Origin: Escherichia phage vB_Eco_mar004NP2
DNA: 64,000 nucleotides
Sequence record: NC_048205.1
Reading direction: 5' to 3' (one strand)
This document shows, one piece after another, positions 1 to 64,000 of this stretch. The notes beneath the pieces are model-generated. The model ran no database searches and was not told where the DNA came from. It was given only the letters and a program-made list of their open reading frames with translations. The position numbers were made by a program, and so were the translations under genes. Within the stretch, counting starts at the first letter, position 1. The number at the start of each line of letters is the position of its first letter.

Positions 1-240
1 ATATTTATATAAATTGATGAGGATTTCTCCTCATCATAGTTCACTAAGGTATTAGCTCGACCTAGGACTGGCTGCCAAAAAGCACGATCCCTACGATTCG
101 GGAGGAGTTCTAGATTAGTCCACTAGATTCAGCGGCAACTGAATAGTGTATTGGGTTTGCGAGATGACGCGGTTCCTTCCGCTCGAAGCGAAGGTGCTGT
201 AGTTACGCCGAGCTAATAGCCTTAGTAAACTAAAGAATTT

Positions 241-319
241 GGGGGATGGGTCTGCTAGGGGTGGACACCTCGCTTGCACCGAGGACATCAGAACGATTCG
301 AATTCGTTATCCTCCACCA
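241..319 (+). tRNA. tRNA, probable Ala (anticodon UGC)
   Basis: 7-bp acceptor stem GGGGGAT/ATCCTCC, anticodon stem-loop CCTCG-CTTGCAC-CGAGG, T-arm AACGA-TTCGAAT-TCGTT, encoded CCA; hand-folded. Confidence 0.5.
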
Positions 320-324
320 AATAC

Positions 325-401
325 GCGTGATTGATGGAATTGGCATACATACCGTCCTTAGAAGTCGGGTTTTGAGGGTTCGAATCCCTTGTCACGCACC
401 A
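325..401 (+). tRNA. tRNA, anticodon uncertain (best fold gives UAG); non-canonical D-arm
   Basis: acceptor GCGTGAT/GTCACGC, T-arm GAGGG-TTCGAAT-CCCTT, CCA end; anticodon stem has one mismatch. Confidence 0.4.
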
Positions 402-526
402 AATTTGATGGTCAGAGTAAATTAAACCTACTATCTCGGTTGAGCTGTTTTAATGGGTTCGAATCCCAGCGAGGCGTAACTGCCTGGTGTGATAGAGGCA
501 TCATTCCACTAACATTGGAAAAACTA

Positions 527-757
527 ATGAAACGAAAATTAAAAAAGTCTTATATAATTAAGATAAATAAGCTACGAAGTAGGGCAAAAGGATGGCCACT
601 TCGAATATTAATTGCGGATAACCATACTAGATACCATGCGGAACAACGTCATTACAAACAGTGGGAGTCATACTGCCGCTCAAAAGCAGGTCGTTTAGAT
701 GGATCTTATGAGTTTCTATTTGGTAAGAAGCCTACTAGAGTAGCTTTAGGTAATTAA
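527..757 (+). CDS. hypothetical small basic protein (76 aa)
   Basis: ATG after GGAAAAACTA; the longer track ORF 389..757 would overlap the tRNA at 325-401. Confidence 0.3.
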   Translation: MKRKLKKSYIIKINKLRSRAKGWPLRILIADNHTRYHAEQRHYKQWESYCRSKAGRLDGSYEFLFGKKPTRVALGN

Positions 758-762
758 TACTT

Positions 763-853
763 GGAAGAGCAAATCGAATTGGCGACGAAAACCGCTTGGA
801 AAGTGGCTGACTGGTAAAACGGCTTGAGAGTTCAAATCTCTCCTCTTCCGCCA
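763..853 (+). tRNA. type II tRNA, probable Ser (anticodon GGA)
   Basis: perfect acceptor GGAAGAG/CTCTTCC, anticodon loop TTGGAAA, long variable arm, T-arm GAGAG-TTCAAAT-CTCTC, CCA. Confidence 0.5.
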
Positions 854-865
854 AACAATTTATAT

Positions 866-960
866 GGTAGGTCAATCCAACGGCTGGCGCTGGACTCCGA
901 CTTGAAATCGGTTGATCGTAGTGATACGGTGTAAGGGTTCGATCCCCTTACCTACCTCCA
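866..960 (+). tRNA. type II tRNA, probable Ser (anticodon UGA)
   Basis: acceptor GGTAGGT/ACCTACC, anticodon stem-loop CCGA-CTTGAAA-TCGG, long variable arm, T-arm AAGGG-TTCGATC-CCCTT, CCA. Confidence 0.5.
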
Positions 961-1011
961 AATCTTGGAATATGCCGGAATTGGTAGACGGGACTGCCGA
1001 ATAGGTTTACT

Positions 1012-1096
1012 AGGAACATCCACTCCTAGAAATATACCTTAAAAGCGGTTGAGTTAAATGGTCTAACTCATGAAGGTTCAAGCCCTTCTATTCCTT
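1012..1096 (+). ncRNA. tRNA-like element (canonical T-arm, variable-arm hairpin; anticodon arm not resolved)
   Basis: T-arm GAAGG-TTCAAGC-CCTTC at 1072-1088 preceded by hairpin GAGTTA-AATGGTC-TAACTC; acceptor pairing imperfect. Confidence 0.25.
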
Positions 1097-1325
1097 GATA
1101 CATCAATGGCTCAAAGTGTAACGGTGCTATTTGATGCTCTTGGAAAGACTTTCCCGACATGCGTTCGGGGGTAAGCTTCTGAGGCTAGAATAGAAGAGTT
1201 TCTGAGAGCCGCCACAATTGAAAATTCGTACTCGTCTTGAGCTGCGTGCAATAGGAGATAACTTGATTAGTATTCTAGAACATGCTAATTGAGGATGGTT
1301 TCGCTAACCCTGCGAGTTTTCAATT

Positions 1326-1402
1326 GTGGCTATATCATAATTGGTTAATGATCCTGATTGTGAATCAGGCCTATGTGGATTCGAATTCCACTAGCCACCC
1401 CC
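1326..1402 (+). tRNA. tRNA, probable His (anticodon GUG)
   Basis: acceptor GTGGCTA/TAGCCAC, D-loop AATTGG, anticodon stem-loop CCTGA-TTGTGAA-TCAGG, T-arm GTGGA-TTCGAAT-TCCAC. Confidence 0.5.
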
Positions 1403-1428
1403 AAATTAACTTAAATAGGAAATAAAAT

Positions 1429-1623
1429 ATGGCTGATTTCTGCAAACAATGCTCCATTGATATGTGGGGCAGAGATACTGGTGATCTTTCTGGGCTGATT
1501 ACAGAAGCCGAAGTCAAAGAAGGTTATGGTGCAGTTGTGGTTTGTGAAGGATGCGGAGTCATTCGAGTAGATCATGAGGGTAAGCGCCTTGAAGAACCTG
1601 AGCCAGTTACCCTATTTCCCTAA
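1429..1623 (+). CDS. small zinc-ribbon protein (CxxC...CxxC), 64 aa
   Basis: ATG preceded by AATAGGAAATAAAAT; two CxxC pairs (CKQC, CEGC). Confidence 0.5.
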   Translation: MADFCKQCSIDMWGRDTGDLSGLITEAEVKEGYGAVVVCEGCGVIRVDHEGKRLEEPEPVTLFP

Positions 1624-1636
1624 AGTAAAGAATTAT

Positions 1637-1712
1637 TGGGATGTAGATCAATTGGCAGATCGTCGGCCTCTGACTCCGAAGGTTCCACGTTCGATCCGTG
1701 GCATCCCAGCCA
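1637..1712 (+). tRNA. tRNA, probable Gln (anticodon CUG)
   Basis: acceptor TGGGATG/CATCCCA, D-stem GATC/GATC, anticodon loop CTCTGAC, T-arm CCACG-TTCGATC-CGTGG, CCA. Confidence 0.5.
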
Positions 1713-1718
1713 AATACT

Positions 1719-1794
1719 TGGAGAGTAGTGTAACGGTTAGCACAACGGCCTTTGACTCCGTTAATGGTAGGTTCGATTCCTCCTTCTCCAGCCA
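1719..1794 (+). tRNA. tRNA, probable Gln (anticodon UUG)
   Basis: acceptor TGGAGAG/TTCTCCA, D-stem GTGT/GCAC, anticodon loop CTTTGAC, TTCGATT T-loop, CCA. Confidence 0.5.
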
Positions 1795-1801
1795 AATTAA
1801 T

Positions 1802-1876
1802 GCGTGATTAGTTCAGTGGCTAGAATAACTGGCTTCCAACCAGTAGACACGAGTTCGACTCTCGTATCCCGCACCA
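1802..1876 (+). tRNA. tRNA, probable Gly (anticodon UCC)
   Basis: anticodon stem-loop ACTGG-CTTCCAA-CCAGT, T-arm ACGAG-TTCGACT-CTCGT, CCA; one U-C mismatch in acceptor stem. Confidence 0.45.
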
Positions 1877-1890
1877 AATAAGGAAACACT

Positions 1891-2142
1891 ATGCACGTTT
1901 TTGAGTTTCGTAATAAAAGTACTGATAAGCGAGTTATCATTATTGGAGAAACATATCGAGCATATGAACAAACTGATGGCTCTGTTATCTTGAATGATGA
2001 GAAAGGAGGTTTTAGCTTTTATCCAGAAGAACCTTATGAAGAGTTTCGAAAACAATTTAACCTAGACTGGAGAAAGCATTTAAACACTGTTGCTTCATCT
2101 GTAGTATTGCCAACTACCAGTACTGTACTCTCTAATGGCTGA
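1891..2142 (+). CDS. hypothetical protein, 83 aa
   Basis: ORF with AAGGAAAC RBS directly after the tRNA. Confidence 0.5.
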   Translation: MHVFEFRNKSTDKRVIIIGETYRAYEQTDGSVILNDEKGGFSFYPEEPYEEFRKQFNLDWRKHLNTVASSVVLPTTSTVLSNG

Positions 2143-2298
2143 CAACCTAAAAGTAAAGATTGATAAACAAAAGAAACGTGTAGAAGTAGAGATTGGTGAA
2201 GAACGTGTTGGCTTTACTTTTGAATTTCTACAGCAAATGGCAATGGCAGTTATGACTGATAAGTCTCCTGTTATTGAAAAAGAAATCCCGTTGAAATA
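2136..2298 (+). CDS. hypothetical small protein, 54 aa (not in ORF track)
   Basis: ATG overlapping upstream stop; followed by hairpin CCCGTTGAAATAACGGG. Confidence 0.3.
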
Positions 2299-2309
2299 AC
2301 GGGATCATC

Positions 2310-2384
2310 GCTCCTAAAGCATTGCTGGCGATGCAGTTGCCTTGTAAGCATCTGAACCGGGTTCGATTCCTGGTGGGAGCACCA
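2310..2384 (+). tRNA. tRNA, probable Thr (anticodon UGU)
   Basis: acceptor GCTCCTA/TGGGAGC, D-stem GCAT/ATGC, anticodon loop CTTGTAA, T-arm TTCGATT, CCA. Confidence 0.5.
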
Positions 2385-2399
2385 AATTTAAAAATTCAT

Positions 2400-2428
2400 T
2401 TGCCTTCTCTCTTATTTATTGTTATAAT
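2400..2428 (+). promoter_or_regulatory. sigma70 early promoter (-35 TTGCCT, 17 bp, -10 TATAAT) with conserved leader TATAAATTAATGAGAGG
   Basis: consensus hexamers and spacing; leader shared with other promoters in window. Confidence 0.6.
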
Positions 2429-2458
2429 ATTTATATAAATTAATGAGAGGGAAACCAA

Positions 2459-2749
2459 ATGAAACGTTATCTTTCTATTGTATTCCAAACTGGTGGTCAA
2501 AGATATACCTATGAATTTCCATCTTCTTGGAAAATCAAAGAAGGTGATCAAGTAGTAGTGTTAACACCGCGTGAAGGGTATAAAGTAGTAATGGTTAAAC
2601 AAGTATTCCCAAAAGATCATGAACCAGCTAAAGGCATTCGCTATAAGATGATTCATGGTGTGGTCCGTCAAGTACCACGAACTGAGGTAGAAGTAGATAA
2701 GACTGGAGAAACTAAATTCCATTATACTTCTTACTTAGATAGTGTGTGA
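2459..2749 (+). CDS. hypothetical protein, 96 aa
   Basis: ATG 8 nt after GAGAGGG in promoter leader. Confidence 0.6.
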   Translation: MKRYLSIVFQTGGQRYTYEFPSSWKIKEGDQVVVLTPREGYKVVMVKQVFPKDHEPAKGIRYKMIHGVVRQVPRTEVEVDKTGETKFHYTSYLDSV

Positions 2750-2764
2750 TGTAAATATTCTAAT

Positions 2765-2841
2765 ACTTCGGTAGCTTAGCGATCTAAAGCACCCGGCTGA
2801 TAACCGAGAGATCGGGGGTTTAAATCCCTCCCGGAGTACCA
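2765..2841 (+). tRNA. tRNA, probable Ile (anticodon GAU)
   Basis: acceptor ACTTCGG/CCGGAGT, D-stem GCTT/AAGC, anticodon loop CTGATAA, T-loop TTTAAAT, CCA. Confidence 0.45.
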
Positions 2842-2936
2842 AATTTAGGAATTAAGACTATGCGTCCAGGAAAGTTTAAAAAAGCTAATTGGTCTAAAGA
2901 GTATAAAGAATACTTACTTAGTCTAGTAAAACATAA

Positions 2937-3013
2937 CAGTTAGTTGGCAGAGTGGTTATGCACCTCCTTCATACGGAGCGACTACAGTGGTTCAAATCCA
3001 CTACTAACTACCA
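2937..3013 (+). tRNA. tRNA with CAU anticodon (Met or Ile2)
   Basis: perfect acceptor AGTTAGT/ACTAACT, anticodon loop TTCATAC, T-arm AGTGG-TTCAAAT-CCACT, CCA. Confidence 0.5.
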
Positions 3014-3050
3014 TTAAAATAGCTAGAGATAGCTAAATTTAGGAGCAGCT

Positions 3051-3245
3051 ATGTTAACAATTAAAATAATGTCAGCCAAGAATGGTGAACATATCCATAC
3101 AGGCAAAAGCGTAAGCTTTAATCCTAGAAATAAGAGATTGGCTATAGTTGGAGTAGATCAAGCCATCTTTTTAAAAGAAGATGAAGTAGCATACGTCATG
3201 AACCAAACTGGTAAGACAGTTTCCGTATACTATGGAAAAGTATAA
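3051..3245 (+). CDS. hypothetical protein, 64 aa
   Basis: ATG after TAGGAGCAGCT RBS. Confidence 0.5.
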   Translation: MLTIKIMSAKNGEHIHTGKSVSFNPRNKRLAIVGVDQAIFLKEDEVAYVMNQTGKTVSVYYGKV

Positions 3246-3287
3246 AGAATAAAGAGCTGAGCCAAATTCTAGCATCGTGGAGATCTA

Positions 3288-3656
3288 ATGAAAGCATATC
3301 AAAATCTTAAGTCTGGCGTAATTAATCTTGTTCATGATAATCAGATTATTCAACTGTACTCTAAAAATGGCGAACTTAAACAAAAAGTTCTGGTTGAGGA
3401 TCTAGAGGGTATTACACCCCATTTTGACCCCGAGTCCTTTCGTGAAGTCAAGGTGGAAGTCGCCCCTCAAATTGAAGGTGGTCAGCACCTAAATGTCAAT
3501 GTGTTAAGTCGTGATCAGCTTTTGGATGCACAGAAACATCCTGAAAAATACCCTCAATTAACTATCCGTGTTTCAGGGTACGCTGTGCGTTTTAACGCAC
3601 TGACGCGTGAACAGCAGAACGACGTTATTAGTCGTACATTTACTCAGGCGATGTAA
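3288..3656 (+). CDS. autonomous glycyl-radical cofactor (GrcA/YfiD-like spare-part protein)
   Basis: C-terminal [31 protein letters not shown] matches the glycyl-radical signature RVSGYAV of pyruvate formate-lyase C-terminus and GrcA. Confidence 0.6.
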
Positions 3657-3737
3657 TGGGGCTTGGATACGGTTTCTACGAACTACGTAAGGTAGTCGAG
3701 CAAACTCCATTTATCTCCCAAGTTTTAGGAGAAATGT

Positions 3738-4052
3738 GTGGATCGAGCATTAAGACGTCATCACCGGCAACGTGTAAAGAACAACCGCAAGAAGTATTGG
3801 ACAGTCTTCCCACATGAAGAAAGCCCTAAACGGTTAGGTATTATCACTACTACTCCTTGTATCTGTTCTTGTTGGATGTGCGGGAATCCTCGCAAATACT
3901 TTAAGAATAGTAAAGCAGGGATGAAAACCTCGGAGATTAGGAAAATGGAAGCAATGATTACGGATATTTCAAATGATGAATTTGATGGCTTTGTAGGATT
4001 CGGAGAAGGAATTAGCTCAGGCTGTTTCGAAGATGTACGCCCCGATTTGTAA
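3738..4052 (+). CDS. hypothetical Cys-rich basic protein, 104 aa (GTG start)
   Basis: GTG start 6 nt after TAGGAGAAAT; followed by terminator. Confidence 0.45.
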   Translation: MDRALRRHHRQRVKNNRKKYWTVFPHEESPKRLGIITTTPCICSCWMCGNPRKYFKNSKAGMKTSEIRKMEAMITDISNDEFDGFVGFGEGISSGCFEDVRPDL

Positions 4053-4061
4053 TTAATAACA

Positions 4062-4097
4062 AACCCCAGCTATTGAATAGGTAGTCTGGGGTTTTTC
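4062..4097 (+). terminator. rho-independent terminator
   Basis: hairpin AACCCCAG...CTGGGGTT followed by TTTTT. Confidence 0.6.
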
Positions 4098-4173
4098 TGT
4101 ATACAGGTAGATAATTTATGTATAATAAAATTCATCCACATTAGGTTAATTTAAAAAACTTAATGGAGGTAAT

Positions 4174-4521
4174 ATGAGCCGTACTTATCGTAAACAATCT
4201 GGTGATCAGTGGTGGAAGTCTAAAGAACAATTCTCTCAAGAATATTCTTTCATCAAAGAAAATGGCTACTGGATTCGTGTTATTTATGCCAAATCTTGGG
4301 ACGACATCAAAAAAGAAATGAAGGAAGCAACCATTCGTAATGAGAAAAAGGATGGTTATAACTGGAATTCTGTTAGTAAGAATGTTAAGTGGCATTCTAA
4401 TAAAATGGTTCGTCAAGGGAATCGTCAAGAACTCCACCGCGTGATGAAAGATCCAGAAAATTACGACTATAATCGCGATCATGACATGCGTAAGCGTGGA
4501 TTATGGTGGTGCTACGACTAA
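4174..4521 (+). CDS. hypothetical protein, 115 aa
   Basis: ATG after GGAGGTAAT RBS. Confidence 0.55.
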   Translation: MSRTYRKQSGDQWWKSKEQFSQEYSFIKENGYWIRVIYAKSWDDIKKEMKEATIRNEKKDGYNWNSVSKNVKWHSNKMVRQGNRQELHRVMKDPENYDYNRDHDMRKRGLWWCYD

Positions 4522-4538
4522 TTTCTGAAATAATTCAT

Positions 4539-4568
4539 TTGCTAAACCTCTCTTTTCTTGTTATAATA
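4539..4568 (+). promoter_or_regulatory. sigma70 early promoter (-35 TTGCTA, -10 TATAAT) plus conserved leader
   Basis: hexamers with 18-bp spacer; leader TTTATAAATTGATGGGAGAGG. Confidence 0.6.
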
Positions 4569-4597
4569 TATTTATAAATTGATGGGAGAGGTTTGAA

Positions 4598-4879
4598 ATG
4601 AAAACTCGTCTAGACTGTGCTATCCACGTTGTCGAGCATAGTGTTGTTGGAACCTGTATGTCTTACCATGAGGCAGGTCGCTTAATTAAAGAACGTGTGG
4701 CAGATGTATGTGGATTGAAGATTACTGCTGAGGAAGCTGATGATCTTTTAGGCCAAGCACTTGAGAAAACCGAAATATTCCTCTGTGATTCTTGTTCTTG
4801 GTGGTGTGAAGCTCACGAACATTCCTTCAATGATTATGATGTATGCCGTGACTGTAATGAGGAAGATACTGATGAATAA
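4598..4879 (+). CDS. hypothetical Cys-rich protein, 93 aa
   Basis: ATG after promoter leader RBS. Confidence 0.55.
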   Translation: MKTRLDCAIHVVEHSVVGTCMSYHEAGRLIKERVADVCGLKITAEEADDLLGQALEKTEIFLCDSCSWWCEAHEHSFNDYDVCRDCNEEDTDE

Positions 4880-5171
4880 GTTTATTATTGCATTGATGGT
4901 TTCGGCAGTTAGTTTCGGTTCTCTAGCATCTACCAAAGTTTTTATGAAAAATGGCAATGTTAAAGTACAACAGAACGGCATTATTACCGAGTATGGTAAA
5001 GTTCGTGATGTTAAGGAACGTAACGGCAAAGTAGAAATATATACTAATAAAAACTTCTCTACTCCGGCTGTTACTGTTAGCAAACGTGGTGAGATAACTA
5101 CTCAACGTACTAATAGCTCTAGTTCTTTTACTTGTCGTTATGATTGCGACTTTGAAGGTGAAGATGAATAA
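4872..5171 (+). CDS. secreted/periplasmic small protein with N-terminal signal peptide, 100 aa
   Basis: start chosen at internal ATG (MNKFIIALMVSAVSFGSLAST...) overlapping upstream stop; track ORF 4761..5171 extends into the upstream gene. Confidence 0.45.
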   Translation: MNKFIIALMVSAVSFGSLASTKVFMKNGNVKVQQNGIITEYGKVRDVKERNGKVEIYTNKNFSTPAVTVSKRGEITTQRTNSSSSFTCRYDCDFEGEDE

Positions 5172-5559
5172 TTTAGACCCTAGAATTAAATTTGCAATTA
5201 CAGAAATCCAAGATCAAATTGATGAGGACTTCACTGTTTGGTCAAGGTCTGGTAATGGAGAATATTGCCAGCTTTATAGCATGAAAATGGGTATCTCAAT
5301 TGAGCTTAATATCAACTCTGAAGGTAGAGTAGAAGCCCAACCTATGTTTAGTATTCCAGGCTTCTCTGGATTTGTTGCAGGTATGAAATTGTGTCTACCA
5401 AATAACCATCTTCATCGAGTTATTTGTCAACTAGAGACTATTAAACACTTCTTACCAGAAGATAACATTAATGACCACTACCATGAAGTAGTAGCAGCTC
5501 ATATGATGAAAGAATGCAAACGTCGGAGAGAAGAACGTGAAAAAGCTAAACATCAATAG
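5164..5559 (+). CDS. hypothetical protein, 131 aa
   Basis: ATG after GAAGGTGAAG; start trimmed from track ORF 5140. Confidence 0.5.
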   Translation: MNNLDPRIKFAITEIQDQIDEDFTVWSRSGNGEYCQLYSMKMGISIELNINSEGRVEAQPMFSIPGFSGFVAGMKLCLPNNHLHRVICQLETIKHFLPEDNINDHYHEVVAAHMMKECKRRREEREKAKHQ

Positions 5560-5833
5560 CACAGTGCAGATTCCAGCAACTAAGGATATTTTAACATTCC
5601 TACGTAGTGAAAACACTCAGTTTTGGCACGACTATATTCAGGAAAATAAAAATAATCCAGATATAGTGGCTTTTGCCAAAACCCGTATTGGGGAATACAA
5701 AGATCCAGAAATTAAAGATGGCATGATTACTATGCAGTTATGGATAGCTATGAAAACATTTGGACCTACTATGAGTTTAGGATTTGCCCCTCTGTTTACT
5801 GATATTCTAATTAAGGAAAAGGATCTGAAATGA
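5537..5833 (+). CDS. hypothetical protein, 98 aa (GTG start)
   Basis: ORF with GGAGAGAAG upstream. Confidence 0.4.
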   Translation: MKKLNINSTVQIPATKDILTFLRSENTQFWHDYIQENKNNPDIVAFAKTRIGEYKDPEIKDGMITMQLWIAMKTFGPTMSLGFAPLFTDILIKEKDLK

Positions 5834-6114
5834 TTATCTCTCCATTTGCTCTTTGGTTCGTCATTGGGTCTATAGTTGCTATTTACAGCTTGATTGATGA
5901 TCTGTATATCTCTAAGAACAAAGATGTACTTTTATATGTTATACATAAAACACGTCCACTAGATCTAGCACCTCTTGACGATAAAACACTATTAAGATGT
6001 GGTATGTCTGTGCTATTTATTATGGATATTCTGCTAGGACCAGCATCTGTATTTTTCTATTACCGAAAAACTCGTAATATGAAAAAATTTAAAGCAGAAA
6101 TGCAGAATAATTAA
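5830..6114 (+). CDS. small membrane protein, 94 aa
   Basis: two hydrophobic segments; AAGGAAAAGG RBS. Confidence 0.5.
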   Translation: MIISPFALWFVIGSIVAIYSLIDDLYISKNKDVLLYVIHKTRPLDLAPLDDKTLLRCGMSVLFIMDILLGPASVFFYYRKTRNMKKFKAEMQNN

Positions 6115-6224
6115 AGAACTCGCGTAGGACCGAGTTGCGTCACCTGCAACTGTTACGGATAAGGGAGTCGTGCCCCTTAGTGCGGTAAGTGGTGAGTTGG
6201 TCGCTGACCTTAACTGGAGATGAT

Positions 6225-6569
6225 ATGACTATAGTATTAATTCTTGTTACCACTTGGTTTTTAATTGGTGCTGGGTATGCAGTAGCTGTACTTAGACATT
6301 TGGACGAATATTCTGCTGAATGGTTCATCAAATACCTTCGTATCGACAACAAGGAACATGAATTTAAAGATGAAAAGCAGAAAAAGGCAGTAGAGAAAAT
6401 GACAGCCAAAGAATGTTTATTCTACATGCGTATTATAGGATTCTTTGGGTTATTAATTGCTGGCCCAATTGGTTCTACTATTGCTCCGTACAAAGAAACA
6501 GTTGCTGACATCAAATTATGGAGAAATGCAGGGGTACTACGCAAAGCTAGAGAAACTAATATTACATAA
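6225..6569 (+). CDS. small membrane protein, 114 aa
   Basis: start at ATG after GGAG (track start 6189 lacks RBS); hydrophobic helices. Confidence 0.45.
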   Translation: MTIVLILVTTWFLIGAGYAVAVLRHLDEYSAEWFIKYLRIDNKEHEFKDEKQKKAVEKMTAKECLFYMRIIGFFGLLIAGPIGSTIAPYKETVADIKLWRNAGVLRKARETNIT

Positions 6570-6613
6570 GATTGACACTAAGTCAACTTACTAGCAAAAG
6601 CAAATAATGACAA

Positions 6614-6650
6614 AGCCCAGCCTGCACTTTTGCGACTGGGCTATTTTTGT
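6614..6650 (+). terminator. rho-independent terminator
   Basis: hairpin GCCCAGC...CTGGGC followed by TATTTTTGT. Confidence 0.6.
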
Positions 6651-6663
6651 AATAAAATTTTAG

Positions 6664-6692
6664 TTGCATAGATGCCCAAACTTTTGTATAAT
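6664..6692 (+). promoter_or_regulatory. sigma70 early promoter (-35 TTGCAT, 17 bp, -10 TATAAT)
   Basis: consensus hexamers immediately after terminator. Confidence 0.55.
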
Positions 6693-6723
6693 ATACTCAT
6701 AGATTGAGGCAATAGGATTAAAT

Positions 6724-7422
6724 ATGAGAATCATTTCTAAATTCGCAGATGTGTATGATTTGCAGAACAGTTTGTTTGATCCCGATCGTGTTTGGGAGCG
6801 TAAAACTGAAGAGTTACTAGTTAAGGTAACTGATGATGCAGAAAAGAACATTGTGCATACTCGCCAAGTATTTCGTGAGGGTTCACTATCTTTCCGTGGT
6901 GACTTCGAATACTTCGTAAACCCACTGTTTATTGCAGGTGAAGTTTACTGGCTACACGAGCTGTACTGCTGGCACCCAGCATTTAGTTTCAAAACGTTCA
7001 ACCTCGACACTATGTTCGATAAAATGGAAGAGATGGGATTGCATGCTCGCTCCTACTTAATGGATAAGAGTCGTGGAGATGTTCGTGAAACAATGCGTGA
7101 TTTGCTCGTTGAAGCAAAACCTAAAGCAGAACGTATCTTGTCCGAACTGCGTGTACCGATTGCATATGTGAAAGGTATTAAGAAGAACGATAACGATGAT
7201 GTTCGTAACTTCGTGATTCAGACTAACATTCGTTTCCATCAGTCAGGTATTCCGTGGCAGGAAATTGAAAGTAACTTATACCGTTTACACCAGATGATCG
7301 AGCAATATATCTGGGGCGTATTAGGAACCGGTGAACCAGATACTATTACCACTTCCGATAAGGATCGCTTAGCTGCATATGGATTTGATATTGTTACTTC
7401 TTTTAGGAATATGAAAAGATGA
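6724..7422 (+). CDS. hypothetical protein, 232 aa
   Basis: long ORF after promoter, RBS AATAGGATTAAAT. Confidence 0.6.
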   Translation: MRIISKFADVYDLQNSLFDPDRVWERKTEELLVKVTDDAEKNIVHTRQVFREGSLSFRGDFEYFVNPLFIAGEVYWLHELYCWHPAFSFKTFNLDTMFDKMEEMGLHARSYLMDKSRGDVRETMRDLLVEAKPKAERILSELRVPIAYVKGIKKNDNDDVRNFVIQTNIRFHQSGIPWQEIESNLYRLHQMIEQYIWGVLGTGEPDTITTSDKDRLAAYGFDIVTSFRNMKR

Positions 7423-7916
7423 TCAGTAAGGAAGAGCTAAGAAGGATGTTCGATTACCGAGATGATGGTAATCTTATCTGGAAACCCAGGGAAGGGGACG
7501 AACACTTTAATAAGATATTCGCCGGAACAGTAGCAGGATCTAGACAAAGTACAGGACATAGAGTAGTTGAGCTGTATAATGGTTCCCTAGCTATAGGTAC
7601 ACATAGATTAATCTATGCATGGCATACTGGAGAATGGCCAGAAATAGTTGACCATAAGGATAAAGACTCAACTAATGATAGGTTTGAGAACCTAAGACCT
7701 GCTACAAGATCTGATAACGCTTGTAATCAAAAAGTAAGAAGCGACAACCATTTAGGCGTTAAAAATATTCATAGAAAAACAAATGGGACTTACCAAGTAA
7801 GAATCACTAAACATGGTAAGCAAGTTTCGAAAACACTTAAGAGTTTGGAAGAGGCCATAGAATGGAGAGACGCCAAACTTAAAGAACTCCACGGTGAGTT
7901 TGCGAGTACAGGCTGA
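7419..7916 (+). CDS. HNH homing endonuclease with AP2-type DNA-binding domain
   Basis: HNH motif region HRLIYAWHTGEWPEIVDHKDKDSTNDRFENLRPATRSDNACN followed by AP2-like GVKNIHRKTNGTYQVRITKHGK. Confidence 0.65.
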   Translation: MISKEELRRMFDYRDDGNLIWKPREGDEHFNKIFAGTVAGSRQSTGHRVVELYNGSLAIGTHRLIYAWHTGEWPEIVDHKDKDSTNDRFENLRPATRSDNACNQKVRSDNHLGVKNIHRKTNGTYQVRITKHGKQVSKTLKSLEEAIEWRDAKLKELHGEFASTG

Positions 7917-8359
7917 TGTGGAAATGGTTTGTAGACTTAGTTTGGGATAATAAGATGTATATCCTGGGAGCAGGTCTAGCGATAGGCATCGGATTCGGTG
8001 CTTATCACTTAGTTAATAAGGTTGAGACTCTAGCAGGTGATCTTGCAGCAGCTACTAAAAAGATCTCTTCTCTAGAAACCTCCCTTAATAATGTGAGGGC
8101 TGAGAGTGAACTTCGTGAGACTCGAATGAATCAGTATTTCACAATGAATAATGTTTCGCAAGCAGATCTAGACAAGAAAATTAATCAGCTTGATAAAGCA
8201 CTTAGTCGTCAAGATATTATAGCTGCAAAGCCTGGATTGGTTACATTAATTGCTAAAAAGCAGAGTAAGGAGTTCGAGGAAAGATTAGCATGTTTAACTG
8301 GAAACTTGGAATACTGCTCGCAGCCGCAATCACAATCACAGGCTGTGCACAAGAAATAA
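7916..8359 (+). CDS. membrane-anchored coiled-coil protein (possible i-spanin-like)
   Basis: N-terminal TM helix then coiled-coil-like region; 3' end overlapped by a lipoprotein gene. Confidence 0.4.
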   Translation: MWKWFVDLVWDNKMYILGAGLAIGIGFGAYHLVNKVETLAGDLAAATKKISSLETSLNNVRAESELRETRMNQYFTMNNVSQADLDKKINQLDKALSRQDIIAAKPGLVTLIAKKQSKEFEERLACLTGNLEYCSQPQSQSQAVHKK

Positions 8360-8643
8360 AGCCAGAACCTACCCATGAACTACCAACAGCTCATGTGGAC
8401 TGGCCTAAAGGACTTCAACCTTGTAGCTTTGATTTCAAATTTGAAAAGAAATTAGCTACAAACGGTGAAGATGGTGTAGTAGTAGTCGTACCATATAAAG
8501 ATTGGAATATGTTGGCAAAATGCCGCGAGGCAGAATATTCATATATCTCACGACTGACAAGTATGGTTTGCTTCTACCGCCAAGATTTGCAAGAAAAACG
8601 TTGTTTAGTATATTATCCACCAATTAACAATAGGAAAGATTAA
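8290..8643 (+). CDS. lipoprotein (possible o-spanin-like), 117 aa
   Basis: signal peptide with lipobox ITGC; gene starts inside upstream ORF in another frame. Confidence 0.4.
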   Translation: MFNWKLGILLAAAITITGCAQEIKPEPTHELPTAHVDWPKGLQPCSFDFKFEKKLATNGEDGVVVVVPYKDWNMLAKCREAEYSYISRLTSMVCFYRQDLQEKRCLVYYPPINNRKD

Positions 8644-9395
8644 TGTCAGTATTAGTCGGTTTACATGGTGAAGCTGGTTCGGGAAAAGATACCGTTGCAA
8701 AATTAATTATCGATTGGTGTAATGACACGTATCCAACGTGTTTACCCCGTCGTTACAGTTTTGCCAAGCCCGTTTATGAACTTGCATCTGTAATCCTCGG
8801 TGTAACTCCAGAGTTTCTAGGAGAGCGCAGGGGAAAAGAGATTGACCAATGGTTTACGGTCACACAATCTCAATTGGAGCGAGCTAGAGACGTATGGTTT
8901 AAATACGGTATCGATAAGTTTGAAGACTTCTCGTACGTTTGGCCGATTTTTGAGGAAAAATATCTTAATCCTCAACAACTTATCTCAGAGAATAAAGAAG
9001 ACGGACTTTATAGTTTATTTATTTCTCCGAGAAAAATGTTACAGCTCGTAGGGACAGAGCTAGGAAGGCAGCTGGTACATGAACGCATTTGGCTCATAAT
9101 TCTGGAGCAATCCATCGCTAAAGACGACCCAGATGTCGCCGTAATAACAGATGTGAGATTCCCCAATGAAGGAGAGCTACTCAGAGAAACAAACCATTTA
9201 GATATGGATTCTTTGATAGTAAATGTAGTACCAGCTGAGCAGAAGTTCACTATTAAATCAGATCATCCATCTGAAAGTGGTATTCCTGCAAAATATATTA
9301 CTCACGAATTAGTTAATAAATTCGATGGTATCAATAACCTTAAACTAGAAGTTTATAACTTCTGTGACTTAGAGCTAGAACCACTAGTTGGATAA
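8643..9395 (+). CDS. deoxynucleoside monophosphate kinase (P-loop)
   Basis: N-terminal P-loop GLHGEAGSGKDT; size 250 aa matches T5-type dNMP kinase. Confidence 0.55.
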   Translation: MSVLVGLHGEAGSGKDTVAKLIIDWCNDTYPTCLPRRYSFAKPVYELASVILGVTPEFLGERRGKEIDQWFTVTQSQLERARDVWFKYGIDKFEDFSYVWPIFEEKYLNPQQLISENKEDGLYSLFISPRKMLQLVGTELGRQLVHERIWLIILEQSIAKDDPDVAVITDVRFPNEGELLRETNHLDMDSLIVNVVPAEQKFTIKSDHPSESGIPAKYITHELVNKFDGINNLKLEVYNFCDLELEPLVG

Positions 9396-9407
9396 TCAAG
9401 GATCGCT

Positions 9408-10007
9408 ATGACTAATAAAAAAGAAGAAAAGACTAACCTGTTTCACTCCATTCGCCAATCTAATGAGTATACCTTTTTCTTTGATGAAGAACTCGGTCCG
9501 CCGGATGAATACCGTGATTTATCAATGGTACTTATGCAAGCAAATGAGGACGACGAAATTAATCTGATGATTAATGGTCCAGGTGGTTATGTTGATACTG
9601 CTGCACAGTTATCTAACTTAATTGCTAATTGCCGTGGAACAGTTATAGGACATCTGGTTGGTCCTAGTGCTTCTGCTTACTGCACAATTTTCCTATCCTG
9701 TCATGGATGGGTAGTACATCCACATGCTACGCTAATGGGACACACGTTCTCTGGCGGATTCTGTGAGAAAGGTCAAGAAATCAAGAAAGCCTATGAATCT
9801 TACAACAAGTTCGTAGAAGATATGATGCTAGATGTCTACTATCCGTTCTTCTCAATAGATGAAATAGACGAGATGGTAAAAGACAACAAAAATATCTATC
9901 TAGATAGCAAGGAAATCCATAAGCGTATTGAAATCTTGGCGAAATATAGATCTGAGCAATATAATAAAATGCAGTTAACTCAATCTGAGGAGCACAACGA
10001 AGAGTAA
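9408..10007 (+). CDS. ClpP-like serine protease
   Basis: LMINGPGGYV motif resembling ClpP INSPGG; 199 aa. Confidence 0.45.
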   Translation: MTNKKEEKTNLFHSIRQSNEYTFFFDEELGPPDEYRDLSMVLMQANEDDEINLMINGPGGYVDTAAQLSNLIANCRGTVIGHLVGPSASAYCTIFLSCHGWVVHPHATLMGHTFSGGFCEKGQEIKKAYESYNKFVEDMMLDVYYPFFSIDEIDEMVKDNKNIYLDSKEIHKRIEILAKYRSEQYNKMQLTQSEEHNEE

Positions 10008-10017
10008 GTAATTTTAA

Positions 10018-10047
10018 GCCAGGGTTAAGTACCCTGGCTTTTCTTTT
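10018..10047 (+). terminator. rho-independent terminator
   Basis: hairpin GCCAGGGT-TAAGT-ACCCTGGC plus TTTTCTTTT. Confidence 0.65.
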
Positions 10048-10109
10048 ATCTAAAATTCTTCTTGACAACGACATAATTTTATGCTCCAAGTGTAACATTT
10101 AAAAACCCA

Positions 10110-10138
10110 TTGAAATTTTCCTCCAAAATTAGTATAAT
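10110..10138 (+). promoter_or_regulatory. sigma70 promoter (-35 TTGAAA, 17 bp, -10 TATAAT) for the lysis cassette
   Basis: hexamers and spacing; followed by GAGGAGG RBS. Confidence 0.5.
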
Positions 10139-10163
10139 GGTACTGGTTAGAGGAGGTTACAAA

Positions 10164-10820
10164 TTGGAAAAGTTCTTACAATTATTAACAGTACTGCTCC
10201 AAGAAGCGAAAGACCCAGCATCGCTTCTTAAACGTCTGCTAACTATCTTAGTTGCTGTCATTATTTTCTTATTTGTTAGTAATACTAGTGAAGTAATGTC
10301 ATTCTTAAAGACTTTTTCCACGTCTGCAGTTTTACAGGATTTACAAACCCAGAGGATAGATAACTTCCCTAATGTGGCGAGGGAAAAGAGCATGGTTCTC
10401 TTCTCTCAGACGGGTGCAGATGCTGTTTTTGTAGTCAAGTATAAACCAGATGCTATCAATGATTATTCCAATATTATTGCATGGGAAAGTAATGCGCAAT
10501 TAGATAGGGCTGACTTGGCCGATAAAGCGGTAAATAAAACGTCTGAATTATACAGACGTCATTTAGAGGGCTTTAACTACGCATCGGATTTAAGTGTAAG
10601 AGTAAATAAATATATGGGGTTAAATATACCTGCGTTTAAAAACGTTACTTTTAATTACATATACACTTGTCCATACTTCAATCTAAAAAATATCTATGCT
10701 GGGTACATTGGTATTGCTTGGAAAGATAATCCGGTAGATACAGCTGATTCTGAACAGTTCAAGGAATATTTAGCAAAGCTCTGTTCCCCACAACAGAGAT
10801 CTTTAGGTAGGTCAATATGA
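10164..10820 (+). CDS. holin (218 aa, TTG start inferred)
   Basis: TTG 7 nt after GAGGAGG; single TM helix (LLTILVAVIIFLFV); immediately upstream of endolysin; the track ATG at 10110 lies inside the promoter. Confidence 0.5.
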   Translation: MEKFLQLLTVLLQEAKDPASLLKRLLTILVAVIIFLFVSNTSEVMSFLKTFSTSAVLQDLQTQRIDNFPNVAREKSMVLFSQTGADAVFVVKYKPDAINDYSNIIAWESNAQLDRADLADKAVNKTSELYRRHLEGFNYASDLSVRVNKYMGLNIPAFKNVTFNYIYTCPYFNLKNIYAGYIGIAWKDNPVDTADSEQFKEYLAKLCSPQQRSLGRSI

Positions 10821-11230
10821 GTTTTAAATTTGGTAAAAATAGCGAAAAACAATTAGCTACCGTTAAGCCCGAGCTACAAAAAGTAGCTCGTAGGGCTTTA
10901 GAATTATCTCCGTATGATTTCACAATCGTGCAAGGTATTCGTACAGTAGCACAAAGTGCCCAGAACATTGCTAATGGTACTTCATTTCTAAAAGATCCTA
11001 GTAAAAGCAAACATATTACTGGGGATGCTATTGATTTTGCTCCATATATTAATGGCAAAATTGATTGGAATGACTTAGAAGCATTTTGGGCGGTTAAAAA
11101 GGCTTTTGAACAAGCTGGTAAAGAACTAGGCATTAAACTTCGTTTTGGTGCTGATTGGAATGCTTCAGGAGACTATCACGATGAAATAAAACGTGGTACC
11201 TATGATGGCGGTCATGTCGAACTAGTTTAA
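10817..11230 (+). CDS. endolysin, L-alanyl-D-glutamate peptidase type
   Basis: 137 aa with conserved His/Asp metal ligands (HITGDAIDF ... DGGHVE); matches size of T5 endolysin. Confidence 0.7.
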   Translation: MSFKFGKNSEKQLATVKPELQKVARRALELSPYDFTIVQGIRTVAQSAQNIANGTSFLKDPSKSKHITGDAIDFAPYINGKIDWNDLEAFWAVKKAFEQAGKELGIKLRFGADWNASGDYHDEIKRGTYDGGHVELV

Positions 11231-11241
11231 TTAATAACTGA

Positions 11242-11265
11242 GGCGGGAATATTCCCGCCTTTTTA
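11242..11265 (+). terminator. rho-independent terminator
   Basis: hairpin GGCGGGAATATTCCCGCC plus TTTTT. Confidence 0.7.
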
Positions 11266-11307
11266 GGCAAAGGGGGCTTTAATAATTTTTGAAGATAGGA
11301 GAAAGCC

Positions 11308-11724
11308 ATGTTTGCAGAACTATTCACTATGATGCTGCTAGGTATCTGGAAAATAAGTCTAGTAGTATTCGTTTTAATGATAGTCTTTACTATCATTGCA
11401 TTAACTACCCGAAATAGCTTATTAATAAAGGTTATTCACGGACTAGAGTATATAATTATGGGTTCATTCGGCGTTTGTAAATGCAATTGCCATAGAGATA
11501 CGAAATATTGTTGGTTATGGATGGAACTAGAGAATCCCATATCCATAGCTTTGGCTGTTTCATTCGGTATGATTCTTATGGCCCTTACTCTAGCATTAAT
11601 ACCTTTAATGTTAGCTGGGGGAGTTACAGCGTATTTCACCCTTTTCTCCCCGATACTTATGTACTCAATTTACCCAATAACTATGTATCTAGTTAGGAAA
11701 AGATTTATACATGCAGTAGATTAA
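11308..11724 (+). CDS. multi-pass membrane protein, 138 aa
   Basis: several hydrophobic helices; RBS GATAGGAGAAAG. Confidence 0.5.
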   Translation: MFAELFTMMLLGIWKISLVVFVLMIVFTIIALTTRNSLLIKVIHGLEYIIMGSFGVCKCNCHRDTKYCWLWMELENPISIALAVSFGMILMALTLALIPLMLAGGVTAYFTLFSPILMYSIYPITMYLVRKRFIHAVD

Positions 11725-11737
11725 GATAAAAAAGTAG

Positions 11738-11766
11738 TTGACTTTTAGCCCTAGTTATTATATAAT
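11738..11766 (+). promoter_or_regulatory. sigma70 early promoter (-35 TTGACT, 17 bp, -10 TATAAT) with conserved leader
   Basis: hexamers; leader ACATAAATTAGTTAAGAGAGG. Confidence 0.6.
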
Positions 11767-11799
11767 ATATACATAAATTAGTTAAGAGAGGTATATATT

Positions 11800-12231
11800 A
11801 TGTCTGATCGTTTCTACACTCAAATGGCGGAACATTTTCGTATACCACATTACGAGCTAAACATTGCACTCCGTGATCATGACTCTCCTGAGTACAAAAA
11901 GCTCGAAAAGAAAGCGGAAAAATCTATTGATACAAAGGTAGGTGCATCTATGTCTAAGGGCAAAAAGTTAACTCGTCTTGATCTTAATAAAATTTTAACT
12001 GAACTTTTGGGTACTGATATTGAAGGTGCTAAATTACCACTTCTTGTACTAGAGACTATGATTAAAAAGGTCAAAAATAAAGAATATAAGAAGGTAGAAG
12101 TCCCAGAGGGCAGATTAAAGGCTCCTTATCAGGAAGCATTAACCGAGTGTTTGGGTGTAAATCTTGATCTGAGCACCGCAACCGTAAAAACTATGAAAAA
12201 CTTCTTAGAGGCCATTAATAACTATGAGTAA
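11800..12231 (+). CDS. hypothetical protein, 143 aa
   Basis: ATG after AAGAGAGG. Confidence 0.55.
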   Translation: MSDRFYTQMAEHFRIPHYELNIALRDHDSPEYKKLEKKAEKSIDTKVGASMSKGKKLTRLDLNKILTELLGTDIEGAKLPLLVLETMIKKVKNKEYKKVEVPEGRLKAPYQEALTECLGVNLDLSTATVKTMKNFLEAINNYE

Positions 12232-12514
12232 ATTAGTCTATCTATTAAAAGGTTCCACCTGTAACCCGTGTAAACTTTTCGAGCCAGTATTTGATAAAGT
12301 AGTCAGTGACTATAATTTGGAAATCCATAAAGAGACTGATAATACAGAATTAATGCAGAAATTTGGTGTGCGCCAAGTTCCTGTAGTAGTTCTGGCGGAT
12401 CGCTTACCTAATGGTCGAGTAGAAGCTAATCATATTCTGATTGGACGTCAGCTTCGTAAAGAAACTATGCACGAAGCTATTAAAAATTTCCTGGATGATA
12501 ATCCAGAGGACTAA
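12224..12514 (+). CDS. thioredoxin/glutaredoxin-like protein (CxxC)
   Basis: CNPC motif near N-terminus, 96 aa. Confidence 0.45.
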   Translation: MSKLVYLLKGSTCNPCKLFEPVFDKVVSDYNLEIHKETDNTELMQKFGVRQVPVVVLADRLPNGRVEANHILIGRQLRKETMHEAIKNFLDDNPED

Positions 12515-12521
12515 TAAACAA

Positions 12522-12554
12522 AGCCTGATCTTAGCTGATCAGGCTTTTATTTTA
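12522..12554 (+). terminator. rho-independent terminator
   Basis: hairpin AGCCTGATC-TTAG-CTGATCAGGCT plus TTTTATTTT. Confidence 0.7.
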
Positions 12555-12556
12555 CT

Positions 12557-12584
12557 TGCTTTTTGCTAAAAATTTTGGTATAAT
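12557..12584 (+). promoter_or_regulatory. sigma70 early promoter (-35 TTGCTT, 16 bp, -10 TATAAT) with conserved leader
   Basis: hexamers; leader TTATATAAATTGATGAAAAGG. Confidence 0.55.
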
Positions 12585-12641
12585 ACTTATATAAATTGAT
12601 GAAAAGGCTATCTACACACTACAAGAAATAGGGGTATTCCA

Positions 12642-13019
12642 ATGAACTATGCATATCTAATTATTAATAATAACGTAGTTTGTGGTACTCGCGCCGTTGA
12701 GATGGGTATTACAGAAGAAAAGTATAAGTCACTTCCAGAAAAGGAACAACAATATTATGTTGAAGAAGCTGCTTGGGAATATGCTGATGTTTATCCCGAA
12801 CAGCGTGAAGATCGCGTTACTATTGTTGTCTCTTTGGGGCTGGTTGGCTGTGATACCGAAGTTGATACAGACCTAGAGACTTTAGAAGAGTGGGGAGAAT
12901 TAGACATTTCAGCTAAAAACTCTTTAATCCGTGAGGCTTTTTGGGAAGCAGTTGACTGCCATGTTGTCTTTGAGCCTAACGATGAGGAAGCTGAGAAGCA
13001 TACTAACCACTGGGGATAA
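12642..13019 (+). CDS. hypothetical acidic protein, 125 aa
   Basis: ORF after promoter. Confidence 0.55.
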   Translation: MNYAYLIINNNVVCGTRAVEMGITEEKYKSLPEKEQQYYVEEAAWEYADVYPEQREDRVTIVVSLGLVGCDTEVDTDLETLEEWGELDISAKNSLIREAFWEAVDCHVVFEPNDEEAEKHTNHWG

Positions 13020-13023
13020 TTAA

Positions 13024-13269
13024 ATGTTAGCGGAACAAGCAAAACGTTTAGCTAGGATAAATAGAGCTGCAATTCTTAAGAGCAGAAAGAAACCATATAA
13101 GTATGTTAAAAAGAGAATAGTTTCTTCTGTGGAGATTGGAGGTTCTTTTGTACAGTTTAATCGTGATGAAATTAGTTATGAAGCTATAAAAGCCCTCTAT
13201 AAAGAGGGTTATACTCTCCAACTATCTAATGAGTATGGCACAACTATTTTAACTGTTATTTGGGAATAA
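13024..13269 (+). CDS. hypothetical protein, 81 aa
   Basis: ORF track; tightly packed with neighbours. Confidence 0.45.
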   Translation: MLAEQAKRLARINRAAILKSRKKPYKYVKKRIVSSVEIGGSFVQFNRDEISYEAIKALYKEGYTLQLSNEYGTTILTVIWE

Positions 13270-13271
13270 TT

Positions 13272-14135
13272 ATGAAAAAAGAATTTAATGTACATAAAAC
13301 TCTAGTAGTGCCAGATGATGCCAACTTGTTTTTCGTTGGTGATATTCATGGATGCAATGATTTGCTGGAAGATGCGTTGAAATTAGCTGGGTATAATAGC
13401 AAGAAAGATTGCGTAGTATGTGTTGGTGACTTAATTGACCGGGGCACACAAAACTTACAAGTTTTAGCTAAATTCTTATATAATCCACGTTTTTGTAGCG
13501 TTCGTGGAAATCATGACCAGTTTATGATTGTAGGAGATTGGGCTAACTGGATGTATAATGGAGGTATGTGGGCTATGAATGAGCTGGACGCAGATACCAT
13601 TAAAAATATTGCCGAAGACATGGCTGAAAAACTTCCAGTATTTATGACTGTGCTGCATCGTGGCAAGAAGTATGGTGTTGTTCATGGTGGTGTACCTTTT
13701 ACATACAAAGAATGTGGTAACGAAGTAGAAACTCCAGTATGGGATAACCTTATTGCACAAGTAGAAGCAGCTAAGGAAGACCCACATGACCATCCTGGAT
13801 ACCATGTTGAACCATATTTATGGGATCGAGATGTAATACAAGAAATAGGCTTCCATTTGTCCAAAAATGGTGAGGAACACCCGTATTTCCAGCGTTATTC
13901 TGGGTTTAAAGAAAAATACATGGTAGAAATACCTCCAGTTAGTGGGGTAGACTTTGTGTTTCATGGGCATACTGGAGTACCTTACCCTATTTTACACCAA
14001 AATCGTGTTTACTTAGATACTGGCGGTGTTTTCAACGGGCAGTTGACGGTTGCGCAAGTTAATGATGAAACTGGCAAAATCACAACATTTACCACGCTTC
14101 GCGAAGATAGCTGTGGCATACAGAGGATTCTTTAA
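13272..14135 (+). CDS. Ser/Thr protein phosphatase (calcineurin-like metallophosphatase)
   Basis: motifs GDIHG, GDLIDRG, GNHD; ATG chosen instead of the track TTG at 13260. Confidence 0.7.
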   Translation: MKKEFNVHKTLVVPDDANLFFVGDIHGCNDLLEDALKLAGYNSKKDCVVCVGDLIDRGTQNLQVLAKFLYNPRFCSVRGNHDQFMIVGDWANWMYNGGMWAMNELDADTIKNIAEDMAEKLPVFMTVLHRGKKYGVVHGGVPFTYKECGNEVETPVWDNLIAQVEAAKEDPHDHPGYHVEPYLWDRDVIQEIGFHLSKNGEEHPYFQRYSGFKEKYMVEIPPVSGVDFVFHGHTGVPYPILHQNRVYLDTGGVFNGQLTVAQVNDETGKITTFTTLREDSCGIQRIL

Positions 14136-14656
14136 TGAAAGTCTGCTTTTGGAGCGATCTACACTTAGGACATGCAAATATTACTAAATTCAGACCAATC
14201 TTCTCTACTATGGAAGAGCATGATGAATTTATTATGGATACTATTACATCCATGAAAGATAAGCGTACAGTATTTTATATTTTAGGGGATGCATTTGTAT
14301 CTAGAAATGGTTTGGAGAAATTCGAAAAACTCTTTAGTAATGTTAGAACTACATTAGTTTTGGGGAACCACGACTTAGAACGAGAAGGGTTATCTTTCAA
14401 AGACTTAGTGGGAGTTGTAGATAACGTACAATCCCTAGTTAAGTATAAAAACTTTTGGCTTTCCCATGCTCCAGTACATCCAGAAGAGTTAAGGGGCAAG
14501 AAGAACTTACATGGGCATACTCACTTTGAGTTAATGGGGGACCCTCGTTATATTAACGTTTGTGTAGAGTATGCAAAATCACCAGTACGCCTGGAAGACA
14601 TCATGAATGGTAAGTACACTTCTCATGATAAAACTAGCTGGATGTTAAATGTCTAA
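14135..14656 (+). CDS. second metallophosphoesterase, 173 aa
   Basis: DLHLGH and GNHD motifs; TAATG start/stop overlap with upstream phosphatase. Confidence 0.55.
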   Translation: MKVCFWSDLHLGHANITKFRPIFSTMEEHDEFIMDTITSMKDKRTVFYILGDAFVSRNGLEKFEKLFSNVRTTLVLGNHDLEREGLSFKDLVGVVDNVQSLVKYKNFWLSHAPVHPEELRGKKNLHGHTHFELMGDPRYINVCVEYAKSPVRLEDIMNGKYTSHDKTSWMLNV

Positions 14657-14764
14657 GTATATAGCTGAGGTTATTATTAAACGAATTATACAGGCGATAG
14701 CAATACTTATAATCATTTGTATTGCTATTGGCACAGGATTAGGCATTTTAATTGAAAGTTTTAT

Positions 14765-14793
14765 TTGCTAAAATGCCTAAGTTTCTGTATAAT
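14765..14793 (+). promoter_or_regulatory. sigma70 early promoter (-35 TTGCTA, 17 bp, -10 TATAAT) with conserved leader
   Basis: hexamers; leader TTTATAAATTGATGAGAAGG. Confidence 0.6.
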
Positions 14794-14823
14794 TACTTTA
14801 TAAATTGATGAGAAGGAATCAAA

Positions 14824-15255
14824 ATGAACAAAGTTGATAAAGCTCTAGTTTTCACAGCAGCAGATAAGTTTGAACAAGTTAAGGCAACTTTCCGAACCTT
14901 GTTCCAGTCTTACGTTCAGGATAAGTCTAATCCTATCTCTGAACGTTTGATGGTCTGGGAATGTCATGCATGCAATGCCTTATTAATTGCTGATTATCGT
15001 AGCGATATAGATAAAGATCTGTGCGAAATTCTTATCGCTGAGGAGGCAGAACGTTATCAGTTAATCTCTTTCCAAGATTTGGCAGAGCATATCATTCCCG
15101 ATGATCTTTGGGATAAATACTATGGTGATCCTGAAGATGAAGGAATGACTCCAGAAGCATGCATTGAGCTGATCTGCAAAGATCATCCTGAAATTGCAGA
15201 GAAATTTGAAAAAGTTTTTGCTTCTGAGTTCTCCGGCGTTGTTAACGATTGGTAA
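14824..15255 (+). CDS. hypothetical acidic protein, 143 aa
   Basis: ATG after GAGAAGG. Confidence 0.55.
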   Translation: MNKVDKALVFTAADKFEQVKATFRTLFQSYVQDKSNPISERLMVWECHACNALLIADYRSDIDKDLCEILIAEEAERYQLISFQDLAEHIIPDDLWDKYYGDPEDEGMTPEACIELICKDHPEIAEKFEKVFASEFSGVVNDW

Positions 15256-15272
15256 GTAATTAAAAAATTCAG

Positions 15273-15301
15273 TTGCTTTAAGCCTTAAAATTCTGTATAA
15301 T
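15273..15301 (+). promoter_or_regulatory. sigma70 early promoter (-35 TTGCTT, 17 bp, -10 TATAAT) with conserved leader
   Basis: hexamers; leader TTCATAAATTAATGAGAGAGG. Confidence 0.6.
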
Positions 15302-15333
15302 AAGTTCATAAATTAATGAGAGAGGAAATTCTA

Positions 15334-15585
15334 ATGGAAAACATGACTAAAAATGAAATGGCTAACGTTCTGGCAATTCTCCTCGACATGCAGGGTTTTG
15401 AAGGCCAGCTCATGAAGATGTCTATTCCGGCAATGAAAAAGATGTACGATTCCCTGAATAAGAATGCTATGGCGTTCAACCTTGCAAAACAAGAAGCACG
15501 TTTTGCTAAAGAGCATCAGGCAACTGCCGAACGTCGTGCAGCATCTTTTGAGCGTGAAGTTAAGCAACTGAAAGGTAAGAAATAA
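15334..15585 (+). CDS. hypothetical protein, 83 aa
   Basis: start at ATG 8 nt after GAGAGG; the track start at 15316 is the ATG inside the conserved leader. Confidence 0.5.
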   Translation: MENMTKNEMANVLAILLDMQGFEGQLMKMSIPAMKKMYDSLNKNAMAFNLAKQEARFAKEHQATAERRAASFEREVKQLKGKK

Positions 15586-15750
15586 TGGAAAGAATATCCA
15601 TTTTTATGCTATCACTCCTTTTAGGAGTGTTAATATATAGTATAGTTTCTCTTCACACACGTTTAGCAGAACTAGACAATTCTATCCACGAGTTAAATGT
15701 GGAGTTGTGTAAACTAGTTCCAAACAATGAAAAATGTAAGGATATTTAAT
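15586..15750 (+). CDS. small TM/coiled-coil protein, 54 aa (not in ORF track)
   Basis: TAATGG overlap with upstream stop; hydrophobic N-terminus. Confidence 0.3.
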
Positions 15751-16030
15751 GTTGATTGAAATTCTTATTGGGTTACTAGTTCTTACTACACTAGTAGCGA
15801 TTGGTGGAGTTATTGGGATTGTGAATGCACGAAAAAACATGGAAAGTATGCTTAGTACTAATGATGGACTACACCACCGTTTGCTAGAGCAAGAGCAAGA
15901 TATTGAATTAGCACAAAGACGCTCGGATATTCTTAAGGAAAAACTAAATAGTATAGAAGCAATAGTTGGGAATAATAAATTACCGGCTAAAGTAATGCGT
16001 ACACAGATAATCACGGAGATTAAAAAATGA
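15749..16030 (+). CDS. small TM + coiled-coil protein, 93 aa
   Basis: N-terminal TM helix; translationally coupled. Confidence 0.45.
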   Translation: MLIEILIGLLVLTTLVAIGGVIGIVNARKNMESMLSTNDGLHHRLLEQEQDIELAQRRSDILKEKLNSIEAIVGNNKLPAKVMRTQIITEIKK

Positions 16031-16272
16031 TGATGTTTATTCTAGCATTTTATCTAATCGTGGTGGGAGTTCTAGTTACTAAGTACCATACATGGGCACC
16101 AAAGAATGTAGTTAAGGTAGCACTATTTGTTATTCCAGTCCCACTTATTATACTTTCTATGTTACTGGTGATGTTAATTGGTAAAGTGACGAAGACCGAT
16201 ATTAAACGCATTGCTGATGAATTGCAACAGTCTTGTGATATGGTAGAGGATATTCTTAAAGATGAAGCTTAA
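16027..16272 (+). CDS. small membrane protein, 81 aa
   Basis: two hydrophobic segments; ATGA overlap. Confidence 0.45.
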   Translation: MMMFILAFYLIVVGVLVTKYHTWAPKNVVKVALFVIPVPLIILSMLLVMLIGKVTKTDIKRIADELQQSCDMVEDILKDEA

Positions 16273-16588
16273 TTTTAATGAATTAAATACCTTACATGAG
16301 ATACTACAGTTTGTGAATAATAATATTAGCATTCCAGATGACACGCTAGAAGTTCTCATGTTAATCGAGAAAAAGGTAGGAATTGAAATTGAGGATTCTT
16401 GGAAACCACTTTCTGTATTAACACCACTTAATATGAAAGTGATAGTTAAAAATATTGATACTGGTGAAGAGTGTGAAATGATTCGTAAAGAACTAGCTGA
16501 TAGCTATTCACCAAAGTCTGTAGTAATGTACCATGATGATACCGCTAAGACTCTACAGACAGCTAATTATGTATGGCGTCTCCCATGA
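16262..16588 (+). CDS. hypothetical protein, 108 aa
   Basis: ORF track. Confidence 0.45.
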   Translation: MKLNFNELNTLHEILQFVNNNISIPDDTLEVLMLIEKKVGIEIEDSWKPLSVLTPLNMKVIVKNIDTGEECEMIRKELADSYSPKSVVMYHDDTAKTLQTANYVWRLP

Positions 16589-16687
16589 TTGATTTAGTAC
16601 CAATTACTGCGGGGCTAATAGCACTATTAGTGCTCGCAGTTTTCATTATTGTGGAGCAGGCCAAAGTAATAAGGAGACTTAAAAACA

Positions 16688-16888
16688 ATGGTAAAACGTC
16701 TTGTTTATCAGGCACCAAAGATTGTAACTGAGTATTTTGTATTACTGCCTCAGATTGTATTTCTAACAGCATTATTTAATATACTTTTTCGACATCTAGG
16801 AATAACGGAAAATATCTTCTACACTTCTGGGCTACTTCCTTTTATGTACGAAGGCATCATCGTGGCAATTAACGGAGTTCGTAAATGA
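16688..16888 (+). CDS. small membrane protein, 66 aa
   Basis: ATG after TAAGGAGA. Confidence 0.4.
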   Translation: MVKRLVYQAPKIVTEYFVLLPQIVFLTALFNILFRHLGITENIFYTSGLLPFMYEGIIVAINGVRK

Positions 16889-17346
16889 CAGCACTACAAC
16901 AACTACAGAATTACTGGTTTGATAACCAATTTAACGATCTCTTCATCCAGTTGTTTGTCGAAACGAACGGACGCTTCAACTACCGATTCTTTAATAAGTT
17001 TCACGAAACAAAATTCTCGCATACAGAAATTAATGCAGCAATCCAAGACCTAACTGGTTCTAAAGTAATTCAGTATCGTGAAGTAGACTTCACACCAGAT
17101 TGTTTTGGGTTTGAATTGTTTAAGAAAGCGTATAAATTTGGTAAGTTTGAGGATGCTCGTCAATGGGTTCATGATTTCTGGTACAACACCGATATTGTCC
17201 CTAGTCGCGTGCTGATTCTTAACTGGATTGCTAAGCAACATCCACCTAAAACGCAATCATCCTTCTTACCGACTGACACAGGAAACCTCTACCATGACAG
17301 AAAAGAAAAACCCATTATTGGAGCAGATGAAGGAGTGGGAGAGTAA
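16885..17346 (+). CDS. hypothetical protein, 153 aa
   Basis: ATGA overlap with upstream gene. Confidence 0.5.
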   Translation: MTALQQLQNYWFDNQFNDLFIQLFVETNGRFNYRFFNKFHETKFSHTEINAAIQDLTGSKVIQYREVDFTPDCFGFELFKKAYKFGKFEDARQWVHDFWYNTDIVPSRVLILNWIAKQHPPKTQSSFLPTDTGNLYHDRKEKPIIGADEGVGE

Positions 17347-17665
17347 TATTGAAACTGGTCTAATAGACGGTGAAGATATTGTCAACTCCATGCTAGAAGT
17401 AACAGTAGATAATATTAATCCTATTTTGGCTGGAGAAACCTCAGATCTTATAGGACTCTCTAGCACATTTGATTCTTTGGCTAAATTAGCTTTAGACGAT
17501 GAAGATATAACCAAAGAAGATCTCGCTACAGCTATGAATATGGCTATTAATGCTTACATCGGTAAACGTACTGATGAACTTGGTAAACAGATCAATAAGC
17601 GTGATGCTACGCTAGGTCTTATGGAAACGGCCACTATGTTAAGAAGTGGTAAACAACTTCATTAA
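17294..17665 (+). CDS. hypothetical acidic protein, 123 aa
   Basis: start at ATG after AGGAAACC; track start 17228 would overlap the upstream gene by >100 nt. Confidence 0.45.
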   Translation: MTEKKNPLLEQMKEWESNIETGLIDGEDIVNSMLEVTVDNINPILAGETSDLIGLSSTFDSLAKLALDDEDITKEDLATAMNMAINAYIGKRTDELGKQINKRDATLGLMETATMLRSGKQLH

Positions 17666-17670
17666 TTTTA

Positions 17671-17708
17671 GGAGGCCAGGACTTAGTTGTTCTGGCCTTT
17701 TATGTTTT
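17671..17708 (+). terminator. rho-independent terminator
   Basis: hairpin GGCCAGGA...TCTGGCC followed by T-rich run. Confidence 0.6.
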
Positions 17709-17721
17709 CAAGGAACTTCAA

Positions 17722-17925
17722 ATGCAAGTATATGTCCTTACTAGAGATATAAATGAGTATAATCAGGATGGTGAGTATTTTGTAAAAGTATTCGCTGAAA
17801 AGCCAAGTAAACAACAATTATTAGATGCGGGGGTACCCGAAGACCAGGCTAAGTGTATACTACAAGATAAAGAGTTTACCGGGGATGCTTACGAATGTTT
17901 CTACCTTAACTGTGAGACTATTTAA
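17722..17925 (+). CDS. hypothetical protein, 67 aa
   Basis: ATG after AAGGAACTTCA. Confidence 0.45.
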   Translation: MQVYVLTRDINEYNQDGEYFVKVFAEKPSKQQLLDAGVPEDQAKCILQDKEFTGDAYECFYLNCETI

Positions 17926-17926
17926 T

Positions 17927-18373
17927 ATGAGAGAGAAAGTAAATGAATTATTAATCGAGGAAGCTAACAACTTTCCAATAAATAGGTTCATCAAATCGGA
18001 TGGATCTATTAATAGAACTAAAATTAAGCAGCTACATCCCGACTTCCAACAAGAAGCACTAAACCTTATATTTATCAAGAAAGCTGTTGCAGCTCATGGA
18101 GCTTTCTTCGGGTATGAGCGTGTAAATTATAAGACAATGCAACAGCAAGTTGAGATCTATTGTCCAGATCACGATGGTTATTACTGGCAAACTGCTAGAT
18201 CTCATTTAGAAGGTCATGGATGTCGACTGTGCGCACACAAGGTTGTGCAGCGTGTCACGGATTATGGAACTTATACCGTACCAGCATGTTACCATAAATT
18301 TGTAATTGACGATAATCATATAGTTTGGTATAATAAGTTTTCAAAGCTAAGAATGGAGATAAGTAGTGAGTAG
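17927..18373 (+). CDS. hypothetical Cys/His-rich protein, 148 aa
   Basis: ATG right after upstream stop; track start 17825 overlaps upstream gene. Confidence 0.45.
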   Translation: MREKVNELLIEEANNFPINRFIKSDGSINRTKIKQLHPDFQQEALNLIFIKKAVAAHGAFFGYERVNYKTMQQQVEIYCPDHDGYYWQTARSHLEGHGCRLCAHKVVQRVTDYGTYTVPACYHKFVIDDNHIVWYNKFSKLRMEISSE

Positions 18374-18656
18374 CTATATTGTATGGTCAAACCCACTAGC
18401 AGCACTTAGTAACAAACTATTTAAAACAACGTGGGGGTATAATGAAATAGACTTAGGTAGTCGCCCAATACCAAACAAACACCCCTTAGTTCCAGAGCTG
18501 TATAAGGTAGTGATAAATGGCACGGAGTATTTGGTTGATAAATTTGACAGAAAACGTTTACTAGAGGGTATCTACGATAATTCTACATCGATAAATGAAT
18601 TAGTAGAACATGCCCAAATATACGATAAGAGCTGGATGTTAATATGGAGATCATAG
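18366..18656 (+). CDS. hypothetical protein, 96 aa (GTG start)
   Basis: GGAG 8 nt upstream. Confidence 0.4.
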   Translation: MSSYIVWSNPLAALSNKLFKTTWGYNEIDLGSRPIPNKHPLVPELYKVVINGTEYLVDKFDRKRLLEGIYDNSTSINELVEHAQIYDKSWMLIWRS

Positions 18657-18877
18657 TAATTATTTTAGCAGTTATGTTATTTATTGTAACATTTGTATCG
18701 TTTGCTATTATGCGCAGAGCTATAGAACTAGCGGAAGATATAACAAAATTACGCGGTGAGTTGGCTGCTCTTAAACTACAACGTGAAGCCCTCAAGCTAT
18801 TTGTAGCTCAAGGTAGCGTAGAGCATACAGCAGAAGACTTCATCATATATCTCAAACGTTACATGGGAGTTAAATAA
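18644..18877 (+). CDS. small TM + coiled-coil protein, 77 aa
   Basis: hydrophobic N-terminus. Confidence 0.4.
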   Translation: MEIIVIILAVMLFIVTFVSFAIMRRAIELAEDITKLRGELAALKLQREALKLFVAQGSVEHTAEDFIIYLKRYMGVK

Positions 18878-19062
18878 TGGAAACTCTTTTTCTTTTAATG
18901 CTCGTAGGTTCCTTGCTAGTTATATTAGCACTTCTACTGATCTGCAATATTCTTAATAATAAGAATCTAGAGCTAAAGTGTGAGAACCAAATCCTTAACC
19001 GTGAACTTAAACAATATAATCTAGCAGCCCATAAACTGTTAGACAAACTGGAGAATAAATAA
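18877..19062 (+). CDS. small TM + coiled-coil protein, 61 aa
   Basis: hydrophobic N-terminus, ATGA overlaps both sides. Confidence 0.4.
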   Translation: METLFLLMLVGSLLVILALLLICNILNNKNLELKCENQILNRELKQYNLAAHKLLDKLENK

Positions 19063-19664
19063 TGTTTACACAACAACCTATTCAAGTAGTACCAGACCAT
19101 GAACTGAACACATGGGATTATAGCCTTAAAGATTTAACTGCTACTGTACAATTCAAATCTATGAAGCTAACATTTGCACACACTGACCTTAGAGCCTGTA
19201 AAGATCTTGAAGGTAAGCTCGAAGATGCTCGTAGGATTTTTGGCACGGCTCGCATCCCGGCTGATAACCTGATTAATGCACTAATCGATGCGGGATACAA
19301 ACTCGTGAAGACTGAGGTGAACCGCCCCAATACTCCAGTGACTATTAGAGACCCGTGGCAGTCAGGGCCAAATACAATGTGGAACAGCCCTAAAATAACG
19401 TCGGATTTGCACAATGTTCCTTGTGGGGGTGTGGTAAGTAGTACGAAGTCATATAAGTTTGGTGAAGATTATGGGCCTTCTGTACAGTTAAAGCATACCC
19501 AAGAAGCTCTTGAATCTGACATGAAAAGCGTAGCGCCTGCGGATACTGAAGGTTTTAGAAGTCCCATCTATGTTACTCACTTTAATAATCTTAGACCTGG
19601 GAGTATAAATGATACTATCCTTGAGGCGTTGGGAGCTGCTCTTAATGAGAGTAAAAAGGATTAA
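19062..19664 (+). CDS. hypothetical protein, 200 aa
   Basis: ORF track. Confidence 0.55.
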   Translation: MFTQQPIQVVPDHELNTWDYSLKDLTATVQFKSMKLTFAHTDLRACKDLEGKLEDARRIFGTARIPADNLINALIDAGYKLVKTEVNRPNTPVTIRDPWQSGPNTMWNSPKITSDLHNVPCGGVVSSTKSYKFGEDYGPSVQLKHTQEALESDMKSVAPADTEGFRSPIYVTHFNNLRPGSINDTILEALGAALNESKKD

Positions 19665-19744
19665 TAATTTCCTAATACATGAGCCTCTACGGAGGCTCTA
19701 AAATAAAAAGAAGGTCATCCAGACCTTAAAAACGGGAGATAATA

Positions 19745-20629
19745 ATGTATAACTTTAAAGATAAACTAAGACAAAATGCTGGTAAAACAAAACCTAAAGA
19801 GAATAATAATGTTCCTAATGCCAAAGTATTACCATTTCCAGAACTGTCTCAAGAAGAAAAAGATAAGTTAGCATTTATGTTTGATGCTCTTCTAGGGCTA
19901 AGTGGACGTTTATATTCCTCACTCAATATTAATGAGAAACGTCTAGTAGAGATGTTCTGTAAACGTTACCAAGTTACTTCAAAGGGCAATTCTTATAAAG
20001 AAGGTGAAAAAGCATTTACAGTCTTAAAGATTAGCGCATATGCACATCGTTTCTTAGTTTATGGATTGCAAATGGAATACTTCACCATCCCATCATTTAG
20101 CTCTTTCCATATCTTTGAAGATGAACGAATGAATATTGATGATCTCTATGGGGATACGTACAAATACTCAGGAAGTCCATTCCACGATGCATTAAGGAGC
20201 TACCCTACTAGTTACTTACCAGTTAGGGCATCTCAAGGTAAAGCTAGCGTTTTTGCTGTTTACTCAGGATCTAAAGCATCGGATCTAGAAACTTATATAT
20301 TTAAAGAGCGTAAATCTGTACTTCCAGATGAAGCATTGTATAGCAATCCATTGCTTCCAGAAAAAGAACCAGAGAAAATTGATGTAACCCCACCAATCCC
20401 ATCTGATTCTCAATATTTAATTTATGAGAAACAAGTTAAGTTATCCCTAGAAATTGGGTTAGTTACACCGCTTGCTGCAGCGTTCATAAATAGATACCTA
20501 GAAATCCCAGATGAGTTCCACCAACGTTATAATACGAATATTCAGATAACGGATGAATTAATTGCGTTAGCAAAAGATACACCTACTGACACTGAGGCGT
20601 ATCAAAAAGCATACCAAGAGTTATTATAA
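19745..20629 (+). CDS. hypothetical protein, 294 aa; last gene before the higher-GC island
   Basis: ORF with RBS AACGGGAGATAATA. Confidence 0.6.
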   Translation: MYNFKDKLRQNAGKTKPKENNNVPNAKVLPFPELSQEEKDKLAFMFDALLGLSGRLYSSLNINEKRLVEMFCKRYQVTSKGNSYKEGEKAFTVLKISAYAHRFLVYGLQMEYFTIPSFSSFHIFEDERMNIDDLYGDTYKYSGSPFHDALRSYPTSYLPVRASQGKASVFAVYSGSKASDLETYIFKERKSVLPDEALYSNPLLPEKEPEKIDVTPPIPSDSQYLIYEKQVKLSLEIGLVTPLAAAFINRYLEIPDEFHQRYNTNIQITDELIALAKDTPTDTEAYQKAYQELL

Positions 20630-20685
20630 TATTCTGCATGTCTCGGTGCACAATACCTGTACCGAGACTCAAATACAAACTCTCG

Positions 20686-20714
20686 TTGACAGATAGCTAA
20701 ATGTATGTTATCAT
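20686..20714 (+). promoter_or_regulatory. strong sigma70-like promoter (-35 TTGACA, 17 bp, -10 TATCAT) firing into a non-coding repeat field
   Basis: perfect -35 and 5/6 -10 with ideal spacing; no ORF with an RBS downstream for 1.6 kb. Confidence 0.45.
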
Positions 20715-21162
20715 AACTCTATGAGTTAATAGAATTAACCATTTAGAGTTGCCACACAGAAGGTGTGGTGGTTCAGTAATTTAAAATTACTAACTTGTAG
20801 CGGAGGATACGGAGCGACAGGACAAGTTAATAAGTAATTTAATATAAATTGCTAGAAACATCACGAGACCTTCTGGCGGGGGCAAAGCTCTATATGAGAA
20901 CCCTGGGGGATCTTATATTTAAAATAAAAGTAAAACTTTTGACCATATAATTTACATTCAAGATGATACACCTGTTGCCGCTCATCTGCTAGGATGGCAC
21001 AACACTTTCTTCTAGACTCCTAAGTTTCTAGGAAAACTCTTACACTCTAGGGCAGTTTCTCTCCAACGTTACATATCCTAGGCCGGTTTAATACAGGGCG
21101 GTTATTGGGAGGGCGGTTATTTCTAGAAGACATTTTTCCAAAACACATTTCCAGAAATTACT

Positions 21163-21764
21163 GTCGGATTCGCACATTGTGTTTCTAGAAATTTATGGTC
21201 GGATTTGCACAATTGCCTAAGTTTTCATGGACACATAATCTCCTGAAAATGGCAGCATTATTTCGGGCCGAAGGCCCATGATTGCCTGAGTTTTTAGAGC
21301 CACAAGAATTTTCACTTGTCAAGCTATTTTGCCACCTTTAGCAAATAAAATTTTACTTTATCTCCACTAATCTCAAATTAACCCAAATCTTCTCAACTCT
21401 TCCCCCAAAAACGCAGCAAATCAGGCGTTGCACGCCACCCATGCTGCTCCTCCAGTTTCTCCACTTATTTTCTCTCGCTCTCTCATCTTCTCCTCAAACC
21501 TATACAATCACACACCCTCCAATCGAAGTCACAAAAATCTTGTCGGATTCGCACATCTTAATCCTAGAAAAACCGTGTCGGATTTGCACATATCCCACAG
21601 GATTCGAACGCAGTTCGAGATTGCTGGAGTTTTTGGGAAAATTCATTGTCGGATTTGCACACTATAAAAATTTTTGGGGTCGGATTTGCACACTACCAAA
21701 AATTGTCGGATTCGCACATACACGCCCGCGCGTAATCCATGGTGGCAAATGTCGGATTTGCACA
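21163..21764 (+). repeat. array of 8 direct repeats GTCGGATT(T/C)GCACA
   Basis: copies at 21163, 21198, 21542, 21577, 21648, 21679, 21705, 21751, all same orientation; candidate injection-stop or protein-binding array. Confidence 0.8.
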
Positions 21765-21796
21765 AAAGCGCAGGGCAATTGCCCTGCGCTAAATAC

Positions 21797-21991
21797 GAAT
21801 GATAATGAGAATCATTCGTATTTAAAAAGCGGAATAAGAATGATAATAGTTCTCATTTAGAAAGTGAAATGAGAATCAATCTCATTTAAGAAAGGGAATG
21901 AGAACTATTCAAAAAATGAAATGATTCTCATTTAAAAAATGGAATGATTATCGGTTAGATAGTGAAATGCGAATGATAATGATTCTCATTT
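21797..21991. promoter_or_regulatory. cluster of about 6 imperfect palindromes AATGAGAAT-N-ATTCTCATT (operator-like; resemble Fur-box halves)
   Basis: copies near 21804, 21845, 21866, 21897, 21918, 21971; further copies at 22328-22348 and 31322-31339. Confidence 0.6.
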
Positions 21992-22096
21992 AAGAATGGA
22001 AGCGAGAAACACTATTATTTAAGTTACCCACAGACTTATTAACAGCACGATTTGATTTGACAGAATCCTAGCCATTTTGAGGCGTTATCAACAGAC

Positions 22097-22105
22097 TTAT
22101 CCACA
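22097..22105 (+). promoter_or_regulatory. DnaA box TTATCCACA
   Basis: exact 9-mer consensus inside left IR arm. Confidence 0.6.
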
Positions 22106-22113
22106 GCTTATCC

Positions 22114-22133
22114 TACTGTATAAATATACAGTA
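22114..22133. promoter_or_regulatory. LexA (SOS) box-like palindrome TACTGTATAAATATACAGTA
   Basis: CTGT-N8-ACAG with AT-rich spacer, 19/20 match to E. coli consensus TACTGTATATATATACAGTA. Confidence 0.55.
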
Positions 22134-22389
22134 TTCCTACGCAGTGAATAATTCTAATATAGCGTTAAAACGTCCTAAATCGCATTCTAACGCGCTTAAT
22201 TTTGATGGGGATACTAAAACAAGGGCAAAATTGGAGGAGGCTTAAAAATTAGTTAGCTTGCTAACGATCACACAAGGCGACACGTAACACCCTAATCATT
22301 AGCAGGCTAACCATCACGGGCGCGGTTAAATGAGAATCACTCTCATTTGAGAATTGGGGGCACTCCCTGGTAGTTGCGCCCCGTTATTA

Positions 22390-22584
22390 TTAGTCTGGTA
22401 GTCGATGCGTGATCTTTTCCTCCTCCCCGTAGGAATCCACCAAATGCTGATAATAACCATCGTGATCATAAATCACTTTATCATACTCGCCACGCTCGAC
22501 CGCTTGTCGGTTTTCCGGCGTATCGGGCACGTAAAAAACATCAACCATTGTACTGATTTTGGTTACAACAATTTTATTGCTCAT
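22390..22584 (-). CDS. cassette gene 7, hypothetical acidic protein (64 aa from internal ATG)
   Basis: ORF track 22390..22614 uses TTG; ATG at 22584 has AGGGG RBS. Confidence 0.4.
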   Translation of the reverse strand: MSNKIVVTKISTMVDVFYVPDTPENRQAVERGEYDKVIYDHDGYYQHLVDSYGEEEKITHRLPD

Positions 22585-22686
22585 AATAACCCCTAGTAAA
22601 TATATTTTTGCCAATAGTGGCGAACGTTATCGCCACCAGCGGAATCATTTGCAGCCTCAACATTACCCGCGAAAATATATATAATC

Positions 22687-23031
22687 TCATTGCGCCACCT
22701 TTCGAAACGCTGTTTCAATACTATCCGCAGTGGATTGAATATACGCGCCTTTCATTATCAGGCGCTCGGTGCATATCTTGCGAAAAATATTAATAAAATC
22801 ATCTTCATTTTCTGCAATTAACGCCTCACCCATGACCTGAACGTCGCAAGATGCAAAGGTCAAAAATTGAAACGCTAGTTCACGGGCAACGACCGCATTG
22901 ATTTTATAATGCGCCTTGCCTTCATAAATATTAATAACGCCCTTATAAGCTGGGGAAAGCTGATTTAAGTAGTTTGCTAGTAATGCCGGACGGCAATTAG
23001 CAACAAAACGATTGCCTTCATAAATTACCAT
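22687..23031 (-). CDS. cassette gene 6, hypothetical protein, 114 aa
   Basis: ATG at 23031 with GGGGAG RBS, 1 nt after upstream stop; the track start 23070 is a TTG that would overlap the upstream gene. Confidence 0.45.
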   Translation of the reverse strand: MVIYEGNRFVANCRPALLANYLNQLSPAYKGVINIYEGKAHYKINAVVARELAFQFLTFASCDVQVMGEALIAENEDDFINIFRKICTERLIMKGAYIQSTADSIETAFRKVAQ

Positions 23032-23032
23032 T

Positions 23033-23245
23033 TTATAGCACTCCCCGAAACGCAGCGTAAAAGGTGGCAAAATGTTTAACTGTTTCAGCTATCACGTTGC
23101 CCCGTTTATCGAATTTTTTCTCGGTAACACGGAAGGCGTTTTTATTTCGCGCTACATATTCAATTTTACAATCTTCCCGCTCGAACGTGTTAACGTCCAC
23201 CAGCTTAAAGCCTTTTGAACGTGCAAGGGAAACGTTACGAATCAT
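23033..23245 (-). CDS. cassette gene 5, hypothetical basic protein, 70 aa
   Basis: ORF directly after small TM ORF. Confidence 0.45.
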   Translation of the reverse strand: MIRNVSLARSKGFKLVDVNTFEREDCKIEYVARNKNAFRVTEKKFDKRGNVIAETVKHFATFYAAFRGVL

Positions 23246-23247
23246 TT

Positions 23248-23397
23248 TTATTCTCCTTTACTAGTCATGCAGCCCAGCAGATAAGAAAATACAGCGATAC
23301 CCGCACCAATAATAACCGCGTGAACGCCGAAAGCTATTGCAAAAAGTGATAAAATAGCGCCCAAGATACCTGCTAGAATAGCTCGAAAAATAACCAT
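23248..23397 (-). CDS. cassette gene 4, small hydrophobic protein, 49 aa (not in ORF track)
   Basis: ATG after AGGAGG RBS; MVIFRAILAGILGAILSLFAIAFGVHAVIIGAGIAVFSYLLGCMTSKGE, two predicted TM helices. Confidence 0.35.
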   Translation of the reverse strand: MVIFRAILAGILGAILSLFAIAFGVHAVIIGAGIAVFSYLLGCMTSKGE

Positions 23398-23446
23398 TTG
23401 TGATAGCCTCCTAGTTATCGGGGGATATTATATCCCCCGTTATTAA

Positions 23447-23677
23447 TTACATTAAAACAATTTTTGCAGCTTGTTTTTTGGTGCAATGTTCCGCCTTCAG
23501 GGTATCCAGCAAAAAGCCAGCCGTTTGCTGATCGATTTTATCGGCGTTATATAGTTCCTGAATGGTATTATAGGTTTTAGCAATACCGAACTCCTGCACC
23601 ATTTCATAGATGACAGCACGATTAGATACCCAGCCTTGCGCGGTAAACAGATGACTAGCAGAAGAATAAGCAACCAT
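23447..23677 (-). CDS. cassette gene 3, hypothetical protein, 76 aa
   Basis: internal ATG at 23677 with GGAGG RBS preferred over track start 23710. Confidence 0.45.
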   Translation of the reverse strand: MVAYSSASHLFTAQGWVSNRAVIYEMVQEFGIAKTYNTIQELYNADKIDQQTAGFLLDTLKAEHCTKKQAAKIVLM

Positions 23678-23783
23678 TTTAAGCCTCCAAATTTTTGGGA
23701 AAATTTTCAACCGTCCTTAAACGGTGTAAAGGCATTATAACAAAAAAGGCCACCAATTATGGCGACCTTTACAAAACTTTACA

Positions 23784-24278
23784 TTAAACTACTTGTAATG
23801 TTTCAATATTGAAACATCGTTTCAATTCGTCATGCAAAACAGCGTATTCATCCCATCGGGTACTATCAGGGATATAAACAAGCTGTTTTAGTCGGTTTGC
23901 GTATATTACCGCTTTATTTCCGATTATTTCAGCGCCACCATATTTAATAATTAATTTCATGACGGAATTAATAGGATCGCCGCCGTTTACATATGTGCCG
24001 GATTTACTTAATTGATAATGATAAAGGCTTGCATATACATTATCATTCTCATACCATTCGCCCGTTTCCTCATCTTCATAGCCATCGCTACCAAAACGAG
24101 AAGCATTATCAACAGCCATTTCATGAGCGAAAGCGTCGAGATCCGTACCAGCAGGAACAAAATATTCCTCAGTATTCCCTTCACCGCAATAGCCAGTATG
24201 ACAATCGACCAAAATGATCATATCATGTTTAGCCTTGCTCACTTCCCCTAGCGAAAACCCATATTTTTCCTCAGCCAT
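23784..24278 (-). CDS. cassette gene 2, hypothetical acidic protein, 164 aa
   Basis: ATG with AGGAGG RBS; no recognisable motif. Confidence 0.55.
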   Translation of the reverse strand: MAEEKYGFSLGEVSKAKHDMIILVDCHTGYCGEGNTEEYFVPAGTDLDAFAHEMAVDNASRFGSDGYEDEETGEWYENDNVYASLYHYQLSKSGTYVNGGDPINSVMKLIIKYGGAEIIGNKAVIYANRLKQLVYIPDSTRWDEYAVLHDELKRCFNIETLQVV

Positions 24279-24343
24279 TTATTAGCCTCCTATTAATTAA
24301 TAAGGGAATAGTAAAGCGGGGAAACAATCCCCGCTAAATATTA

Positions 24344-25336
24344 TTACTCGCTTTCGGTGCTAGTGGTAAAAGTAGAAATATCGATACCTTTCACCATTTC
24401 ATCAATCATTTCAGCGATGTTAAAACTTTGCACCATTTCTAGCATTGCCGCTTCCATAGCTGCGCCTGCTACCGCTTTCGCTTTCTGGTTATTCGGGGCG
24501 TACTGGTCAACCGCTACGCTCAGCAGGTTAGCAATAACTACCCGACCAATCGGCGTATCAATATAACCTTTAATCATAAACGGCGCTTTTTTAGCCGCTA
24601 CTTTCGTGATTTGAGTCAATGCAATTTTGCCAGCTTCCAGTTTTGCAGCATTTACAACAGCGGATTTATTAGCGGCAACGATATTAGCGATCTTGGTCAT
24701 GGTATTATTTCCTTTGTTTTCAGTAGTTTGAGTGTTAACGCTTTGAGTGTTAGAATTTACAGCATGTTTTTCCGTGTTGTCAATAGGCTGATCTTCCTCC
24801 TTCCAGAAAGAAAAGCCCGCGCTTTCAATATCCCCATCATATACATAAGGGTACACTTCCGACGGTAACAAAAAATTACCGTTATCATCAAAGGCCATTA
24901 CAGCCGCGAAACGATACCCGTCACAATCCGACCGATTCCAGCCAACTGATAAATAACGCCAAAATGAATCAAGAAAATTTTCAATATCATAAAGATCATT
25001 GGGGTTGGCTTCATAATTTTCTATTGAAAAAACTTCTAAGCCTGCCCCAGTATCATAGGCTTTTACTGTGCTACCTTTTACGATTATGAAATCAGTATCC
25101 GGCCCTCGACTAGTGAGCAATTGATAATCTTGATTATATAAAACAAGCGTTGCCCCTTGTTTATATAACGGTAGAAAACTATTCATATCATAGGCATCGA
25201 AATCACCAAAAAAGTTTTGGTGAATAGTTTCAGCCTTGTTAATAAAATGTTTAATGCTGGTTGTTCTGCTACCGTCCAGCAGGTTACGCAGCGCACCTTT
25301 TAAGACGGTTGCGTTATCTGGTTTATATAGCCTCAT
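24344..25336 (-). CDS. cassette gene 1, hypothetical two-domain protein, 330 aa (Ala/Lys-rich C-terminal third)
   Basis: ATG with GAGGGAGG RBS; preceded by own promoter. Confidence 0.6.
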   Translation of the reverse strand: MRLYKPDNATVLKGALRNLLDGSRTTSIKHFINKAETIHQNFFGDFDAYDMNSFLPLYKQGATLVLYNQDYQLLTSRGPDTDFIIVKGSTVKAYDTGAGLEVFSIENYEANPNDLYDIENFLDSFWRYLSVGWNRSDCDGYRFAAVMAFDDNGNFLLPSEVYPYVYDGDIESAGFSFWKEEDQPIDNTEKHAVNSNTQSVNTQTTENKGNNTMTKIANIVAANKSAVVNAAKLEAGKIALTQITKVAAKKAPFMIKGYIDTPIGRVVIANLLSVAVDQYAPNNQKAKAVAGAAMEAAMLEMVQSFNIAEMIDEMVKGIDISTFTTSTESE

Positions 25337-25367
25337 TTGTTGGCCTCCCTCGTTAATCGGTGAGTGA

Positions 25368-25397
25368 ATGATAAAGGCAATTTTCTAGCATAGGCAA
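25368..25397 (-). promoter_or_regulatory. sigma70 promoter of antisense cassette (-35 TTGCCT, 18 bp, -10 TATCAT on - strand)
   Basis: hexamers read on reverse complement, AT-rich upstream element, about 30 nt upstream of gene 1 start. Confidence 0.5.
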
Positions 25398-25472
25398 ATA
25401 TTATTTTACCTTTTTATTTTCCTTGCCTAGCGCCTAGTTTTATGCTAACCGCGCAGCGGTACAGTAAAGAGC

Positions 25473-25510
25473 AAAACACGGTGAAGCCACCAGGGCGACG
25501 GGTGAAGGCT
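25473..25510. terminator. hairpin GTGAAGCC...GGCTTCAC, terminator-like on both strands
   Basis: stem with T-rich flank on either strand, between right IR and cassette promoter. Confidence 0.4.
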
Positions 25511-25601
25511 TCACTTTAATATTACCCCACCGCATTTAGCTCGTTAGAAAGCGTTTTAGGCCGCCTAAAATTGATTGCAGTTGTTAACACTACCTTTTTA
25601 C

Positions 25602-25712
25602 CCTGTATATTTATACAGTAGGATAACATGTGGATAAGTCTGTGGATAAGTCCTTATATCGTCGCCTATCGTGTCAAATCATTTTGTGCTGTTAATAAAC
25701 TTGTGGATAACT
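25602..25712. repeat. right arm of inverted repeat; contains LexA-like box CTGTATATTTATACAG (25603-25618) and three DnaA boxes
   Basis: TGTGGATAA at 25629, 25641, 25702 (reverse complement of TTATCCACA). Confidence 0.8.
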
Positions 25713-25994
25713 TAAATGATAGTGGTTCTCACTTAGGACGATAGTTTCTTATAGTTATTATTTCTATCGGTTACGATTTCTTATAATTATTATTTCTCAT
25801 TAATTTATAAGTATATTATATATCATGAAATAGTTAGTTGGCTAATGAGATTTTCCGTGATTAATAGTCTGCTAACAGTTCCGGCTGTTACAATCCACCA
25901 GCATGATTATCATCCTAGCAACTATTAGTCTGCTATCTTTCCGATGCATACTAACAAATAAAAGTCAATTAATTTATTTCATAAAATAAGTAGT

Positions 25995-26027
25995 TATCCA
26001 CTGGAAAATAAAAGTCAAGTGGATAAC
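25995..26027. promoter_or_regulatory. pair of DnaA-box-like sites (TTATCCACT / AGTGGATAA) in inverted orientation
   Basis: 8/9 matches to TTATCCACA; TTATCAACA also at 26061. Confidence 0.45.
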
Positions 26028-26482
26028 TAGGAAAATTTCATTTTTGCTTTTGGGGATAAGTTATCAACAAGGCTAGAATGCGCCTAAAACGCCCTATAAC
26101 GCGATGAAGTTTTTAGCCATGCCATTGCATTGCCTACCCTCGTTTATCGCTACCACGAGCTTTTTAGTTTTTGTCAAGTAGGGCAAGGCAAATATAAATG
26201 AAAAAATTACTTGCCAACCTGCTGGGTTTTATGGTATTCGCGCGCCCGTTTCCTTTAATTTTAGTGCGCCGCGCCCAGGTCGCCGCACGGTGTCCGGTGG
26301 CATTTTGTCTTTACGTTTCTTTACAAAAATAAGGTTGCGCCATTTTTACTATTTGCTATTATTTATCTCGTAGGGCGGCAATGACGAACTACACGGCGGG
26401 AAGTTTACCGCCGCGCTCTTTAAAAATTGGGTACATCTTAAAGTCTATCGGCGGTAAACTTATATTATAAGGAATCGCAGAT

Positions 26483-26686
26483 ATGAAACAAACTTTATTG
26501 ATCACTGGTAAACCAGCTAAAAAATTAGATGGTACTACTAAAAAATTGTTGACAATAGCCCAGCAATCCGTAAAATACCGATTTGCTCAGTACAAGAAAG
26601 GCCGCCAGCAGGGTTTAGAAATGATCTGGCGTAATATTATGATCGACCTGAAAGAAAATCATAAAAAACTGCAAAAAACAGTTTGA
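26483..26686 (+). CDS. pre-early small basic protein, 67 aa
   Basis: ATG after TAAGGAATCGCAG; host-like codon usage. Confidence 0.45.
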   Translation: MKQTLLITGKPAKKLDGTTKKLLTIAQQSVKYRFAQYKKGRQQGLEMIWRNIMIDLKENHKKLQKTV

Positions 26687-26916
26687 CACCCTAGCCGATA
26701 GGCTTTAAGATGTACCCAGTTCGATGAGAGCGATAACTTGATACAATTTGACGGTTAGGTGATTCCCCATAAATCATCCTGCCCCCTAACTGGGATATAG
26801 CAGCCTGCGTGGAGTTCCTTAAATTGATTATAGCGGTGAGCGGATTGTTGCTTATTACCTGCTACTTTCTAGCAGGTAATGCGGAACAATCCCCTAAATA
26901 ACTTGGAGTTTATACT

Positions 26917-27168
26917 ATGCAAAACGTTATTACCGCGCCTAAAATTGGTCAATCCGTTTTTATTCCTTTCGTTACTAAAACGGATGAACTAACCGGAAAA
27001 GCCGAACGTATTAAAGGTGCGGCGCTTATGCCGTTTGATACAATCGACGCGGTATACGCTGAAAATGAACGTAGTAACAACGGCAAAACCGTTTTTAGCG
27101 TTCGCGTTAAATCCGGCGACGTTGTAAAGGTTGTACAGCGTAACGAAAAATGGGAAGCTGTAGCGTAA
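26917..27168 (+). CDS. pre-early hypothetical protein, 83 aa
   Basis: conserved TIR TTGGAGTTTATACT-ATG; followed by hairpin. Confidence 0.5.
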   Translation: MQNVITAPKIGQSVFIPFVTKTDELTGKAERIKGAALMPFDTIDAVYAENERSNNGKTVFSVRVKSGDVVKVVQRNEKWEAVA

Positions 27169-27264
27169 TAGTGTTACTTTTATATCCCCCAGTAGTTCGG
27201 GGGATATAACGATTAACATTATGTTAATCTTATCCCTTAAATTAAACTAATAGGAGTTTTTACC

Positions 27265-27672
27265 ATGACTAACGTTAAAACCGCAAAATTTGCTTGGAAT
27301 GAAGAAAACACTCAAAAAGCTGTTTCTATGTACCAGCAGTTAATTAATGAAAACGGTTTAGATTTCGCAAATAGCGACGGTTTAAAAGAGATTGCAAAAG
27401 CAGTGGGCGCGTCTTCTCCCGTGTCTGTTCGCTCAAAATTGACCAGCGCAAAAGCGTATCAGAAAAGCGATAAGCCTCGCAAAGTTGGCGGCGGTAGCTC
27501 AATCCGCAAAGCTCACTATGTACGCGTTATCGCTAAACATGCTATTGATTCCGGCATTATTAAAGACGCCGACGATCTGGCAAGTCTGGAAAGTGCAAAA
27601 CTTGAAACGCTGGACGCCGTAGCGCAACTGTTAGGCGTTGCCGATGAAGTAAAACAGGCCGCAGGTGAATAA
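27265..27672 (+). CDS. A2: pre-early protein, 135 aa; candidate A2-like DNA-binding protein
   Basis: size and position next to A1-like gene as in T5; assignment by synteny only. Confidence 0.35.
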   Translation: MTNVKTAKFAWNEENTQKAVSMYQQLINENGLDFANSDGLKEIAKAVGASSPVSVRSKLTSAKAYQKSDKPRKVGGGSSIRKAHYVRVIAKHAIDSGIIKDADDLASLESAKLETLDAVAQLLGVADEVKQAAGE

Positions 27673-27728
27673 ATTTAATTAGTGGGGAATATTCCCCACT
27701 ATAATTTCCCTTTGACTGGAGTTTTAAA

Positions 27729-27926
27729 ATGATCTTTTACCCCACTGAATCGTTAATTTTAGGCTTATTTATTATGGCGGCCTCGTTATTATTCGCTTAT
27801 TTTCAAAATGATTTAGACTCATATTATTTTAAACGTAAGTCTAAATTGGCAAAGCGTTTAGGTCTGATTTGTTTTATTGCCGCCATTGCTTGTGGTGTTA
27901 GTTCTAGCCTTATGCCTTTAAATTAA
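27729..27926 (+). CDS. pre-early small membrane protein, 65 aa
   Basis: two hydrophobic helices; TIR CTGGAGTTTTAAA-ATG. Confidence 0.45.
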   Translation: MIFYPTESLILGLFIMAASLLFAYFQNDLDSYYFKRKSKLAKRLGLICFIAAIACGVSSSLMPLN

Positions 27927-28023
27927 TGTTGCAAATTATAACGCCTATTATTCAAGGCGTTATATTTGGCAATATTTGCCAATAACAAACGTTTTTTAAT
28001 CCCTTTAATGGAGTTTTATTAAT

Positions 28024-29688
28024 ATGATTATTTCCGCAGAAAAACAAACCGTTATCCTGAAAATGGCCGCTGACTTTAATTTCTATGGTAAACGTCTGCG
28101 CGCTACTAAACTGGAGGTCTGCGACGATATATCAAAAGCGGTCTACGATACAACAAAACACTCGACCGCTATCTGCGACTGGTTGGAAGCAAATAAACCA
28201 GCTAAACCGAAAGCGGCGAAAGTAGCAAAAGCCATTAAAAACGATGAGCGTCCAGAAGCGGCGGGGATTGTTTCTAGCACGGTTGAGCAATGGGAAGTAA
28301 AGCAGGGTAAACGCTTTATTATTACGTCGATTCAGAATAATACTTTCCCGCATAAAAACTTTTTAGCCTCATTGGAGCAATTTGCTAAATATATCGGCGC
28401 TGATTTGCTGGTTAGCAAGTTTATTTATAACAAAAACGGTTTTCAAAATGGCGAGGGTGCAGAAGGAATAAAATATGATTCCGCATTTGACAAATATATC
28501 TGCAATAAAAACGTGTTTTTAAATAACCGCCGTTTTGCTTTCATGGCTGAAATTAACGTTTTGCCAACCGCAGATTATCCGCTTTCTGGATTCGCTGAAA
28601 CTGCAACGGCGCTTAATCTGGAAGGTCTGGCAATTGGTCACGCTAAAATTACCGCTGAAAGCGTGCCAGCTTTAAAAGGTGAAGTAGTGCGCCGTATGTA
28701 CTCAACCGGAACGGCAACGCTCAAAAACTACATTCAGCAGAAAGCAGGACAAAAGGCCGAGGCGCTGCATAACTTCGGTGCGCTAATTGTCGAGTTCGAC
28801 GAGGACGGGGAATTTTTTGTACGCCAGCTCGAAACGATGGACGAAAGCGGGGTATTTTATGATCTGAATGTGTGCGCTACTCCTGCCGGATGCTATGAGA
28901 CATCGGGGCATGTTTTAGGCTTGCAATACGGCGATATTCACGCAGAAAAACTAGATGATGATTGTGCCGTTGCGTCATGGGCTGGCGAAAATAGCTTGCT
29001 TGATATTCTCAAGCCTAAATATCAGTTTATCCATGACGTGCATGATTTTACATCACGCAACCATCACAACCGCGCATCCGGTGTATTCCTAGCAAAACAA
29101 TACGCCGCCGGACGTGATAAGGTATTAGATGATCTTATCGATACGGGGCGCGTGCTGGAATCAATGGAACGTGATTTCTCGCAAACAATCATTGTTGAAT
29201 CTAATCACGATTTGGCGCTATCCCGTTGGCTTGATGATCGTAATGCTAACATTAAAGACGATCCAGCAAACGCGGAACTATATCACCGCCTAAATGCCGC
29301 GATTTATGGAGCTATTGCAGAAAAAGACGATACTTTCAACGTGCTAGATTATGCGCTGCGCAAGGTTGCAGGTTGTGAGTTTAACGCCATTTTTCTAACT
29401 ACTGACCAATCTTTCAAGATTGCAGGCATTGAATGCGGCGTACACGGTCACAACGGCATTAACGGCAGCCGTGGCAATCCTAAACAATTTAAGAAATTGG
29501 GCAAATTAAACACCGGACACACTCACACCGCCAGCATTTATGGCGGCGTGTATACCGCTGGCGTAGCTGGTAGTCTGGACATGGGTTACAACGTTGGCGC
29601 GTCAAGCTGGACGCAAACGCATTTAATTACCTATGCAAACGGTCAGCGCACTTTGATTGACTTTAAAAACGGTAAATTCTTTGCGTAA
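28024..29688 (+). CDS. A1: A1-like pre-early protein (554 aa, metallophosphoesterase-type motifs)
   Basis: size close to T5 A1; motifs GDIHAEK, HDFTSRNHH, ESNHD, GHTHT; TIR ATGGAGTTTTATTA. Confidence 0.55.
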   Translation: MIISAEKQTVILKMAADFNFYGKRLRATKLEVCDDISKAVYDTTKHSTAICDWLEANKPAKPKAAKVAKAIKNDERPEAAGIVSSTVEQWEVKQGKRFIITSIQNNTFPHKNFLASLEQFAKYIGADLLVSKFIYNKNGFQNGEGAEGIKYDSAFDKYICNKNVFLNNRRFAFMAEINVLPTADYPLSGFAETATALNLEGLAIGHAKITAESVPALKGEVVRRMYSTGTATLKNYIQQKAGQKAEALHNFGALIVEFDEDGEFFVRQLETMDESGVFYDLNVCATPAGCYETSGHVLGLQYGDIHAEKLDDDCAVASWAGENSLLDILKPKYQFIHDVHDFTSRNHHNRASGVFLAKQYAAGRDKVLDDLIDTGRVLESMERDFSQTIIVESNHDLALSRWLDDRNANIKDDPANAELYHRLNAAIYGAIAEKDDTFNVLDYALRKVAGCEFNAIFLTTDQSFKIAGIECGVHGHNGINGSRGNPKQFKKLGKLNTGHTHTASIYGGVYTAGVAGSLDMGYNVGASSWTQTHLITYANGQRTLIDFKNGKFFA

Positions 29689-29744
29689 ATAATTAATCCC
29701 CTAGCGGCTTGAAATATAGCCGCTATTACAGGAGCTAAATTAGA

Positions 29745-30002
29745 ATGAAAGTTACATTACCCAAAACGCTAGACGAAAAAGCATTTATTTCACCGGATGA
29801 AATGGAATCCGATAAAGTTTACAGCTTCGGGCCTATTCTAGCCGCCAAAACTAATACTGATGGGATTATTACGGTCGATTATCGTGATAATGATATTGTA
29901 CCCTTTGACGATGATGGTGCTTTTTATGAGTGGCTAAGCGATAATAATTTACCCGTAAACGGTGAATTAACGCCGTACCAGATGCAGATTATTATCAAAT
30001 AA
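29745..30002 (+). CDS. pre-early acidic protein, 85 aa
   Basis: ORF with CAGGAGCTAAATTAGA RBS. Confidence 0.5.
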   Translation: MKVTLPKTLDEKAFISPDEMESDKVYSFGPILAAKTNTDGIITVDYRDNDIVPFDDDGAFYEWLSDNNLPVNGELTPYQMQIIIK

Positions 30003-30040
30003 ATTAAATCCATTATTAAACTAATTGGAGTTTTATAAAC

Positions 30041-30433
30041 ATGAAAAAGCAAAATATTCCATTTGACCGCGCTCAATCCTCAATTGTTCTGGTTTATTCT
30101 AATGGTGAGCGTTACCACGTCGAGGCGGGGCACGTTATTGATGAATTGCTAGATTTCAATGACGCTTTGCAGGTTACAACATTTGCATATATGCAAGGCA
30201 AACTAACTAGCCATATTAAAGCAAAAGGCGTTTATGTTGACACGGTGAAACAAGAAACGATTATCATCGACGCAGTAAAATCCGGTCTAACCTTTGCAGT
30301 TGTCGCGCCTTGCCCCGCTTGCCTTGATGATCAATTGATTTCTGCAAAAGTATATACTTGTGCGGGGATTCGTTCCCATGTATCAGGTGAGGATGTTAGT
30401 TTTATCGCCGATGCGTTGGCTTATGGTCTTTAA
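30041..30433 (+). CDS. pre-early hypothetical protein, 130 aa
   Basis: TIR TTGGAGTTTTATAAAC-ATG. Confidence 0.5.
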   Translation: MKKQNIPFDRAQSSIVLVYSNGERYHVEAGHVIDELLDFNDALQVTTFAYMQGKLTSHIKAKGVYVDTVKQETIIIDAVKSGLTFAVVAPCPACLDDQLISAKVYTCAGIRSHVSGEDVSFIADALAYGL

Positions 30434-30512
30434 TAGTTAATTTATTATTACCCGCTTATAAATAGCGGGTAATGCTGAATTAATCTAATCCCTTAAATGG
30501 AGAACGTAACAA

Positions 30513-31247
30513 ATGAATAAAGCTATCATGAATCTTTCCCGCAGCTTCCCGCATATTTCCCGCGTCATGATTTGGGATTTAGACGGCACTATCATTAATT
30601 CTTTCCATCGTGTAGCACCCTGCTTTGATAGCGAGGGCAATTTAGATTTAAATAAGTATAAAAATGAAGCGTGTAAACACCATTTAATAATGCAAGATAC
30701 TTTATTGCCATTGGTTGAATATATGCGCCAGTGCATGAATGACGCAAATACTTTAAACATTATTTGCACCGCTCGACTGATGAGTAAGTCGGACTATTAT
30801 TTCTTGCGTAAACAAGGGTTGCGCGGTCGTGGTAATAGTAATATCCGCGTATTTTCCCGCGATACACTACACAAATATTTTAAAGCTGATAAGGTTAGCG
30901 AAATATACCACAGCAAAGACGCAGTATATAAATCTTATTATTTTGAATTATTTAAACAGTTATATCCTAACGCTGATTTTACAATGATTGATGATCATAA
31001 AGGCGTGCTATCAGCGGCAGCGTCATACGGATTTAAAACGCTGGACGCACAAGCCGTTAATGATATTCTATCAATCGGCGTGGCATTGATAGGTGAAACC
31101 TTTATTGATGAATCTCTCGACGATGATAATGATTATCAATTCCTAGCTGACCGTTTAAAATTATGCTGGGAAGGTATGACCGAGGAAGAACGCGCAGAAT
31201 ATAGTTGCAGTCCTCAACAATATATTGAGAAATTAAAAGTTGCCTAA
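30513..31247 (+). CDS. dmp: 5'-deoxyribonucleotidase (HAD-like), Dmp-like
   Basis: 244 aa as in T5 Dmp; HAD motif I in VMIWDLDGTIIN; last gene of the island. Confidence 0.55.
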   Translation: MNKAIMNLSRSFPHISRVMIWDLDGTIINSFHRVAPCFDSEGNLDLNKYKNEACKHHLIMQDTLLPLVEYMRQCMNDANTLNIICTARLMSKSDYYFLRKQGLRGRGNSNIRVFSRDTLHKYFKADKVSEIYHSKDAVYKSYYFELFKQLYPNADFTMIDDHKGVLSAAASYGFKTLDAQAVNDILSIGVALIGETFIDESLDDDNDYQFLADRLKLCWEGMTEEERAEYSCSPQQYIEKLKVA

Positions 31248-31399
31248 CAATTAAAGTTGAAATAGTCACGGTGTGTAATGATACCATGCCGTGACTATTA
31301 GCCTGCTAAGTACCGGGCGGTAATGAGACTCATTCTCATCTGGGGGGCCACTGGACACACCCACGCGTACGTAATCCAAAGAAATTGGCAAAAGTCAAA

Positions 31400-31645
31400 T
31401 TAGCGCATAGAAGGGTCATCAAACCTGTATTCTGGTCTGAACTCACGGAATCTCTTCCGCGACGCCCGAGATCCATCCGACCACTCCCGCTCAAACTCCG
31501 CACGTTTCTCGTCAAACTTCCGCTCCCTTTCCGCAATCTCCCGCGTCACTCCCGCAATATATTTACGATGCTTATTGATTGCCGCAGTCGTCCCGAAAAC
31601 TCCCGTGAGTATCCCGATAATAAAAGCAATTACAATACTAAACAT
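31400..31645 (-). CDS. small TM protein with highly charged tail, 81 aa
   Basis: ORF track; N-terminal TM helix. Confidence 0.4.
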   Translation of the reverse strand: MFSIVIAFIIGILTGVFGTTAAINKHRKYIAGVTREIAERERKFDEKRAEFEREWSDGSRASRKRFREFRPEYRFDDPSMR

Positions 31646-31832
31646 CTAATTCCCTCTCAATTTGCAGAATACGGGTACTATCACAGCGTTGAAGCTCTAC
31701 TAATTTTTCTAGTGCAAATTGTTGCTGCTTTACCTGGGCCTCTAGAGTTTTTAGGCGAACATACGCGGTATAAGAAACAATGAAAATTGCCCAGATTAAT
31801 ATTACTATTAATGTAGCTGCCACTTCCATCAT
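31638..31832 (-). CDS. small TM + coiled-coil protein, 64 aa
   Basis: ORF track; ATGATGG overlap. Confidence 0.4.
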   Translation of the reverse strand: MMEVAATLIVILIWAIFIVSYTAYVRLKTLEAQVKQQQFALEKLVELQRCDSTRILQIERELDV

Positions 31833-31936
31833 TTACGTTTCTCCAGCAATAAAGTTTCAATTCTAGCTAAGTGATTATCTAAAATACATTGCCCAATAAT
31901 CACAATCCCTAATAGTGCAATAATTACCCATTCCAT
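31829..31936 (-). CDS. micro membrane protein, 35 aa (not in ORF track)
   Basis: MEWVIIALLGIVIIGQCILDNHLARIETLLLEKRK; coupled TAATGG/ATGATGG junctions. Confidence 0.3.
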   Translation of the reverse strand: MEWVIIALLGIVIIGQCILDNHLARIETLLLEKRK

Positions 31937-32064
31937 TAAATCCACCCCGCCATAGCTGCTAACCAAAAACCTACGAAAATAAAGAATAGGAGAGTTCCGA
32001 ACCCAAAACTATTTATCCAACTCTCATACACCTCTCCGCGTCTATTATTTCTTTTGTTTGACAT
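31936..32064 (-). CDS. micro membrane protein, 42 aa (not in ORF track)
   Basis: GGGAG RBS; MSNKRNNRRGEVYESWINSFGFGTLLFFIFVGFWLAAMAGWI. Confidence 0.3.
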   Translation of the reverse strand: MSNKRNNRRGEVYESWINSFGFGTLLFFIFVGFWLAAMAGWI

Positions 32065-32231
32065 ATCTTTCGTGCTCCCATAAATGTGATATTTTAAAAT
32101 ATGTGCATAACCAACCGTGCTTGTGGACTCCTAGAAGGACTTCTACTTTTCTTACATAGTGGTTTCTGCCAATATACCATCCAAGAAATAAAAAATTTAG
32201 TTTACTTGGATGTCTTTTTGTTTTATACTAA

Positions 32232-32498
32232 TTACAGGTAATTAGATTGCTCTAGTTTAAATTTACAATCACCATATTTAAGGTCAAACTGACTGAGATC
32301 CCACCACCCAAATTTAGTACGGAGCTGTACTACTGGAAAGCGATCTCCCTTAATACGAACTTTTTGAACCTTGAGACCGTAATATTCTTCTCCCGCACCA
32401 CCAAAAGATTTTACAAATCCCGTACAAAATGGTTTGGGAGCAGGTACACAACCAGATAATATAACTGTGGCAACTAGTGCAATTACAAACTTTTTCAT
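32232..32498 (-). CDS. llp: Llp-like lipoprotein (receptor-blocking superinfection-exclusion type)
   Basis: signal peptide with lipobox LSGC; small size; adjacent and antisense to the receptor-binding protein gene as in T5. Confidence 0.5.
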   Translation of the reverse strand: MKKFVIALVATVILSGCVPAPKPFCTGFVKSFGGAGEEYYGLKVQKVRIKGDRFPVVQLRTKFGWWDLSQFDLKYGDCKFKLEQSNYL

Positions 32499-32583
32499 AT
32501 TTATCTCTCCATTTCTAATTTATGAATTTATTATAGCAAAATAGAGGGATGAAAGCAAATACATTTTTATAATAGGAGATTAT

Positions 32584-34341
32584 ATGGGTTTTTTCGCTGG
32601 AAAGTATAGCGATGGTAAGACCGTACTATCTTTAAATACTGAATCTGGGGGTGACATTAATCGTCACTATAGTCCAAGTAATAATAGTATTTTTCATAGT
32701 GATATGCCATTTGTTCTAGTTGAGGGTACTTATGAGGCAGGATTAGGTGATGCCGGGAATGGGTTTTTCGTATGTCAGATGCCTCCTGATATAGTAAATA
32801 TTAAATCTAATGATCCTGGTAGAGTTATACTAACTGCTATTGAGATTAATGGTACTCACAGAGCTTTTCTTAATGGTACTCAGAGTAAAGTTGGTCAAAC
32901 TATAGTTGCCACTCAAGCAGACCCCTTTAGATCTTTTGCTAGTGTTTCTCAAACCAGTGGATTTGCATTTGGTAATAGTCTAGCATCTGGAACTTATAAT
33001 TATAACCCATCGATAGGGCACGAAGAATCTATCTCTAGGAGTGGTACAGGTGGTACTACGTTACATAGTACCTACCATGGGATAGTTAGGCCTGGTGCGG
33101 GAGCTCCTGTAGGTGTTACTGTTGCAGAAGCCTTTGCACAATTAGGTTTTCCTACTAATAGTAGCACAGTACCTGTAGATGGGAATAACCCGTACTATTG
33201 GGATCCTGGATGGATGTCGCCTCTAGGAGCAGCACATAGAGGGCATGATTGGTTTTATGTTTGCAACTCTAATATACGTGGATACGGTGGGGTTAGACAA
33301 GGGCTCCCAGGTAATGTAAATACTATGTACCACGACGGTGGGAACAGATTTGTTTGTAGGGGATCTACTACTAATTTAGCTAACCAGTCGGGTGACTCTA
33401 CAATACTACAGGATTGGTATAATATAACCCCTACTAAGGTTATTTGGTATGTTCTTAATTTAAGGTACTCTAATGGTGGAATGAGTATTTCAGGCAACCC
33501 CTTTACTGGTTCTGATATTCTTATATCTCCTTCTAATTTCATAATTAAAGGGGTAAGTCTCCCTAATACCGGGTATAAATTTATAAATCAGAATGCTTTT
33601 GGTAACCTAGGTTACCGTCCTGATATGGAGTATATAGGAAATAACGCAGCGTATACCGGGGTTTTTGGGGATACCACGGCAAGGTGTGAACTTGTAGGGT
33701 CTAGTAATGGAGGATTATGGTCTCCTGTAGACTATGGTGGAGCTAAATCCCAAATTAGCATTTACAAATTCGGAGCTGGTAAGCAATGGTATGTAAACTC
33801 TAGGGATAATACTATCGGTAATGAACACGGGGTTGTTTGGGGACCATCAGCAGTTCCATTACGACTTTTTGGTGGAAATGTAGGTAGCTCTTACATGGGG
33901 GATGATATTACTCCCAGCTACCCGGGAACAGGGGATAGATACGTTGGTTTATCAACTATTGGGCTAGGTATACCGGGTGGCAATGCTACAGTAATTCTTA
34001 CCACTGAAGTTATATCAGGTAACCTTAACTGTGCAGGTGTTCCTGCTAATACATGGAATAACGGTGTGTTTCAAGTGCAAGGAAGAAGAGCATATAGCTA
34101 TAGTAATGGAGATGCAATATTCCACCAGATTTTAACATTACCAGTAGGGTATTTAGTACCTTTTCATACTACATCTGCTTTTAGGTACACACCTAACAAT
34201 GCCCTAAGTAGAAATAGTTTTATATATACTGCTAAAAATCTGGGGAATGGAAATGTAGAGTTAGGGGTAGTTATGCACGTAAGTTTAGGTAGTGCAGTTT
34301 TCCTACCGAGATTAAGAGTAACAGTTCAACGCCTTACCTAA
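32584..34341 (+). CDS. receptor-binding tail protein (pb5-like), 585 aa
   Basis: position between llp and terminase as in T5; Gly/Asn/Ser-rich. Confidence 0.5.
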
Positions 34342-34351
34342 AGGAGGAAAT

Positions 34352-34834
34352 ATGGCAAATGATGTATTAGTACCAGATCTTATGTCCCCTGAAGGGATGG
34401 ATGTAATTGAAGCATATTTACAGTGTGGCAGCGATGTGCCTTCTGCCGCACGTAGTCTTGGGATGTCCGAAATTGCTTTTCGAGATATTATGAATCGTAG
34501 TGAAGTTAAGAACTACTTAAATGATATTTTTATGGAGAGTGGTTTCCGTAACAGAGATCGTTTATTTGGTGTTCTGGATGAAGTTATCAAGCGTAAACTA
34601 GAGGAACTAGAAGAAACTGGCATGGGTTCTGACCAAGATATTATGGATATTCTCTGGAAAGCACATAAAATGAAAATGGAAGAAATGAAAATGATGGTAG
34701 AACTGGAGAAAGTGAAGGCAGCAGCCCGTACTCCAGCTAACCAGACCAACATCCAGAATAATATTATTGCTGGAGCTGGGGATCAAAACTACATGGACTT
34801 AATTACTTCCCTAGCTACTGGAGGTAAGAAGTAA
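34352..34834 (+). CDS. terS: terminase small subunit (putative)
   Basis: 160 aa, immediately upstream of and coupled to terminase large subunit. Confidence 0.45.
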
Positions 34835-36150
34835 TGGAAGTATCAAGACCTTACGTTAATACAGTAGATGTTATTGATTTCGGAATAGATAAACGTTTCT
34901 TTCGTCTACCTGTTTCGGGAATACTAGCACAAGAAGGTATTACACCTAATGGTCCTCAAATAGCGATTATTAATGCTCTAGAGGATCCTAGACATCGTTT
35001 TGTAACGGCGTGTGTATCACGCCGTGTAGGTAAATCCTTCATCGCATATACTCTTGGGTTCCTAAAATTGCTGGAACCTAATGTGAAGGTGTTAGTAGTT
35101 GCTCCTAACTATTCACTGGCCAACATCGGATGGTCTCAGATTCGTGGTCTTATTAAAAAATATGGCCTACAAACTGAACGTGAGAACGCTAAAGATAAGG
35201 AAATTGAGTTAGCTAATGGTTCTCTGTTTAAACTAGCTTCCGCTGCTCAGGCTGACTCCGCGGTTGGACGTTCATATGATTTTATCATCTTTGACGAGGC
35301 GGCAATTTCCGATGTGGGTGGTGATGCCTTCAGGGTTCAGCTGCGTCCTACTCTAGATAAACCTAATTCTAAGGCTCTATTTATTTCCACACCTCGTGGA
35401 GGTAACTGGTTTAAAGAGTTTTACGCCTACGGATTTGATGATACGTTGCCTAACTGGGTATCTATTCATGGTACATATCGTGATAACCCTCGTGCTGACC
35501 TGAATGATATAGAAGAAGCACGTCGTACGGTTAGTAAAAACTACTTCCGCCAGGAATATGAAGCTGACTTCTCTGTATTTGAAGGTCAGATTTTTGATAC
35601 TTTCAATGCTATTGACCATGTTAAAGACCTTAAGGGTATGCGTCATTTCTTTAAAGATGATGAAGCATTCGAAACGTTGCTTGGTATCGACGTTGGTTAT
35701 CGTGATCCTACAGCAGTTCTTACTATTAAGTATCATTACGATACGGATACTTACTATGTATTAGAAGAGTATCAGCAGGCGGAGAAAACTACAGCTCAGC
35801 ATGCTGCTTACATTCAGCACTGTATAGATCGTTATAAAGTTGATCGTATTTTTGTTGACTCCGCGGCAGCTCAGTTCCGTCAAGACTTAGCTTATGAGCA
35901 TGAAATTGCATCAGCTCCAGCTAAAAAATCTGTCCTAGATGGCCTAGCATGCCTGCAAGCACTGTTCCAACAGGGTAAGATTATTGTAGATGCCTCATGC
36001 TCCTCCTTAATTCATGCACTGCAGAACTATAAGTGGGACTTCCAAGAAGGTGAAGAGAAATTATCACGTGAAAAACCACGTCATGATGCTAATTCTCACC
36101 TTTGTGATGCGCTGCGCTATGGAATTTACTCTATTTCCCGTGGTAAATAA
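34834..36150 (+). CDS. terL: terminase large subunit
   Basis: Walker A-like VSRRVGKS, Walker B IIFDEAA, C-terminal nuclease region; 438 aa. Confidence 0.8.
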   Translation: MEVSRPYVNTVDVIDFGIDKRFFRLPVSGILAQEGITPNGPQIAIINALEDPRHRFVTACVSRRVGKSFIAYTLGFLKLLEPNVKVLVVAPNYSLANIGWSQIRGLIKKYGLQTERENAKDKEIELANGSLFKLASAAQADSAVGRSYDFIIFDEAAISDVGGDAFRVQLRPTLDKPNSKALFISTPRGGNWFKEFYAYGFDDTLPNWVSIHGTYRDNPRADLNDIEEARRTVSKNYFRQEYEADFSVFEGQIFDTFNAIDHVKDLKGMRHFFKDDEAFETLLGIDVGYRDPTAVLTIKYHYDTDTYYVLEEYQQAEKTTAQHAAYIQHCIDRYKVDRIFVDSAAAQFRQDLAYEHEIASAPAKKSVLDGLACLQALFQQGKIIVDASCSSLIHALQNYKWDFQEGEEKLSREKPRHDANSHLCDALRYGIYSISRGK

Positions 36151-36321
36151 ATAAGTATAGGATGGGATACTACTCAGTTGGTATCCCATTCCTGCATTTT
36201 AAAATCCCCTTTACAAATTCGATACGATTATGTATACTATATTCATTGATCGGGAGAACTTCTCCCATAATAGAACGTAAACAAGAAAAATTAATGCTCT
36301 ACATGGGGTGTAGGAGATTCT

Positions 36322-36995
36322 ATGGGTCGACAAAAGCTAACAATAAAAGATATAAATATTAGATTAGCTGATCGTGGAATCCAAATTGTCGGTGAGTATG
36401 TAAACCAACGTACAAAAACAGTATTTAAATGCCAGAGAGCACATGTTTGGGAAGCAACACACATTCTATACTCCATATGGGGAGAGGTTGTCCACACTGC
36501 TCCAATAATACAATATCGTTAGATGAAGTTAATAACAGAATATCTAATATAGGGTATACTCTGTTAAGCAGCTATACTAATGCTAAAACAAAACTACATC
36601 TACGCTGCAATAAGGGGCATGACTGTTTACTTACCTTAGATGGATTGACTCAAGGTAAGAGATGTCCTTATTGTTCTCTTAAGTGGGAGAATGGCGGATT
36701 CCTCTATATCATGTCCTCCTCTAGTGGTACTAAAGTAGGCATAAGCTTATACCCTGAGAAACGGCTGAATGAAGTTAAAAGAGAATCTGGATTTTCTGAC
36801 CTATACTTGTTCACCATGTATCATCTGCCAGATAGAGAGACTGCTTTAGATTTAGAAAAGGAAGTTCACAGAGAATATTATAATAAAAACTGTGGGTTTT
36901 CTAATTTTACAGGAAGCACGGAATTTTTTAATGTTGCTCCTGAGGATATAGTAATCTTTCTAAGTAGCTTTGGATTGGAGGATTATGGCCACTAA
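36322..36995 (+). pseudogene. homing-endonuclease-like gene split by a -1 frameshift at TGGGG (36478-36482)
   Basis: frame-1 ORF 36322..36522 and frame-3 ORF 36429..36995 join into a tandem repeat K..KC...H....T......G..CP.C only if ribosome slips -1 at the G-run. Confidence 0.45.
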
Positions 36996-37422
36996 TACTA
37001 AGTACAAACGTGATGCCATTTCCATAATGAGGGATGGTATAAAATCTAGGTATAGTAAGGATGGTTGCTGTGCTATATGTGGTAGTAGTGAAGACCTAGA
37101 ACTTCACCATTATCATACTATATCTCAGCTAATAAAAAAATTTGCTAAAGAACTCCAGCTGGATTTCACTGATGAGAATATCGTCCTTTCAAATAGGGAA
37201 GCATTCTACAAGAAATATGAGCATGAGTTAGTTAGGGACGTGGTAACATTGTGCCAGCACCATCACCAATTATTACATAAGGTTTACACAAAAGAACCTC
37301 CTTTATTTTCTGCTAATAAGCAAAAAGCGTGGGTTCAAAAGCAGAAAGACAAATTACAGAATCCTCAAGAAAAGACACAAGTCAAGACTGAAACAAAATC
37401 AGGATTCGCAAGGTTCTTATAA
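36970..37422 (+). CDS. HNH endonuclease
   Basis: CAICGSSEDLELHHYH ... LCQHHHQLLH motif; between terminase and portal. Confidence 0.6.
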   Translation: MDWRIMATNTKYKRDAISIMRDGIKSRYSKDGCCAICGSSEDLELHHYHTISQLIKKFAKELQLDFTDENIVLSNREAFYKKYEHELVRDVVTLCQHHHQLLHKVYTKEPPLFSANKQKAWVQKQKDKLQNPQEKTQVKTETKSGFARFL

Positions 37423-38633
37423 TGGGTTTAAAAAGCTGGATTACTGAAAAGTTAAATCCGGGTCAACGTATTATAAGAGACATGGAACCAGTTAGTCATC
37501 GCACTAACCGTAAGCCTTTTACCACTGGACAAGCCTACAGTAAAATTGAGATTCTCAATAGAACTGCTAATATGGTTATAGATAGTGCGGCGGAGTGTTC
37601 TTATACTGTCGGAGATAAATATAATATTGTTACGTACGCTAATGGCGTCAAAACAAAGACTCTAGACACTCTCTTAAATGTACGACCTAATCCATTCATG
37701 GATATAAGCACATTCCGTAGACTTGTAGTCACTGACCTACTTTTTGAAGGTTGTGCATACATCTATTGGGATGGCACATCGCTTTACCATGTCCCGGCTG
37801 CTCTTATGCAGGTCGAGGCAGATGCCAATAAGTTTATCAAAAAGTTTATATTTAATAATCAGATAGACTATCGCGTAGATGAGATTATCTTTATAAAGGA
37901 TAACAGTTACGTGTGTGGCACAAATTCTCAAATTTCTGGACAATCTCGTGTTGCTACTGTTATTGATTCTCTTGAAAAGCGTTCTAAGATGCTTAACTTT
38001 AAAGAGAAATTCCTAGATAACGGAACCGTGATTGGTCTTATTCTTGAGACGGATGAAATCCTGAACAAGAAATTGCGTGAGCGTAAACAAGAAGAATTAC
38101 AACTCGATTATAATCCTAGTACTGGTCAGTCTTCTGTCCTGATTCTAGATGGTGGTATGAAAGCTAAACCGTACTCCCAAATATCCTCTTTTAAAGATCT
38201 AGACTTTAAGGAAGACATTGAAGGATTTAATAAATCTATCTGTCTAGCCTTTGGTGTTCCGCAAGTGTTGCTTGATGGGGGTAATAATGCGAACATTCGA
38301 CCAAACATCGAACTGTTCTATTATATGACTATCATTCCTATGCTGAACAAACTGACTAGTTCTCTTACTTTCTTTTTTGGTTATAAGATCACTCCGAATA
38401 CTAAGGAAGTCGCAGCATTAACACCAGATAAAGAAGCAGAGGCTAAACATTTAACCTCATTGGTTAATAATGGTATTATAACCGGTAACGAAGCTCGTTC
38501 AGAGCTGAACCTTGAACCTTTAGATGATGAGCAGATGAATAAGATCCGTATTCCTGCTAACGTCGCTGGTTCTGCAACAGGTGTATCTGGTCAAGAAGGT
38601 GGTAGACCCAAGAGTTCCACCGAGGGAGATTAA
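37422..38633 (+). CDS. portal protein
   Basis: 403 aa, position after terminase, ATGA coupling; size matches T5 portal. Confidence 0.65.
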   Translation: MGLKSWITEKLNPGQRIIRDMEPVSHRTNRKPFTTGQAYSKIEILNRTANMVIDSAAECSYTVGDKYNIVTYANGVKTKTLDTLLNVRPNPFMDISTFRRLVVTDLLFEGCAYIYWDGTSLYHVPAALMQVEADANKFIKKFIFNNQIDYRVDEIIFIKDNSYVCGTNSQISGQSRVATVIDSLEKRSKMLNFKEKFLDNGTVIGLILETDEILNKKLRERKQEELQLDYNPSTGQSSVLILDGGMKAKPYSQISSFKDLDFKEDIEGFNKSICLAFGVPQVLLDGGNNANIRPNIELFYYMTIIPMLNKLTSSLTFFFGYKITPNTKEVAALTPDKEAEAKHLTSLVNNGIITGNEARSELNLEPLDDEQMNKIRIPANVAGSATGVSGQEGGRPKSSTEGD

Positions 38634-38635
38634 GA

Positions 38636-39121
38636 ATGATTGATTATAGTGGTCTGAGGACCATTTTTGGTGAAAAACTGCCAGAATCTCATATCTTCTT
38701 TGCTACGGTTGCTGCGCATAAATATGTTCCTAGCTATGCTTTTCTGCGTAGAGAACTAGGGCTTTCATCTGCGCATACTAATCGTAAAGTATGGAAGAAA
38801 TTTGTAGAGGCTTATGGTAAAGCAATTCCTCCGGCTCCACCATTAACTCTTTCTAAAGATTTAACTGCGAGCATGTCAGTTGAAGAGGGAGCAGCATTAA
38901 CACTTTCTGTTACTGCAACTGGGGGTACTGGTCCATATACTTATGCATGGACTAAAGATGGTTCTCCTATTCCTGGTGCTTCAGGAGCTACCTATACTAA
39001 GCCTACAGCAGCAGCTGAGGATGCCGGCTCTTATAAAGTAACTGTAACAGATAGTAAGCAAGTAAGTAAGGATTCTACTGCATGTGCTGTAACAGTTAAT
39101 CCTACTGTTCCTGGAGGCTAA
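38636..39121 (+). CDS. capsid decoration protein with Ig-like domain (pb10-like)
   Basis: C-terminal Ig-like segment LTLSVTATGGTGPYTYAWTKDGSPIPGA...YKVTVTD. Confidence 0.5.
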   Translation: MIDYSGLRTIFGEKLPESHIFFATVAAHKYVPSYAFLRRELGLSSAHTNRKVWKKFVEAYGKAIPPAPPLTLSKDLTASMSVEEGAALTLSVTATGGTGPYTYAWTKDGSPIPGASGATYTKPTAAAEDAGSYKVTVTDSKQVSKDSTACAVTVNPTVPGG

Positions 39122-39124
39122 TAA

Positions 39125-39757
39125 ATGACACAAGCTGCTATTGACTATAACAAGTTAAAATCAGCACCGGTTCATTTAGATGCTTATATTAAATCTATTG
39201 ATAGCGAATCCAAAGAGGGTGTTGTAAAAATACGTGGATTCGCTAATACAATTAGTAAAGATCGCGCTGGTGATGTAATTCCTGCTTCTGCATGGAAAAC
39301 ATCTAATGCACTTACTAACTACATGAAAAACCCGATTATTCTTTTCGGACACGATCATCGTCGTCCAATCGGTAAGTGTATTGATCTTAACCCCACTGAA
39401 ATGGGTCTCGAAATCGAATGCGAGATCTATGAAAGTTCTGACCCGGCTATCTTTTCACTAATTAAAAACGGTGTACTGAAAACTTTTAGTATCGGATTCC
39501 GCTGCCTAGATGCAGAGTGGGATGAAGCTACTGATATATTTATTATTAAAGATTTAGAACTATACGAAGTTTCGGTAGTTTCTGTACCTTGTAATCAGGA
39601 CTCAACATTCAATCTCGCTAAGAGCATGAATGGTCATGATTATACTGAATGGCGTAAATCTTTTACTGCAATAAGTTCTAAAGCTGTCCCAGCTCAAGAA
39701 CGTAATCTTTCTGAACTAGAAAAACTTGCGATAGCTTTAGGCTACGTTAAAGAATAA
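39125..39757 (+). CDS. prohead protease
   Basis: 210 aa between portal/decoration and major capsid genes. Confidence 0.55.
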   Translation: MTQAAIDYNKLKSAPVHLDAYIKSIDSESKEGVVKIRGFANTISKDRAGDVIPASAWKTSNALTNYMKNPIILFGHDHRRPIGKCIDLNPTEMGLEIECEIYESSDPAIFSLIKNGVLKTFSIGFRCLDAEWDEATDIFIIKDLELYEVSVVSVPCNQDSTFNLAKSMNGHDYTEWRKSFTAISSKAVPAQERNLSELEKLAIALGYVKE

Positions 39758-39774
39758 CGGAGAATTATTTAAAA

Positions 39775-41151
39775 ATGACTATTGATATTAATAAGCTGAA
39801 AGAAGAACTTGGTCTGGGTGATCTGGCTAAATCTCTGGAAGGTCTGACCGCTGCTCAGAAAGCCCAGGAAGCTGAACGTATGCGTAAAGAGCAGGAAGAA
39901 AAAGAACTGGCTCGTATGAATGACCTGGTTTCTAAAGCAGTTGGCGAAGATCGTCAGAAACTGGAACAAGCTCTGGAACTGGTTAAGTCCCTGGATGAAA
40001 AATCTAAGAAGAGCGCAGAACTGTTCGCACAGACTGTAGAAAAGCAGCAGGAAACCATTGTTGGTCTTCAGGATGAAATTAAATCTCTGCTAGCAGCTCG
40101 TGAAGGTCGTTCCTTCGTCGGTGATAGCGTAGCTAAAGCACTGTATGGTACTCAGGAAGCTTTTGAAGATGAAGTTGAAAAACTAGTTCTCCTGTCTTAT
40201 ATGATGGAGAAGGACGTATTTGAAACTGAACATGGTAAAGCCCACGTTAAAGCTGTTAATACTTCTTCCTCTGTACAGGTTTCCAGTGAAAACTACGAAA
40301 CTATTTTCTCTACCCGTATCCTTCGTGACCTGCAGAAAGAGTTAGTAGTTGGTGCACTGTTCGATGAACTGCCAATGTCCAGCAAAATTCTTACTATGCT
40401 GGTTGAGCCTGAAGCTGGAAAAGCTACTTGGGTAGATGCTGGTTCCTACGGTACTGATGCTACTGTTGGTAACGAAGTTAAAGGTACTCTGACTGAAATT
40501 AGTTTTAAAACCTACAAACTGGCTGCTAAGTCCTTCATTACTGATGAAACTGAAGAAGATGCAATCTTCTCCCTGCTGCCGCTGCTGCGTAAGCGTCTGA
40601 TTGAAGCACATGCTGTTTCTATCGAAGAAGCTTTTATGACTGGTGATGGTACTGGTAAGCCGAAAGGTCTGTTGAAACTGGCTGAAGATGATGGTGCTAA
40701 AGTTACTACTGAAGCTAAAGCTGATGGTACTGTTCTGGTAACTGCTAAAACTATCTCTAAACTGCGTCGTAAACTGGGTCGTCATGGTCTGAAACTGAGC
40801 AAACTGGTACTGATAGTATCTATGGATGCTTACTACGATCTGCTGGAAGACGAAGAATGGCAGGATGTTGCACAGGTTGGTAACGATGCTGTTAAACTGC
40901 AAGGTCAGGTTGGTCGTATCTATGGTCTTCCGGTTGTAGTTTCTGAATACTTCCCAGCTAAAGCAGCAGATAAAGAGTTCGCAGTTATTGTTTATAAAGA
41001 TAACTTCGTAATGCCGCGTCAGCGTGCTGTTACTGTTGAACGTGAGCGCCAAGCTGGTAAACAGCGTGATGCGTACTACGTTACTCAGCGTGTTAACCTG
41101 CAACGTTACTTCGAAAACGGCGTTGTATCTGGTGCTTACGCTGCATCTTAA
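39775..41151 (+). CDS. major capsid protein precursor (pb8-like)
   Basis: 458 aa as in T5; coiled-coil delta-domain-like N-terminus then capsid fold region; strongly biased codon usage. Confidence 0.7.
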   Translation: MTIDINKLKEELGLGDLAKSLEGLTAAQKAQEAERMRKEQEEKELARMNDLVSKAVGEDRQKLEQALELVKSLDEKSKKSAELFAQTVEKQQETIVGLQDEIKSLLAAREGRSFVGDSVAKALYGTQEAFEDEVEKLVLLSYMMEKDVFETEHGKAHVKAVNTSSSVQVSSENYETIFSTRILRDLQKELVVGALFDELPMSSKILTMLVEPEAGKATWVDAGSYGTDATVGNEVKGTLTEISFKTYKLAAKSFITDETEEDAIFSLLPLLRKRLIEAHAVSIEEAFMTGDGTGKPKGLLKLAEDDGAKVTTEAKADGTVLVTAKTISKLRRKLGRHGLKLSKLVLIVSMDAYYDLLEDEEWQDVAQVGNDAVKLQGQVGRIYGLPVVVSEYFPAKAADKEFAVIVYKDNFVMPRQRAVTVERERQAGKQRDAYYVTQRVNLQRYFENGVVSGAYAAS

Positions 41152-41172
41152 TACAGGCTTTTCAGCCGATAA

Positions 41173-41200
41173 GGAGAGCTTCGGCTCTCCTTTTTTATTG
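41173..41200 (+). terminator. rho-independent terminator after capsid gene
   Basis: hairpin GGAGAGC-TTCG-GCTCTCC plus TTTTTT. Confidence 0.7.
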
Positions 41201-41210
41201 GGAAAAATAA

Positions 41211-41723
41211 ATGCAAATCATCACAGCCGAAGATTATAGATTATATGGTGGTTTAAAACGACCTGAATTAGAATCTGGTGTAGAAATGATGATTACTGCT
41301 GCCAATGCGCTGATCACAAGCCTTCTAGGCATGGATGACGCTGATGCGGTAGACCAGTTAATCAATACAAAACCTACACGTAGGAAATATTTTCTGAGCT
41401 CACCATCTGCTACCTCCGTAACTAAAGTGACGATTAACGATAATGAGATTGACCCAGAGCAGTATAGGCTATACTCTGACGGTATTATCCTTCTCAAATT
41501 TAATCCTCCAGAAGGTTATATGGATGTAGCATATACACAAGGTGGATTCAATCCAATACCTGAAGATCTCAAACTTGCAGCATGTATGTTAGTAGATCAT
41601 TGGCACAAACAAGATTATCGCCAAGCTAAAACAATTGGTGGTGAAACAGTAACCTTCAATAGCACTAAGTCTGGTATTCCAGAGCATATTCGTACTATTA
41701 TTGAAGTATATAGGAGAGTATAA
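41211..41723 (+). CDS. head completion / connector protein (putative)
   Basis: 170 aa, directly downstream of capsid gene. Confidence 0.4.
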   Translation: MQIITAEDYRLYGGLKRPELESGVEMMITAANALITSLLGMDDADAVDQLINTKPTRRKYFLSSPSATSVTKVTINDNEIDPEQYRLYSDGIILLKFNPPEGYMDVAYTQGGFNPIPEDLKLAACMLVDHWHKQDYRQAKTIGGETVTFNSTKSGIPEHIRTIIEVYRRV

Positions 41724-42490
41724 TGTCTCTTTCCGATCTAGCTAAACAAATTATTAAAGAGCAGCTAGATACTGCAGGACGATCTGAAAATAATAAGAAT
41801 ACTGTTGTATACTCTGTTGAAACAGGGCTAAAAGATCCTACCAGAGATGGTACTGTTGCTCAAGTATCTTTTAAGTTTTCAAAGCCTGTATCCCAAGATC
41901 TTCTTGATGTTAGAACAGCCTCTATACTAAAAGCTGTATCCTCTAGTTTAGATCTTTCGGGAGATTTAGGTGCTTTAGAGAATTTAATACAAGCAACCGC
42001 TGGTAAAAAATCTGCTGTAGGTAAAAAACGTTCTACAGGCAGAGTACAGGTAAACTTTGGGGATCCTAGAGACGTAGAGGATGGATACTCAGGTGCAATA
42101 ACAGGTGCTTCCGGACGTTTTGTATCAAATAGCAATATGAAGGTTATATTAGAGATAGTTGCTAAAGAGTACTTAATAAAGGATATGAAAAAGACAGGAG
42201 CGCCATTAAAATTTAGAACCGGTCGCTTTGCAAATTCTCTGAAAATTAAGGATGTTATACTTAGAGATGCAGAGACTAGTAAAGGCTCTCCTGAATTGAA
42301 CGTAACATATAATTATATGACTCGTCCATATTCTGTATTCAACCCTGCAGTATCTACGTATAGAAGATTATCTCTAAGACCTTATCCTGGCGCTAGAAAT
42401 CCACAAAAACTTATTGGTGAGGCTATAGCAAAAGCTGCAAGAGACCTGATTCACTCTAGATATAAAATCAAGGTTAATCAAGGAACCTAA
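41723..42490 (+). CDS. structural protein (putative head-tail joining), 255 aa
   Basis: synteny. Confidence 0.4.
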   Translation: MSLSDLAKQIIKEQLDTAGRSENNKNTVVYSVETGLKDPTRDGTVAQVSFKFSKPVSQDLLDVRTASILKAVSSSLDLSGDLGALENLIQATAGKKSAVGKKRSTGRVQVNFGDPRDVEDGYSGAITGASGRFVSNSNMKVILEIVAKEYLIKDMKKTGAPLKFRTGRFANSLKIKDVILRDAETSKGSPELNVTYNYMTRPYSVFNPAVSTYRRLSLRPYPGARNPQKLIGEAIAKAARDLIHSRYKIKVNQGT

Positions 42491-42493
42491 TAA

Positions 42494-42979
42494 ATGGACC
42501 ATAGAACAAGTATTGCACAAGCTCTGGTTGACCGTATATCTAAACAGTTGGACGGTTCTCAACCTGACGAATATTTTAATAACCTATATGGAAACGTTTC
42601 TCGTCAAACTTATAAATTTGAGGAAATACGAGAGTTTCCTTATGTGGCAGTTCATATCGGAACTGAAACTGGGCAGTATCTTCCTTCAGGCCAACAGTGG
42701 ATGTTTTTAGAACTTCCAATCCTGGTGTATGATAAAGAGAAAACAGACATTCAAGAGCAACTTGAAAAACTCGTAGCGGATATAAAAACCGTTATTGACA
42801 CAGGTGGAAATTTAGAATATACTGTTAGTAAACCTAATGGATCGACCTTCCCATGTGAGGCAACTGATATGATCATTACATCAGTTAGTACAGATGAGGG
42901 TCTACTGGCCCCATATGGTTTAGCAGAAATAAATGTAACAGTGAGGTATCAGCCTCCACGTAGGTCACTTCGCAGATAA
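42494..42979 (+). CDS. tail completion protein (putative), 161 aa
   Basis: synteny. Confidence 0.4.
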   Translation: MDHRTSIAQALVDRISKQLDGSQPDEYFNNLYGNVSRQTYKFEEIREFPYVAVHIGTETGQYLPSGQQWMFLELPILVYDKEKTDIQEQLEKLVADIKTVIDTGGNLEYTVSKPNGSTFPCEATDMIITSVSTDEGLLAPYGLAEINVTVRYQPPRRSLRR

Positions 42980-43005
42980 GTTACAGATTAGGAGAAAATA
43001 ATTAA

Positions 43006-44415
43006 ATGTCTTTACAACTATTACGTAATACTCGAATCTTCGTGTCTACGGTTAAGACTGGTCATAATAAGACCAACACGCAAGAGATTCTAGTTCAGGA
43101 TGATATTTCTTGGGGTCAGGACAGTAACTCAACAGATATTACTGTTAATGAAGCTGGTCCGCGTCCAACTCGTGGTTCTAAACGTTTTAATGACTCTTTA
43201 AACGCGGCTGAGTGGAGTTTCTCTACTTATATCCTGCCATATAAAGATAAAACTACTAACAAACAGATTGTCCCTGACTATATGTTATGGCATGCTCTTT
43301 CTAGCGGTAAAGCTCTTAACCTAGAAGGTGATACAGGAGCACATAATAACGAAACCAATTTTATGGTTAACTTTAAAGATAACGCGTACCACGAACTGGC
43401 AATGCTGCATATCTACATCCTGACTGACAAAGCATGGAGTTACATCGACTCTTGCCAGATCAACCAGGCAGAAGTTAACGTTGATATTGAGGATATTGGT
43501 CGTGTAACTTGGTCAGGTAATGGTAACCAGCTTATTCCTTTGGATGAGCAACCATTTGATCCTGATACTGTAGGTATTGATGATGAAACTTATATGACTA
43601 TTCAGAGTTCTTATATCAAGAACAAATTGACTATCCTGAAAATTAAGGATATGGATTCTGATAAGGCATATGATATCCCTATTACTGGAGGTACTTTCAC
43701 CATTAATAACAATATTACGTACCTAACCCCCAATATTATGTCCCGTGTAAATATTCCGATCGGTTCATTTACTGGTGCGTTTGAACTAACTGGTTCTCTG
43801 ACAGCTTACCTTAATGATAAAGCTCTAGGATCTATGGAGCTATATAAAGATCTAATTAAAACTCTTAAGGTAGTTAACAAGTTTGAAGTTGCACTTATCC
43901 TTGGTGGTGAATATGATGATGAACGTCCGGCAGCTGTGTTAGTTGCTAAACAGGCGCATGTTAATATTCCTACTATTGAGACTGATGATGTACTTGGTAC
44001 TTCAGTAGAGTTTAAAGCTATCCCTACAGATCTGGATACTGGTGATGAAGGTTATCTTGGTTTTTCTAACAAGTATACTAAAACCACTGTGGCTAATCTG
44101 ATTGCTACAGGAGATGGCGCTAAAACTCCACCAAAACTAGTTGAATCAATCACAGTTAAATCAGCTGGTAATGTCACTTCAGTGGAGAATAGCAATACTC
44201 TACAGATGTCTGTTGAAGTAACTCCGCCAGATGCTACTAATAGTGCTGTAACTTGGTCTATTTCTAGCGGTGATGCAGCTACAATTGATCCAGAATCTGG
44301 TCTATTAACTGCGGATACTACTAAGACTGGAGAAGTTACTGTGAAAGCTGTAGCTAAAGACGGTTCTGGTGTAGAAGGTACTAAGAGCATTACAGTTACT
44401 GGTTCTGGTGGCTAA
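43006..44415 (+). CDS. tail tube protein (pb6-like) with C-terminal Ig-like domain
   Basis: 469 aa; C-terminal Ig-like segment NTLQMSVEVTPPDATNSAVTWSISSGDAATI...VTVKAVAKDGSG. Confidence 0.6.
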   Translation: MSLQLLRNTRIFVSTVKTGHNKTNTQEILVQDDISWGQDSNSTDITVNEAGPRPTRGSKRFNDSLNAAEWSFSTYILPYKDKTTNKQIVPDYMLWHALSSGKALNLEGDTGAHNNETNFMVNFKDNAYHELAMLHIYILTDKAWSYIDSCQINQAEVNVDIEDIGRVTWSGNGNQLIPLDEQPFDPDTVGIDDETYMTIQSSYIKNKLTILKIKDMDSDKAYDIPITGGTFTINNNITYLTPNIMSRVNIPIGSFTGAFELTGSLTAYLNDKALGSMELYKDLIKTLKVVNKFEVALILGGEYDDERPAAVLVAKQAHVNIPTIETDDVLGTSVEFKAIPTDLDTGDEGYLGFSNKYTKTTVANLIATGDGAKTPPKLVESITVKSAGNVTSVENSNTLQMSVEVTPPDATNSAVTWSISSGDAATIDPESGLLTADTTKTGEVTVKAVAKDGSGVEGTKSITVTGSGG

Positions 44416-44419
44416 TTAA

Positions 44420-45322
44420 ATGTACTACTCTCTAATGAGAGAGTCAAAAGTTATAGTTGAGTATGATGGTAGGGCATTTCATTTTGATGCCCTATCAAAC
44501 TATGATATACAGACTTCCTACGAGGAATTCAAGACTCTTCGTAGGACTGTTCATCGTAGAACTAACTATGCAGACTCTATTATAAATGCTCAAACCCCCT
44601 CTTCTATCTCTCTAGCAGTAAATTTCAGTAATACTCTTACGGAGGCTAACTTCTTTGAATGGTTAGGTTTTGATAGAAAAGGTAATACTTTCTTACTCCC
44701 ACTATATAGTAATAATATTGAACCTATTATGTTTAATATCTATATAGTAAATAAAGATAATAACTGTGTATATTTTGAAAACTGCTATGTATCTACAGTA
44801 GATTTTTCTTTAGATAAGAACATACCAATTCTTAATGTTGGTATTGAGTCTGGGAAATTCTCAGAAGTATCTACCTATAGAGAAGCAGCTTCTATTATAC
44901 AGGGTGAAGTAATGTCTTACAGCCCAGTAATAGCTTCTACTAATGGCAGCATCTTACCCGGTCTTATTTCTGCCTCTTTATCTTTCCAGCAGCAGTGCTC
45001 TTGGAGAGAGGATAAGAGTGTTTTTGATATAAATAAAATTTATAATAATAAAAGAGCCTATGTAACTGAAATGAATGCTTCGGCAACCCTTTCTTTGTAT
45101 TACTTAAAACGTTTTGCAGGGGATATGGTTTATAATATAGAACCGGAGACAGATGTACCTTTAAATATAAGAAATAATAATATTTCTATAGATTTTCCTT
45201 CAGCACGTATTACAAAACGCCTAGATTTCTCAGATGTGTATAGAGTTGAGTGGGATATTATACCTACTGCTTCCTCAGACCCAGTGAGAATAGATTTCTT
45301 TGGAGAAATTAAAAATGATTAA
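44420..45322 (+). CDS. tail-associated structural protein, 300 aa
   Basis: synteny between tube and chaperone genes. Confidence 0.4.
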   Translation: MYYSLMRESKVIVEYDGRAFHFDALSNYDIQTSYEEFKTLRRTVHRRTNYADSIINAQTPSSISLAVNFSNTLTEANFFEWLGFDRKGNTFLLPLYSNNIEPIMFNIYIVNKDNNCVYFENCYVSTVDFSLDKNIPILNVGIESGKFSEVSTYREAASIIQGEVMSYSPVIASTNGSILPGLISASLSFQQQCSWREDKSVFDINKIYNNKRAYVTEMNASATLSLYYLKRFAGDMVYNIEPETDVPLNIRNNNISIDFPSARITKRLDFSDVYRVEWDIIPTASSDPVRIDFFGEIKND

Positions 45323-45719
45323 TTTAAAAGATATTACTCTTGATACTCGTACTATTACTCTTTCCTACCCAGGTATGCCGAACTTTAAACTAGAACTTAA
45401 CTATATGTCTCGTGCTACCTCTAAACGTGTTATTTCTTCTGCTAAACGCGATGAATGGGTTAATGGTACTTTGATTCAGGTACAGGATGATGATAAGTTC
45501 ATTGAAGCCTTCGTTGACGCAGCTATTAAAGGTTGGACCGGTTTGACTGTAGGTGACGTTGAAAAACTGATGCTGATTGAAACAGATGCTGATCCTGCTA
45601 CTGAAGTTCCTTTTAGCCGCGATAATGCTGTAATGCTCATGCAGAACTCTGCTGCGTTTGACTCTTGGATCAACCAGACAGTGTTCCACTTAGACACTTT
45701 TCGTAGCCCAAAAGCGTAA
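45300..45719 (+). CDS. tail assembly chaperone (putative)
   Basis: small acidic protein upstream of tape measure gene. Confidence 0.4.
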   Translation: MEKLKMINLKDITLDTRTITLSYPGMPNFKLELNYMSRATSKRVISSAKRDEWVNGTLIQVQDDDKFIEAFVDAAIKGWTGLTVGDVEKLMLIETDADPATEVPFSRDNAVMLMQNSAAFDSWINQTVFHLDTFRSPKA

Positions 45720-45780
45720 AGAACTCCTAGATGCTGTTGCTGATTTTGCAGATAAATGTATTAAAAGCTCAGCATCTAAA

Positions 45781-46149
45781 ATGACCAAACAACAATATTT
45801 AATACTTTGTGAGTCAATGGGTATAGAACCTGATCCTAAGGCTATGCCTGTTGAGCTTGAAGATTTTCCACCTATTGTAGCTATTAGTATGAATATTTAT
45901 AATAGTCTAGTTGACTGTTTCATACCTGGTGACTTTCCTATCTTTATAGGTAAAGATAAAGCTGCTCTAGGTGTTTTATTTGATATTTATGGGATTACCG
46001 ATCCTATAGAAAAAGAATTTGTTCTACACATTATCAATATATTTGATGCTAAAGCTGTAGACGCTGCACGTAAACGTGCCGAGAAGCATAAACCGCAAAA
46101 CGGAAGAATACCTAACGTTAAGCCACATGCTAGATCTCGGGCGCGATAA
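45781..46149 (+). CDS. tail assembly protein (putative), 122 aa
   Basis: position immediately upstream of tape measure gene. Confidence 0.4.
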   Translation: MTKQQYLILCESMGIEPDPKAMPVELEDFPPIVAISMNIYNSLVDCFIPGDFPIFIGKDKAALGVLFDIYGITDPIEKEFVLHIINIFDAKAVDAARKRAEKHKPQNGRIPNVKPHARSRAR

Positions 46150-46181
46150 AAGTTTCCTCCAATGGGCGTTCCACGATGAGG

Positions 46182-46215
46182 CTTGGCTCTGGGTGATTTG
46201 CCCAGAGCCTTTTTT
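46182..46215 (+). terminator. rho-independent terminator-like hairpin before tape measure gene
   Basis: GGCTCTGGG-TGATTTG-CCCAGAGCC plus TTTTTT. Confidence 0.6.
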
Positions 46216-46232
46216 ATTGGGAAAAATAAAAT

Positions 46233-49200
46233 ATGACTGATAAGCTAATACGAGAATTACTGATAGACGTTAAACAGAAGGGGGCAACTCGTACTGCAAA
46301 GTCTATTGAAAACGTATCTGATGCATTAGAGAATGCTGCTGCGGCTTCTGAGCTAACGAATGAACAGTTAGGTAAAATGCCCAAAACTCTATACTCCATT
46401 GAGAGAGCAGCAGACAGGGCAGCAAAAAGTCTTACTAAAATGCAAGCTAGTAGGGGTATGGCTGGTATCACTAAATCCATTGATGGTATTGGTGATAAGC
46501 TAGATTACCTGGCTATCCAACTTATTGAAGTAACAGATAAGCTAGAAATTGGATTCGACGGAGTTTCTAGATCTGTTAAAACAATGGGCAATGATGTTGC
46601 AGCTGCAACAGAGAAAGTTCAAGATAGATTGTATGACACCAATAGAGTTTTAGGCGGTACAACTAGAGGTTTTAATGACACTGCAGGTGCCGCTGGTAGA
46701 GCTTCTAGAGCTATTGGTAATACTTCTGGTTCGGCACGTGGGGCTACCCGTGATTTTGCAGCAATGGCTAAGATCGGTGGTAGTTTACCTATTATGTATG
46801 CAGCTCTTGCTTCCAACATCTTCGTTTTGCAATCTGCATTCGAACAACTTAAGTTAGGTGATCAGCTAAATCGTCTAGAAAAATTTGGTGTTATAGTAGG
46901 TACTCAGACAGGTACTCCTGTTCAGTCTCTTGCTAGATCACTACAAGAAGCTGCCGGATATGCTATCTCCTTTGAAGAAGCAATGAGACAAGCATCCTCT
47001 GCTTCTGCGTACGGATTTGATGCTGAACAACTTAATAAATTTGGTCTAGTAGCTCGTCGTGCTGCTGCTGTTCTTGGCGTTGATATGACTGATGCACTTA
47101 ACCGTGTAATTAAGGGTGTATCTAAACAAGAAATCGAACTTCTGGATGAACTTGGTGTTACTATTCGTCTTAATGACGCATATGCTGATTACGTTAAACA
47201 GTTGAATGCTGCAAACACAGGTATAACATATAATATTAATAGCCTTACTACCTTCCAGAAACAGCAAGCGTATGCTAATGCTGTTATAGCAGAGTCTACT
47301 AAACGTTTTGGTTACTTAGATGAAGTTTTACGTGCTACTCCGTGGGAGCAGTTTGCCGCTAATGCTGATGCCGCACTGAGAAAGATTCAGCAGGCTGCTG
47401 CTAAGTATTTAGGGCCGGTAATTGATGCTATCAACACAGTATTTTATACTTCTCAGGCTTCTATATCTGCTGAAGCAGCTAGAGCTCAAGAAAAAACCAA
47501 TAGACAGATAGATCCTACCAACGTTGGTGCTGTTGCTTTAAGTTTGGCCGCTTCTGAAGAAGGCTATAATAAAGCTCTAGATATGTACAAGGAATCTCTT
47601 GATAAGCGTAATAAGCTAAAATCCGAATTCGATAAACGAATGGAGCAAGCGGATTTCTATACAAGATTAGCCATACGTCAAGTTGGTGAAGGTATTCCTG
47701 TTGGTCTTGCTGCTGCTGGTGCTTCCGAAGCTAATAAAAAGTTCGTAGAAGAAACTGCGGCTATGGGTCTACAAGTAACCAGACTAGGTAAGGAAGTAGA
47801 AGATTCTACTGAAAACCTTAATGCTTGGAAGTCAGCCTATCAAGCTGCGGGTGCTGCTGCTGCAAAAGCTAATCCAGAGTTTCAGAAACAGATTAATCTA
47901 CAGAGAGATACTACTGATCCTGGTGCTGTATATGACTTTAACTCCACAGTATTAAAAGGACTAACTGAACAACAGAAAGCATATAATCAAACTAAGAAAA
48001 CTGCTAGTGACTTAGCTAATGATATACAGAACGTTGCTCAGAATACAGATACTGCTGCTAAAACTAGTGCTACTTTAGCAGATGCTATAAAAAACATAGA
48101 ATCTCTATCCTTAGGCACTGGTAAGAGTGCCGATGAGTATGTTAAAAACCTTAACCTGGGCTATAACACACTGTCTGAAATGAAAACTGCATCTCAGGCT
48201 CTATCTGAGTATGTTAAACTAACTGGTAATGAAACTAAAAATCAGTTAGCAGTTCAACAGAAAATAGCTGATGTGTACAACCAAACTAAGGATAAGGAAA
48301 AGGCTCAGGAAGCGGGTAGACGTTTAGAGTTGCAACAGTTAGAAGAGCAAGAAGCTGCTTTACGCCGTGTTCTTCAAACAAACCAGGGAAATAAAGCTGT
48401 TGAGAAAGAAATTGAAAAAATTCAGCTGGAGAAACTTAGACTTACCAATCAGGGTATGGAAGCCCAGAAGAAGGTCAAGGATTACACAGATAAAATTCTT
48501 GGTGTAGATCGTGAGATAGCTCTCCTGAATGACCGTACTATGACTACTACTCAATATAGATTAGCTCAGCTAAAACTAGAACTAACTGTAGAGAAAGAGA
48601 AGTACGAATGGTATACAAAACAAGCGGACAAACAGAAAGAGGCGGAACAGTCTAGACGTGCGCAAGCACAAATAAGCCGGGAGTTATGGGAAGCGGAGAA
48701 GCAGGCAACTGCCTCACATGTATCAGCTCTCATGGATGCACTAGAAGTCAGCCAAACACAAAGAAATGTTACTGGCCAAGCTCAGATTCTTACGGAAAGA
48801 TTATCTGTTTTGCAAGAACAGCTAGAACTATCTAAGGGCAATACCGAAGAAGAGATCAAGTATCGTAATGAGATCTATAAAACTGCTGCTGCTCTAGAGC
48901 AACTTAGAAAGCAAAGAGAAGGCCAAATGCAGCAACAGGTAGGATCTTCTGTGGGTGCTGTGTACACTCCTACAACTGGACTATCTGGGGAAGACAAAGA
49001 TTTTGCAGATATGCAAAATAGAATGGCTTCTTATGATCAGGCAATCTCTAAGCTATCTGAATTAAATTCTGAAGCAACCGCTGTGGCTCAAAGTATGGGT
49101 AACTTAACTAACGCTATGATTCAGTTCTCTCAGGGATCCTTAGATACTACCTCCTTGATTGCTTCTGGCATGCAAACTGTATCTTCTATGATTCAGTATA

Positions 49201-49913
49201 GTACTAGTCAACAGGTTAGTGCTATTGATGCAGCTATCGCAGCGGAGCAGAAACGTGATGGTAAATCAGAAGCATCTAAAGCTAAATTGAAGAAGCTAGA
49301 AGCTGAAAAGCTGAAGATTCAACAAGACGCAGCTAAGAAGCAGATTATCATCCAAACTGCGGTAGCAGTAATGCAAGCGGCAACAGCTGTACCGTACCCG
49401 TTCTCTATTCCTTTGATGGTGGCGGCAGGTTTAGCAGGTGCCTTAGCTCTTGCTCAAGCATCTTCTGCTTCTGGTATGTCAAGTATTGCTGATTCTGGAG
49501 CGGATACAACTAGTTACTTAACCTTAGGAGAGCGTCAGAAGAATATAGATGTGTCTATGTCTGCTAATGCTGGTGAATTATCTTATATCCGTGGTGATAA
49601 AGGCATAGGCGGTGCTAACTCTTTCGTTCCTCGTGCTGAGGGTGGTAATATGTACCCTGGGGTTAGCTATCAAATGGGTGAGCATGGTACAGAAGTAGTT
49701 ACCCCTATGGTTCCTATGAAAGCTACGCCTAATGATGAGCTAAAAACCTCATCTAACTCAACTTCAGGAAGACCTATCATCCTGAATATTAGTGCTATGG
49801 ATGCTGCAAGTTTTAGAGAGTTTGCTTCTAGTAATAGTAGTGCTCTAAGAGACGCAGTGGAATTAGCTCTGAATGAGAACGGTGCTAGTCTGAAAACATT
49901 AGGAAATTCTTAA
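46233..49913 (+). CDS. tail tape measure protein (pb2-like), 1226 aa
   Basis: very long coiled-coil, Ala/Gln-rich protein with hydrophobic segment near C-terminus. Confidence 0.8.
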   Translation: MTDKLIRELLIDVKQKGATRTAKSIENVSDALENAAAASELTNEQLGKMPKTLYSIERAADRAAKSLTKMQASRGMAGITKSIDGIGDKLDYLAIQLIEVTDKLEIGFDGVSRSVKTMGNDVAAATEKVQDRLYDTNRVLGGTTRGFNDTAGAAGRASRAIGNTSGSARGATRDFAAMAKIGGSLPIMYAALASNIFVLQSAFEQLKLGDQLNRLEKFGVIVGTQTGTPVQSLARSLQEAAGYAISFEEAMRQASSASAYGFDAEQLNKFGLVARRAAAVLGVDMTDALNRVIKGVSKQEIELLDELGVTIRLNDAYADYVKQLNAANTGITYNINSLTTFQKQQAYANAVIAESTKRFGYLDEVLRATPWEQFAANADAALRKIQQAAAKYLGPVIDAINTVFYTSQASISAEAARAQEKTNRQIDPTNVGAVALSLAASEEGYNKALDMYKESLDKRNKLKSEFDKRMEQADFYTRLAIRQVGEGIPVGLAAAGASEANKKFVEETAAMGLQVTRLGKEVEDSTENLNAWKSAYQAAGAAAAKANPEFQKQINLQRDTTDPGAVYDFNSTVLKGLTEQQKAYNQTKKTASDLANDIQNVAQNTDTAAKTSATLADAIKNIESLSLGTGKSADEYVKNLNLGYNTLSEMKTASQALSEYVKLTGNETKNQLAVQQKIADVYNQTKDKEKAQEAGRRLELQQLEEQEAALRRVLQTNQGNKAVEKEIEKIQLEKLRLTNQGMEAQKKVKDYTDKILGVDREIALLNDRTMTTTQYRLAQLKLELTVEKEKYEWYTKQADKQKEAEQSRRAQAQISRELWEAEKQATASHVSALMDALEVSQTQRNVTGQAQILTERLSVLQEQLELSKGNTEEEIKYRNEIYKTAAALEQLRKQREGQMQQQVGSSVGAVYTPTTGLSGEDKDFADMQNRMASYDQAISKLSELNSEATAVAQSMGNLTNAMIQFSQGSLDTTSLIASGMQTVSSMIQYSTSQQVSAIDAAIAAEQKRDGKSEASKAKLKKLEAEKLKIQQDAAKKQIIIQTAVAVMQAATAVPYPFSIPLMVAAGLAGALALAQASSASGMSSIADSGADTTSYLTLGERQKNIDVSMSANAGELSYIRGDKGIGGANSFVPRAEGGNMYPGVSYQMGEHGTEVVTPMVPMKATPNDELKTSSNSTSGRPIILNISAMDAASFREFASSNSSALRDAVELALNENGASLKTLGNS

Positions 49914-49917
49914 AACT

Positions 49918-49947
49918 GGAGGAGGACTTTGAGTCCTCCTTTTCTTT
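49918..49947 (+). terminator. rho-independent terminator
   Basis: GGAGGACT-TTG-AGTCCTCC plus TTTTCTTT. Confidence 0.7.
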
Positions 49948-49956
49948 ATGGAAAAA

Positions 49957-49985
49957 TAAAAATTTCTTGATAAAATTTTCTAATA
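49957..49985 (+). promoter_or_regulatory. sigma70-like promoter (-35 TTGATA, 17 bp, -10 TATAAT) upstream of baseplate genes
   Basis: hexamers and spacing; followed by AAAGAGGAG RBS. Confidence 0.5.
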
Positions 49986-50022
49986 CTATTATAATATTGT
50001 TATTAAAGAGGAGAAATTAACT

Positions 50023-50637
50023 ATGAGATTACCAGACCCATACACGAATCCAGAACTTTCAGGCTTAGGATTCGAAAGTGTTAACCTGATTGATAATGAC
50101 CCAGTAATTCGTGATGAGTTACCAAATGGTAAAGTTAACGAAGTTAAGGTATCTGCTCAATACTGGGGTATAAATATTTCTTATCCAGAATTATTTCCAG
50201 ATGAATATAGTGTTCTAGATGCATTTATTCTAGAATACAAAAGGACTGGTGGTTATATAGATGTTATATTACCACAATACGAAGCTTTTAGAGTTAGAGG
50301 TAATACTAGCCTAGTAAATATACCTGCTGGACAGAAGGGTTCTAATATAACTATGGATACAAAAGGACTTCTCACAGGTATTCCAAAACCAGGGGATCTA
50401 TTTAAGCTATCTAACCATCCAAAAGTATATAAAATAACATCATTCAATAAATCAGGCAATACGTGGTCTATAAACTTATACCCTGATTTATTTATAACTA
50501 CTACTGGGGCTGAGAAACCAGTGTTTAACGGAATACTATTTAGAACAAAACTCATGAATGGTGATGCTTTCGGATCTACATTAAATAATAACGGAACATA
50601 TTCCGGCATCTCATTAAATTTACGGGAAAGTTTATGA
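50023..50637 (+). CDS. distal tail protein (Dit, pb9-like)
   Basis: 204 aa as in T5 pb9; follows tape measure gene. Confidence 0.6.
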   Translation: MRLPDPYTNPELSGLGFESVNLIDNDPVIRDELPNGKVNEVKVSAQYWGINISYPELFPDEYSVLDAFILEYKRTGGYIDVILPQYEAFRVRGNTSLVNIPAGQKGSNITMDTKGLLTGIPKPGDLFKLSNHPKVYKITSFNKSGNTWSINLYPDLFITTTGAEKPVFNGILFRTKLMNGDAFGSTLNNNGTYSGISLNLRESL

Positions 50638-53483
50638 AGAAAATACTAGATAGTGCTAGAAACTACTTAAAAAATAATAGCAGAATAAAAACTGCTAGTC
50701 TAATTTCCCTAGAATTACCTGGCTCTACTGGTACTAGTACTGCTTTTATTTATTTAACTGATTATTTTAGAGATGTACTATATAATGGTATTTTGTACCA
50801 GGCCGGTAAGGTTAAGTCCATTAGCACACATAAACAAAATAGAGATTTATCTATTGGCAGTCTATCTTTTACTATTACGGGTACAGCGCAGGATGAAGTA
50901 CTGAAATTAGTGCAGAATGGTGTGTCCTTTTTAGATAGAATAGTAACAATCCACCAAGCAATTATTACAGAGGATGGTTCTATTTTACCTGTAGACCCAG
51001 ACACAAATGGCCCTTTATTATACTTTAGAGGGAGAATTACCGGTGGGGGTATTAAGGACAACATTAGTACTTCTGGGGTTGGAACCTCCACAATTACTTG
51101 GAATTGTTCTAACCAATTCTATGACTTTGATAGGGTTAACGGTAGATTTACTGATGATGCTTCTCATAGAGGGCTTGAGGTTGTAGCAGGGCAATTAGTT
51201 CCATCTAACGGGGCTAAAAGACTTGAGTACCAAGAAGATTATGGGTTCTTTCATGCTAATAAAAGTATCTCTATTTTAGCAAAATATCAGGTACAGGAAG
51301 AGAGATACAAGCTAAAGTCTAAGAAAAAGCTATTTGGCCTATCTAGAAGCTATAGTCTTAAAAAGTATTATGAGACTGTTACTAAAGAAGTAGATATAGA
51401 TTTTAACCTTGCTGCTAAGTATATACCAGTAGTTTATGGTGTACAGAAAATACCAGGAATACCTATTTTTGCGGATACGGAACTACACAATCCTAATATA
51501 GTTTATGTAGTATACGCCTTTGCTGAAGGGGAGATAGACGGTTTTCTTGACTTTTCCTTCGGGGATAACCCTATGATTTGTATGGACTCTAATGATAGCT
51601 CTGCTAGAACCTGTTTCGGTGTTAAAAAAGTAGCAGGAGACACCATGCAAAGAATAGCATCAGGAATATCTTCTAGTAGTCCTTCTGTGCATGGTCAGGA
51701 ATATAAGTATAATGATGGTAATGGTGATATAAGGATTTGGACTTATCATGGAAAAGCTGATCAAACGGCTTCTGAAGTATTAGTAGACATAGCGAAAGAA
51801 CGTGGGTTCTACCTTCAGAATATGAATGGCAATGGACCGGAGTACTGGGATGCTAGGTATAAACTACTAGATACTGCATACGCAGTGGTGCGCTTCACTA
51901 TTAATGAAAATAGGACTGAGATTCCTGAAGTTAGTGCTGAAATTCAAGGTAAAAAAGTAAAAGTCTATCATTCTGATGGTAGAGTAACTGCTAATAGTAC
52001 TAGTTTAAATGGTATTTGGCAAACACTTGACTACTTAACCTCCGATAGATACGGTGCTAATATTACCATTGATCAGTTCCCTCTTCAGCAATTAATACAG
52101 GAAGCAGCTATTTTAGATATTATAGATGAATCCTATCAGGTATCTTGGCAGCCATATTGGAGATACGTTGGGTGGACTGATCCACTAGCAGAAAATAGAC
52201 AAATAGTACAAATGAATACTATTCTGGATACATCTGAATCAGTATTTAAAAATGTGCAAGGTTTATTAGAGTCCTACGGTGGGGCTATTAACAACTTATC
52301 TGGCCAGTACAGGATTACTGTAGAAAAATACTCTAATACTCCATTAGAGATTAATTTTCTAGATACTTACGGTGATTTGGAGCTATCAGATACTACTGGT
52401 AGAAATAAATTCAACTCAGTTCAAGCATCTATCGTAGATCCAGCCCTTAGCTGGAAAACTAATTCCATTACATTCTATAACTCCAAGTATAAGGAACAGG
52501 ACAAGAACCTAGACAAAAAATTACAATTATCTTTTGCAAATATAACTAACTACTATACTGCTAGAAGTTTTGCAGACAGAGAACTTAAGAAATCTAGGTA
52601 TTCTAGAACCCTCTCATTTTCTTTACCATATCAATTCATTGGTATTGAGCCTAATGATGCTATTGCATTTACATACGACCGTTACGGATGGGATAAGAAG
52701 TACTTTTTAGTAGATGAAGTCGAAAACTCTAGGGAAGGAAAGATAAATGTTACTCTACAGGAGTATGGAAAAGATGTATTCATCAACTCTGATCAAGTAG
52801 ATAATAGTGGTAATGATATACCAGATATTAGTAACAACGTTCTTCCTCCTAGAGATTTTAAGTATACTCCTACACCCGGTGGCTTAGTTGGTTCTATAGG
52901 TAAAAATGGTGAGTTATCCTGGCTTCCGAGTCTAACCAATAATGTAGTTTATTACTCTATTGTGCACTCAGGCCATGCCGAACCTTACATAGTACAACAG
53001 TTAGAGACCAATCCTAACGAACGTATGATCCAAGAAATAATTGGGGAACCAGCAGGTCTGGCTATATTTGAGATAAGAGCAGTAGATATTAATGGTAGAA
53101 GAAGTTCCCCGGTGACTCTGTCTATAGAACTTAACTCTGCTAAAAACCTTAGTGTAGTATCTAATTTTAGGGTAACTAATACTGCTTCTGGAGATGTAAC
53201 TGAGTTTGTTGGCCCAGATGTAAAACTAGCTTGGGATAGAATACCTGAAGAAGATATAATAGAGAGTATATTTTATACACTTGAAATACACGATTCGCAA
53301 AATAGGATGTTAAGAAGTGTACGTATTGAAAATCAGTATACTTATGACTATTTATTAACATATAATAAGGCAGACTTTGCTCTCCAGAACAGCGGTGCTC
53401 TAGGTATAAATAGAAAATTGTATTTTCGTATTAGGGCTGAAGGGGATGATGGAGAACAGTCTGTGGAGTGGGCATCCATTTAA
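50634..53483 (+). CDS. baseplate hub / tail tip protein (pb3-like)
   Basis: 949 aa as in T5 pb3; ATGA coupling to Dit. Confidence 0.6.
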   Translation: MKKILDSARNYLKNNSRIKTASLISLELPGSTGTSTAFIYLTDYFRDVLYNGILYQAGKVKSISTHKQNRDLSIGSLSFTITGTAQDEVLKLVQNGVSFLDRIVTIHQAIITEDGSILPVDPDTNGPLLYFRGRITGGGIKDNISTSGVGTSTITWNCSNQFYDFDRVNGRFTDDASHRGLEVVAGQLVPSNGAKRLEYQEDYGFFHANKSISILAKYQVQEERYKLKSKKKLFGLSRSYSLKKYYETVTKEVDIDFNLAAKYIPVVYGVQKIPGIPIFADTELHNPNIVYVVYAFAEGEIDGFLDFSFGDNPMICMDSNDSSARTCFGVKKVAGDTMQRIASGISSSSPSVHGQEYKYNDGNGDIRIWTYHGKADQTASEVLVDIAKERGFYLQNMNGNGPEYWDARYKLLDTAYAVVRFTINENRTEIPEVSAEIQGKKVKVYHSDGRVTANSTSLNGIWQTLDYLTSDRYGANITIDQFPLQQLIQEAAILDIIDESYQVSWQPYWRYVGWTDPLAENRQIVQMNTILDTSESVFKNVQGLLESYGGAINNLSGQYRITVEKYSNTPLEINFLDTYGDLELSDTTGRNKFNSVQASIVDPALSWKTNSITFYNSKYKEQDKNLDKKLQLSFANITNYYTARSFADRELKKSRYSRTLSFSLPYQFIGIEPNDAIAFTYDRYGWDKKYFLVDEVENSREGKINVTLQEYGKDVFINSDQVDNSGNDIPDISNNVLPPRDFKYTPTPGGLVGSIGKNGELSWLPSLTNNVVYYSIVHSGHAEPYIVQQLETNPNERMIQEIIGEPAGLAIFEIRAVDINGRRSSPVTLSIELNSAKNLSVVSNFRVTNTASGDVTEFVGPDVKLAWDRIPEEDIIESIFYTLEIHDSQNRMLRSVRIENQYTYDYLLTYNKADFALQNSGALGINRKLYFRIRAEGDDGEQSVEWASI

Positions 53484-55540
53484 TGATTTCAAATAATGCA
53501 CCAGCCAAAATGGTCTTAAATAGTATAATGACTGGATATACTTTGGCTTATGTCCAGCACTCCATTTATACTGATTATGATGTTATTGGTAGATCTTTTT
53601 GGTTAAAAATAGGAGAAAGTATAGATAGACGTGATTACACCGGTATAGATACTTTCTTCGTAATGATTAATAATTTAACCCCCTCTACCTCCTATGAGAT
53701 TCAGGGGGCTTTCTATGACTCAATTATTGACTCAGAGTTACTAGAAGCTAAGATTGGTATCAACCTCTCTAATGAAACTAACTTTAGAACAAAGGAAAAG
53801 CCAATAATTACTGCAGCAAGATCTGAATCAGAACCCGTTGACGTTGGTGTTGGTGCTCCAATAGTTGTTGTAGAGACTGCTGGTGAGGCTAGTTACTGCA
53901 CTATTGAATTAAAAAGTACTGCATCAGAAGATAGTGAATGGGTTAAATATTACATAGGAGCACTGGGACCTACTATCAAATTTGGTGGTGTTCCTGTTGG
54001 CAACTATAAGATCAGAATATCTGGTCAAGTTACTATGCCAGATGGTGTTACAGTTGACTCATCTGGCTATTATGAATATCCTAGCGTTTTCACTGTAGCT
54101 TATAATTTCGTACCACCTACTGCACCTACTAACATTGACTTTAAAGCTGCACGAATCGCAGACGGTAAGGAACGATATGATGTTAGAATAGAGTGGGACT
54201 GGGAACGTGGTGCTGGTGCTAATGTCCGTGAATTTCTGGTTACTTATATAAACTCTGAAGAATATTCTAAGACTGGCTGGGCTAAAGCTCAAAAGATAAA
54301 CGTTGGTGCTGCCAGAGCCGCAACGATTATATCATTCCCATGGAAAGTTGAGCATACTTTTAAGGTATCATCAATTGCCTGGGGACCAAATAAGCAAGAT
54401 ATAGCAGAATCAGCTCCTGTAACGTTTATACTTAATGAAGATACTCCTCTAGACAACAGCTTTGTCAATGAGACTGGTATTGATGTTAACTATGCCTTTA
54501 TTAAGGGCAGCATGAAAGATGGAGAAATCTGGAGACAGACATTCTTAATCGACGCAGCTACTGGTGCTATTAACATTGGTCTGCTAGATGAAGAAGGAAA
54601 AGCACCTATTTCTTTTGACCCTATAAACCGTGTTGTTAACGTTGATGGTAAAGTAATTACTAGAGATATTAATGCTGCGAACTTTATCATGACTAACTTA
54701 TCTGGTAAGGATAATCCAGCAATTTACACTCAAGGTAAATCTTGGGGTGATAATAACTCCGGTATTTGGATGGGTATGGATAATACTTCTGCCAAAGCTA
54801 AACTAGACATTGGTAACGCCACACAATGGATACGTTATGATGGTGATGTGCTACGTATTTCTAGTGGAGTAGTTATTGGAACTCCTAATGGCGATGTAGA
54901 TCTGGGTACTGGTATGCAAGGTAAGCAAACAGTATTTGTTTATAAGTTAGCAACATCTCTACCTGCTAAACCACTAGAACAAGATTATCCGCCTCCTGGT
55001 TGGTCAAAAACTCCACCTAACCGTACAGATATGACACAAAATATCTATACCACTACAGGTACGCTTGATCCAGTTACTAATAGGTTATTAGAGGGTACTA
55101 GCTGGTCGGATGTAGTTCAGTGGAGTGGTACTGAAGGTACTATAGGGCATGATGGACAACGTGGTCCTGGGATGTATTCTGTAGGTATAGCAGGTTTAGG
55201 TGGTTGGGATGATGGACAAGCTAATTCCTTCTTTCAAAGTAACTTCGGTTCTCCACCAGTTAAATACGATGTATTAACTGAATTTAATAGTAATGCCCCC
55301 CAATCAGCATTTACAAGGCAATGGAATGGGTCTGGTTGGGTTAACCCTGCAATGGTTCTCCATGGAAACATGATTGTTAATGGGACGGTGACGGCAGATA
55401 AAATTGTAGCAGGAAATGCTTTCTTATCTCAGATCGGTGTTAACATCATTTATGATAGGAATGCTGCATTATCGGGAAACCCTGAGGCATACTACAAGAT
55501 GAAGATAGACCTAAATAGTGGGTATATCCATATAAGGTAA
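53468..55540 (+). CDS. central tail fibre / tip protein (pb4-like)
   Basis: 690 aa, downstream of hub gene. Confidence 0.55.
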   Translation: MGIHLMISNNAPAKMVLNSIMTGYTLAYVQHSIYTDYDVIGRSFWLKIGESIDRRDYTGIDTFFVMINNLTPSTSYEIQGAFYDSIIDSELLEAKIGINLSNETNFRTKEKPIITAARSESEPVDVGVGAPIVVVETAGEASYCTIELKSTASEDSEWVKYYIGALGPTIKFGGVPVGNYKIRISGQVTMPDGVTVDSSGYYEYPSVFTVAYNFVPPTAPTNIDFKAARIADGKERYDVRIEWDWERGAGANVREFLVTYINSEEYSKTGWAKAQKINVGAARAATIISFPWKVEHTFKVSSIAWGPNKQDIAESAPVTFILNEDTPLDNSFVNETGIDVNYAFIKGSMKDGEIWRQTFLIDAATGAINIGLLDEEGKAPISFDPINRVVNVDGKVITRDINAANFIMTNLSGKDNPAIYTQGKSWGDNNSGIWMGMDNTSAKAKLDIGNATQWIRYDGDVLRISSGVVIGTPNGDVDLGTGMQGKQTVFVYKLATSLPAKPLEQDYPPPGWSKTPPNRTDMTQNIYTTTGTLDPVTNRLLEGTSWSDVVQWSGTEGTIGHDGQRGPGMYSVGIAGLGGWDDGQANSFFQSNFGSPPVKYDVLTEFNSNAPQSAFTRQWNGSGWVNPAMVLHGNMIVNGTVTADKIVAGNAFLSQIGVNIIYDRNAALSGNPEAYYKMKIDLNSGYIHIR

Positions 55541-55546
55541 TAAATA

Positions 55547-55969
55547 ATGAGTACTGAAAATAGAGTTATAGACTTAGTAATAGATGAAAAAGTACCTTAT
55601 GGTCTAATGATGCAATTCTTAGATGTTGATGATAGTACTTATCCACCTACAAATACCCCTGTTAACTTAACAGGGTATTCCCTAAGGGGTACTATAAAGG
55701 CGGGGCTTGATGAGAACGCGGAAACTTTGGCATCTTTTACTACTAAAATTATTGATGCTGCTCAAGGTGCTATAGCTATAAGTTTACCTGTAGAGGCGGT
55801 AGATAATATTGGTGAAAAAGCTACCAAAGAGAGAGATAAGTATAACCCTCGCCAACGTTTTGCAGGATACTATGATATAATTATGACACGAGATGTCATA
55901 GGATCAGCTATTAGCTCTTTTCGTATAATGGAGGGTAAAGTATTTATCAGTGATGGGGTAACTAGATAA
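55547..55969 (+). CDS. collar / fibre-attachment protein (p132-like)
   Basis: 140 aa immediately upstream of L-shaped fibre gene. Confidence 0.45.
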
Positions 55970-58359
55970 TGGCAATAACTACTAAGATTATTGTACAACA
56001 AATATTAAATATTGATGATACTAAAGCTACTGCTAGTAAATTTCCTAGATACACAGTAACTCTTGGAAATTCTATTAGCTCTATTACTGCTAATGAGTTA
56101 GTATCTTCTATAGAGGCTGCTGCTAAATCTGCTGCGGCTGCAAAAGATTCTGAAATAGCTGCTAAAACCTCAGAACTTAATGCTAAGAACTCTGAACAGA
56201 AAGCTGCTATTTCTGCTGGAGCTTCTGAAGCTTCTGCTACTCAGTCTGCTACCTCTGCTACTCAGTCTGCCACTTCTGCTACTAAATCCGCAGAATCAGC
56301 TGCAGCTGCAAAAACCTCTGAAACCAATGCTAAGTCTAGTGAAACAAAAGCTAAAACTAGCGAAACTAATGCAAAAGCTAGTGAAACAAAAGCTAAAACT
56401 AGCGAAACTAATGCAAAAGCTAGTGAGGATAAGGCAAAGGCTAGTGAAACCAACGCTGCTGCTTCCGCTGCTGCTGCAAAAATTAGCGAAACTAACGCTA
56501 AAATTAGTGAGACTAATGCTGCTGCGTCTGCTGCCGATTCTAAAGGTTTTAGGGATGAAGCAGAAACATTCGCTAGACAAGCTGCAACATCTGCATCCGC
56601 TGCTAAAGTATCCGAGACTAATGCAAAAGCTAGTGAGACTAAAGCCAAAGCTAGTGAGACTAAAGCCAAAGCTAGTGAGACTAACGCAGCTAGTTCCGCA
56701 ACTTCAGCTAGTCAGTCAGTAACTACTATTCAAGGCTTAAAATCAGATGTTGAGCAGCTAAAATCAGATACTCAGGCCATTAAAAACAGTGCTGTAACAG
56801 AGACAACAGCTATAAAGGCAGATGTTGCGCAGTTAAAAACAGACACACAAGGCATTAAGAATAGCGCGATAACAGAAACTACCACGCTAAAAAACCAAGC
56901 TGCTAATTCTGCAACTAGTGCTGCTAATTCTGCTACTGAAGCAGGAAAACAAGCTACTAATGCTGCTAATAGTGCTAATACTGCTAAAACTGAAGCCGAT
57001 CGTTCAAAAACTGAGGCTGATAGATCAGAAGCTGCTGCTAATTCTACCCCCGACATTCAACCTCTTCCAGATGTATGGATACCGTTTAACGATTCTCTAG
57101 ATATGATCACCGGCTTTGCGCCAGGCTATAAAAAAATAACAGTCGGTGATGAGGAAATAACACTGCCCAGTGACAAGATTGTTAGCTTTACACGTGCATC
57201 AACTGCGACATATATTAATAAATCAGGTGTATTAACTGTTGCGGGGATTGATGAACCTAGATTTGAAAAGGATGGTTTGCTCATTGAGGGGCAAAGAACT
57301 AACTATCATCTTAACTCACTTACGCCATCTAAGTGGGGAGCTACAACAAGTGTAACTATAACAGAAAGTGGTGTTGATGAGTTTGGATTTACTTATGGGC
57401 GGTTTCAAATAAAGGACGAAAAAATTGGGACAAATACGGCAATGAATATCGCTGCGATTTCAGGAGGAAGAGGTGTCGATGTTACCGGAACTGAAAAGTA
57501 TGTTACAACATCATGTCGTGTAAAAAGCGATAGTGCTAATATACAATGTCGTATAAGATTTGAAAGATATGACGGATCCGCATATTTTTATCTAGCAGAT
57601 GCATATCTTAATATAACAGATATGTCCATTAGAAAAACGGGAGTAGGGGCTGCAAGAATAACCGCCCGAGCGGAGAAAGAATCTAATGGATGGATTTATT
57701 TCGAGGTTACATATCAATCTGAAGCTATTGATAATATGGTTGGCTCTCAGATCCAAATTGCTCCACCTGTTTCACCTGGCACTTATTCTGGTGGAGAGTA
57801 CTTACAGGTAGCTACCCCTCAAGTTGAAGGCGGGGCGTGCGCTTCATCGTTTATTATTACAGAAGCGACTCCAGTAACACGGGCAAGCGATATGGTCACA
57901 TTACCAATAAAAAACAACCTTTACAATTTGCCGTTTACAGTACTTGTGGAAGCTCATAAAAACTGGAGTATAACGCCAAATGCAGCGCCACGTGTTTTTG
58001 ATACCAGCGGTCATCAAACCGGAGCGGCTATTATTCTTGCTTTCGGATCTGCCGAAGGCGATAATGATGGTTTCCCTTATTGCGATATAGGTAAATCAAA
58101 CAGAAGGGTTTACGAGAATGCAAAACTAAAAAAGATGATCATGGGAATGAGAGTAAAGAGTGATTACAATACTTGCTGTGTAAGTAATGCCAGAATATCA
58201 AGCGAAACAAAAACGGAATGGAGATACATACAATCAACGGCTACTATAAGGATTGGAGGACAAACAACTACGGGCGAACGTCATCTTTTCGGGCACGTTA
58301 GAAACTTTAGAATCTGGCATAAGGAACTAACTGATAGACAAATGAAGGAGTATGTATGA
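55969..58359 (+). CDS. L-shaped tail fibre protein A: tandem KxSETNAK repeats, C-terminal lectin-like domain
   Basis: about 300 aa of (K/A)(A/T)SETNAKASETKAK repeats; C-terminal part resembles concanavalin-type lectin fold; no C-terminal chaperone domain. Confidence 0.6.
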   Translation: MAITTKIIVQQILNIDDTKATASKFPRYTVTLGNSISSITANELVSSIEAAAKSAAAAKDSEIAAKTSELNAKNSEQKAAISAGASEASATQSATSATQSATSATKSAESAAAAKTSETNAKSSETKAKTSETNAKASETKAKTSETNAKASEDKAKASETNAAASAAAAKISETNAKISETNAAASAADSKGFRDEAETFARQAATSASAAKVSETNAKASETKAKASETKAKASETNAASSATSASQSVTTIQGLKSDVEQLKSDTQAIKNSAVTETTAIKADVAQLKTDTQGIKNSAITETTTLKNQAANSATSAANSATEAGKQATNAANSANTAKTEADRSKTEADRSEAAANSTPDIQPLPDVWIPFNDSLDMITGFAPGYKKITVGDEEITLPSDKIVSFTRASTATYINKSGVLTVAGIDEPRFEKDGLLIEGQRTNYHLNSLTPSKWGATTSVTITESGVDEFGFTYGRFQIKDEKIGTNTAMNIAAISGGRGVDVTGTEKYVTTSCRVKSDSANIQCRIRFERYDGSAYFYLADAYLNITDMSIRKTGVGAARITARAEKESNGWIYFEVTYQSEAIDNMVGSQIQIAPPVSPGTYSGGEYLQVATPQVEGGACASSFIITEATPVTRASDMVTLPIKNNLYNLPFTVLVEAHKNWSITPNAAPRVFDTSGHQTGAAIILAFGSAEGDNDGFPYCDIGKSNRRVYENAKLKKMIMGMRVKSDYNTCCVSNARISSETKTEWRYIQSTATIRIGGQTTTGERHLFGHVRNFRIWHKELTDRQMKEYV

Positions 58360-58634
58360 GAGATATAATCCTAAAATTCACGGATAAATCAGCATATAAA
58401 GATTTTCTCTTAAAAATAGAGTGGGATACTAATGAAAATTTGCAAAACCAAATAATGCTTGACGAAATTGGATATACTTATACTGAAATCTCTCCGCTAG
58501 GTGATGAGGAACCTAGATGCATCCGTAATGAAGGGTATTATATTAATGTAAGGATTCTTGATGAATCCTTTACTTACGAATCCTTCGAGCCTTTTATAGT
58601 TCAGCTAGAACAGCCTCTTAGAGTATGGGCATAA
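58356..58634 (+). CDS. small acidic protein between fibre genes (possible adaptor or chaperone), 92 aa
   Basis: ATGA overlap with upstream fibre gene. Confidence 0.4.
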   Translation: MRDIILKFTDKSAYKDFLLKIEWDTNENLQNQIMLDEIGYTYTEISPLGDEEPRCIRNEGYYINVRILDESFTYESFEPFIVQLEQPLRVWA

Positions 58635-58643
58635 GGTTTTATA

Positions 58644-60413
58644 ATGGTAACTAAAACAGTAATTCCTACGGATATTACAAAACTTAAAAATGAGTCACTT
58701 AATAAAAATAATAACCTGAGTGACTTAGCAGACCGTGCAGCAGCATGGCTAAATGTGCGTCCTATTGGATCTACCCCTCTTGCTGGAGATCCTGTTAGTG
58801 ACTATGATGCCGCAACTAAGCGTTGGGTGGAGAACAAACTTAATACTGGCACAGTAGGACCCACAATGAATGGTGTTATGAACTACGGGGTGGGGGATTT
58901 TCATCTTCGAGATAGCCGTGCGTATATTCAACCTTATGAGGTAGTTTCTGATGGGCAGCTTCTTAACAGGGCTGACTGGCCTGAACTTTGGGCGTATGCA
59001 CAAATGGTTGGAGCTATAGATGATTCAGTTTGGTTAGCAGATGTAGGACAACGTGGGAAATATTCTACGGGAGATGGTACCACTACTTTCCGCGTCCCAG
59101 ATCGTAATGGTGTGCAACTAAATTCAATCAAAGGGTTATTCGCTCGTGGTGACGGTGGGGGGGATGCTGGTCAAGCTGGTTCAATATCAGAAGCTGCAGC
59201 ACCCAATATTACTGGTAGTTTTCCTGGCGCTATTGCTGGTGCATATGAAGAAGCGCTTAATAGATATTCATCTAGATTTGGTCTTATTGGGGCGATTGGT
59301 GGTGAAAACGGCTTAGGTGCCGCTCCTGGAGGTGCATCTAAATCATTCGCCGTAGTTAATCCTGATAACCAATACGGATTTAGTTTTGATGCAAACTTAG
59401 CGGACCCTGTTTATGGGCGTTATGGAATAAAAGGTACTATTATTCCAAACAGCTTTATAGGTGTCTGGGTAATCCGTGCTTCTGGTGGGTTCGTGGCTGC
59501 AAAGACTTCGTGGAGTGTTATTAGTGGTGATGCTGTCAAACCTAATACTGGTACTACTGTTTATGGCGGGAGTGTACTATCTGAGTATAAAGTAGGTACT
59601 AGTAGTGAGGCTGTAAGTACACTACGAGCTAAAGCTACTATTGGTGGCACCTACTCTACTGAACTACTAATAGACAATAAATCTACCGGTAAATCGAATT
59701 CCGCCCAGCTTGTAGATAATGGGGATTTTGTAACGGATCGTTTTAAAGCTAGATTAGTTACTGGCATGGCGTGGTCTCAGACTGGCTGGGTACAAGGTAC
59801 TCTTTCTCAGAACGAGGTCAATATAGGTAGTACATTTAACTTTAATAGTATATTGAGCGGTTCCCAGTCTTCTTCCGCAGGGTATAAGACATCTGCACAT
59901 TTTGGATTAATTCATAATGACTTAGGCTCATTTGCAGATTCTTGTTGGCAGGTAGCGGGAGATGATGATAATAAATTTGGTGTGCGTTTAAAAATTCAGC
60001 CGAATAATAATAGTATTTATTTTTATTCTTGGTGGCCAGGTGCTTCAGCAACCTATACTTTGCAATTAAATGCTGTATCTGATTCTCGCTTAAAGCATGA
60101 TATTAAGGCTATAGACGCAACTAAGTCCATCGAGGTATTAAAAGGATTAGAATTCCAATCCTTTGTATATAATAACGATGAAAAATCTCGTGTCCGACGT
60201 GGGGTTATTGCTCAGCAAGTAGAGACTATAGAACCACTTTATGTAAAAACTAGAAAATTTTATAATGATGACGGAATAGAGCAGGAGCAAAAGGAATTAG
60301 ATACAACTCCAATGCTTCTTGACACTATGCATGTTGTGCAAGATCTTATTAAACGGATTGAAGATCTAGAGAAAGAGCTTGAGCAATTAAAGGTACAATT
60401 AGTATCACAATAA
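58644..60413 (+). CDS. L-shaped tail fibre protein B with C-terminal intramolecular chaperone (S74-like autoproteolytic) domain
   Basis: C-terminal LQLNAVSDSRLKHDIKAID...LEFQSFVYN motif typical of self-cleaving fibre chaperone domains, followed by coiled coil. Confidence 0.6.
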   Translation: MVTKTVIPTDITKLKNESLNKNNNLSDLADRAAAWLNVRPIGSTPLAGDPVSDYDAATKRWVENKLNTGTVGPTMNGVMNYGVGDFHLRDSRAYIQPYEVVSDGQLLNRADWPELWAYAQMVGAIDDSVWLADVGQRGKYSTGDGTTTFRVPDRNGVQLNSIKGLFARGDGGGDAGQAGSISEAAAPNITGSFPGAIAGAYEEALNRYSSRFGLIGAIGGENGLGAAPGGASKSFAVVNPDNQYGFSFDANLADPVYGRYGIKGTIIPNSFIGVWVIRASGGFVAAKTSWSVISGDAVKPNTGTTVYGGSVLSEYKVGTSSEAVSTLRAKATIGGTYSTELLIDNKSTGKSNSAQLVDNGDFVTDRFKARLVTGMAWSQTGWVQGTLSQNEVNIGSTFNFNSILSGSQSSSAGYKTSAHFGLIHNDLGSFADSCWQVAGDDDNKFGVRLKIQPNNNSIYFYSWWPGASATYTLQLNAVSDSRLKHDIKAIDATKSIEVLKGLEFQSFVYNNDEKSRVRRGVIAQQVETIEPLYVKTRKFYNDDGIEQEQKELDTTPMLLDTMHVVQDLIKRIEDLEKELEQLKVQLVSQ

Positions 60414-60416
60414 AAG

Positions 60417-60460
60417 AAAACCCCAGTGGACAAAATCCACTGGGGTTTATTATTTATTTT
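60417..60460. terminator. bidirectional terminator between convergent fibre and dut genes
   Basis: hairpin AAACCCCAGTGGA-CAAAA-TCCACTGGGGTTT, T-rich on + and A-rich upstream. Confidence 0.7.
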
Positions 60461-60469
60461 ATATGTAGA

Positions 60470-60916
60470 TTACTTACTTCCTGAACTTCCAAATCCTCCT
60501 TCTCCACGTACAGTCTCTTCTAACTCATCAACGATTTCAAAATTATGAGTTGAGTAATGTGGCAATACCACTAGCTGACAAAGTCTCTCGAAATTCTCCA
60601 GAGTTTGCATTTCAGAACCGTAATTATAGAGGTTCATCTTAATAGTACCACGATAGTCCGAGTCGATCACCCCTGCGGTGTTTGCAATCATCAAATAGCG
60701 CTTACCTAAAGAGCTACGAGGAACCACCAAACCGAACCAACCTCGCGGAATTTCTACCGCGACACCGGTGTCAATCATTAGGGATTTGCCTGGCGCAATA
60801 GCACGTAAATCTGCGGCAGGGTTTGTACCAAAGAATGCTCGCAGATCCATACCTGCGGCATCTTCGGAACCAATCTTAGGCATACAATCTGGATGAGTTA
60901 ATTTAATTTTAATCAT
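60470..60916 (-). CDS. dut: dUTPase
   Basis: motifs AAGMDLRA, GLVVPRSSLGKRY, DSDYRG; 148 aa. Confidence 0.8.
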   Translation of the reverse strand: MIKIKLTHPDCMPKIGSEDAAGMDLRAFFGTNPAADLRAIAPGKSLMIDTGVAVEIPRGWFGLVVPRSSLGKRYLMIANTAGVIDSDYRGTIKMNLYNYGSEMQTLENFERLCQLVVLPHYSTHNFEIVDELEETVRGEGGFGSSGSK

Positions 60917-61788
60917 TGTTCTGCAATCTCCAAAATATCTTTTGTAAACTTATCTAATACATCTTGACCTACAGCAGCAATAGCGTCCACACAGTAGGTA
61001 GGTAAATCAACTAAAATTAGGTTTCGATAAAGCAATTCTTCCGAAGCATTTAAATTCTGTATATATTTCTGTTTTCCAGGTAGTGGAAGCTGATCAATAA
61101 TATCCAGAACGTTACCAAATTCACGAATAATATTATACCCGCGTTTTGCCCCAATACCTTCAACACCACGGATATTATCCCCTAAATCACCCATAATTGC
61201 TTTCAGAGAGATAAACTGCTCTACATCGTCAACATTATGGTGCTCATACATATCACGAAGATGATATTCACGACGTGTTGTAAAAGAGAAGCGAGAAACT
61301 TTATCAGTTAATAAAGTATCCCAGTCACCATCGGTAGAAATTAGCCAAACATGATCATATAGATGCCCAATCAGCTTAACAATATAAGCTGCCATATCAT
61401 CTGCTTCTACACCACGAATAGTGAAGGTTGGGAATGTAGTTTCACATAGTTCGAAAGCATCTTTCAAATACTCGAAAAACTGCTCATCTAACGCTTTTTC
61501 CTCTTCCGTACGCTGAGAGTATTTCTCATCTCGATTCCCTTTATACTCTGGAAGATGCTCTAGGCGGAATGCAGACTTTCCTTTATCCCCTAAAACTATT
61601 GTAGTTCTAGCAGAATAAGATTTTGCTAGAGACTGAATAGTGGAAACATAACTTGAGGCAAATGGTTTTTTACTATTGTTATGTTTGAAGCGGAAGCCTA
61701 AGTTAGTTCCATCAACAATCATTAGGTTACGACGGGAAGCCATTTCAGCTTCCTCTTCTTCAATAAATTTTCCCCAGGATTTACTCAT
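60913..61788 (-). CDS. D15: flap endonuclease / 5'-3' exonuclease (T5 D15-like)
   Basis: 291 aa; N-terminal LMIVDGTNLGFRF and acidic-cluster motifs of the FEN family. Confidence 0.75.
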   Translation of the reverse strand: MSKSWGKFIEEEEAEMASRRNLMIVDGTNLGFRFKHNNSKKPFASSYVSTIQSLAKSYSARTTIVLGDKGKSAFRLEHLPEYKGNRDEKYSQRTEEEKALDEQFFEYLKDAFELCETTFPTFTIRGVEADDMAAYIVKLIGHLYDHVWLISTDGDWDTLLTDKVSRFSFTTRREYHLRDMYEHHNVDDVEQFISLKAIMGDLGDNIRGVEGIGAKRGYNIIREFGNVLDIIDQLPLPGKQKYIQNLNASEELLYRNLILVDLPTYCVDAIAAVGQDVLDKFTKDILEIAEQ

Positions 61789-62270
61789 TATTTAATTAAG
61801 TCCTCAACAGATGCATGATGTAGCCACGGTTCAAATAAACCAATTACGATTTCCATGTCTTTCTTATTTAACACCATATGGGTACGACTCATTAAGTTGT
61901 CAACCATCGGGTCTGCGCTATCCAAAGCTATTAACCACTGTCCTCTGTCTTTTTTGAATATTAATGCAGACTTGGAGTTCATCTGCTCACCTTCACGTGA
62001 GCATTGCTGCCACCACTTCTCTAGAGTGGATTCACCGACATTAAATAAATTACTTGATATATTATCATCTTTATACCACTTAACTTCGAAGCAGTATTTA
62101 CTAATGTGTCCGCTTTGTGGTGGAAGGTAGATGTCACCTTTCAGTCCGTGGCTCTGGCCAAAAGCACCAGAGCCAGGAACACGTTCCCACTCAAGACCTG
62201 TACGCTCGCGTAGAATATCTCTTACCTGATATTCACCACGTTTACCTTTCTCTCTACTATCTACAGCCAT
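61788..62270 (-). CDS. D14-like protein, 160 aa
   Basis: position between FEN and SbcC-like gene as in T5. Confidence 0.45.
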   Translation of the reverse strand: MAVDSREKGKRGEYQVRDILRERTGLEWERVPGSGAFGQSHGLKGDIYLPPQSGHISKYCFEVKWYKDDNISSNLFNVGESTLEKWWQQCSREGEQMNSKSALIFKKDRGQWLIALDSADPMVDNLMSRTHMVLNKKDMEIVIGLFEPWLHHASVEDLIK

Positions 62271-62273
62271 GTT

Positions 62274-64000
62274 TTATTCTAAGTAGGAAAATCCTTCTGC
62301 ATCTTTTTTGACAGTAATCTTATGGGCCAATGGATGCGTATGCCCATGAGAAACAATGATAGAGTTTAGACTTTCTTCCTCATTTAATAATTCAACAAGG
62401 GTGTCAAGTCCTTTCGTATCAATAAAGCTAATTACTTCATCAAGGAATAGAAGATTAATATTAACTTTACTAATAGATGTTAGTAGCATTCGAATAGCTA
62501 ACAGAGTTGCTAGGTTGATTCGACTTTGCTGACCAGTAGAGCAGTTCTCCATACTGGTACGGTTTCCATCATTGAAGATTACTACTTGTAATTTTGTTTC
62601 ATCAAGTTCAAATCCAAGTGCGAACTTACCACCAGTCATAATGGAAAGGTATTTATTAATTAGTTCTTCAAATACTTTCACACTATGCTCTAGCTTATAC
62701 CCTACCAGATTTTTCAATGCGGCGATCAGAATATCGAGATCAGCAACAGCTTCTGATACTTCATCCAGTTTGGAAGTAATCTCAGACATTTCTGCCTCAG
62801 CTTTCTCAATCTGTTCTAGTTTCGCTTTATATTTTGCATTGGCTAATTCAACATTTGCATTATGCTCTTTGGCAATTGCAACCTTAGAACGTCCATCAGC
62901 AATTTCCTGTTCTAATTGTCGTATTTGCACCTGTAGGTTTTGCACATTGAGTTCTTCAAAAGAAGCATCACTCATTGAATTTTTGAACTCGTCTCTAGCT
63001 GCTACTGCTTTATCCAAAGCATCCTTTGCTCTAATATACGTAGTGTACTCAAGTTGTTCTTTCTTCAGCTGTTCTAGCTTGGTTTCAAGAGATTGCTTCT
63101 CTTTGAACAGAGGATCATATTCTGTTCTAGCCATATCCATTGCTTTTTGAGCAGCAGTTGTATCCAGGTGAGTACCACAAGTAGGACATTCAGTATTTGA
63201 AGCCTCTTGCTTGAACTTCTGATAACGTTTCTTGACTTCGCCCGCACGTGAGGTCACAATCGTTAGGTCACGCGTAACACTCGAGATCTCTTCATTTTGG
63301 TCGGTGGGCGCAGGCAAATTTTTGAAAGGCTCGAAAGATTGTTCGGCAACTTGTACAGCTTTGTCCAAATTACGCAATTTAGTAATATTAGCCTCTTGAG
63401 ACTTGGCTAATGCCGCCTTAATTTTCGATTCTGTAAGTTCTTGTGCTAATGGTTCTTCATCAAATTCTGGTACTTCGACTGGTTCTTGTAAGGTTCCCAA
63501 GTTATTCTTTCCATTAAGGATTTTTGTAATTACAGCCATTTGGCCCTGCAAATTATTTAAGGTATTTGCTATTTCTTTACGGTCAGCCTTAATAGTTTCT
63601 GACATTTCTTTATACTGTTCTTGATTGAACAAGTTAACAAGAAAAGCCTTACGTGTTGCATCTGTTGCTTTGAGGAAGTCTAGATTGGAACCAACAGATT
63701 GATAGATTAGTTTAGTGAATGTTTGGAAGTCACCACCCATAATCTCTTCAATCATCTTGTACGTTTGAGTTGCTGTGTGTCCACTGATATCTTCTCCATT
63801 CTTAATCAGTGTAACCTTAGCAGTTGATTTAACTACTTTATGCAATTCATACTCATCTTCATCTTTCGAGAAGTAAGCATGCATATCATACTCTTTCTTC
63901 GGAGAACCCCAAGAGAATAGGGCGTCCTTCTTGATACCACGTGAGTTCTTGTTATAAAACAATTCCTCAATAACAGTAGCAATAGTGGACTTCCCTAGAC
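62274..64000 (-). CDS. SbcC/Rad50-like ATPase (D13-like), 5' end beyond window
   Basis: long coiled coil, C-terminal signature/Walker B region (LLFLDEVISFID); the reading frame continues upstream past the window end. Confidence 0.6.
   Translation of the reverse strand, partial: LGKSTIATVIEELFYNKNSRGIKKDALFSWGSPKKEYDMHAYFSKDEDEYELHKVVKSTAKVTLIKNGEDISGHTATQTYKMIEEIMGGDFQTFTKLIYQSVGSNLDFLKATDATRKAFLVNLFNQEQYKEMSETIKADRKEIANTLNNLQGQMAVITKILNGKNNLGTLQEPVEVPEFDEEPLAQELTESKIKAALAKSQEANITKLRNLDKAVQVAEQSFEPFKNLPAPTDQNEEISSVTRDLTIVTSRAGEVKKRYQKFKQEASNTECPTCGTHLDTTAAQKAMDMARTEYDPLFKEKQSLETKLEQLKKEQLEYTTYIRAKDALDKAVAARDEFKNSMSDASFEELNVQNLQVQIRQLEQEIADGRSKVAIAKEHNANVELANAKYKAKLEQIEKAEAEMSEITSKLDEVSEAVADLDILIAALKNLVGYKLEHSVKVFEELINKYLSIMTGGKFALGFELDETKLQVVIFNDGNRTSMENCSTGQQSRINLATLLAIRMLLTSISKVNINLLFLDEVISFIDTKGLDTLVELLNEEESLNSIIVSHGHTHPLAHKITVKKDAEGFSYLE

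Follow-up and report, generated by a model that had tools for sequence, protein, structure and literature searches.

How phage T5 stops and restarts the injection of its DNA has been a question since the 1960s, and papers of 2020–2026 call the mechanism poorly understood. In the genome of Escherichia phage vB_Eco_mar004NP2 (NC_048205.1), a stretch of 64,000 nucleotides, hereafter the window, contains an array of short direct repeats in the region to which the stop signal is assigned in T5. The question raised by this locus is which protein reads these repeats, and whether they belong to the stop, to the restart of DNA transfer or to another process at the genome end.

Repeat Array and Its Genomic Setting

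A pattern search with GTCGGATTYGCACA revealed eight exact matches in the array, all of them on the plus strand (Table 1); in 100 dinucleotide-preserving shuffles of the sequence, 0 matches to this pattern were obtained. The start-to-start spacings are 35, 344, 35, 71, 31, 26 and 46 bp, and the gaps between the 14-bp units range from 12 to 330 bp. The initial annotation had reported eight copies in the same orientation with irregular spacing, and both properties were reproduced, the start-to-start distances being 26–344 bp. Its total is correct for the array, but a ninth exact copy on the same strand had been overlooked. The ORF containing this copy is the orthologue of T5.019 and belongs to phrog_5271, with function unassigned; in T5 this intragenic copy is likewise exact, and in Epseptimavirus it differs at one position. 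Other near-matches in the window, with up to three mismatches, occur at chance level or within a coiled-coil coding sequence. The sites at 62918 and 62933, which have two mismatches each and are 15 bp apart, are located in the coiled-coil CDS 62274..63962 on the minus strand and were rejected as chance or coding repetition.

The array is located in a gap of 1.76 kb (20630–22390) between convergent ORFs, which occupy the plus strand up to 20629 and the minus strand from 22390. The proposal that this stretch is non-coding is reasonable, since no CDS is annotated in the homologous stretch of T5 and close relatives vary across it by indels that are not multiples of three.

Table 1. Features of the repeat region and genes of the candidate readers in the window (caret, predicted nick; slash between sequences or positions, genome end)
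Feature	Position	Strand	Characteristics
Ninth exact DRD copy	19400..19413	+	Within ORF 19062..19664; in-frame ..T S D L H N..
DRD copy GTCGGATTCGCACA	21163..21176	+	Outer cluster, 120 bp beyond the end of the terminal repeat; T5 orthologue, copy 8
DRD copy GTCGGATTTGCACA	21198..21211	+	Outer cluster, 85 bp beyond the end of the terminal repeat; T5 orthologue, copy 7
Inferred right physical genome terminus (inner end of the direct terminal repeat)	21296/21297	.	...GAGTTTTTA/GAGCCACAAG... on the plus strand
G-poor tract	21297..21541	+	From the terminus to the inner DRD cluster; G = 20/245
DRD copy	21542..21555	+	Inner cluster, within the terminal repeat at 245 bp from the terminus; T5 orthologue, copy 6
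DRD copy	21577..21590	+	Inner cluster; orthologue of T5 copy 5
DRD copy	21648..21661	+	Inner cluster; T5 copy 4
DRD copy	21679..21692	+	Inner cluster; T5 copy 3
DRD copy	21705..21718	+	Inner cluster; T5 copy 2
Predicted major nick module	21732..21775	+	GTAATCC (21732-21738), 29 nt including the last DRD copy, A^GCGCAGGG; predicted nick 21767/21768
DRD copy	21751..21764	+	Innermost, T5 copy 1; flanked by GTAATCC and GCGCAGGG, elements of the nick site predicted at 7.9%
Fur-box-like palindromes and paired DnaA or DnaA-like boxes	21800..22107	.	Palindromes 21804-21990; boxes 22024-22044 and 22085-22105; same non-coding block as the array
A2 gene, pre-early DNA-binding protein	27265..27672	+	Candidate DRD reader; predicted helix-turn-helix, recognition helix almost invariant
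Small terminase candidate	34352..34834	+	phrog_3802; named sciB in AY587007; rival reader

Orthology with Direct Repeat D of Phage T5

The region matches more than 450 records of T5-like phages at 80–95% identity, in agreement with the earlier assignment of this DNA to a T5-like phage, and the window is colinear with the T5 genome (AY543070) in reverse orientation. It crosses the collapsed junction of the terminal repeats, with the homologue of T5 base 1 at window position 31357; genes of the receptor-binding protein, the small and large terminase subunits and the portal protein are located beyond this point.

On the equivalent strand, the T5 genome contains eight exact copies of the motif, one copy with a single mismatch and one copy inside gene T5.019. 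The motif sites of T5 are annotated in AY587007 as “direct repeat D copy 1” to “copy 9” (DRD), with the unit TGTGCRAATCCGACA, which is the complement of GTCGGATTYGCACA; the same motif is found at the annotated DRD positions of T5. According to the same record, “major single-stranded nick 1, 7.9%” directly precedes copy 1, and the left terminal repeat ends between copies 6 and 7. By sequence comparison, the array of vB_Eco_mar004NP2 is the orthologue, copy for copy, of this T5 element and is therefore a previously described feature. The “nine DRD repeats” of T5 are described in a preprint (Davison 2020), which gives them no role. The additions made here are the relation of the array to the terminus and to the nick, a family-wide core motif and a candidate reader.

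The T5 element (Repeat Region 3, in the annotated iss region) and the array of vB_Eco_mar004NP2 share the 14–15-bp unit, the strand, the order and the spacings of copies, as well as the location between the last pre-early and the first early genes, with six copies inside the terminal repeat, two or three outside it and the 7.9% nick alongside. They differ in that copy 9 of T5, the one-mismatch copy ATCGGATTTGCACA, is absent from vB_Eco_mar004NP2 because of a 46-bp deletion, and in that the distance between the first two inner copies exceeds that of T5 by 10 bp. The 14-bp unit and the uneven gaps do not correspond to a CRISPR array, in which repeats of 23–50 bp alternate with uniform spacers.

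Position of the Array at the Genome Terminus

The end of the left terminal repeat of T5 (10219 in AY543070 and 10139 in AY587007), the right ends of the genomes of HASG4 and NBEco002, which were deposited independently with both repeats present, and the repeat end of BF23 derived from reads by PhageTerm (9743) all map to the same point of the window, 21296/21297. By homology, the terminal repeat corresponds to 21297..31357, and in the T5 orientation the terminus reads ...GTGG(C/A)TC/TAAAAACTCAGGCAAT... Several IMG/VR contigs stop 243–246 bp ahead of the inner cluster. In Pectobacterium phage My1, the sequence is recognisably homologous, and the annotated end of the terminal repeat is located in the gap between an outer cluster of four copies and an inner cluster of six. 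The only discordant repeat annotation is that of Kenya-K20, which ends right after a DRD copy and was treated as an annotation or assembly artefact. Misplacement of PhageTerm-type repeat ends at the nick was considered and rejected, the end found in BF23 being the same terminus as that of T5.

Because all mapped ends represent one point, two copies of the array fall beyond the terminal repeat, at distances of 85 and 120 bp, and six within it, 245–454 bp from its end. Judged from these alignments, the array brackets the physical right terminus of the genome; two to four DRD copies are consistently located outside the terminal repeat, and none was found near the left terminus. Conservation across the region is highest in the block that surrounds the terminus, and the sequence GATTGCCTGAGTTTTT, which abuts the cut, is found twice more, after or between DRD copies. 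The array had been placed in the initial annotation just inside the boundary between the early genes and the pre-early island and compared with the T5 stop signal at the inner end of the first-step-transfer DNA. Its location at the inner end of the terminal repeat agrees with this, but the two outer copies lie beyond the first-step-transfer DNA as conventionally defined.

Conservation of the Motif and of Its Layout

In a set of eight genomes, selected by similarity of the whole region and not by the motif, differences among orthologous copies are confined to position 1 (G/A) and position 9 (T/C). The distance from the first to the second inner copy is 35 bp in vB_Eco_mar004NP2, BF23 and Kenya-K20 and 25 bp in T5, HASG4, NBEco002 and Epseptimavirus, the motif being intact in both arrangements; one extra DRD copy was gained in Epseptimavirus. 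An alignment of 18 genomes gave values of 0.967 for the motif columns and 0.894 elsewhere, but this statistic is biased because the loci were retrieved through the motif, and it is superseded by the comparison of eight genomes. In 38 related stretches from IMG/VR, each array keeps its copies on a single strand, and the pattern of spacings hardly varies.

The core GGATTYGCAC, its strand and the layout in two clusters are retained in phages whose flanking sequences no longer align, namely, in My1, with the unit RTCGGATTTGCAC, in the Klebsiella phages Kpn13-P3 and K7_rec16 and in the Enterobacter phage KKP_3711. Vibrio phages contain the core variant GAATYCGCAC. A related but distinct unit, TAGAATCCGCACTCACA (GAATCCGCAC), was found in Vibrio phage PG07 with the same layout and strand; the Fur-box-like palindromes and TTATCCACA boxes next to it show no change. 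In D333, a very distant Vibrio phage, only two core copies, TTGAATTCGCACAT (GAATTCGCACAT), are present, at the equivalent place and on the equivalent strand. No array was detected around the predicted repeat end of Proteus phage Stubb, where only two GGATTTGCAG units are present, on the opposite strand. Given Stubb, which has no array, and D333, with its two core copies, the presence of the array throughout Demerecviridae was rejected.

A search for paired core sites in 185,579 genomes, one per bacterial species, yielded 58 loci, none of them in Enterobacterales or Vibrio, which argues against a host regulon. The pattern of conservation points to a reader protein that is kept within the phage family and drifts with it, and not to a host regulator. 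The DRD copies, nine non-palindromic sites of 14 bp on the same strand, are probably iterated binding sites of a sequence-specific protein encoded by the phage. Iterated protein binding had been proposed in advance, and the conservation pattern corresponds to it: the motif varies at two positions only, one copy has moved with the motif intact and the core is kept across lineages. The comparative results narrow the question, since the repeats resemble sites of a conserved phage protein, rather than of a host factor, and bracket the physical genome end.

Candidate Reader Proteins

Two candidate readers, A2 and the small terminase, were compared. A2 is annotated as a DNA-binding protein required, together with A1, for DNA transfer. 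Its model (pLDDT 85) contains a predicted helix-turn-helix at residues 38–47 and 52–61, followed by a basic linker at 62–76. The segment of the second helix, S-x-x-(S/K)-V-R-S-K-L, is the most conserved stretch in every lineage examined: A2 of enterobacterial phages, which have GGAT cores, contains S(P)(V/H)xVRSKL, that is, SP(V) or SH(V), and A2 of two Vibrio lineages, which have GAAT cores, contains SA(A/Q)SVRSKL. The model of the small terminase is of low confidence (pLDDT 59) and includes a predicted N-terminal helix-turn-helix with helices at residues 29–36 and 40–47. The predicted recognition helix (residues 40–47) is the most variable part of this protein among lineages with the same core, being represented by EEPKFREIMRK in Klebsiella phages, KEVDCRLMLQK in My1 and PQETVMSIYNR in KKP_3711; the T5-like phages differ again. 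For both proteins, no relatives in the PDB were found by sequence and no Pfam family was assigned; a Foldseek search of the PDB with the A2 model gave no significant match, and the literature searched contains nothing specific on the target sequences of A2.

The core motif is thus co-conserved with the helix of A2 and not with that of the terminase, which favours A2 over the small terminase as the reader of DRD; the comparison, made on sequences and predicted structures, is circumstantial and amounts effectively to one phylogenetic split.

The explanation considered best, to which a probability of roughly 0.35 may be given, is that the DRD copies are docking sites for A2 that lie at the far end of the first-step DNA and serve, together with A1, in restarting transfer. 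The inner cluster of six sites occupies the last 245–470 bp of the terminal repeat, at the distal end of the first-step DNA, and A2 produced from this DNA could load on this cluster beside the entry channel. Together with A1, it would release or pull the paused DNA, and the outer sites may be captured as the second-step DNA emerges, the array acting as a restart handle and not as the stop itself. The location of the inner cluster within the annotated iss region, next to the 7.9% point, and the genetic requirement for A1 and A2 in second-step transfer, recorded in the annotation of A2, are consistent with this explanation. A point against it is that DRD copy 1 begins ~55 bp rightward of the nominal 7.9% shear point, so that the sites might not yet have left the channel when transfer pauses. 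A fuller version, offered tentatively, is that the array represents a specific docking platform for A2 (with A1) on the distal first-step DNA, astride the genome terminus and the 7.9% nick, that may be reused late by the terminase and the nicking function (sciB) on concatemers. If docking of A2 is correct, the array and A2 would be the first defined pair of a cis-element and a protein for the two-step DNA transfer of T5.

Further observations stand against A2 as the reader: the array always brackets the genome terminus, which is unexplained by the A2 model, and Proteus phage Stubb retains the A2 helix (SVRTKL) despite having no array.

Possible Role in Packaging and Terminus Recognition

The main rival to the docking of A2 is recognition of the terminus during packaging, a possible but not a probable explanation. 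In this case, the two clusters would flank the terminase cut that produces the right genome end and would load the small terminase (SciB) or an accessory factor, placing the cut at 21296/21297. The evidence on the terminus agrees with it: the cut is located between the clusters in T5, HASG4, NBEco002, BF23 and My1, at distances from the outer and inner clusters (85 and 245 bp) that correspond to an adjacency of the pac/cos type; several IMG/VR contigs end at 243–246 bp before the inner cluster; and both the conservation of the terminus block and the recurrence of GATTGCCTGAGTTTTT among the DRD copies would fit a cleavage signal. Furthermore, the small terminase has a predicted N-terminal helix-turn-helix with no target known, and no pac site of T5 was found in the literature searched. 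This explanation is weakened by the predicted recognition helix of the small terminase, which differs strongly among lineages sharing the core; the terminase model is of low confidence (pLDDT 59), and no DRD copy is present near the left terminus. The layout shared by these phages is inherited synteny and is therefore not independent evidence for a role in packaging.

The pacL and pacR repeats of SPP1 and the R sites of lambda cosB are binding repeats of the small terminase next to the cleavage site. The DRD array resembles them in having two groups of short repeats that flank or adjoin the cut at the genome end, but binding of the terminase is only putative in T5-like phages, the terminase helix is not co-conserved with the motif, and T5 has terminal repeats of 10 kb and not cohesive or headful ends. 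Short-repeat arrays, SRL and SRR, are also located beside the terminal repetition of T7. In both cases, short direct repeats are immediately beside the boundary of a direct terminal repeat in a phage that injects one end first; however, the sequences are unrelated, and the T7 arrays flank both ends of a repeat of 160 bp, whereas the T5 array is found at one boundary only of a 10-kb repeat.

Relation to the Injection Stop Signal

It is unlikely that the array is the injection stop itself, where a bound host or virion protein, or sites lodged in the tail or portal, would halt transfer at ~8%. Six of the eight copies fall within the “injection stop signal (iss)” annotated in AY543070 at 9140–10149, and in reviews the stop region is presented as a field of repeats with no assigned role. 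The array starts about 50–130 bp from the nominal 7.9% point, to the right of 7.9% of the genome length by ~55 bp in AY587007, where the nominal shear point is 9618, and by 130 bp in AY543070, which is within measurement error. However, the iss label in T5 was assigned by position only, and the literature places the stop further to the left: the DnaA-box inverted repeat IRD'spacerIRC' and the DRE repeats are favoured as the stop signal (Davison 2020, preprint), and these elements correspond to window positions of about 21790–22110. In two papers of 2026, the stop signal is characterised only as a repeat-rich non-coding region whose mechanism is not established. The copies that are always found outside the terminal repeat (two to four) also speak against a stop, as does the drift of the motif in Vibrio phages, where the neighbouring host-type boxes do not drift; with no paired sites in any genome of Enterobacterales or Vibrio searched, no host factor is indicated. 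The earlier view of the array as a candidate for an element of the injection-stop kind holds for the location of six of the eight copies in the annotated iss, but not for the two copies beyond the repeat, and the elements favoured in the literature are different ones.

Other Proposed Roles: Nick Specification, DnaA Boxes, RNA and Iterons

The remaining explanations, namely, specification of the nick, weak DnaA boxes, an RNA decoy and an iteron or partition site, are disfavoured because each fails a specific test.

The innermost copy is followed by AAA^GCGCAGGG, and the sequence ...GTCGGATTTGCACAAAA^GCGCAGGG is identical to the T5 nick site; the predicted nick is homologous to the annotated T5 nick 9748/9749, which by homology only places DRD copy 1 directly beside predicted major nick 1 (7.9%). 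The published consensus of T5 nicks is R^GCGCRGG. Beyond this consensus, all three nicks annotated in the first 50 kb of T5 have GTAAT 35–36 nt upstream and GCGCAGGG downstream, and none of the RGCGCRGG sites without GTAAT is annotated as a nick. That the DRD copies help to specify or regulate the 7.9% single-strand nick of the sci system is very improbable. The position of the innermost copy between GTAATCC and ^GCGCAGGG, the sequence RGCGCAG after the last copy in T5-like phages, Klebsiella phages and KKP_3711, and the name sciB of the small-terminase orthologue are in its favour, but the GTAAT/GCGCAGGG signature is present with no DRD at the major nicks 22337 and 39747 of T5 and at window position 8824. 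Accordingly, DRD repeats are not required for nicking; moreover, a single adjacent copy would leave nine copies unaccounted for.

It is equally doubtful, to a high degree, that the copies are weak DnaA boxes or other host-factor sites extending the field of DnaA boxes. The sequence ATTTGCACA matches the 9-mer TTWTNCACA at 8/9 positions, and genuine DnaA boxes (22024–22105) are located 260–340 bp away, but position 1 of the box is never matched in the DRD copies, the C variant ATTCGCACA matches at only 7/9 positions and the invariant GTCGG half is left without explanation. In addition, the DRD-equivalent motif is altered in PG07 while TTATCCACA is kept, and paired sites are absent from the genomes of Enterobacterales and Vibrio searched.

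Action at the RNA level, in which a transcript from the promoter-like sequence 20686–20714 would carry GUCGGAUUYGCACA units as a decoy for a protein, for example, a GGA-binding one, is scarcely credible and was rejected. The sigma-70-like site is strong (11/12, with TG) and directed into the region, every copy is on one strand, and the plus strand of the inner cluster folds better than shuffled sequences (z = −3.4); however, the fold signal comes mostly from a 24-bp palindrome and from pairing between repeats, with no recurrent hairpin per unit. No Rfam family was found at threshold, the best matches, SprD and PrrF, being far below the gathering scores, and the Vibrio variants contain no GGA. 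Since the terminus cuts the array, the copy at the right end of the genome would have no promoter.

An iteron of a replication origin or a partition (centromere) site, also suggested in the initial annotation, is unlikely, with a probability close to nil. Iterons of plasmids and phages, like the DRD copies, occur several times on one strand, are not palindromic and presumably have a monomeric DNA-binding domain as reader, and the array is located close to DnaA boxes and a strand-asymmetric tract. It differs from them in its shorter unit of 14 bp and in irregular spacings (26–344 bp) with no helical register or phasing, and the two upstream ORFs, the only ones scanned in this respect, match no Rep, ParA or ParB family and contain no Par domains. 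T5-like phages are virulent. The origins of T5 have been mapped to the middle of the genome (cited in Davison 2020, preprint).

Signature of the major nick sites

R/GCGCRGG is the whole of the published nick consensus, and further determinants must exist according to its authors (PMC3517423). A longer signature is common to the major nick sites: GTAAT(CC) located 35–36 nt upstream, together with R^GCGCAGGG. In the region 1–50 kb of T5, the two elements coincide at the three annotated major nicks and nowhere else; where RGCGCRGG lacks GTAAT, no nick is annotated. The 64.8% nick may be located at window position 63307, which has GTAAC at −33 and the sequence ^GCGCAGGC. A perfect 24-bp palindrome, AGCGCAGGGCAA/TTGCCCTGCGCT, has its first base at the predicted 7.9% nick, and therefore the nick core GCGCAGGG is present on both strands; the upstream GTAAT is found on one strand only.

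The orthologue of the gene assigned by PHROGs to the small terminase subunit is called SciB both in phage Spc35 and in the T5 record AY587007, after a gene that genetics links to single-chain interruptions. These names suggest the participation of the terminase complex in nicking.

Coordinates and sequence characteristics of the features
Feature	Location	Strand	Motif or basis
Major nick signature	window 8789–8831	+	GTAAT(CC) + R^GCGCAGGG
Major nick signature	window 21732–21775	+	GTAAT(CC) + R^GCGCAGGG
Major nick signature	T5 9749, 22337, 39747	−	GTAAT(CC) + R^GCGCAGGG
24-bp palindrome	window 21767–21790		AGCGCAGGGCAA/TTGCCCTGCGCT
Small terminase subunit	window 34352–34834	+	PHROGs call
9-1-9 palindromes	window 21804–21990, 22329–22347, 31322–31340		AATGAGAATnATTCTCATT; resemblance to Fur 7-1-7 box
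Perfect Fur box	window 31124–31138		TGATAATGATTATCA; one copy
G-poor tract	window 21297–21541		G = 20/245
Terminal repeat, single copy	window 21297–31357		~10.06 kb
Promoter-like site	window 20686–20714	+	TTGACA, 17 nt, TG-TATCAT
Triple repeat	window 21083–21125		GG(G/C)CGGTT(T/A)

Terminal repeat and genome terminus

A strongly strand-asymmetric, G-poor tract begins exactly at the inferred genome terminus; its T5 counterpart contains 19 G in 244 nt, and the repeat start of Pectobacterium phage My1 is likewise C/T-rich. At the junction 31357/31358, where the terminal repeat is collapsed, the homologue of the T5 unique right end joins directly onto the homologue of T5 base 1, and the source assembly therefore contains one repeat copy. 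The annotated end of the direct terminal repeat (DTR) of Kenya-K20 (OQ291032), at 4172/4173, directly follows a copy of DRD, the 14-bp direct repeat, and is ~430 bp off the terminus common to T5, BF23, HASG4 and NBEco002. This placement is probably an artefact that the repeats caused in assembly or annotation.

Fur-box-like palindromes

FhuA, the T5 receptor, is Fur-regulated. The window contains six 9-1-9 palindromes AATGAGAATnATTCTCATT (0.08 expected by chance). These and the perfect Fur box are all located within the two end portions of the terminal repeat. My1, Klebsiella phages and Vibrio phage PG07 carry similar palindromes, and a single one can be seen in Proteus phage Stubb. Fur is not mentioned in Davison's preprint.

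Elements outside the DRD array

The near-consensus sigma-70 promoter-like site (11/12) is located directly after the last early ORF and the hairpin of that ORF, and faces into the repeats of the non-coding region; no gene is annotated downstream. The triple repeat (aggccggttta, agggcggttat and agggcggttat) is located just beyond the outer DRD cluster. Two copies of AGGGCGGTTAT are present in every aligned T5-like relative, as well as in Enterobacter phage KKP_3711.

GGATTYGCACA also occurs in pairs in 58 unrelated bacterial contigs (loci L066–L123), mostly MAGs of Bacteroidales and other bacteria, which probably represent unrelated repeat families. Some of these loci are periodic, for example L117 (5610–5830), with three matches and an 84-bp period.

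Follow-up and report, generated by a model that had tools for sequence, protein, structure and literature searches.

A cluster of palindromes at positions 21797-21991 of the DNA analysed here, a stretch of 64,000 nt from Escherichia phage vB_Eco_mar004NP2 (NC_048205.1) that is called the window in the following, is, judged by its sequence, an operator-grade match to the Fur box that equals the best sites of the host. The sites are identical in type with Fur operators, the strong ones are restricted to the terminal repeat of the phage genome, and the array is conserved in relatives. We consider with moderate confidence that the array consists of protein-binding sites of the Fur-box type, that host Fe-Fur is the likeliest binder and that it would act there on phage DNA. 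Literature searches returned no paper linking T5 and Fur, and the identity of the array as a set of operator-grade Fur boxes appears to be new.

Comparison with SPC35 and T5 identified the window as DNA of a T5-like phage that runs opposite to the T5 map. A megablast search with positions 21400-22450 matched 447 phage records, nearly all of them from T5-like phages of Salmonella, Escherichia and Klebsiella, with at least 80% of the query covered in 183 of them; where the matching region is annotated, it is designated "left terminal repeat; first-step-transfer DNA". Positions 31000-33000 are 100% identical with Salmonella phages SPLA5b and PMBT29. The terminal repeat has a length of about 10 kb (Table 1) and carries dmp, A1, A2 and small pre-early genes, while the array is located near its inner end, about 500-700 bp from the repeat boundary, in a position between convergent transcription units. 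Placed between DnaA-box inverted repeats on one side and DRD repeats on the other, it corresponds by homology as well as synteny to T5 9468-9637, between IRC' and palindrome J, and is thus the counterpart of direct repeat C and palindromes E-I, i.e., of Repeat Region 3 in the injection-stop region of T5.

Table 1. Sites, repeats and genes in the 64,000-nt window of Escherichia phage vB_Eco_mar004NP2 (NC_048205.1); scores in bits are given in the order of the sites named.
Feature	Position	Strand	Remarks
Terminal repeat (first-step-transfer DNA)	about 21298 (inner boundary)..31357 (physical left end)		predicted by register with the LTR annotation and ends of T5
Six DRD repeats, GTCGGATT[TC]GCACA	21542..21764	+	other flank of the array; T5 annotation
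GC-rich hairpin (T5 palindrome J), then TTTT on the minus strand	21767..21790	-	bounds the array; -13.7 kcal/mol, z = -5.7
Two overlapping Fur-box-like 19-mers, 6-bp offset (21798-21816, 21804-21822)	21798..21822		Fur matrix 22.7 and 20.3 bits; palindrome with 2/18 mismatches
Overlapping pair (21833-21851 weak, 21839-21857 strong)	21833..21857		13.5 and 25.4 bits
Strong palindrome AATGAGAATCAATCTCATT	21868..21886		21.9 bits; 1 mismatch
Two degenerate units (21897-21915, 21914-21932)	21897..21932		8.0 and 6.8 bits; one good half-site each
Overlapping pair (starts 21966, 21972)	21966..21990		15.6 and 27.8 bits
Composite module (T5 IRC'): degenerate Fur-like site 22001-22019, 4-bp gap, DnaA-type boxes 22024-22032 and 22036-22044	22001..22044		10.1 bits
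Second DnaA-box pair (T5 IRD'), TTATCAACA and TTATCCACA	22085..22105	+	described for T5-like phages in 10.1101/866236
Strong single copy beyond the leftward pre-early operon	22329..22347		22.9 bits
Inverted composite duplicate (T5 IRC): DnaA boxes 25690-25698 and 25702-25710, 4-bp gap, Fur-like site 25715-25733	25690..25733		19.5 bits
A2 gene	27265..27672	+	rival candidate binder; dimeric DNA-binding protein essential for second-step transfer
Fur-grade site GATGATAATGATTATCAAT within the dmp coding sequence	31122..31140		22.4 bits; membership uncertain
Terminus-proximal copy AATGAGACTCATTCTCATC	31322..31340		16.0 bits

With at most one mismatch allowed, the half-site AATGAGAAT occurs 55 times in the window as compared to 30.2 ± 6.0 expected occurrences, a number not reached in any of 100 shuffled sequences, and 12 of the 55 matches fall inside 21798-21990, where the expectation for 193 bp is about 0.09. 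Full 19-mers of the type AATGAGAATNATTCTCATT with no more than two mismatches in 18 positions start exclusively at 21804, 21839, 21868, 21972, 22329 and 31322 in the entire 64 kb, and weaker or half copies of the palindrome start at 21798, 21833, 21897, 21914, 21966 and 22001. The half-site counts and the positions of the full 19-mers confirm the cluster as well as the two isolated copies and place them well outside what chance would produce. The preliminary description had reported at least six imperfect copies in 200 bp, which is a fair account of what is found, namely four strong and complete palindromes, of which three overlap a second copy at a 6-bp offset, plus half-sites, and it had also located the two isolated copies (22329-22347 and 31322-31340) correctly.

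In order to quantify the resemblance to Fur boxes, a matrix was derived by palindrome-constrained expectation-maximisation from 700 random seeds, with no consensus given, using as training set the E. coli K-12 intergenic regions fepA-fes, fepD-entS, fepB-entC, fhuA, fecI, tonB, exbB, cirA, fiu and ryhB and, as the eleventh region, the iucA promoter of a ColV-type plasmid. This promoter-trained matrix replaced a mismatch count against GATAATGATAATCATTATC, which had given only 13-16 matching positions out of 19 and many background matches. The consensus obtained from the 11 promoter regions, AATGATAATCATTATCATT, equals the phage palindrome AATGAGAATcATTCTCATT in length and register and differs from it only at positions 6 and 14, which are the least informative columns of the Fur matrix (0.7 bit; G at 19%). 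The half-site comparison made originally had used GATAATGAT, which is out of register by 3 bp; once aligned properly, the Fur half is AATGATAAT, and the difference at one position that had been claimed holds true. When scored in a leave-one-out procedure, real operators lay between 10.1 and 24.1 bits (median, 19.5 bits), and the phage sites, none of which was part of the training set, matched the 19-bp Fur consensus at the operator level with 16-27.8 bits (individual values in Table 1). The top site of the window, 21972-21990, even lies above the best held-out real operator. The Fur-box resemblance is therefore full-length, in the same register and comparable in score to the best host operators, and is stronger than first claimed.

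Seven sites of at least 20 bits are present in the window as compared to 0.045 expected from 200 dinucleotide shuffles, and all of them are located in the terminal repeat. A Fur-matrix scan of positions 42001-86000 of SPLA5b (44 kb), which served as a stand-in for the genome part outside the window and stems from a close relative that is not identical throughout, yielded no site of at least 15 bits, while in 62.5 kb of K-12 DNA such sites were confined to Fur-regulated intergenic regions, among them the fecA promoter region that had not been included in the training set. Chance or low complexity as the origin of the array was ruled out by the shuffles and by the absence of sites elsewhere in the genome. 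Two further matches deserve mention. The site at 60003-60021 (AATAATAATAGTATTTATT, 17.0 bits) is the sole one of at least 15 bits in the window outside of the terminal repeat and is low-complexity, AT-rich sequence that probably arose by chance. The site within dmp at 31122-31140 is kept in Eos and the Klebsiella phages and, in a weaker form that reaches 17.7 bits in T5 and 18.0 bits in Proteus phage 2, also in these two, a conservation that coding constraint could explain.

A second matrix was derived de novo, with 25 distinct phage arrays as input. Its consensus is AATGAGAATCATTCTCATT, it departs from the Fur matrix at positions 6 and 14 alone, and it shows a mean column correlation of 0.90 with that matrix, a value not reached in any of 10,000 column permutations. 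The agreement extends to minor bases, i.e., C at position 5, A at position 4 and C/G at the centre. At position 6, phage sites prefer G over T and host sites T over G. That the G variant is normal for Fur is evident from the aerobactin operator, which contains AATGAGAATCATT about 20 bp upstream of iucA (804 plasmids), and from the occurrence of the exact phage palindrome at bacterial iron genes. Among the matches listed, this exact palindrome is found in more than 120 bacterial genomes, where it resides 16-90 bp upstream of genes for a TonB siderophore receptor, two FecI-type sigma factors, bfd and an iron ABC transporter ATPase and also about 280 bp from feoB, neighbours that were picked by eye from 20 loci and illustrate usage, not frequency. 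Clustering at 6-bp intervals is another shared property: a partner of at least 13 bits at a distance of +/-6 bp accompanies 94 of 179 strong phage sites vs. 17 expected, and phased overlap of this type has been reported for Fur operators (PMC2189734).

The preliminary description had made its proposal dependent on conservation of the motif in T5-like relatives, and this was borne out. The motif is present in all 35 distinct loci that were fetched through A2, and each of the 33 distinct arrays keeps 3-7 sites of at least 18 bits despite turnover of the units, with a best site of 23.7-29.6 bits and with spacings of 6, 29 and 35 bp, 6 bp being the commonest. The array persists at 62-66% identity of A2 (Eos, Klebsiella phages). 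Pectobacterium phage My1, a member of another subfamily, has the array beside DRD repeats together with two central copies and a further copy at nt 17-35 of its annotated left repeat. The counterpart of the isolated copy at 22329-22347, which follows the last ORF of the leftward pre-early operon at a distance of about 40 bp, is a perfect palindrome in many relatives and is kept even when the flanks differ. T5 has neither this copy, in the vicinity of which it features a GC-rich terminator instead, nor the one at 31322, so that the isolated copies are dispensable.

The terminal copy at 31322-31340 is located about 17 bp inside the predicted left physical genome end. Most relatives share an identical version of it, flank GGCGGT included, and in genomes deposited with terminal repeats, including that of My1, its distance from the record end is 16-17 nt or it occupies nt 17-35. 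The surrounding element GGCGGTAATGAGACT..TTCTCATC (window 31314-31357) is conserved, inclusive of non-palindromic bases, from phages of Salmonella and E. coli to those of Pectobacterium and Vibrio, e.g., in Vibrio phage Hades (extracted locus 7305-7335), and has been lost in T5. It may have a role in end formation or packaging besides, or instead of, binding the protein that binds the array.

In Vibrio phages D232 and Hades as well as in Proteus phage 2, the array is absent at the equivalent place, which is taken by other repeats, and scattered copies only are found. The Vibrio and Proteus hosts concerned use the same Fur box, which counts against Fur as the binder. Hades keeps DRD-like repeats and DnaA boxes, with other repeats between them, and its five matches of at least 13 bits are all situated inside the predicted terminal repeat. 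Where the enterobacterial phages have the Fur-like array, Hades features repeats of the TACCGTATAAAAT type (extracted locus 450-830), and Proteus phage 2 carries 15-18-bp CCACCATTCTATTATTC repeats in its place (extracted locus 6020-6210 / 7187-7340) and in addition three 46-bp repeats, each with GTGATTATCATTAC, which contains one good Fur-like half-site. DRD-like repeats occur in My1 (extracted locus 12355-12500) and Hades (100-337) and are thus more widely conserved than the Fur-like array.

Fur-like sites also form part of composite modules with DnaA boxes. In the module next to the array, which is homologous to T5 9424-9462, the DnaA-type boxes read TTACCCACA and TTATTAACA; its inverted duplicate lies about 3.7 kb away in the divergent pre-early promoter region, and in both modules the DnaA boxes are 3 bp apart. 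This arrangement suggests that the DnaA-box and Fur-like motifs work together. On the other flank, DRD repeats start at nine places in the window (19400, 21163, 21198, 21542, 21577, 21648, 21679, 21705 and 21751), three of the nine being outside the predicted repeat boundary, and each contains ATTTGCACA, which matches the DnaA box TTWTNCACA in 8 of 9 positions. The 7.9% nick of T5 is annotated next to palindrome J. The hairpin at 21767-21790 that corresponds to palindrome J and a separate GC-rich hairpin downstream of dmp (31264-31297) are likely terminators.

Fur is the simplest candidate for the binder, as each of the sequence tests applied classes the motif as a Fur box. We infer that Fur would occupy the array sites in vivo and that such binding would have consequences for the phage DNA itself. 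The 19-bp unit AATGAKAAT-S-ATTMKCATT would constitute the site for one dimer, with a second site often overlapping at a 6-bp offset, and the iron-loaded host repressor would already be in the cell when phage DNA arrives. The array takes up the last-entering ~200 bp of the first-step-transfer DNA and directly abuts two DnaA-box pairs; single copies are found past the final gene of one pre-early operon, 17 bp away from the end that enters and in the central promoter region. Fur would coat this boundary segment, probably with DnaA as a partner, and give rise to a nucleoprotein structure that would act on phage DNA and not on host genes. Such a structure might serve as an anchor or a roadblock where the pre-early transcription units end or, alternatively, as an iron-dependent brake or signal at the pause preceding second-step transfer. 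The placement on first-step DNA and the lack of convincing promoters favour an architectural or boundary role for Fur, possibly exerted with DnaA. The T5 repeats are located near the 7.9% shear point, and the calculated shear point of T5 at 9618 lies inside the T5 site pair 9612/9618. On the other hand, T5-type phages often enter via receptors that are expressed when Fur is inactive, which counts against Fur.

Two questions about T5 have been open since the 1960s: why its DNA transfer halts at about 8%, and which targets A1 and A2 have. The largest repeat family of the stop region is indistinguishable from high-affinity Fur operators, and this similarity would put a name to an abundant, pre-existing host protein. 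A far-reaching version of the Fur proposal, which we regard as doubtful, is that the Fur array and the DnaA-box pairs form the cis element of the T5 injection-stop signal with host Fur as the missing host factor. Fe-Fur would load onto the last-entering 200 bp and would hold or mark the DNA until newly formed A1/A2 displace it or act on it, and the iron state of the host would in that case govern how genome transfer pauses and resumes. A 2026 preprint on T5 deletions makes no mention of deleting the non-coding stop region. Should Fur indeed bind, a virulent phage would be employing a metal regulator in an unusual way, on phage DNA and not at a promoter, and infection via iron-regulated receptors would be linked to the iron state of the host; should it not bind, the array sites would become the prime candidate target of A2.

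Binding by a dimeric DNA-binding protein of the phage, most obviously A2 with or without A1, is the alternative that survives best and appears possible, albeit rather unlikely. The protein would start second-step transfer from the palindromes, the likeness to Fur boxes would be due to mimicry or competition with Fur for the sites, and both proteins could be involved if A2 competes with Fur. A2 has been purified as a DNA-binding dimer, is essential for second-step transfer, has no known target and is encoded on the same first-step DNA that holds all strong sites. In addition, A2 and the terminus-proximal element are both conserved family-wide, as far as the Vibrio phages, and the preference of the phage sites for G at position 6 is unlike host Fur sites. 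The structural model of A2 (pLDDT 84.8) predicts an N-terminal three-helix domain, whose closest matches are Myb repeats and the DNA-binding domain of GcrA, and a C-terminal part that is likewise helical, separated by a segment, PRKVGG.S.RK, that is nearly invariant across the family. The structure search pointed to a generic Myb/GcrA-like helix bundle and gave no clue to specificity, comparison of A2 with Pfam gave nothing significant, and the protein is listed in PHROGs as "DNA binding protein" only. The suggestion of A2 as binder, already made in the preliminary description, has kept its plausibility and gained no support: the helix SVRSKL..K.Y.K, which is the putative DNA-reading one, does not vary in A2 of the Vibrio and Proteus phages although the array is absent there, and binding by A2 leaves the full-length, same-register Fur match, the secondary base preferences and the 6-bp phasing unexplained.

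Operators in the usual sense, which had also been envisaged, are not what the array resembles, as it is situated between convergent units and promoter-like matches at the array, with regard to overlap with the promoter of an iron-responsive gene, attain only 9/12. In the absence of a convincing promoter the array is not a classical Fur operator. It is improbable that the Fur-like units are operators of weak minus-strand promoters (rightward in T5 coordinates) inside the array, from which short iron-regulated transcripts would end at the palindrome-J terminator or would be read toward DNA that has not yet entered. The candidates are matches of the type TTCACT-17-TATCAT and TTTAAA-16-TATCAT with a Fur-like site across the spacer, and the Rfam model for PrrF, a Fur-repressed sRNA gene whose -35 element and Fur box form the beginning of the model, can be aligned to minus-strand positions 21868-21761, terminal hairpin and U-run included, the hairpin being followed by TTTT on that strand. 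However, Rfam returned sub-threshold matches only, the PrrF-like alignment scores 23.4 bits vs. a gathering score of 90 and is a lead, not evidence, and the -10 match is merely part of the Fur-like site. Furthermore, the order of units differs in T5, meaning that the hairpin-plus-terminator layout is not conserved, and no promoter is annotated there in T5. As a separate observation, the minus strand of 21761-21868 combines the PrrF-like alignment with a mismatch-free inverted repeat of 14 bp (21790-21803 / 21811-21824) and with the hairpin and U-run of palindrome J; this segment may represent a short iron-regulated transcript.

It is very unlikely that the palindromes are DNA or RNA structures (hairpin, cruciform, terminator) or packaging/terminus signals instead of regulator sites. 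The fixed distance of 16-17 nt between the terminal copy and the end and the retention of this copy with two non-palindromic bases and GGCGGT would be in line with such a function, as would the modest folding of some units (-5.6 to -6.0 kcal/mol). The array itself, however, is removed from the repeat boundary by several hundred bp, and its best Fur-matrix site folds poorly as a single strand (-1.6 kcal/mol). Moreover, the bases at positions 6 and 14 complement each other in just 39% of the sites, i.e., the half-sites vary independently and changes in one arm are not compensated in the other, which argues for a protein site rather than a hairpin; such a pattern typically marks sites recognised by a dimeric protein. 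A search of 21200-22500 gave no terminator-like element, and the likely terminators are separate GC-rich hairpins. These hairpins, together with the lack of T-runs at the palindromes, also ruled out the isolated copies as terminators. Hardly credible, finally, is the second purpose that had been considered at the outset, a decoy array that titrates host Fur and derepresses iron-uptake and receptor genes, since, numerous and operator-like as the sites are and even if thousands of array copies per cell would be present after replication, the single copy entering in the pre-early phase offers about 10 sites, T5 degrades host DNA pre-early, within minutes, and shuts host expression early, such that host genes cannot respond, and extra receptor would inactivate progeny phage, a receptor-blocking protein being encoded next to the repeat.

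Among known systems, T5 Repeat Region 3 is closest, with homologous sequence, the same neighbours and the same place near the inner end of the repeat (AY587007; 10.1101/866236). AY587007 lists direct repeat C copies 1-4 and palindromes E-I at T5 9468-9637, flanked by the inverted repeats D'/C' with DnaA boxes on one side and by palindrome J, the 7.9% nick and DRD on the other. Order and number of the units differ between T5 and vB_Eco_mar004NP2, and the copies at 22329 and 31322 are shared by most relatives and not by T5. In the accessible text of the Davison preprint, "Repeat Region 3" is described as highly conserved, more so than the neighbouring genes, the first-step shear point is calculated at 9618, the function of the repeats is said to be impossible to guess, and Fur is not mentioned (10.1101/866236). 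The same text proposes a role in two-step injection for the DnaA-box pairs in the injection-stop region of T5, through binding of host DnaA (10.1101/866236). Fur binding would resemble this proposal in that a pre-existing host DNA-binding protein would be located on the last-entering first-step DNA, with the Fur-like sites coupled to DnaA-box pairs, and would differ from it in the host protein and the motif involved. A comparison with iteron origins is suggested by the adjacent DnaA boxes, yet the units are palindromic and the 29/35-bp spacings are not helical multiples; according to the preprint, T5 origins map mid-genome (10.1101/866236).

Enterobacterial Fur operators such as those of iucA, ryhB, fhuA and fecI, described by the 19-bp "M9" model (Chen et al., 2007, PMC2189734), have the same palindrome, register and alternative bases as the phage sites and likewise feature overlapping sites at a 6-bp offset, with the phage scores equal to or above those of real operators. 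In contrast to these operators, the phage array does not overlap a credible iron-gene promoter and prefers G over T. It is also unusually long, with 4-7 strong sites over about 200 bp and a unit spacing of 29/35 bp, and it resides on a virulent phage, next to DnaA boxes.

Follow-up and report, generated by a model that had tools for sequence, protein, structure and literature searches.

Inverted-repeat arms of a T5-like phage join double DnaA boxes to a near-consensus LexA-like palindrome

The pair of inverted-repeat arms described here is a known element of T5-like phages, to which the present analysis adds one new, easily testable host-factor lead, namely a near-consensus LexA-like palindrome fused to paired DnaA boxes. 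Why T5 DNA stops after 8% of its length has entered the cell is a question that has stood for more than 50 years. The sole molecular proposal that we found for this stop is membrane-bound DnaA, and the essential nature of dnaA makes it difficult to test. The LexA-like operator, conserved as well as the DnaA boxes and joined to them in all T5-like phages examined, adds LexA as another candidate host factor. Because LexA can be removed genetically (in a lexA(Def) sulA host), a test would cost little. Should LexA not bind or not matter, the finding becomes a re-description of a known and annotated repeat.

The arms and their protein-binding sites

A repeat search of the window, i.e. the whole 64,000-nucleotide stretch that was analyzed, finds one inverted-repeat pair with arms of 132 nt that are 80% complementary and have 3471 nt between them (Table 1). 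The repeat proposed in the initial annotation is thus confirmed, with arms that extend about 21 nt further outward than the ends given there (22021 and 25712). Pairwise alignment likewise supports the diverged center, of about 23 nt (about 22062-22084), between near-identical ends.

The phage is T5-like (Demerecviridae). Its region 21000-27000 has 98.3% identity with Salmonella phage PMBT29 and maps, in reverse orientation, to the left terminal repeat of BF23 and T5. By alignment, the two arms are shown to be orthologues of the IR D'-spacer-IR C' and IR C-spacer-IR D elements of the T5 terminal repeat: the arms and the palindrome align gap-free to IR D'/C', IR C/D, and palindrome D as annotated in AY587007, with 90.4% identity over all 146 aligned bases of the left-arm region (21995-22140) and 74% identity for the right arm. 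The earlier guess of a relation to the T5 injection stop also holds in the alignment, which puts the left arm inside the "injection stop signal" feature of AY692264. The left arm is the one closest to the second-entering DNA, and its T5 counterpart stops about 200 bp short of the 7.9% nick and the shear point. Dense families of direct repeats (21156-21771 and 21797-22020) adjoin it on its left. The right arm, placed by synteny between the T5p010 homologue and the A2 side, lies in a non-coding gap with the leftward cassette operon on one side and the rightward A2/A1 operon on the other.

A transposon with terminal inverted repeats was considered and rejected, as no transposase was found among the ORFs of the cassette and its neighbors. 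The outer arm ends belong to a local GTGAGAA-CACT-ATTTAAG repeat family and are not the termini of an element.

Table 1. Coordinates of the arms, their sites, and the enclosed cassette (positions in the window)
Feature	Position	Strand	Remarks
Left arm	22000..22131		orthologue of T5 IR D'-spacer-IR C' (AY587007 9332-9462)
Double DnaA box 1, left arm	22024..22044	+	TTACCCACA-gac-TTATTAACA; 3-bp spacing; conserved 0.81
Double DnaA box 2, left arm	22085..22105	+	TTATCAACA-gac-TTATCCACA; conserved 0.90
Linker after left double box 2	22106-22113		GCTTATCC; conserved 0.95
LexA-like palindrome, left arm inner end	22114..22133		TACTGTATAAATATACAGTA; 19/20 vs consensus; T5 "palindrome D" (AY587007 9330-9349)
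Pre-early accessory gene cassette	22390..25336	-	seven ORFs read leftwards
Homologue of abasic-site-nicking endonuclease	23033-23245	-	cassette ORF
T5p010-like DUF7566 protein gene	24344-25336	-	cassette ORF
LexA-like palindrome, right arm inner end	25601..25620		CCCTGTATATTTATACAGTA; 17/20; outer TA lost on cassette side
Right arm	25603..25734		orthologue of T5 IR C-spacer-IR D (AY587007 6022-6152)
Double DnaA box 2, right arm	25629..25649	-	two perfect TTATCCACA, 3 bp apart
Double DnaA box 1, right arm	25690..25710	-	TTATCCACA-agt-TTATTAACA

The DnaA boxes are borne out by the search, in that all four perfect TTATCCACA boxes of the window (22097 on the + strand; 25629, 25641, and 25702 on the - strand) fall within the arms, where 0.77 are expected in the window. 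The count of one box on the left and three on the right applies to perfect boxes; when boxes with one or two mismatches are included, each arm has two 3-bp-spaced pairs. E. coli DnaA prefers pairs spaced 2-3 bp apart in vivo (PMC11317965, Stringer et al. 2024). In that study a double DnaA box is a pair of equally oriented 9-mers separated by 2 or 3 bp, at least one of them close to TTATCCACA, and all four pairs of the arms are of this kind, with 3-bp spacing and one box of at most one mismatch each. The linker GCTTATCC can be read as a third, partial box, TTATCCTAC, which overlaps the first 3 nt of the LexA box.

The two LexA-like sites were also found as described, the left one, TACTGTATAAATATACAGTA, having one mismatch to TACTGTATATATATACAGTA and the right one, CCCTGTATATTTATACAGTA, three, which are confined to the outer TA dinucleotides and the center. 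In both arms CTG and CAG are 10 nt apart within the palindrome, as in the LexA consensus TACTG(TA)5CAGTA quoted in PMC6015884. The two sites are the only matches to the consensus with at most three mismatches in the 64 kb (0.01 expected; 0 of 100 shuffles reach two), and of the three occurrences of CTGT-N8-ACAG in the window two are those at the inner arm ends. A match of 19/20 that includes the outer TA dinucleotides is very unlikely to be of chance origin. The identical 20-mer is found on the E. coli plasmid pTB212, 17 nt before the start codon of humD (HumD family, UmuD-like), the last 7 of these 17 nt being the ribosome-binding site GGGGCGA, which is the classical position for an SOS gene.

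The arms themselves are placed differently with respect to promoters. In the BF23 and T5 annotations, divergent pre-early promoters are predicted on either side of the right arm, the nearest being about 180 bp from the LexA boxes, and the operon is closed by predicted rho-independent terminators some 110-120 bp ahead of the left arm. The SOS-coupled transcriptional control suggested initially is not supported by this arrangement, and because of this distance from any predicted promoter the palindrome is not a classical operator. The right box is overlapped by a single promoter-like match, TTAACA-16-TATATT, whose -35 element falls in the inner flank, a stretch that T5 has not conserved. One T5-like phage that carries the arm has E. 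coli DH5a as its recorded host. As this strain is recA1, LexA cleavage cannot be needed for growth.

Conservation of the module and inversion of the cassette

The conservation was evaluated over 94 arm sites from 48 loci (48 left-arm and 46 right-arm copies). The CTG..CAG core is intact in 89 of the 94, from Escherichia to Vibrio phages, and in all 48 left-arm copies, and box positions 2-5, 12, 16, and 17 are invariant throughout. The right-arm box is degenerate in Tequintavirus and Epseptimavirus; GG replaces the outer TA in 39/46 right-arm copies, and CAG has become CAA in 5 sites. Two good LexA sites are therefore not needed. Position 6 shows T6->G in 4 sites and position 15 shows A15->C in 2, changes that genuine SOS boxes of E. 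coli often carry as well.

From the second DnaA pair through the linker to the end of the LexA box, the majority base reaches a frequency of 0.90-0.95, compared with 0.55-0.60 in the flanks and the center, and conservation drops sharply directly past the LexA box. The view that these modules go beyond coding needs is upheld: they are non-coding and far better conserved than the genes they bracket. The conserved unit, of about 50 bp, is composed of the double DnaA box, the TTATCC linker, and the LexA box, and it is kept in phages of Klebsiella, Erwinia, Pectobacterium, and Vibrio, in the last case although A2 is only 42% identical.

The initial annotation had also raised the possibility of a recombination or inversion substrate, and this is supported on the evolutionary scale. 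The cassette is mirror-inverted, with collinear flanking genes, in Sugarlandvirus-type Klebsiella phages and in the Pectobacterium relative My1. The order o330, o164, o127 lies on the + strand in four loci (L039, L040, L045, and L048), and the mirror-image order on the - strand in this phage, T5, and KEY. Orientation tracks the clade, all Escherichia/Salmonella-type loci being one way and all Klebsiella-type loci and My1 the other, and no close relative has the inverted cassette. Comparison of the loci shows that the cassette was inverted once in the history of the family, via homologous recombination between the arms, which could serve as substrate because their inner 45-50 bp are nearly identical. 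The inner flanks moved with the cassette on inversion while the arm spacers stayed, and the crossover is placed, by this comparison, inside the DnaA/LexA module. The inversion marks this module as the part of the arm that is kept nearly identical between the copies, i.e. as the first bases to mutate. Ongoing inversion is not supported: of 431 related phage records, the 15 best all begin at query base 121-122, the outer arm edge, and do not span an artificial inverted junction.

Proposed role of the arms and alternatives

The explanation that we favor, and regard as on balance probable, is that the arms act in cis as landing pads for host proteins and that a DnaA/LexA complex helps to hold or stall the first-step DNA. 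Host proteins already present when the DNA enters would occupy each arm at its two double DnaA boxes and its near-consensus LexA operator, the latter fused to the inner DnaA pair by the invariant GGTTATCC linker; the sites are seen directly, and their binding is what we infer. A role in stalling or holding is the most likely one because the left arm is among the last DNA inside the cell at the first-step transfer pause, where the nucleoprotein complex could retain the DNA without new protein synthesis. The promoter-side arm may serve as a partner site, e.g. through DnaA-DnaA bridging of a 3.5-kb loop. The existence of "type 4" T5-like phages without the promoter-side arm argues against an obligatory two-arm loop (Davison 2020, bioRxiv 10.1101/866236). 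Bound LexA would probably have an architectural or roadblock role, given that there is no promoter operator and that cleavage is not required for growth, and it would be displaced by the phage, with A1/A2 as candidates, rather than by the SOS response. We consider quite unlikely the most specific form of this explanation, in which LexA and DnaA would arrest or anchor T5-type DNA at the injection stop signal with palindrome D as the operator, the module would be the core of the stop signal, and A1/A2 would restart the transfer by removing the complex.

Several observations bear on this explanation from outside. The whole T5 genome is ejected into FhuA proteoliposomes in vitro (report cited by Davison 2020, bioRxiv 10.1101/866236), which fits a required host factor and does not identify which. 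The BF23 authors state that the sites lack experimental study, and no LexA binding data for them were found in the literature searched. The missing promoter near the LexA box removes the usual reason for such a box and counts against the explanation.

A family-conserved phage protein, e.g. an A2 dimer, could equally explain the conservation of the palindrome. Palindrome D would then be the site of a pre-early protein, either dimeric A2 or an A1/A2 nuclease that cuts or releases the stalled DNA, the latter along the lines of Davison's proposal for the palindromes in this region, and the resemblance to a LexA box would be coincidence or mimicry. The A2 and A1 genes are 1.5-4 kb away and conserved in every palindrome-bearing locus, A2 is classed as a DNA-binding protein in PHROGs, PalD is among the candidate A1/A2 cleavage sites in Davison 2020 (bioRxiv 10.1101/866236), and the position away from promoters also favors a phage-protein site. 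However, A2 has no known sequence specificity and matches no solved structure. Chance hardly accounts for the 19/20 match, the box holds the host consensus in the Vibrio phages with their divergent A2, and it is fused to the sites of a second host protein, DnaA. The substitutions seen at its positions 6 and 15 are ones that LexA tolerates. We consider this alternative possible but rather unlikely.

Another alternative, which we judge unlikely, is that the arms form a transcription boundary, with DnaA and LexA as roadblocks or insulators at the cassette ends that would keep RNA polymerase leaving the cassette operon out of the envelope-threaded DNA or the divergent promoter region, or with the SOS/DnaA state tuning the pre-early promoters from a distance. 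One transcription unit is bracketed exactly by the arms, the right arm sits between divergent predicted promoters, and the cassette retained its own promoter-side flank on inversion. DnaA-box complexes reportedly block elongating RNA polymerase (Schaefer and Messer, at asnC), which also speaks for a boundary. On the other hand, the predicted terminators already end the operon before the left arm is reached, the boxes lie about 180 bp from the predicted promoters, and the one promoter-like match over the right box takes its -35 element from the inner flank, which T5 has not conserved.

A DnaA-dependent replication origin or DnaA-handling site, made up of DnaA box clusters beside AT-rich DNA and iteron-like repeats and serving after second-step transfer, appears highly unlikely. 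The four double DnaA boxes per terminal repeat and the dense direct repeats directly left of the left arm would suit it. The second arm, however, lies among promoters and not beside iterons, the LexA box is left unexplained, the T5 origins have been mapped near the middle of the genome (cited in Davison 2020, bioRxiv 10.1101/866236), and first-step transfer proceeds without expression of the replication genes (Davison 2020, bioRxiv 10.1101/866236). Finally, a programmed invertible switch, in which the arms would be crossover sites for flipping the cassette during infection, is extremely unlikely and already largely refuted by the comparisons above: inverted repeats do flank a gene block that occurs in both orientations in the family, but orientation follows clade, the 15 best-matching records do not span the inverted junction, and neither the cassette nor the neighboring ORFs yielded a recombinase family.

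Comparison with known systems

The repeat, its DnaA boxes, and the idea of DnaA as an anchor or pause are already published, and the repeats are also annotated in AY587007. Davison 2020 (bioRxiv 10.1101/866236) described the 131-bp pair with its 52-bp spacer and eight DnaA or near-DnaA boxes paired 3 bp apart in 25 T5-like phages and put forward a model of DnaA-mediated anchoring of the entering DNA. Three points appear to be unreported in the accessible literature: palindrome D as a near-perfect LexA site conserved throughout the family, the distance of about 180 bp between this box and the predicted promoters, and the lineage-level inversion of the cassette with its crossover in the DnaA/LexA module.

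Relative to the T5 pair ("IRCspacerIRD" and "IRD'spacerIRC'"), the position in the terminal repeat, the length of 131-132 bp, the spacer, and the two DnaA-box pairs per arm are the same, so that nothing structural differs, as expected of an orthologue. The present phage differs in having four perfect TTATCCACA boxes and in missing the HNH gene found beside the T5 right arm.

The gammaproteobacterial SOS boxes (e.g., umuD/humD) share with the arms the 20-bp TACTG-(TA)5-CAGTA palindrome with CTG and CAG 10 nt apart. Unlike them, the arm palindromes overlap no promoter and have no gene directly downstream to repress, and they occur as two inverted copies separated by 3.5 kb in a phage that is virulent; according to the literature, T5-type phages destroy the host chromosome within minutes. 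The pairing of the DnaA boxes, 2-3 bp apart, is that of the "double DnaA boxes" of Stringer et al. 2024 (PMC11317965), the form occupied in vivo. The closest parallel for the combination of both sites is the E. coli uvrB promoter/DARS1, where DnaA boxes likewise abut or overlap a LexA box and the two proteins can interfere (PMC6015884, PMC11317965), whereas in the phage every box of an arm points in the same direction and none is at a promoter.

The arms and the T5 element to which they correspond

The repeat search of the window returns a single long inverted repeat, whose two arms are 80% complementary, lie 3471 nt apart, and, in their pairwise alignment, are well matched at the ends and diverged over about 23 nt at the centre. 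Each arm contains two pairs of same-orientation DnaA boxes with a 3-bp gap (boxes with one or two mismatches being counted), and all four perfect TTATCCACA DnaA boxes of the window are located inside the arms. The palindromic LexA consensus, at up to three mismatches, has only two matches in 64 kb (0.01 expected), and these are the boxes at the inner ends of the arms. The inverted repeats, LexA-like boxes, and DnaA boxes described in the initial annotation are thus confirmed by the repeat search, the alignment, and the motif counts.

Features of the arms and their surroundings, with the annotated T5 counterparts
Feature	Record	Position	Remarks
Left arm	window	22000-22131	132 nt; repeat search
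Right arm	window	25603-25734	132 nt; repeat search
Palindrome D, left arm inner end	window	22114-22133	TACTGTATAAATATACAGTA
Second palindrome copy, right arm inner end	window	25601-25620	CCCTGTATATTTATACAGTA
Palindrome centre	window	22123-22124, 25610-25611	
Linker and third, partial DnaA box	window	22106-22116, 25618-25628	GGTTATCC (linker), TTATCCTAC (box)
TTGACA hexamer of the spacer	window	22057-22062	perfect
TGTCGGATT(C/T)GCACA copies	window	21156-21771	families D2-D4
AATGAGAATCA-TCTCATTTAAG units	window	21797-22020, 22325-22353, 25711-25734	families D1, D5; inverted repeats I6-I8
CCTAAAACGC-TTCTAACG motif, just inside both arms	window	22160-22200, 25535-25561	inverted repeat I5; inverted orientation
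CCTAAAACGC-TTCTAACG motif, right of right arm	window	26082-26108	
T5 inverted repeats C and D	AY587007	6022-6152	annotated
T5 inverted repeats D' and C'	AY587007	9332-9462	annotated
T5 'palindrome D'	AY587007	9330-9349	TACTGTATAAATATACAGTA; annotated
T5 7.9% nick	AY587007	9661-9668	annotated; ~200 bp past arm
90-nt inner flanks	Erwinia phage KEY (L046)	8131-8220, 12170-12262	
Inverted pair	Vibrio phage Wyman (L043)	450-645, 3320-3755	~3.06 kb apart

The arms are the orthologue of a known, annotated element. The window belongs to a T5-like phage. Its positions 21000-27000 have 98.3% identity with Salmonella phage PMBT29 and are the reverse-oriented counterpart of the left terminal repeat in T5 and BF23. 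The left-arm region (21995-22140) aligns to T5 with 90% identity over 146 bases, and the left arm lies within the feature that AY692264 annotates as 'injection stop signal', so that the earlier guess of the T5 injection-stop region was right. Neither the repeat nor its DnaA boxes nor the idea of anchoring is new: Davison (2020) described the pair in 25 T5-like phages (131 bp, with a 52-bp spacer and eight DnaA or near-DnaA boxes paired at 3 bp) and proposed that DnaA, bound to the membrane, retains the incoming DNA at the boxes. Later T5 and BF23 papers repeat this account and call experiments lacking. The new content of the present analysis is the reading of palindrome D as a putative LexA operator, together with the mapped inversion.

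The repeat architecture reaches weakly past the 132-nt arms, because the motif CCTAAAACGC-TTCTAACG, which is probably the T5 inverted repeat B/B', has a copy immediately inside each arm and another farther right, beyond the right arm. The palindromic units AATGAGAATCA-TCTCATTTAAG are repeated beside the left arm; a further copy lies on the cassette side, and another makes up the right arm's outer end. The same family includes GTGAGAAACACTATCATTTAAG, the outer block of the arms. The copies of TGTCGGATT(C/T)GCACA, at least 10 in number and irregularly spaced, look like candidate protein-binding sites and, judging by position, probably form the T5 'direct repeat D' array past the 7.9% nick.

Palindrome D as a candidate LexA operator

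We infer that palindrome D is a LexA operator, to which the repressor would bind, from four lines of evidence: its match to the consensus, its conservation, its constancy while A2 diverges, and its occurrence elsewhere at an SOS position. It agrees at 19 of 20 positions with the LexA consensus TACTG(TA)5CAGTA (quoted in PMC6015884). A2 falls to 42% identity, yet the box stays at the host consensus. A total of 546 phage records contain the left-arm region (21995-22140); its DnaA pair and palindrome are all that can be recognised in Vibrio phages, at 84-86% identity. Over the 94 arm sites of 48 loci, CTG..CAG is intact in 89, and box positions 2-5, 12, 16, and 17 are invariant. Conservation scores, taken from 28 aligned arms of 14 phages, are 0.92 for the palindrome, 0.90 for the second DnaA pair, and 0.95 for the linker, against 0.55 for the arm centre and 0.60 for the inner flank. 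In the Escherichia/Salmonella group the copy on the promoter side (right arm) has degenerated: GG replaces the outer TA in 39 sites, and CAA replaces CAG in five. The spacer of all 28 aligned arms also contains the almost invariant TTGACA hexamer, and no -10 element was seen 16-18 nt after it when the aligned arms were read by eye.

At its centre the palindrome reads AA in 70 and TT in 24 of the 94 sites (L001-L048, the homologous loci compared), never AT or TA, and all four left/right combinations are found among the phages. It therefore seems that the whole quasi-palindrome flips at once, by inter-arm recombination or small inversions, and that point mutation is not the cause.

The exact 20-mer also occurs in the E. 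coli plasmid pTB212 (NZ_CP033252.1, locus L052, 2508-2527), placed 17 nt 5' of the start codon of a HumD-family gene (UmuD-like, a translesion-polymerase subunit), the last seven of these nucleotides being the ribosome-binding site GGGGCGA. Such placement is the textbook SOS position, and its location ahead of humD makes the match informative. Ralstonia and Cupriavidus replicons have an identical 23-mer in stretches without annotation, where no SOS gene could be tied to it. A blastn search with positions 22080-22140 gave no match in 5,426 E. coli genomes, a result uninformative for a 20-mer at such database size, and in plasmids the bare 20-23-mer only; acquisition of the module from the host chromosome was rejected.

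The terms 'LexA' and 'SOS' are absent from the Davison 2020 preprint and from the recent T5/BF23 papers searched, and the preprint considers PalD (palindrome D) solely as a possible A1/A2 cleavage site. Our literature search found no link between LexA and T5-like phages; as far as it reached, the operator reading seems unreported, though older T5 work may hold an earlier mention.

The SOS-coupled control that the initial annotation had listed as a possibility is not supported, since the box is no promoter operator: the annotated or predicted pre-early promoters of BF23 and T5 are ~180 bp away. A promoter scan of 21000-26600 returned one match overlapping the right box, TTAACA-16-TATATT, with its -35 in the inner flank, which is different in T5. 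An SOS-regulated promoter was rejected on these two grounds. LexA cleavage, set off through A1-driven DNA degradation, was considered as a restart timer. A T5-like phage bearing an arm is recorded on host DH5a, which is recA1, and in A2 mutants the host DNA is degraded but the rest of the phage genome is not transferred (Davison 2020); such cleavage was therefore rejected as a requirement.

Inversion of the cassette between lineages

Seven small pre-early ORFs on the - strand are found between the arms, while the A1 (554 aa) and A2 (135 aa) homologues lie to the right of the arms on the + strand. A 70-aa ORF (23033-23245, - strand) belongs to a PHROG annotated as an endonuclease nicking abasic sites left by the host uracil glycosylase. 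The cargo thus has roles in host takeover and anti-host action and does not meet a structural need of the repeats.

In the window, a T5p010-like 330-aa protein (o330) is encoded leftwards, adjoining the right arm. The Klebsiella phage Kpn2-P1 homologue (37% identity, E = 1e-43) is encoded rightwards and adjoins the left arm. The tblastn map gives the order o127-, o164-, o330- in the window, T5, L003, L036, L037, and Erwinia phage KEY, and o330+, o164+, o127+ in the Klebsiella-type loci L039, L040, L045, and L048, as well as in My1 after flipping its locus. On both sides the neighbouring genes are collinear in the two orientations: the early gene to the left, and o67, o83, A2, o65, and A1 to the right. 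Against the Klebsiella-type flanks, the left-inner flanks of the T5 type score 34-46 on the right-inner side and 17-32 on the left-inner side; the 90-nt inner flanks thus travelled with the cassette, and the arm spacers kept their place. Together these results place the crossover inside the DnaA-pair/LexA-box module, which is also the only part of the arms (~45-50 bp) to be nearly identical in the two.

The earlier suggestion of a recombination or inversion substrate is borne out insofar as the cassette is mirrored between lineages, but not as an active switch. The orientation tracks clade, no transposase or recombinase was found in the cassette or nearby ORFs, and an artificial inverted junction was spanned by none of the best 15 of 431 related records; a transposon or programmed switch was rejected accordingly. 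Erwinia phage KEY has Klebsiella-like 90-nt inner flanks despite its T5-type gene orientation, suggesting a nested second exchange whose breakpoints lie immediately inward of the arms.

Possible role of the arms and comparison with known systems

We propose as a hypothesis that DnaA and LexA, both of which we infer to bind the arms, form a complex that may contribute to stalling or anchoring of first-step DNA. The first-step stall takes place without new protein synthesis (Davison 2020), and this fits abundant pre-existing host proteins. A rival explanation is that the palindrome is recognised by a phage protein such as A2 or A1/A2. No solved structure matching A2 was found. The arms could instead be a transcriptional boundary element, though predicted terminators end the operon ahead of the left arm in BF23 and T5. 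A terminator hairpin was rejected, the palindrome being AT-rich with a 2-nt centre and no T-run behind, and the scan of 21000-26600 showing no terminator at either arm. An origin-like site is the remaining rival for these arms with their DnaA boxes.

The candidate LexA operator is a sequence-derived lead that should be easily testable and would bear on an old question. The linker reads as a third, partial DnaA box, TTATCCTAC, 2 bp past the second DnaA pair and overlapping the first 3 nt of the LexA box. By analogy with uvrB/DARS1, from which DnaA/LexA interplay is known (PMC6015884), the two proteins, if bound, might compete or cooperate at this point. In the Vibrio T5-like phages the design of the window recurs in looser form; in Wyman, the inverted pair surrounds leftward pre-early genes, with three LexA-like palindromes on the left side and, on the right side, a half-degenerate one outside the DnaA boxes, not inside. 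The DnaA side is stronger now than when first proposed, because ChIP-seq shows that E. coli DnaA prefers box pairs 2-3 bp apart (PMC11317965), and the arms, with their 3-bp spacing, have the arrangement of these preferred in vivo targets.

Follow-up and report, generated by a model that had tools for sequence, protein, structure and literature searches.

The DNA of bacteriophage T5 carries a long direct terminal repeat, annotated at positions 1-10219 and 111532-121750 of the reference record NC_005859. T5-type phages cut their concatemers into DNA with two repeats of ~10 kb, and their DNA transfer halts after the first 8%. Elements of the T5 repeat, which is the first-step-transfer DNA, are known from Wang et al. 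2005 as cited by Davison (bioRxiv 10.1101/866236), and Repeat Region 3 of its injection-stop (iss) region is described in the latter text. In BF23, PhageTerm gave a repeat of 9,743 bp (PMC10644984). In the T5 literature examined, no function is given to the iss palindromes, and neither a left-junction motif nor Fur is mentioned; one recent review-type text calls the function of these palindromes impossible to guess.

We analysed a stretch of 64,000 nucleotides from Escherichia phage vB_Eco_mar004NP2 (NC_048205.1), hereafter the window, in which two related modules about 9 kb apart had been proposed to mark the physical ends of such a repeat. We consider it probable that the window contains a T5-type (Demerecviridae) long direct terminal repeat collapsed into one copy, that module B, on the right, is part of a left-junction signal and that module A is not a boundary. 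The window is 99.1% identical to Salmonella phage PMBT29 and hundreds of T5-like records also match, which bears out the assignment to T5-type phages made in the original prediction.

The window is oriented in reverse of the T5 map, with position 31357 corresponding to T5 position 1 and position 21297 to T5 position 10219. By alignment to T5, BF23, EASG3 and eight records that contain both repeats, the repeat is predicted to extend over 21297-31357 (~10,061 bp), with its left boundary at 31357|31358 and its right boundary at 21296|21297. These ends were placed by homology to T5, EASG3, the NB phages, BF23 and KpGranit, the ends of the last two having been set by PhageTerm. The left T5 repeat begins TGTCCACTG, at window position 31357, and the T5 repeat terminates ...GTGGCTC|TAAAAACTC, at 21297; the 10,227-bp repeat of EASG3 has the same ends. 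Both ends are common to eight of the nine two-repeat records despite repeat lengths of 8,085-10,822 bp, the exception being the chee24 type (L018/L021), deposited with different ends. Since the T5 alignments are uninterrupted over both junctions, the repeat appears collapsed to a single copy, as had been anticipated. The predicted virion DNA would start 5'-TGTCCAGTGG... and finish ...CTTGTGGCTC-3', and both repeat boundaries of a collapsed assembly can be fixed by comparison alone. The repeat contains pre-early genes in T5 order, dmp (30513-31247), A1 (28024-29688) and A2 (27265-27672), plus the iss repeat region (iss homologue, 21297-22225). A Pfam scan of ten ORFs of the repeat, A2 included, recognised no DNA-binding domain. 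A plasmid-type origin, suggested by iterons and DnaA boxes, was discarded: there were zero matches in 72,556 plasmids and the region corresponds to the iss already known from T5.

The left junction of the repeat

In the window, the left terminus of T5 falls at 31357|31358, with module B on one side and a GC-rich box on the other. Module B fills the last 73 bp of the repeat (31285-31357, plus strand) and is composed of TTAGCCTGCTAA, a GGCGGT (31316-31321), the palindrome AATGAGACTCATTCTCATC (31322-31340) and an 18-nt spacer leading to the left terminus. The terminal GC box CACCCACGCGTACGTAATCCA (31358-31378, plus strand) lies just outside; it is the end of the unique region, which abuts the right-hand repeat in virion DNA. 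In an alignment of 67 distinct junction variants the spacer is variable and the outside box conserved, with the consensus C.CCCC..CAyGTryAAC. The motif GGCGGTAATGAGACTnnTTCTCAT occurs exactly in 93 stretches of IMG/VR viral contigs, 70 of them with a dmp homologue nearby (29-97% identity); the motif is exact even in phages whose neighbouring proteins are only ~30% identical. The module B motif is also present in Pectobacterium phage My1 and Vibrio phage Dax, and 185,579 prokaryote genomes yielded a single match, on a 3-kb MAG contig.

The distance from GGnGGT to the end is 41-42 nt in 11 records that end at the left terminus, which represent four genera and include T5 and KpGranit. These two phages obey the distance although their palindromes are degenerate; T5, BF23 and KpGranit retain only GG(C/G)GGT(A/T)A...GACT at the same cut position, thus an intact palindrome cannot be required for cutting. 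The conservation of the motif and its fixed distance to the end support a signal for packaging or for forming the end. Its inner half is probably module B and its outer half the terminal GC box; this left-junction signal is strongly conserved, apparently undescribed, and in window orientation reads GGGCGGTAATGAGACTCATTCTCAT - N17-18 - cut - C.CCCC..CAyGTryAAC. From these comparisons we infer that terminase may read this bipartite signal for the end-forming cut, the left end of the virion DNA forming 41-42 bp from GGCGGT. Because the left end is injected first, it should be packaged last, and the cut at this end would be the one that terminates packaging. The original prediction of terminase recognition or cleavage contexts at the modules is therefore supported by comparative data at module B, but not at module A, which is not located at an end.

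The loss of the palindrome in T5 may be why the left-junction motif went unnoticed. The motif could mark the start coordinate of T5-like genomes, and it offers a concrete target for terminase-binding and mutagenesis work. A sequence-specific end-binding protein would fit the fixed distance between GGnGGT and the end equally well as terminase.

Module A and the right boundary

Module A (CGGGCGCGGTTAAATGAGAATCACTCTCATTTGAGAATTGGGGGCACTCC, 22317-22366) and module B (CGGGCGGTAATGAGACTCATTCTCATCTGGGGGGCCACTGG, 31314-31354) are clearly related, as had been noticed with slightly shifted coordinates (22305-22365 and 31306-31350). They have the same orientation, with palindrome centres 8,993 bp apart, and their local alignment scores 33, compared with 13.1 +/- 2.3 for random window segments (maximum 29 among 2,959); across the 64 kb, the best non-self match to module B is module A. 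The similarity reaches leftwards to ATTAGCnnGCTAA. Common to both modules are a G-run, a stretch of GGGCG(C)GG and two palindromes, one small (TTAGCnnGCTAA) and the other of 19 bp and of Fur-box type. Beyond the cut the similarity is not significant (p = 0.69), which led us to reject a duplication of the whole concatemer junction. Concerted evolution or co-variation of the two modules was also rejected, each being its own conserved family with fixed differences. Among phages, the presence of module A is independent of module-B-type left ends. The modules are paralogous non-coding cassettes that diverged anciently.

In the internal paralogue, module A (22290-22375, plus strand), the palindrome AATGAGAATCACTCTCATT (22329-22347) is accompanied by TTAGCAGGCTAA, a GGGCGCGG stretch, a G-run and one further half-site, TGAGAAT. 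The module is conserved among T5-like phages, where it occurs as 19 sequence variants. T5 and BF23 do not have it; it sits in a segment of ~107 bp that has no counterpart in either phage, hence it does not correspond to any element described for T5.

The original prediction held that modules A and B are both ends of a ~9.0-kb repeat (about 22365-31357) read by terminase. The significant relatedness of the modules, their common orientation and ~9-kb spacing, and the position of module B and its GC box on either side of the T5 left terminus all speak for this model. Module A, however, is internal. Seven records contain both repeats together with module A, and in these the right end is found 950-1,150 bp past this module; in the window it lies 1.07 kb beyond it, at 21296|21297, so that the repeat would measure ~10.06 kb and the spacing of the modules is not its length. 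T5 and BF23 share these ends in spite of lacking module A, and module A itself carries CGCGGT instead of GGnGGT and is devoid of an outside box. Finally, window 21280-21325 (minus strand) matches a conserved right-end context, which in T5 sense reads ...TTGACAAGTGAAAATTCTTGTGGCTC|TAAAAACTCAGGC, with the cut equivalent to 21297|21296. A 39-nt motif of this context is found with 0-2 mismatches in most related loci, and two-repeat records terminate exactly there; the context TTGACA-N20-| is also present in KpGranit, which belongs to a different genus and has PhageTerm ends, and in My1. All this makes the two-module model extremely unlikely. The right boundary seems to be set by its own conserved sequence, TTGACA-N20-|TAAAAAC, unrelated to the modules. 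Two candidate resemblances between ends were set aside: AACCGCC / TAACCGCC as a common end motif gave no convincing pattern, and the likeness of the left and right cut contexts (an inverted CCACnG, and a G-run ~40 nt inside each end), being a sequence reading only, was too weak.

Module A could also be a fossil left end, inherited from an ancestor with a repeat of ~1.07 kb that covered only iss (21297-~22364) and that later grew over the pre-early genes once the role had passed to module B, a new signal copy. In favour of this, module A is oriented like module B, resembles the junction only in its repeat-internal half and stands precisely where the coding block meets the iss repeats. No phage sampled has a record end at module A, however, and there is no trace of an outside box. 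Moreover, module A is well conserved, with an improved 10-1-10 palindrome, suggesting current function rather than decay. We thus regard a fossil origin as very unlikely.

Both modules closely follow the final gene of an operon, module B after dmp and module A after the T5.017 homologue, and may therefore act in RNA, as structured 3' ends (hairpins/terminators) of two divergent pre-early operons. Indeed, both regions fold more stably than shuffled sequences: the minus-strand RNA of 22240-22389, around module A, has a predicted energy of -55.6 kcal/mol (z = -4.7), and the module B region reaches -36.9 kcal/mol (z = -2.7). The fold around module A includes a hairpin, GTTAGC-AA-GCTAAC followed by a U-run (with UAAUUUUU), at 22244-22265 on the minus strand. 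On the other hand, a consensus terminator scan called nothing at this hairpin or elsewhere for the modules, an Rfam scan of 21000-32500 returned sub-threshold chance matches only, and there is too little variation for covariation. The palindrome also recurs in iss, which has no annotated gene, and two features belong to the DNA level, namely the constant distance from the DNA end and the box that is conserved beyond this end. Altogether, a function of the modules in RNA is distinctly unlikely. The hairpin itself is likely, from its predicted fold, to be the terminator of the rightward (T5-sense) pre-early operon, in which case module A would be in the 3' untranslated region of that operon. Under the reading that we prefer, module A would be situated in this 3' untranslated/terminator region, at the proximal edge of the injection-stop repeats, and would be one more of the operator-like palindromes restricted to the repeat, not a boundary.

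A palindrome family confined to the repeat

The 19-bp palindrome shared by both modules, AATGAGAATcATTCTCATT, belongs to a family, AATGAGAATCATTCTCATT, with six sites at <=3 mismatches in the 64 kb, where shuffled sequences predict 0.04-0.13. All six are inside the terminal repeat, four of them in the injection-stop region. These four (21798-21990; starts 21804, 21839, 21868 and 21972), two of which have overlapping sites shifted by 6 bp, are part of iss Repeat Region 3, and the cluster is homologous to T5 9519-9709.

A recurrence of the GC box inside the repeat had also been reported. The pair is real (21721-21739 and 31358-31378), but it is weaker than the pair of modules, with an alignment score of 23 against 10.1 +/- 2.0 at random and one random segment reaching 24, and the internal copy is ~430 bp inside the repeat. 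This internal GC box CACGCCCGCGCGTAATCCA (plus strand), a weak copy of the outside box, has a DRD iteron on either side and the nick-site palindrome ~30 bp away. Together with the four iss palindromes it is homologous to T5 Repeat Region 3 (~9330-10409; DRC/DRE/pal elements). Its TAATCCA part is not conserved in most relatives. With a matrix of the box, the internal copy of T5 scores 12.9 and that of the window below 11, which is under the threshold; the scan also gave one equally good chance match at 61986. Co-variation between terminal and internal boxes was rejected, all combinations of variants occurring among relatives.

The palindromes of module A, module B and iss may be candidate sites for the host Fur protein, which would be compatible with a packaging signal at the left junction. 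As a 19-bp 9-1-9 inverted repeat, the family consensus is letter-for-letter the Fur-box consensus of Xanthomonas campestris, AATGAgAATcATTctCATT (PMC1790865); the other Fur-box forms compared were that of E. coli, GATAATGATAATCATTATC, and the 9-1-9 form AATGATAATnATTATCATT. The consensus also fits Fur boxes listed for Acinetobacter and Listeria. At four sites, 15 of 19 positions agree with the E. coli 19-mer; module B and the iss sites are in this class (15/19), whereas module A reaches only 13/19. Positions with <=4 mismatches to this 19-mer number seven, all inside the repeat, for 0.51 +/- 0.75 expected in the whole window. Two further traits seen here are common in Fur operators, namely sites that overlap with a 6-bp shift and an alternation of G and T at TGA[G/T]AAT, and the maintenance of the sites where phage proteins are only ~30% identical fits a conserved host factor. 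Iron-loaded Fur would then coat both ends of the first-step-transfer DNA. It might have an architectural role at the packaging site, like that of IHF at lambda cos, or take part in the injection stop or in end protection, or the sites might be a Fur sink. Several observations do not fit. Typical Fur boxes are in promoters of iron-regulated genes, whereas these palindromes are in phage non-coding DNA, downstream of operons, at the genome terminus and in iss; the TGCGAAT half-sites of many relatives are poorer Fur matches; a symmetric Fur dimer leaves the invariant asymmetric GACTCATTC and the GGCGGT flank unexplained; and T5 functions without a left-end copy of the palindrome. A literature search found no paper linking T5 to Fur. 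On balance, binding by Fur is a tentative possibility that we would not favour, although the sequences of these repeat-restricted palindromes are indistinguishable from Fur boxes, a resemblance directly testable with purified Fur.

One protein, either Fur of the host or a conserved protein of the phage or its virion, might even read the palindrome both at 17-18 bp from the left end and at the iss cluster. We hold this to be unlikely; if it were true, a single recognition event would position the cut or hold the DNA end in the virion, and would arrest transfer after the first ~9-10 kb. The left-junction motif would then be the long-sought cis signal of T5-type end formation, and the iss palindromes would be the stop signal.

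Comparison with T5, lambda and T7

The repeat of the window resembles that of T5 (NC_005859) in gene content and order (dmp, A1, A2, ...), in its homologous boundaries and in iss Repeat Region 3, with its paired DnaA boxes, DRD iterons, nick palindrome and palindromic repeats. It differs in that the left end of T5 carries only a degenerate module B (GGCGGTTAGCAGACTAAGTATTTTC) and module A is absent from T5.

In phage lambda, cos is made up of cosQ, cosN and cosB and involves host IHF, and T7 and T3 use pac signals at concatemer junctions; the repeated ends are 12 nt in lambda and 160-230 bp in T7/T3, whereas the repeat here is ~10 kb. There is no sequence similarity to these systems. The two boundaries of the present repeat use unrelated sequences, unlike those of lambda and T7/T3, and its terminase signal is a predicted one. 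As in lambda and T7/T3, conserved elements flank a cut of fixed position, recognition would take place beside the cut rather than at it, and a host architectural protein may be involved.

The terminal repeat and its ends

A database search with 19000-32000 matched 492 phage records; no plasmid matches were found for this segment in a plasmid search. Salmonella phage PMBT29 was the top match (99.1% over the full length); behind it came numerous T5-like genomes (Tequintavirus) at ~90% identity. The window is mapped in the reverse direction to T5, and the pre-early genes dmp (30513-31247), A1 (28024-29688) and A2 (27265-27672) are all on the + strand. The T5 alignment crosses both junctions without interruption, that between the unique right end and the repeat (T5 110790-112911, window 32101-29993) and that between the repeat and the early region (T5 9317-12497, window 22225-19069). 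The assembly therefore contains a single, collapsed terminal repeat, as originally predicted.

The boundaries of this repeat had been predicted to lie at two related non-coding modules, A and B. The T5 repeat is annotated at 1-10219 and 111532-121750. Its base 1 (TGTCCACTG...) aligns to window 31357, therefore the left cut (left and right in the T5 sense) would fall between module B and a GC-rich box; its final base, between ...TTCTGTGGCTC and TAAAAACTC, aligns to 21297. Both ends are as in T5 in EASG3 (exact repeat of 10,227 bp), in BF23, whose 9,743-bp repeat was set with PhageTerm (PMC10644984), and in 8/9 IMG/VR records carrying two repeats (8,085 to 10,822 bp). In Klebsiella phage KpGranit, which belongs to another genus and has a PhageTerm-set repeat, the repeat stops between TTGACA-N20 and TAAAAAAC, as in the window, and the My1 repeat end has a similar context. 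From these common ends we infer that the window repeat is 21297-31357, about 10,061 bp. The prediction thus held at 31.36 kb, but at the other end the true boundary lies at 21.30 kb.

The right end falls within a promoter-like sequence (21268-21335, minus strand, T5 sense), in the order A/T-rich stretch, TTGACA, ~18-20 nt and TCTAAAAAC, a context kept in KpGranit and My1. The cut is directly 5' of TAAAAAC, so the promoter-like element is whole only in the left repeat copy.

Modules A and B and the GC boxes

Within a few bases of where they were first proposed, modules A (22317-22366) and B (31314-31354) are clearly related: their local alignment score is 33, random window segments scoring 13.1 +/- 2.3 (maximum 29), and nothing else in the entire window, B itself aside, matches B as well as A does. 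The similarity reaches upstream to ATTAGCnnGCTAA and stops at the cut, with no significant likeness past it (p = 0.69). A and B share as their core a palindrome of 19 bp that the window carries six times, always within the repeat; four of these sites are in the injection-stop (iss) region. Because A and B differ from each other in fixed ways from phage to phage, gene conversion between the two is rejected; their presence among phages is independent.

Most of the T5-like phages sampled conserve module A, which comes in 19 sequence variants, most with a perfect 10-1-10 palindrome, AAATGAGAAT[C/G]ATTCTCATTT. In all records having both repeats and module A, its distance from the right end is 950-1,150 bp, and the ~107-bp segment holding it is absent from T5 and BF23 in the alignment. 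Module A is internal to the repeat and is no boundary. On one side of it the last rightward pre-early ORF (22390-22614, minus strand) ends in its stop codon, and on the other lies a hairpin with a U-run (22244-22265) that was not among the calls of a simple terminator scan; the region has a strong predicted RNA fold (-55.6 kcal/mol, z = -4.7).

The GC-rich box had also been proposed to recur. The pair is present (21721-21739, internal; 31358-31378, terminal), but its similarity is weaker than that of A and B (score 23 versus 10.1 +/- 2.0 for random segments, one of which reached 24). The internal box, equivalent to T5 9786-9805, lies between two DRD iterons (named T5 direct repeats) at a distance of ~30 bp from the nick palindrome; conservation covers its core ACAyGCCCrCrCGTAA but not its TAATCCA part. 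When scored with a matrix for the conserved box outside the left end, the T5 copy reached 12.9 and the window copy fell below threshold; one chance match scored 14.2. No co-variation of the internal with the terminal box was found in the relatives compared, and their likeness is weak and unexplained.

The proposed left junction signal

Close relatives have either of two alleles over the ~110 bp that lie inside the left end, one as in the window, with the palindrome, and one as in T5, where it is degenerate. The first ~25 bp outside likewise exist as two alleles; all combinations are seen, and the cut column is constant. The motif GGCGGTAATGAGACT(T/C)(A/G)TTCTCAT was found at the equivalent place in My1 (subfamily Mccorquodalevirinae) and in Vibrio phage Dax (Ermolyevavirinae), whose A1 identity is ~31%. 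When IMG/VR was scanned for exact copies of GGCGGTAATGAGACTNNTTCTCAT, 93 stretches contained it, and in 70 of them a homologue of dmp (29-97% identity) lies no more than about 1.3 kb away. Only one match was obtained among 185,579 prokaryotic genomes, on a 3-kb contig (locus L144, JBMYRF010000105.1, 2804-2827) binned into a Rubripirellula MAG and probably a mis-binned phage fragment. The motif string did not occur in the literature searched.

The consensus of 67 distinct variants is ggGGGCGGTAATGAGACTCATTCTCAT tT.G, a variable GC-rich 10-13 nt, then C.CcCC..CAcGTacaActT. Records stopping at the left terminus stop 17-18 nt past ...TCTCAT, and GGnGGT is 41-42 nt from the end in 11 records, including T5, BF23 and KpGranit, with degenerate palindromes. 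Since the junction alignments contain a conserved outside box, the terminal GC box is this box, with the predicted cut at its 5' edge. T5-type ends retain only GG(C/G)GGT(A/T)A...GACT, so an intact palindrome cannot be essential for the left cut. Module B and the outside box together probably form a bipartite end-forming signal, which the packaging machinery would read.

The GGCGGTAATGAGACT motif is immediately preceded by another palindrome, AATGCGAATSATTCGCATT or AATGATAATCATTCKCRTT, in numerous environmental T5-like contigs (loci L052, L053, L063, L066, L075, L085, L091 and others), and these left ends therefore have two tandem operator-like sites. Outside the left junction (~45 nt), ATTAGCGC (31398-31405) is kept in all aligned Tequintavirus junctions. 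It contains the GCGC of the T5 nick literature, on the strand nicked in T5, and may be a minor nick site.

Candidate Fur boxes and other repeat elements

The 19-bp palindromes are, as a lead, candidate Fur boxes. Their consensus AATGAGAATcATTCTCATT is letter-identical to the Xanthomonas campestris Fur-box consensus (PMC1790865) and fits Fur boxes listed for Acinetobacter and Listeria. Four sites match the E. coli 19-mer at 15/19, but module A at only 13/19; the 64 kb contain seven positions with <=4 mismatches, all of them inside the repeat, the whole-window expectation being 0.51 +/- 0.75. Sites overlapping with a 6-bp offset, and the alternation of G and T at TGA[G/T]AAT, are also Fur-like, and T5, BF23, KpGranit and My1 have similar palindrome clusters. 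However, the candidate sites are outside promoters, TGCGAAT half-sites occur in many relatives, and the invariant asymmetric GACTCATTC and GGCGGT flank point to a reader other than Fur. A comparative paper by Davison (bioRxiv 10.1101/866236) makes no mention of Fur and finds it impossible to guess what these repeats do; nothing relevant linking T5 or first-step transfer with Fur was found in the literature searched. The T5-type repeat and the iss repeats are already known; the conserved left-junction signal, its fixed distance of 41-42 bp and the match of the palindromes to Fur boxes appear undescribed in that literature, which did not include Wang et al. 2005, Heusterspreute et al. 1987 and Davison 2015.

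A perfect 7-1-7 Fur-type box, TGATAATGATTATCA (31119-31143; 16/19 against the E. coli 19-mer), lies inside dmp, ~220 bp from the left end, and is also found in KpGranit (18/19) and locus L045. It encodes DDDNDYQF, and coding constraint and binding site cannot be told apart from the sequence.

The palindrome GCGCAGGGCAATTGCCCTGCGC (21768-21789) is homologous to the major single-strand nick site of T5 (annotated T5 9748/9749); the equivalent nick would fall on the window + strand just before GCGC, between about 21767 and 21768. Paired DnaA-type boxes, TTACCCACA/TTATTAACA (22024-22045) and TTATCAACA/TTATCCACA (22085-22106), have an inverted partner segment of ~131 bp at 25603-25734, and correspond with it to Davison's IRD'-spacer-IRC' and IRC-spacer-IRD elements. 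The DRD repeats, TGTCGGATT(T/C)GCACA, occur in nine to ten direct copies (21162-21764, plus 19399-19413) and span the right boundary, two copies being outside (21162, 21197) and six inside (21541-21764), a layout similar to that of pac sites whose cut is flanked by binding boxes for the small terminase.
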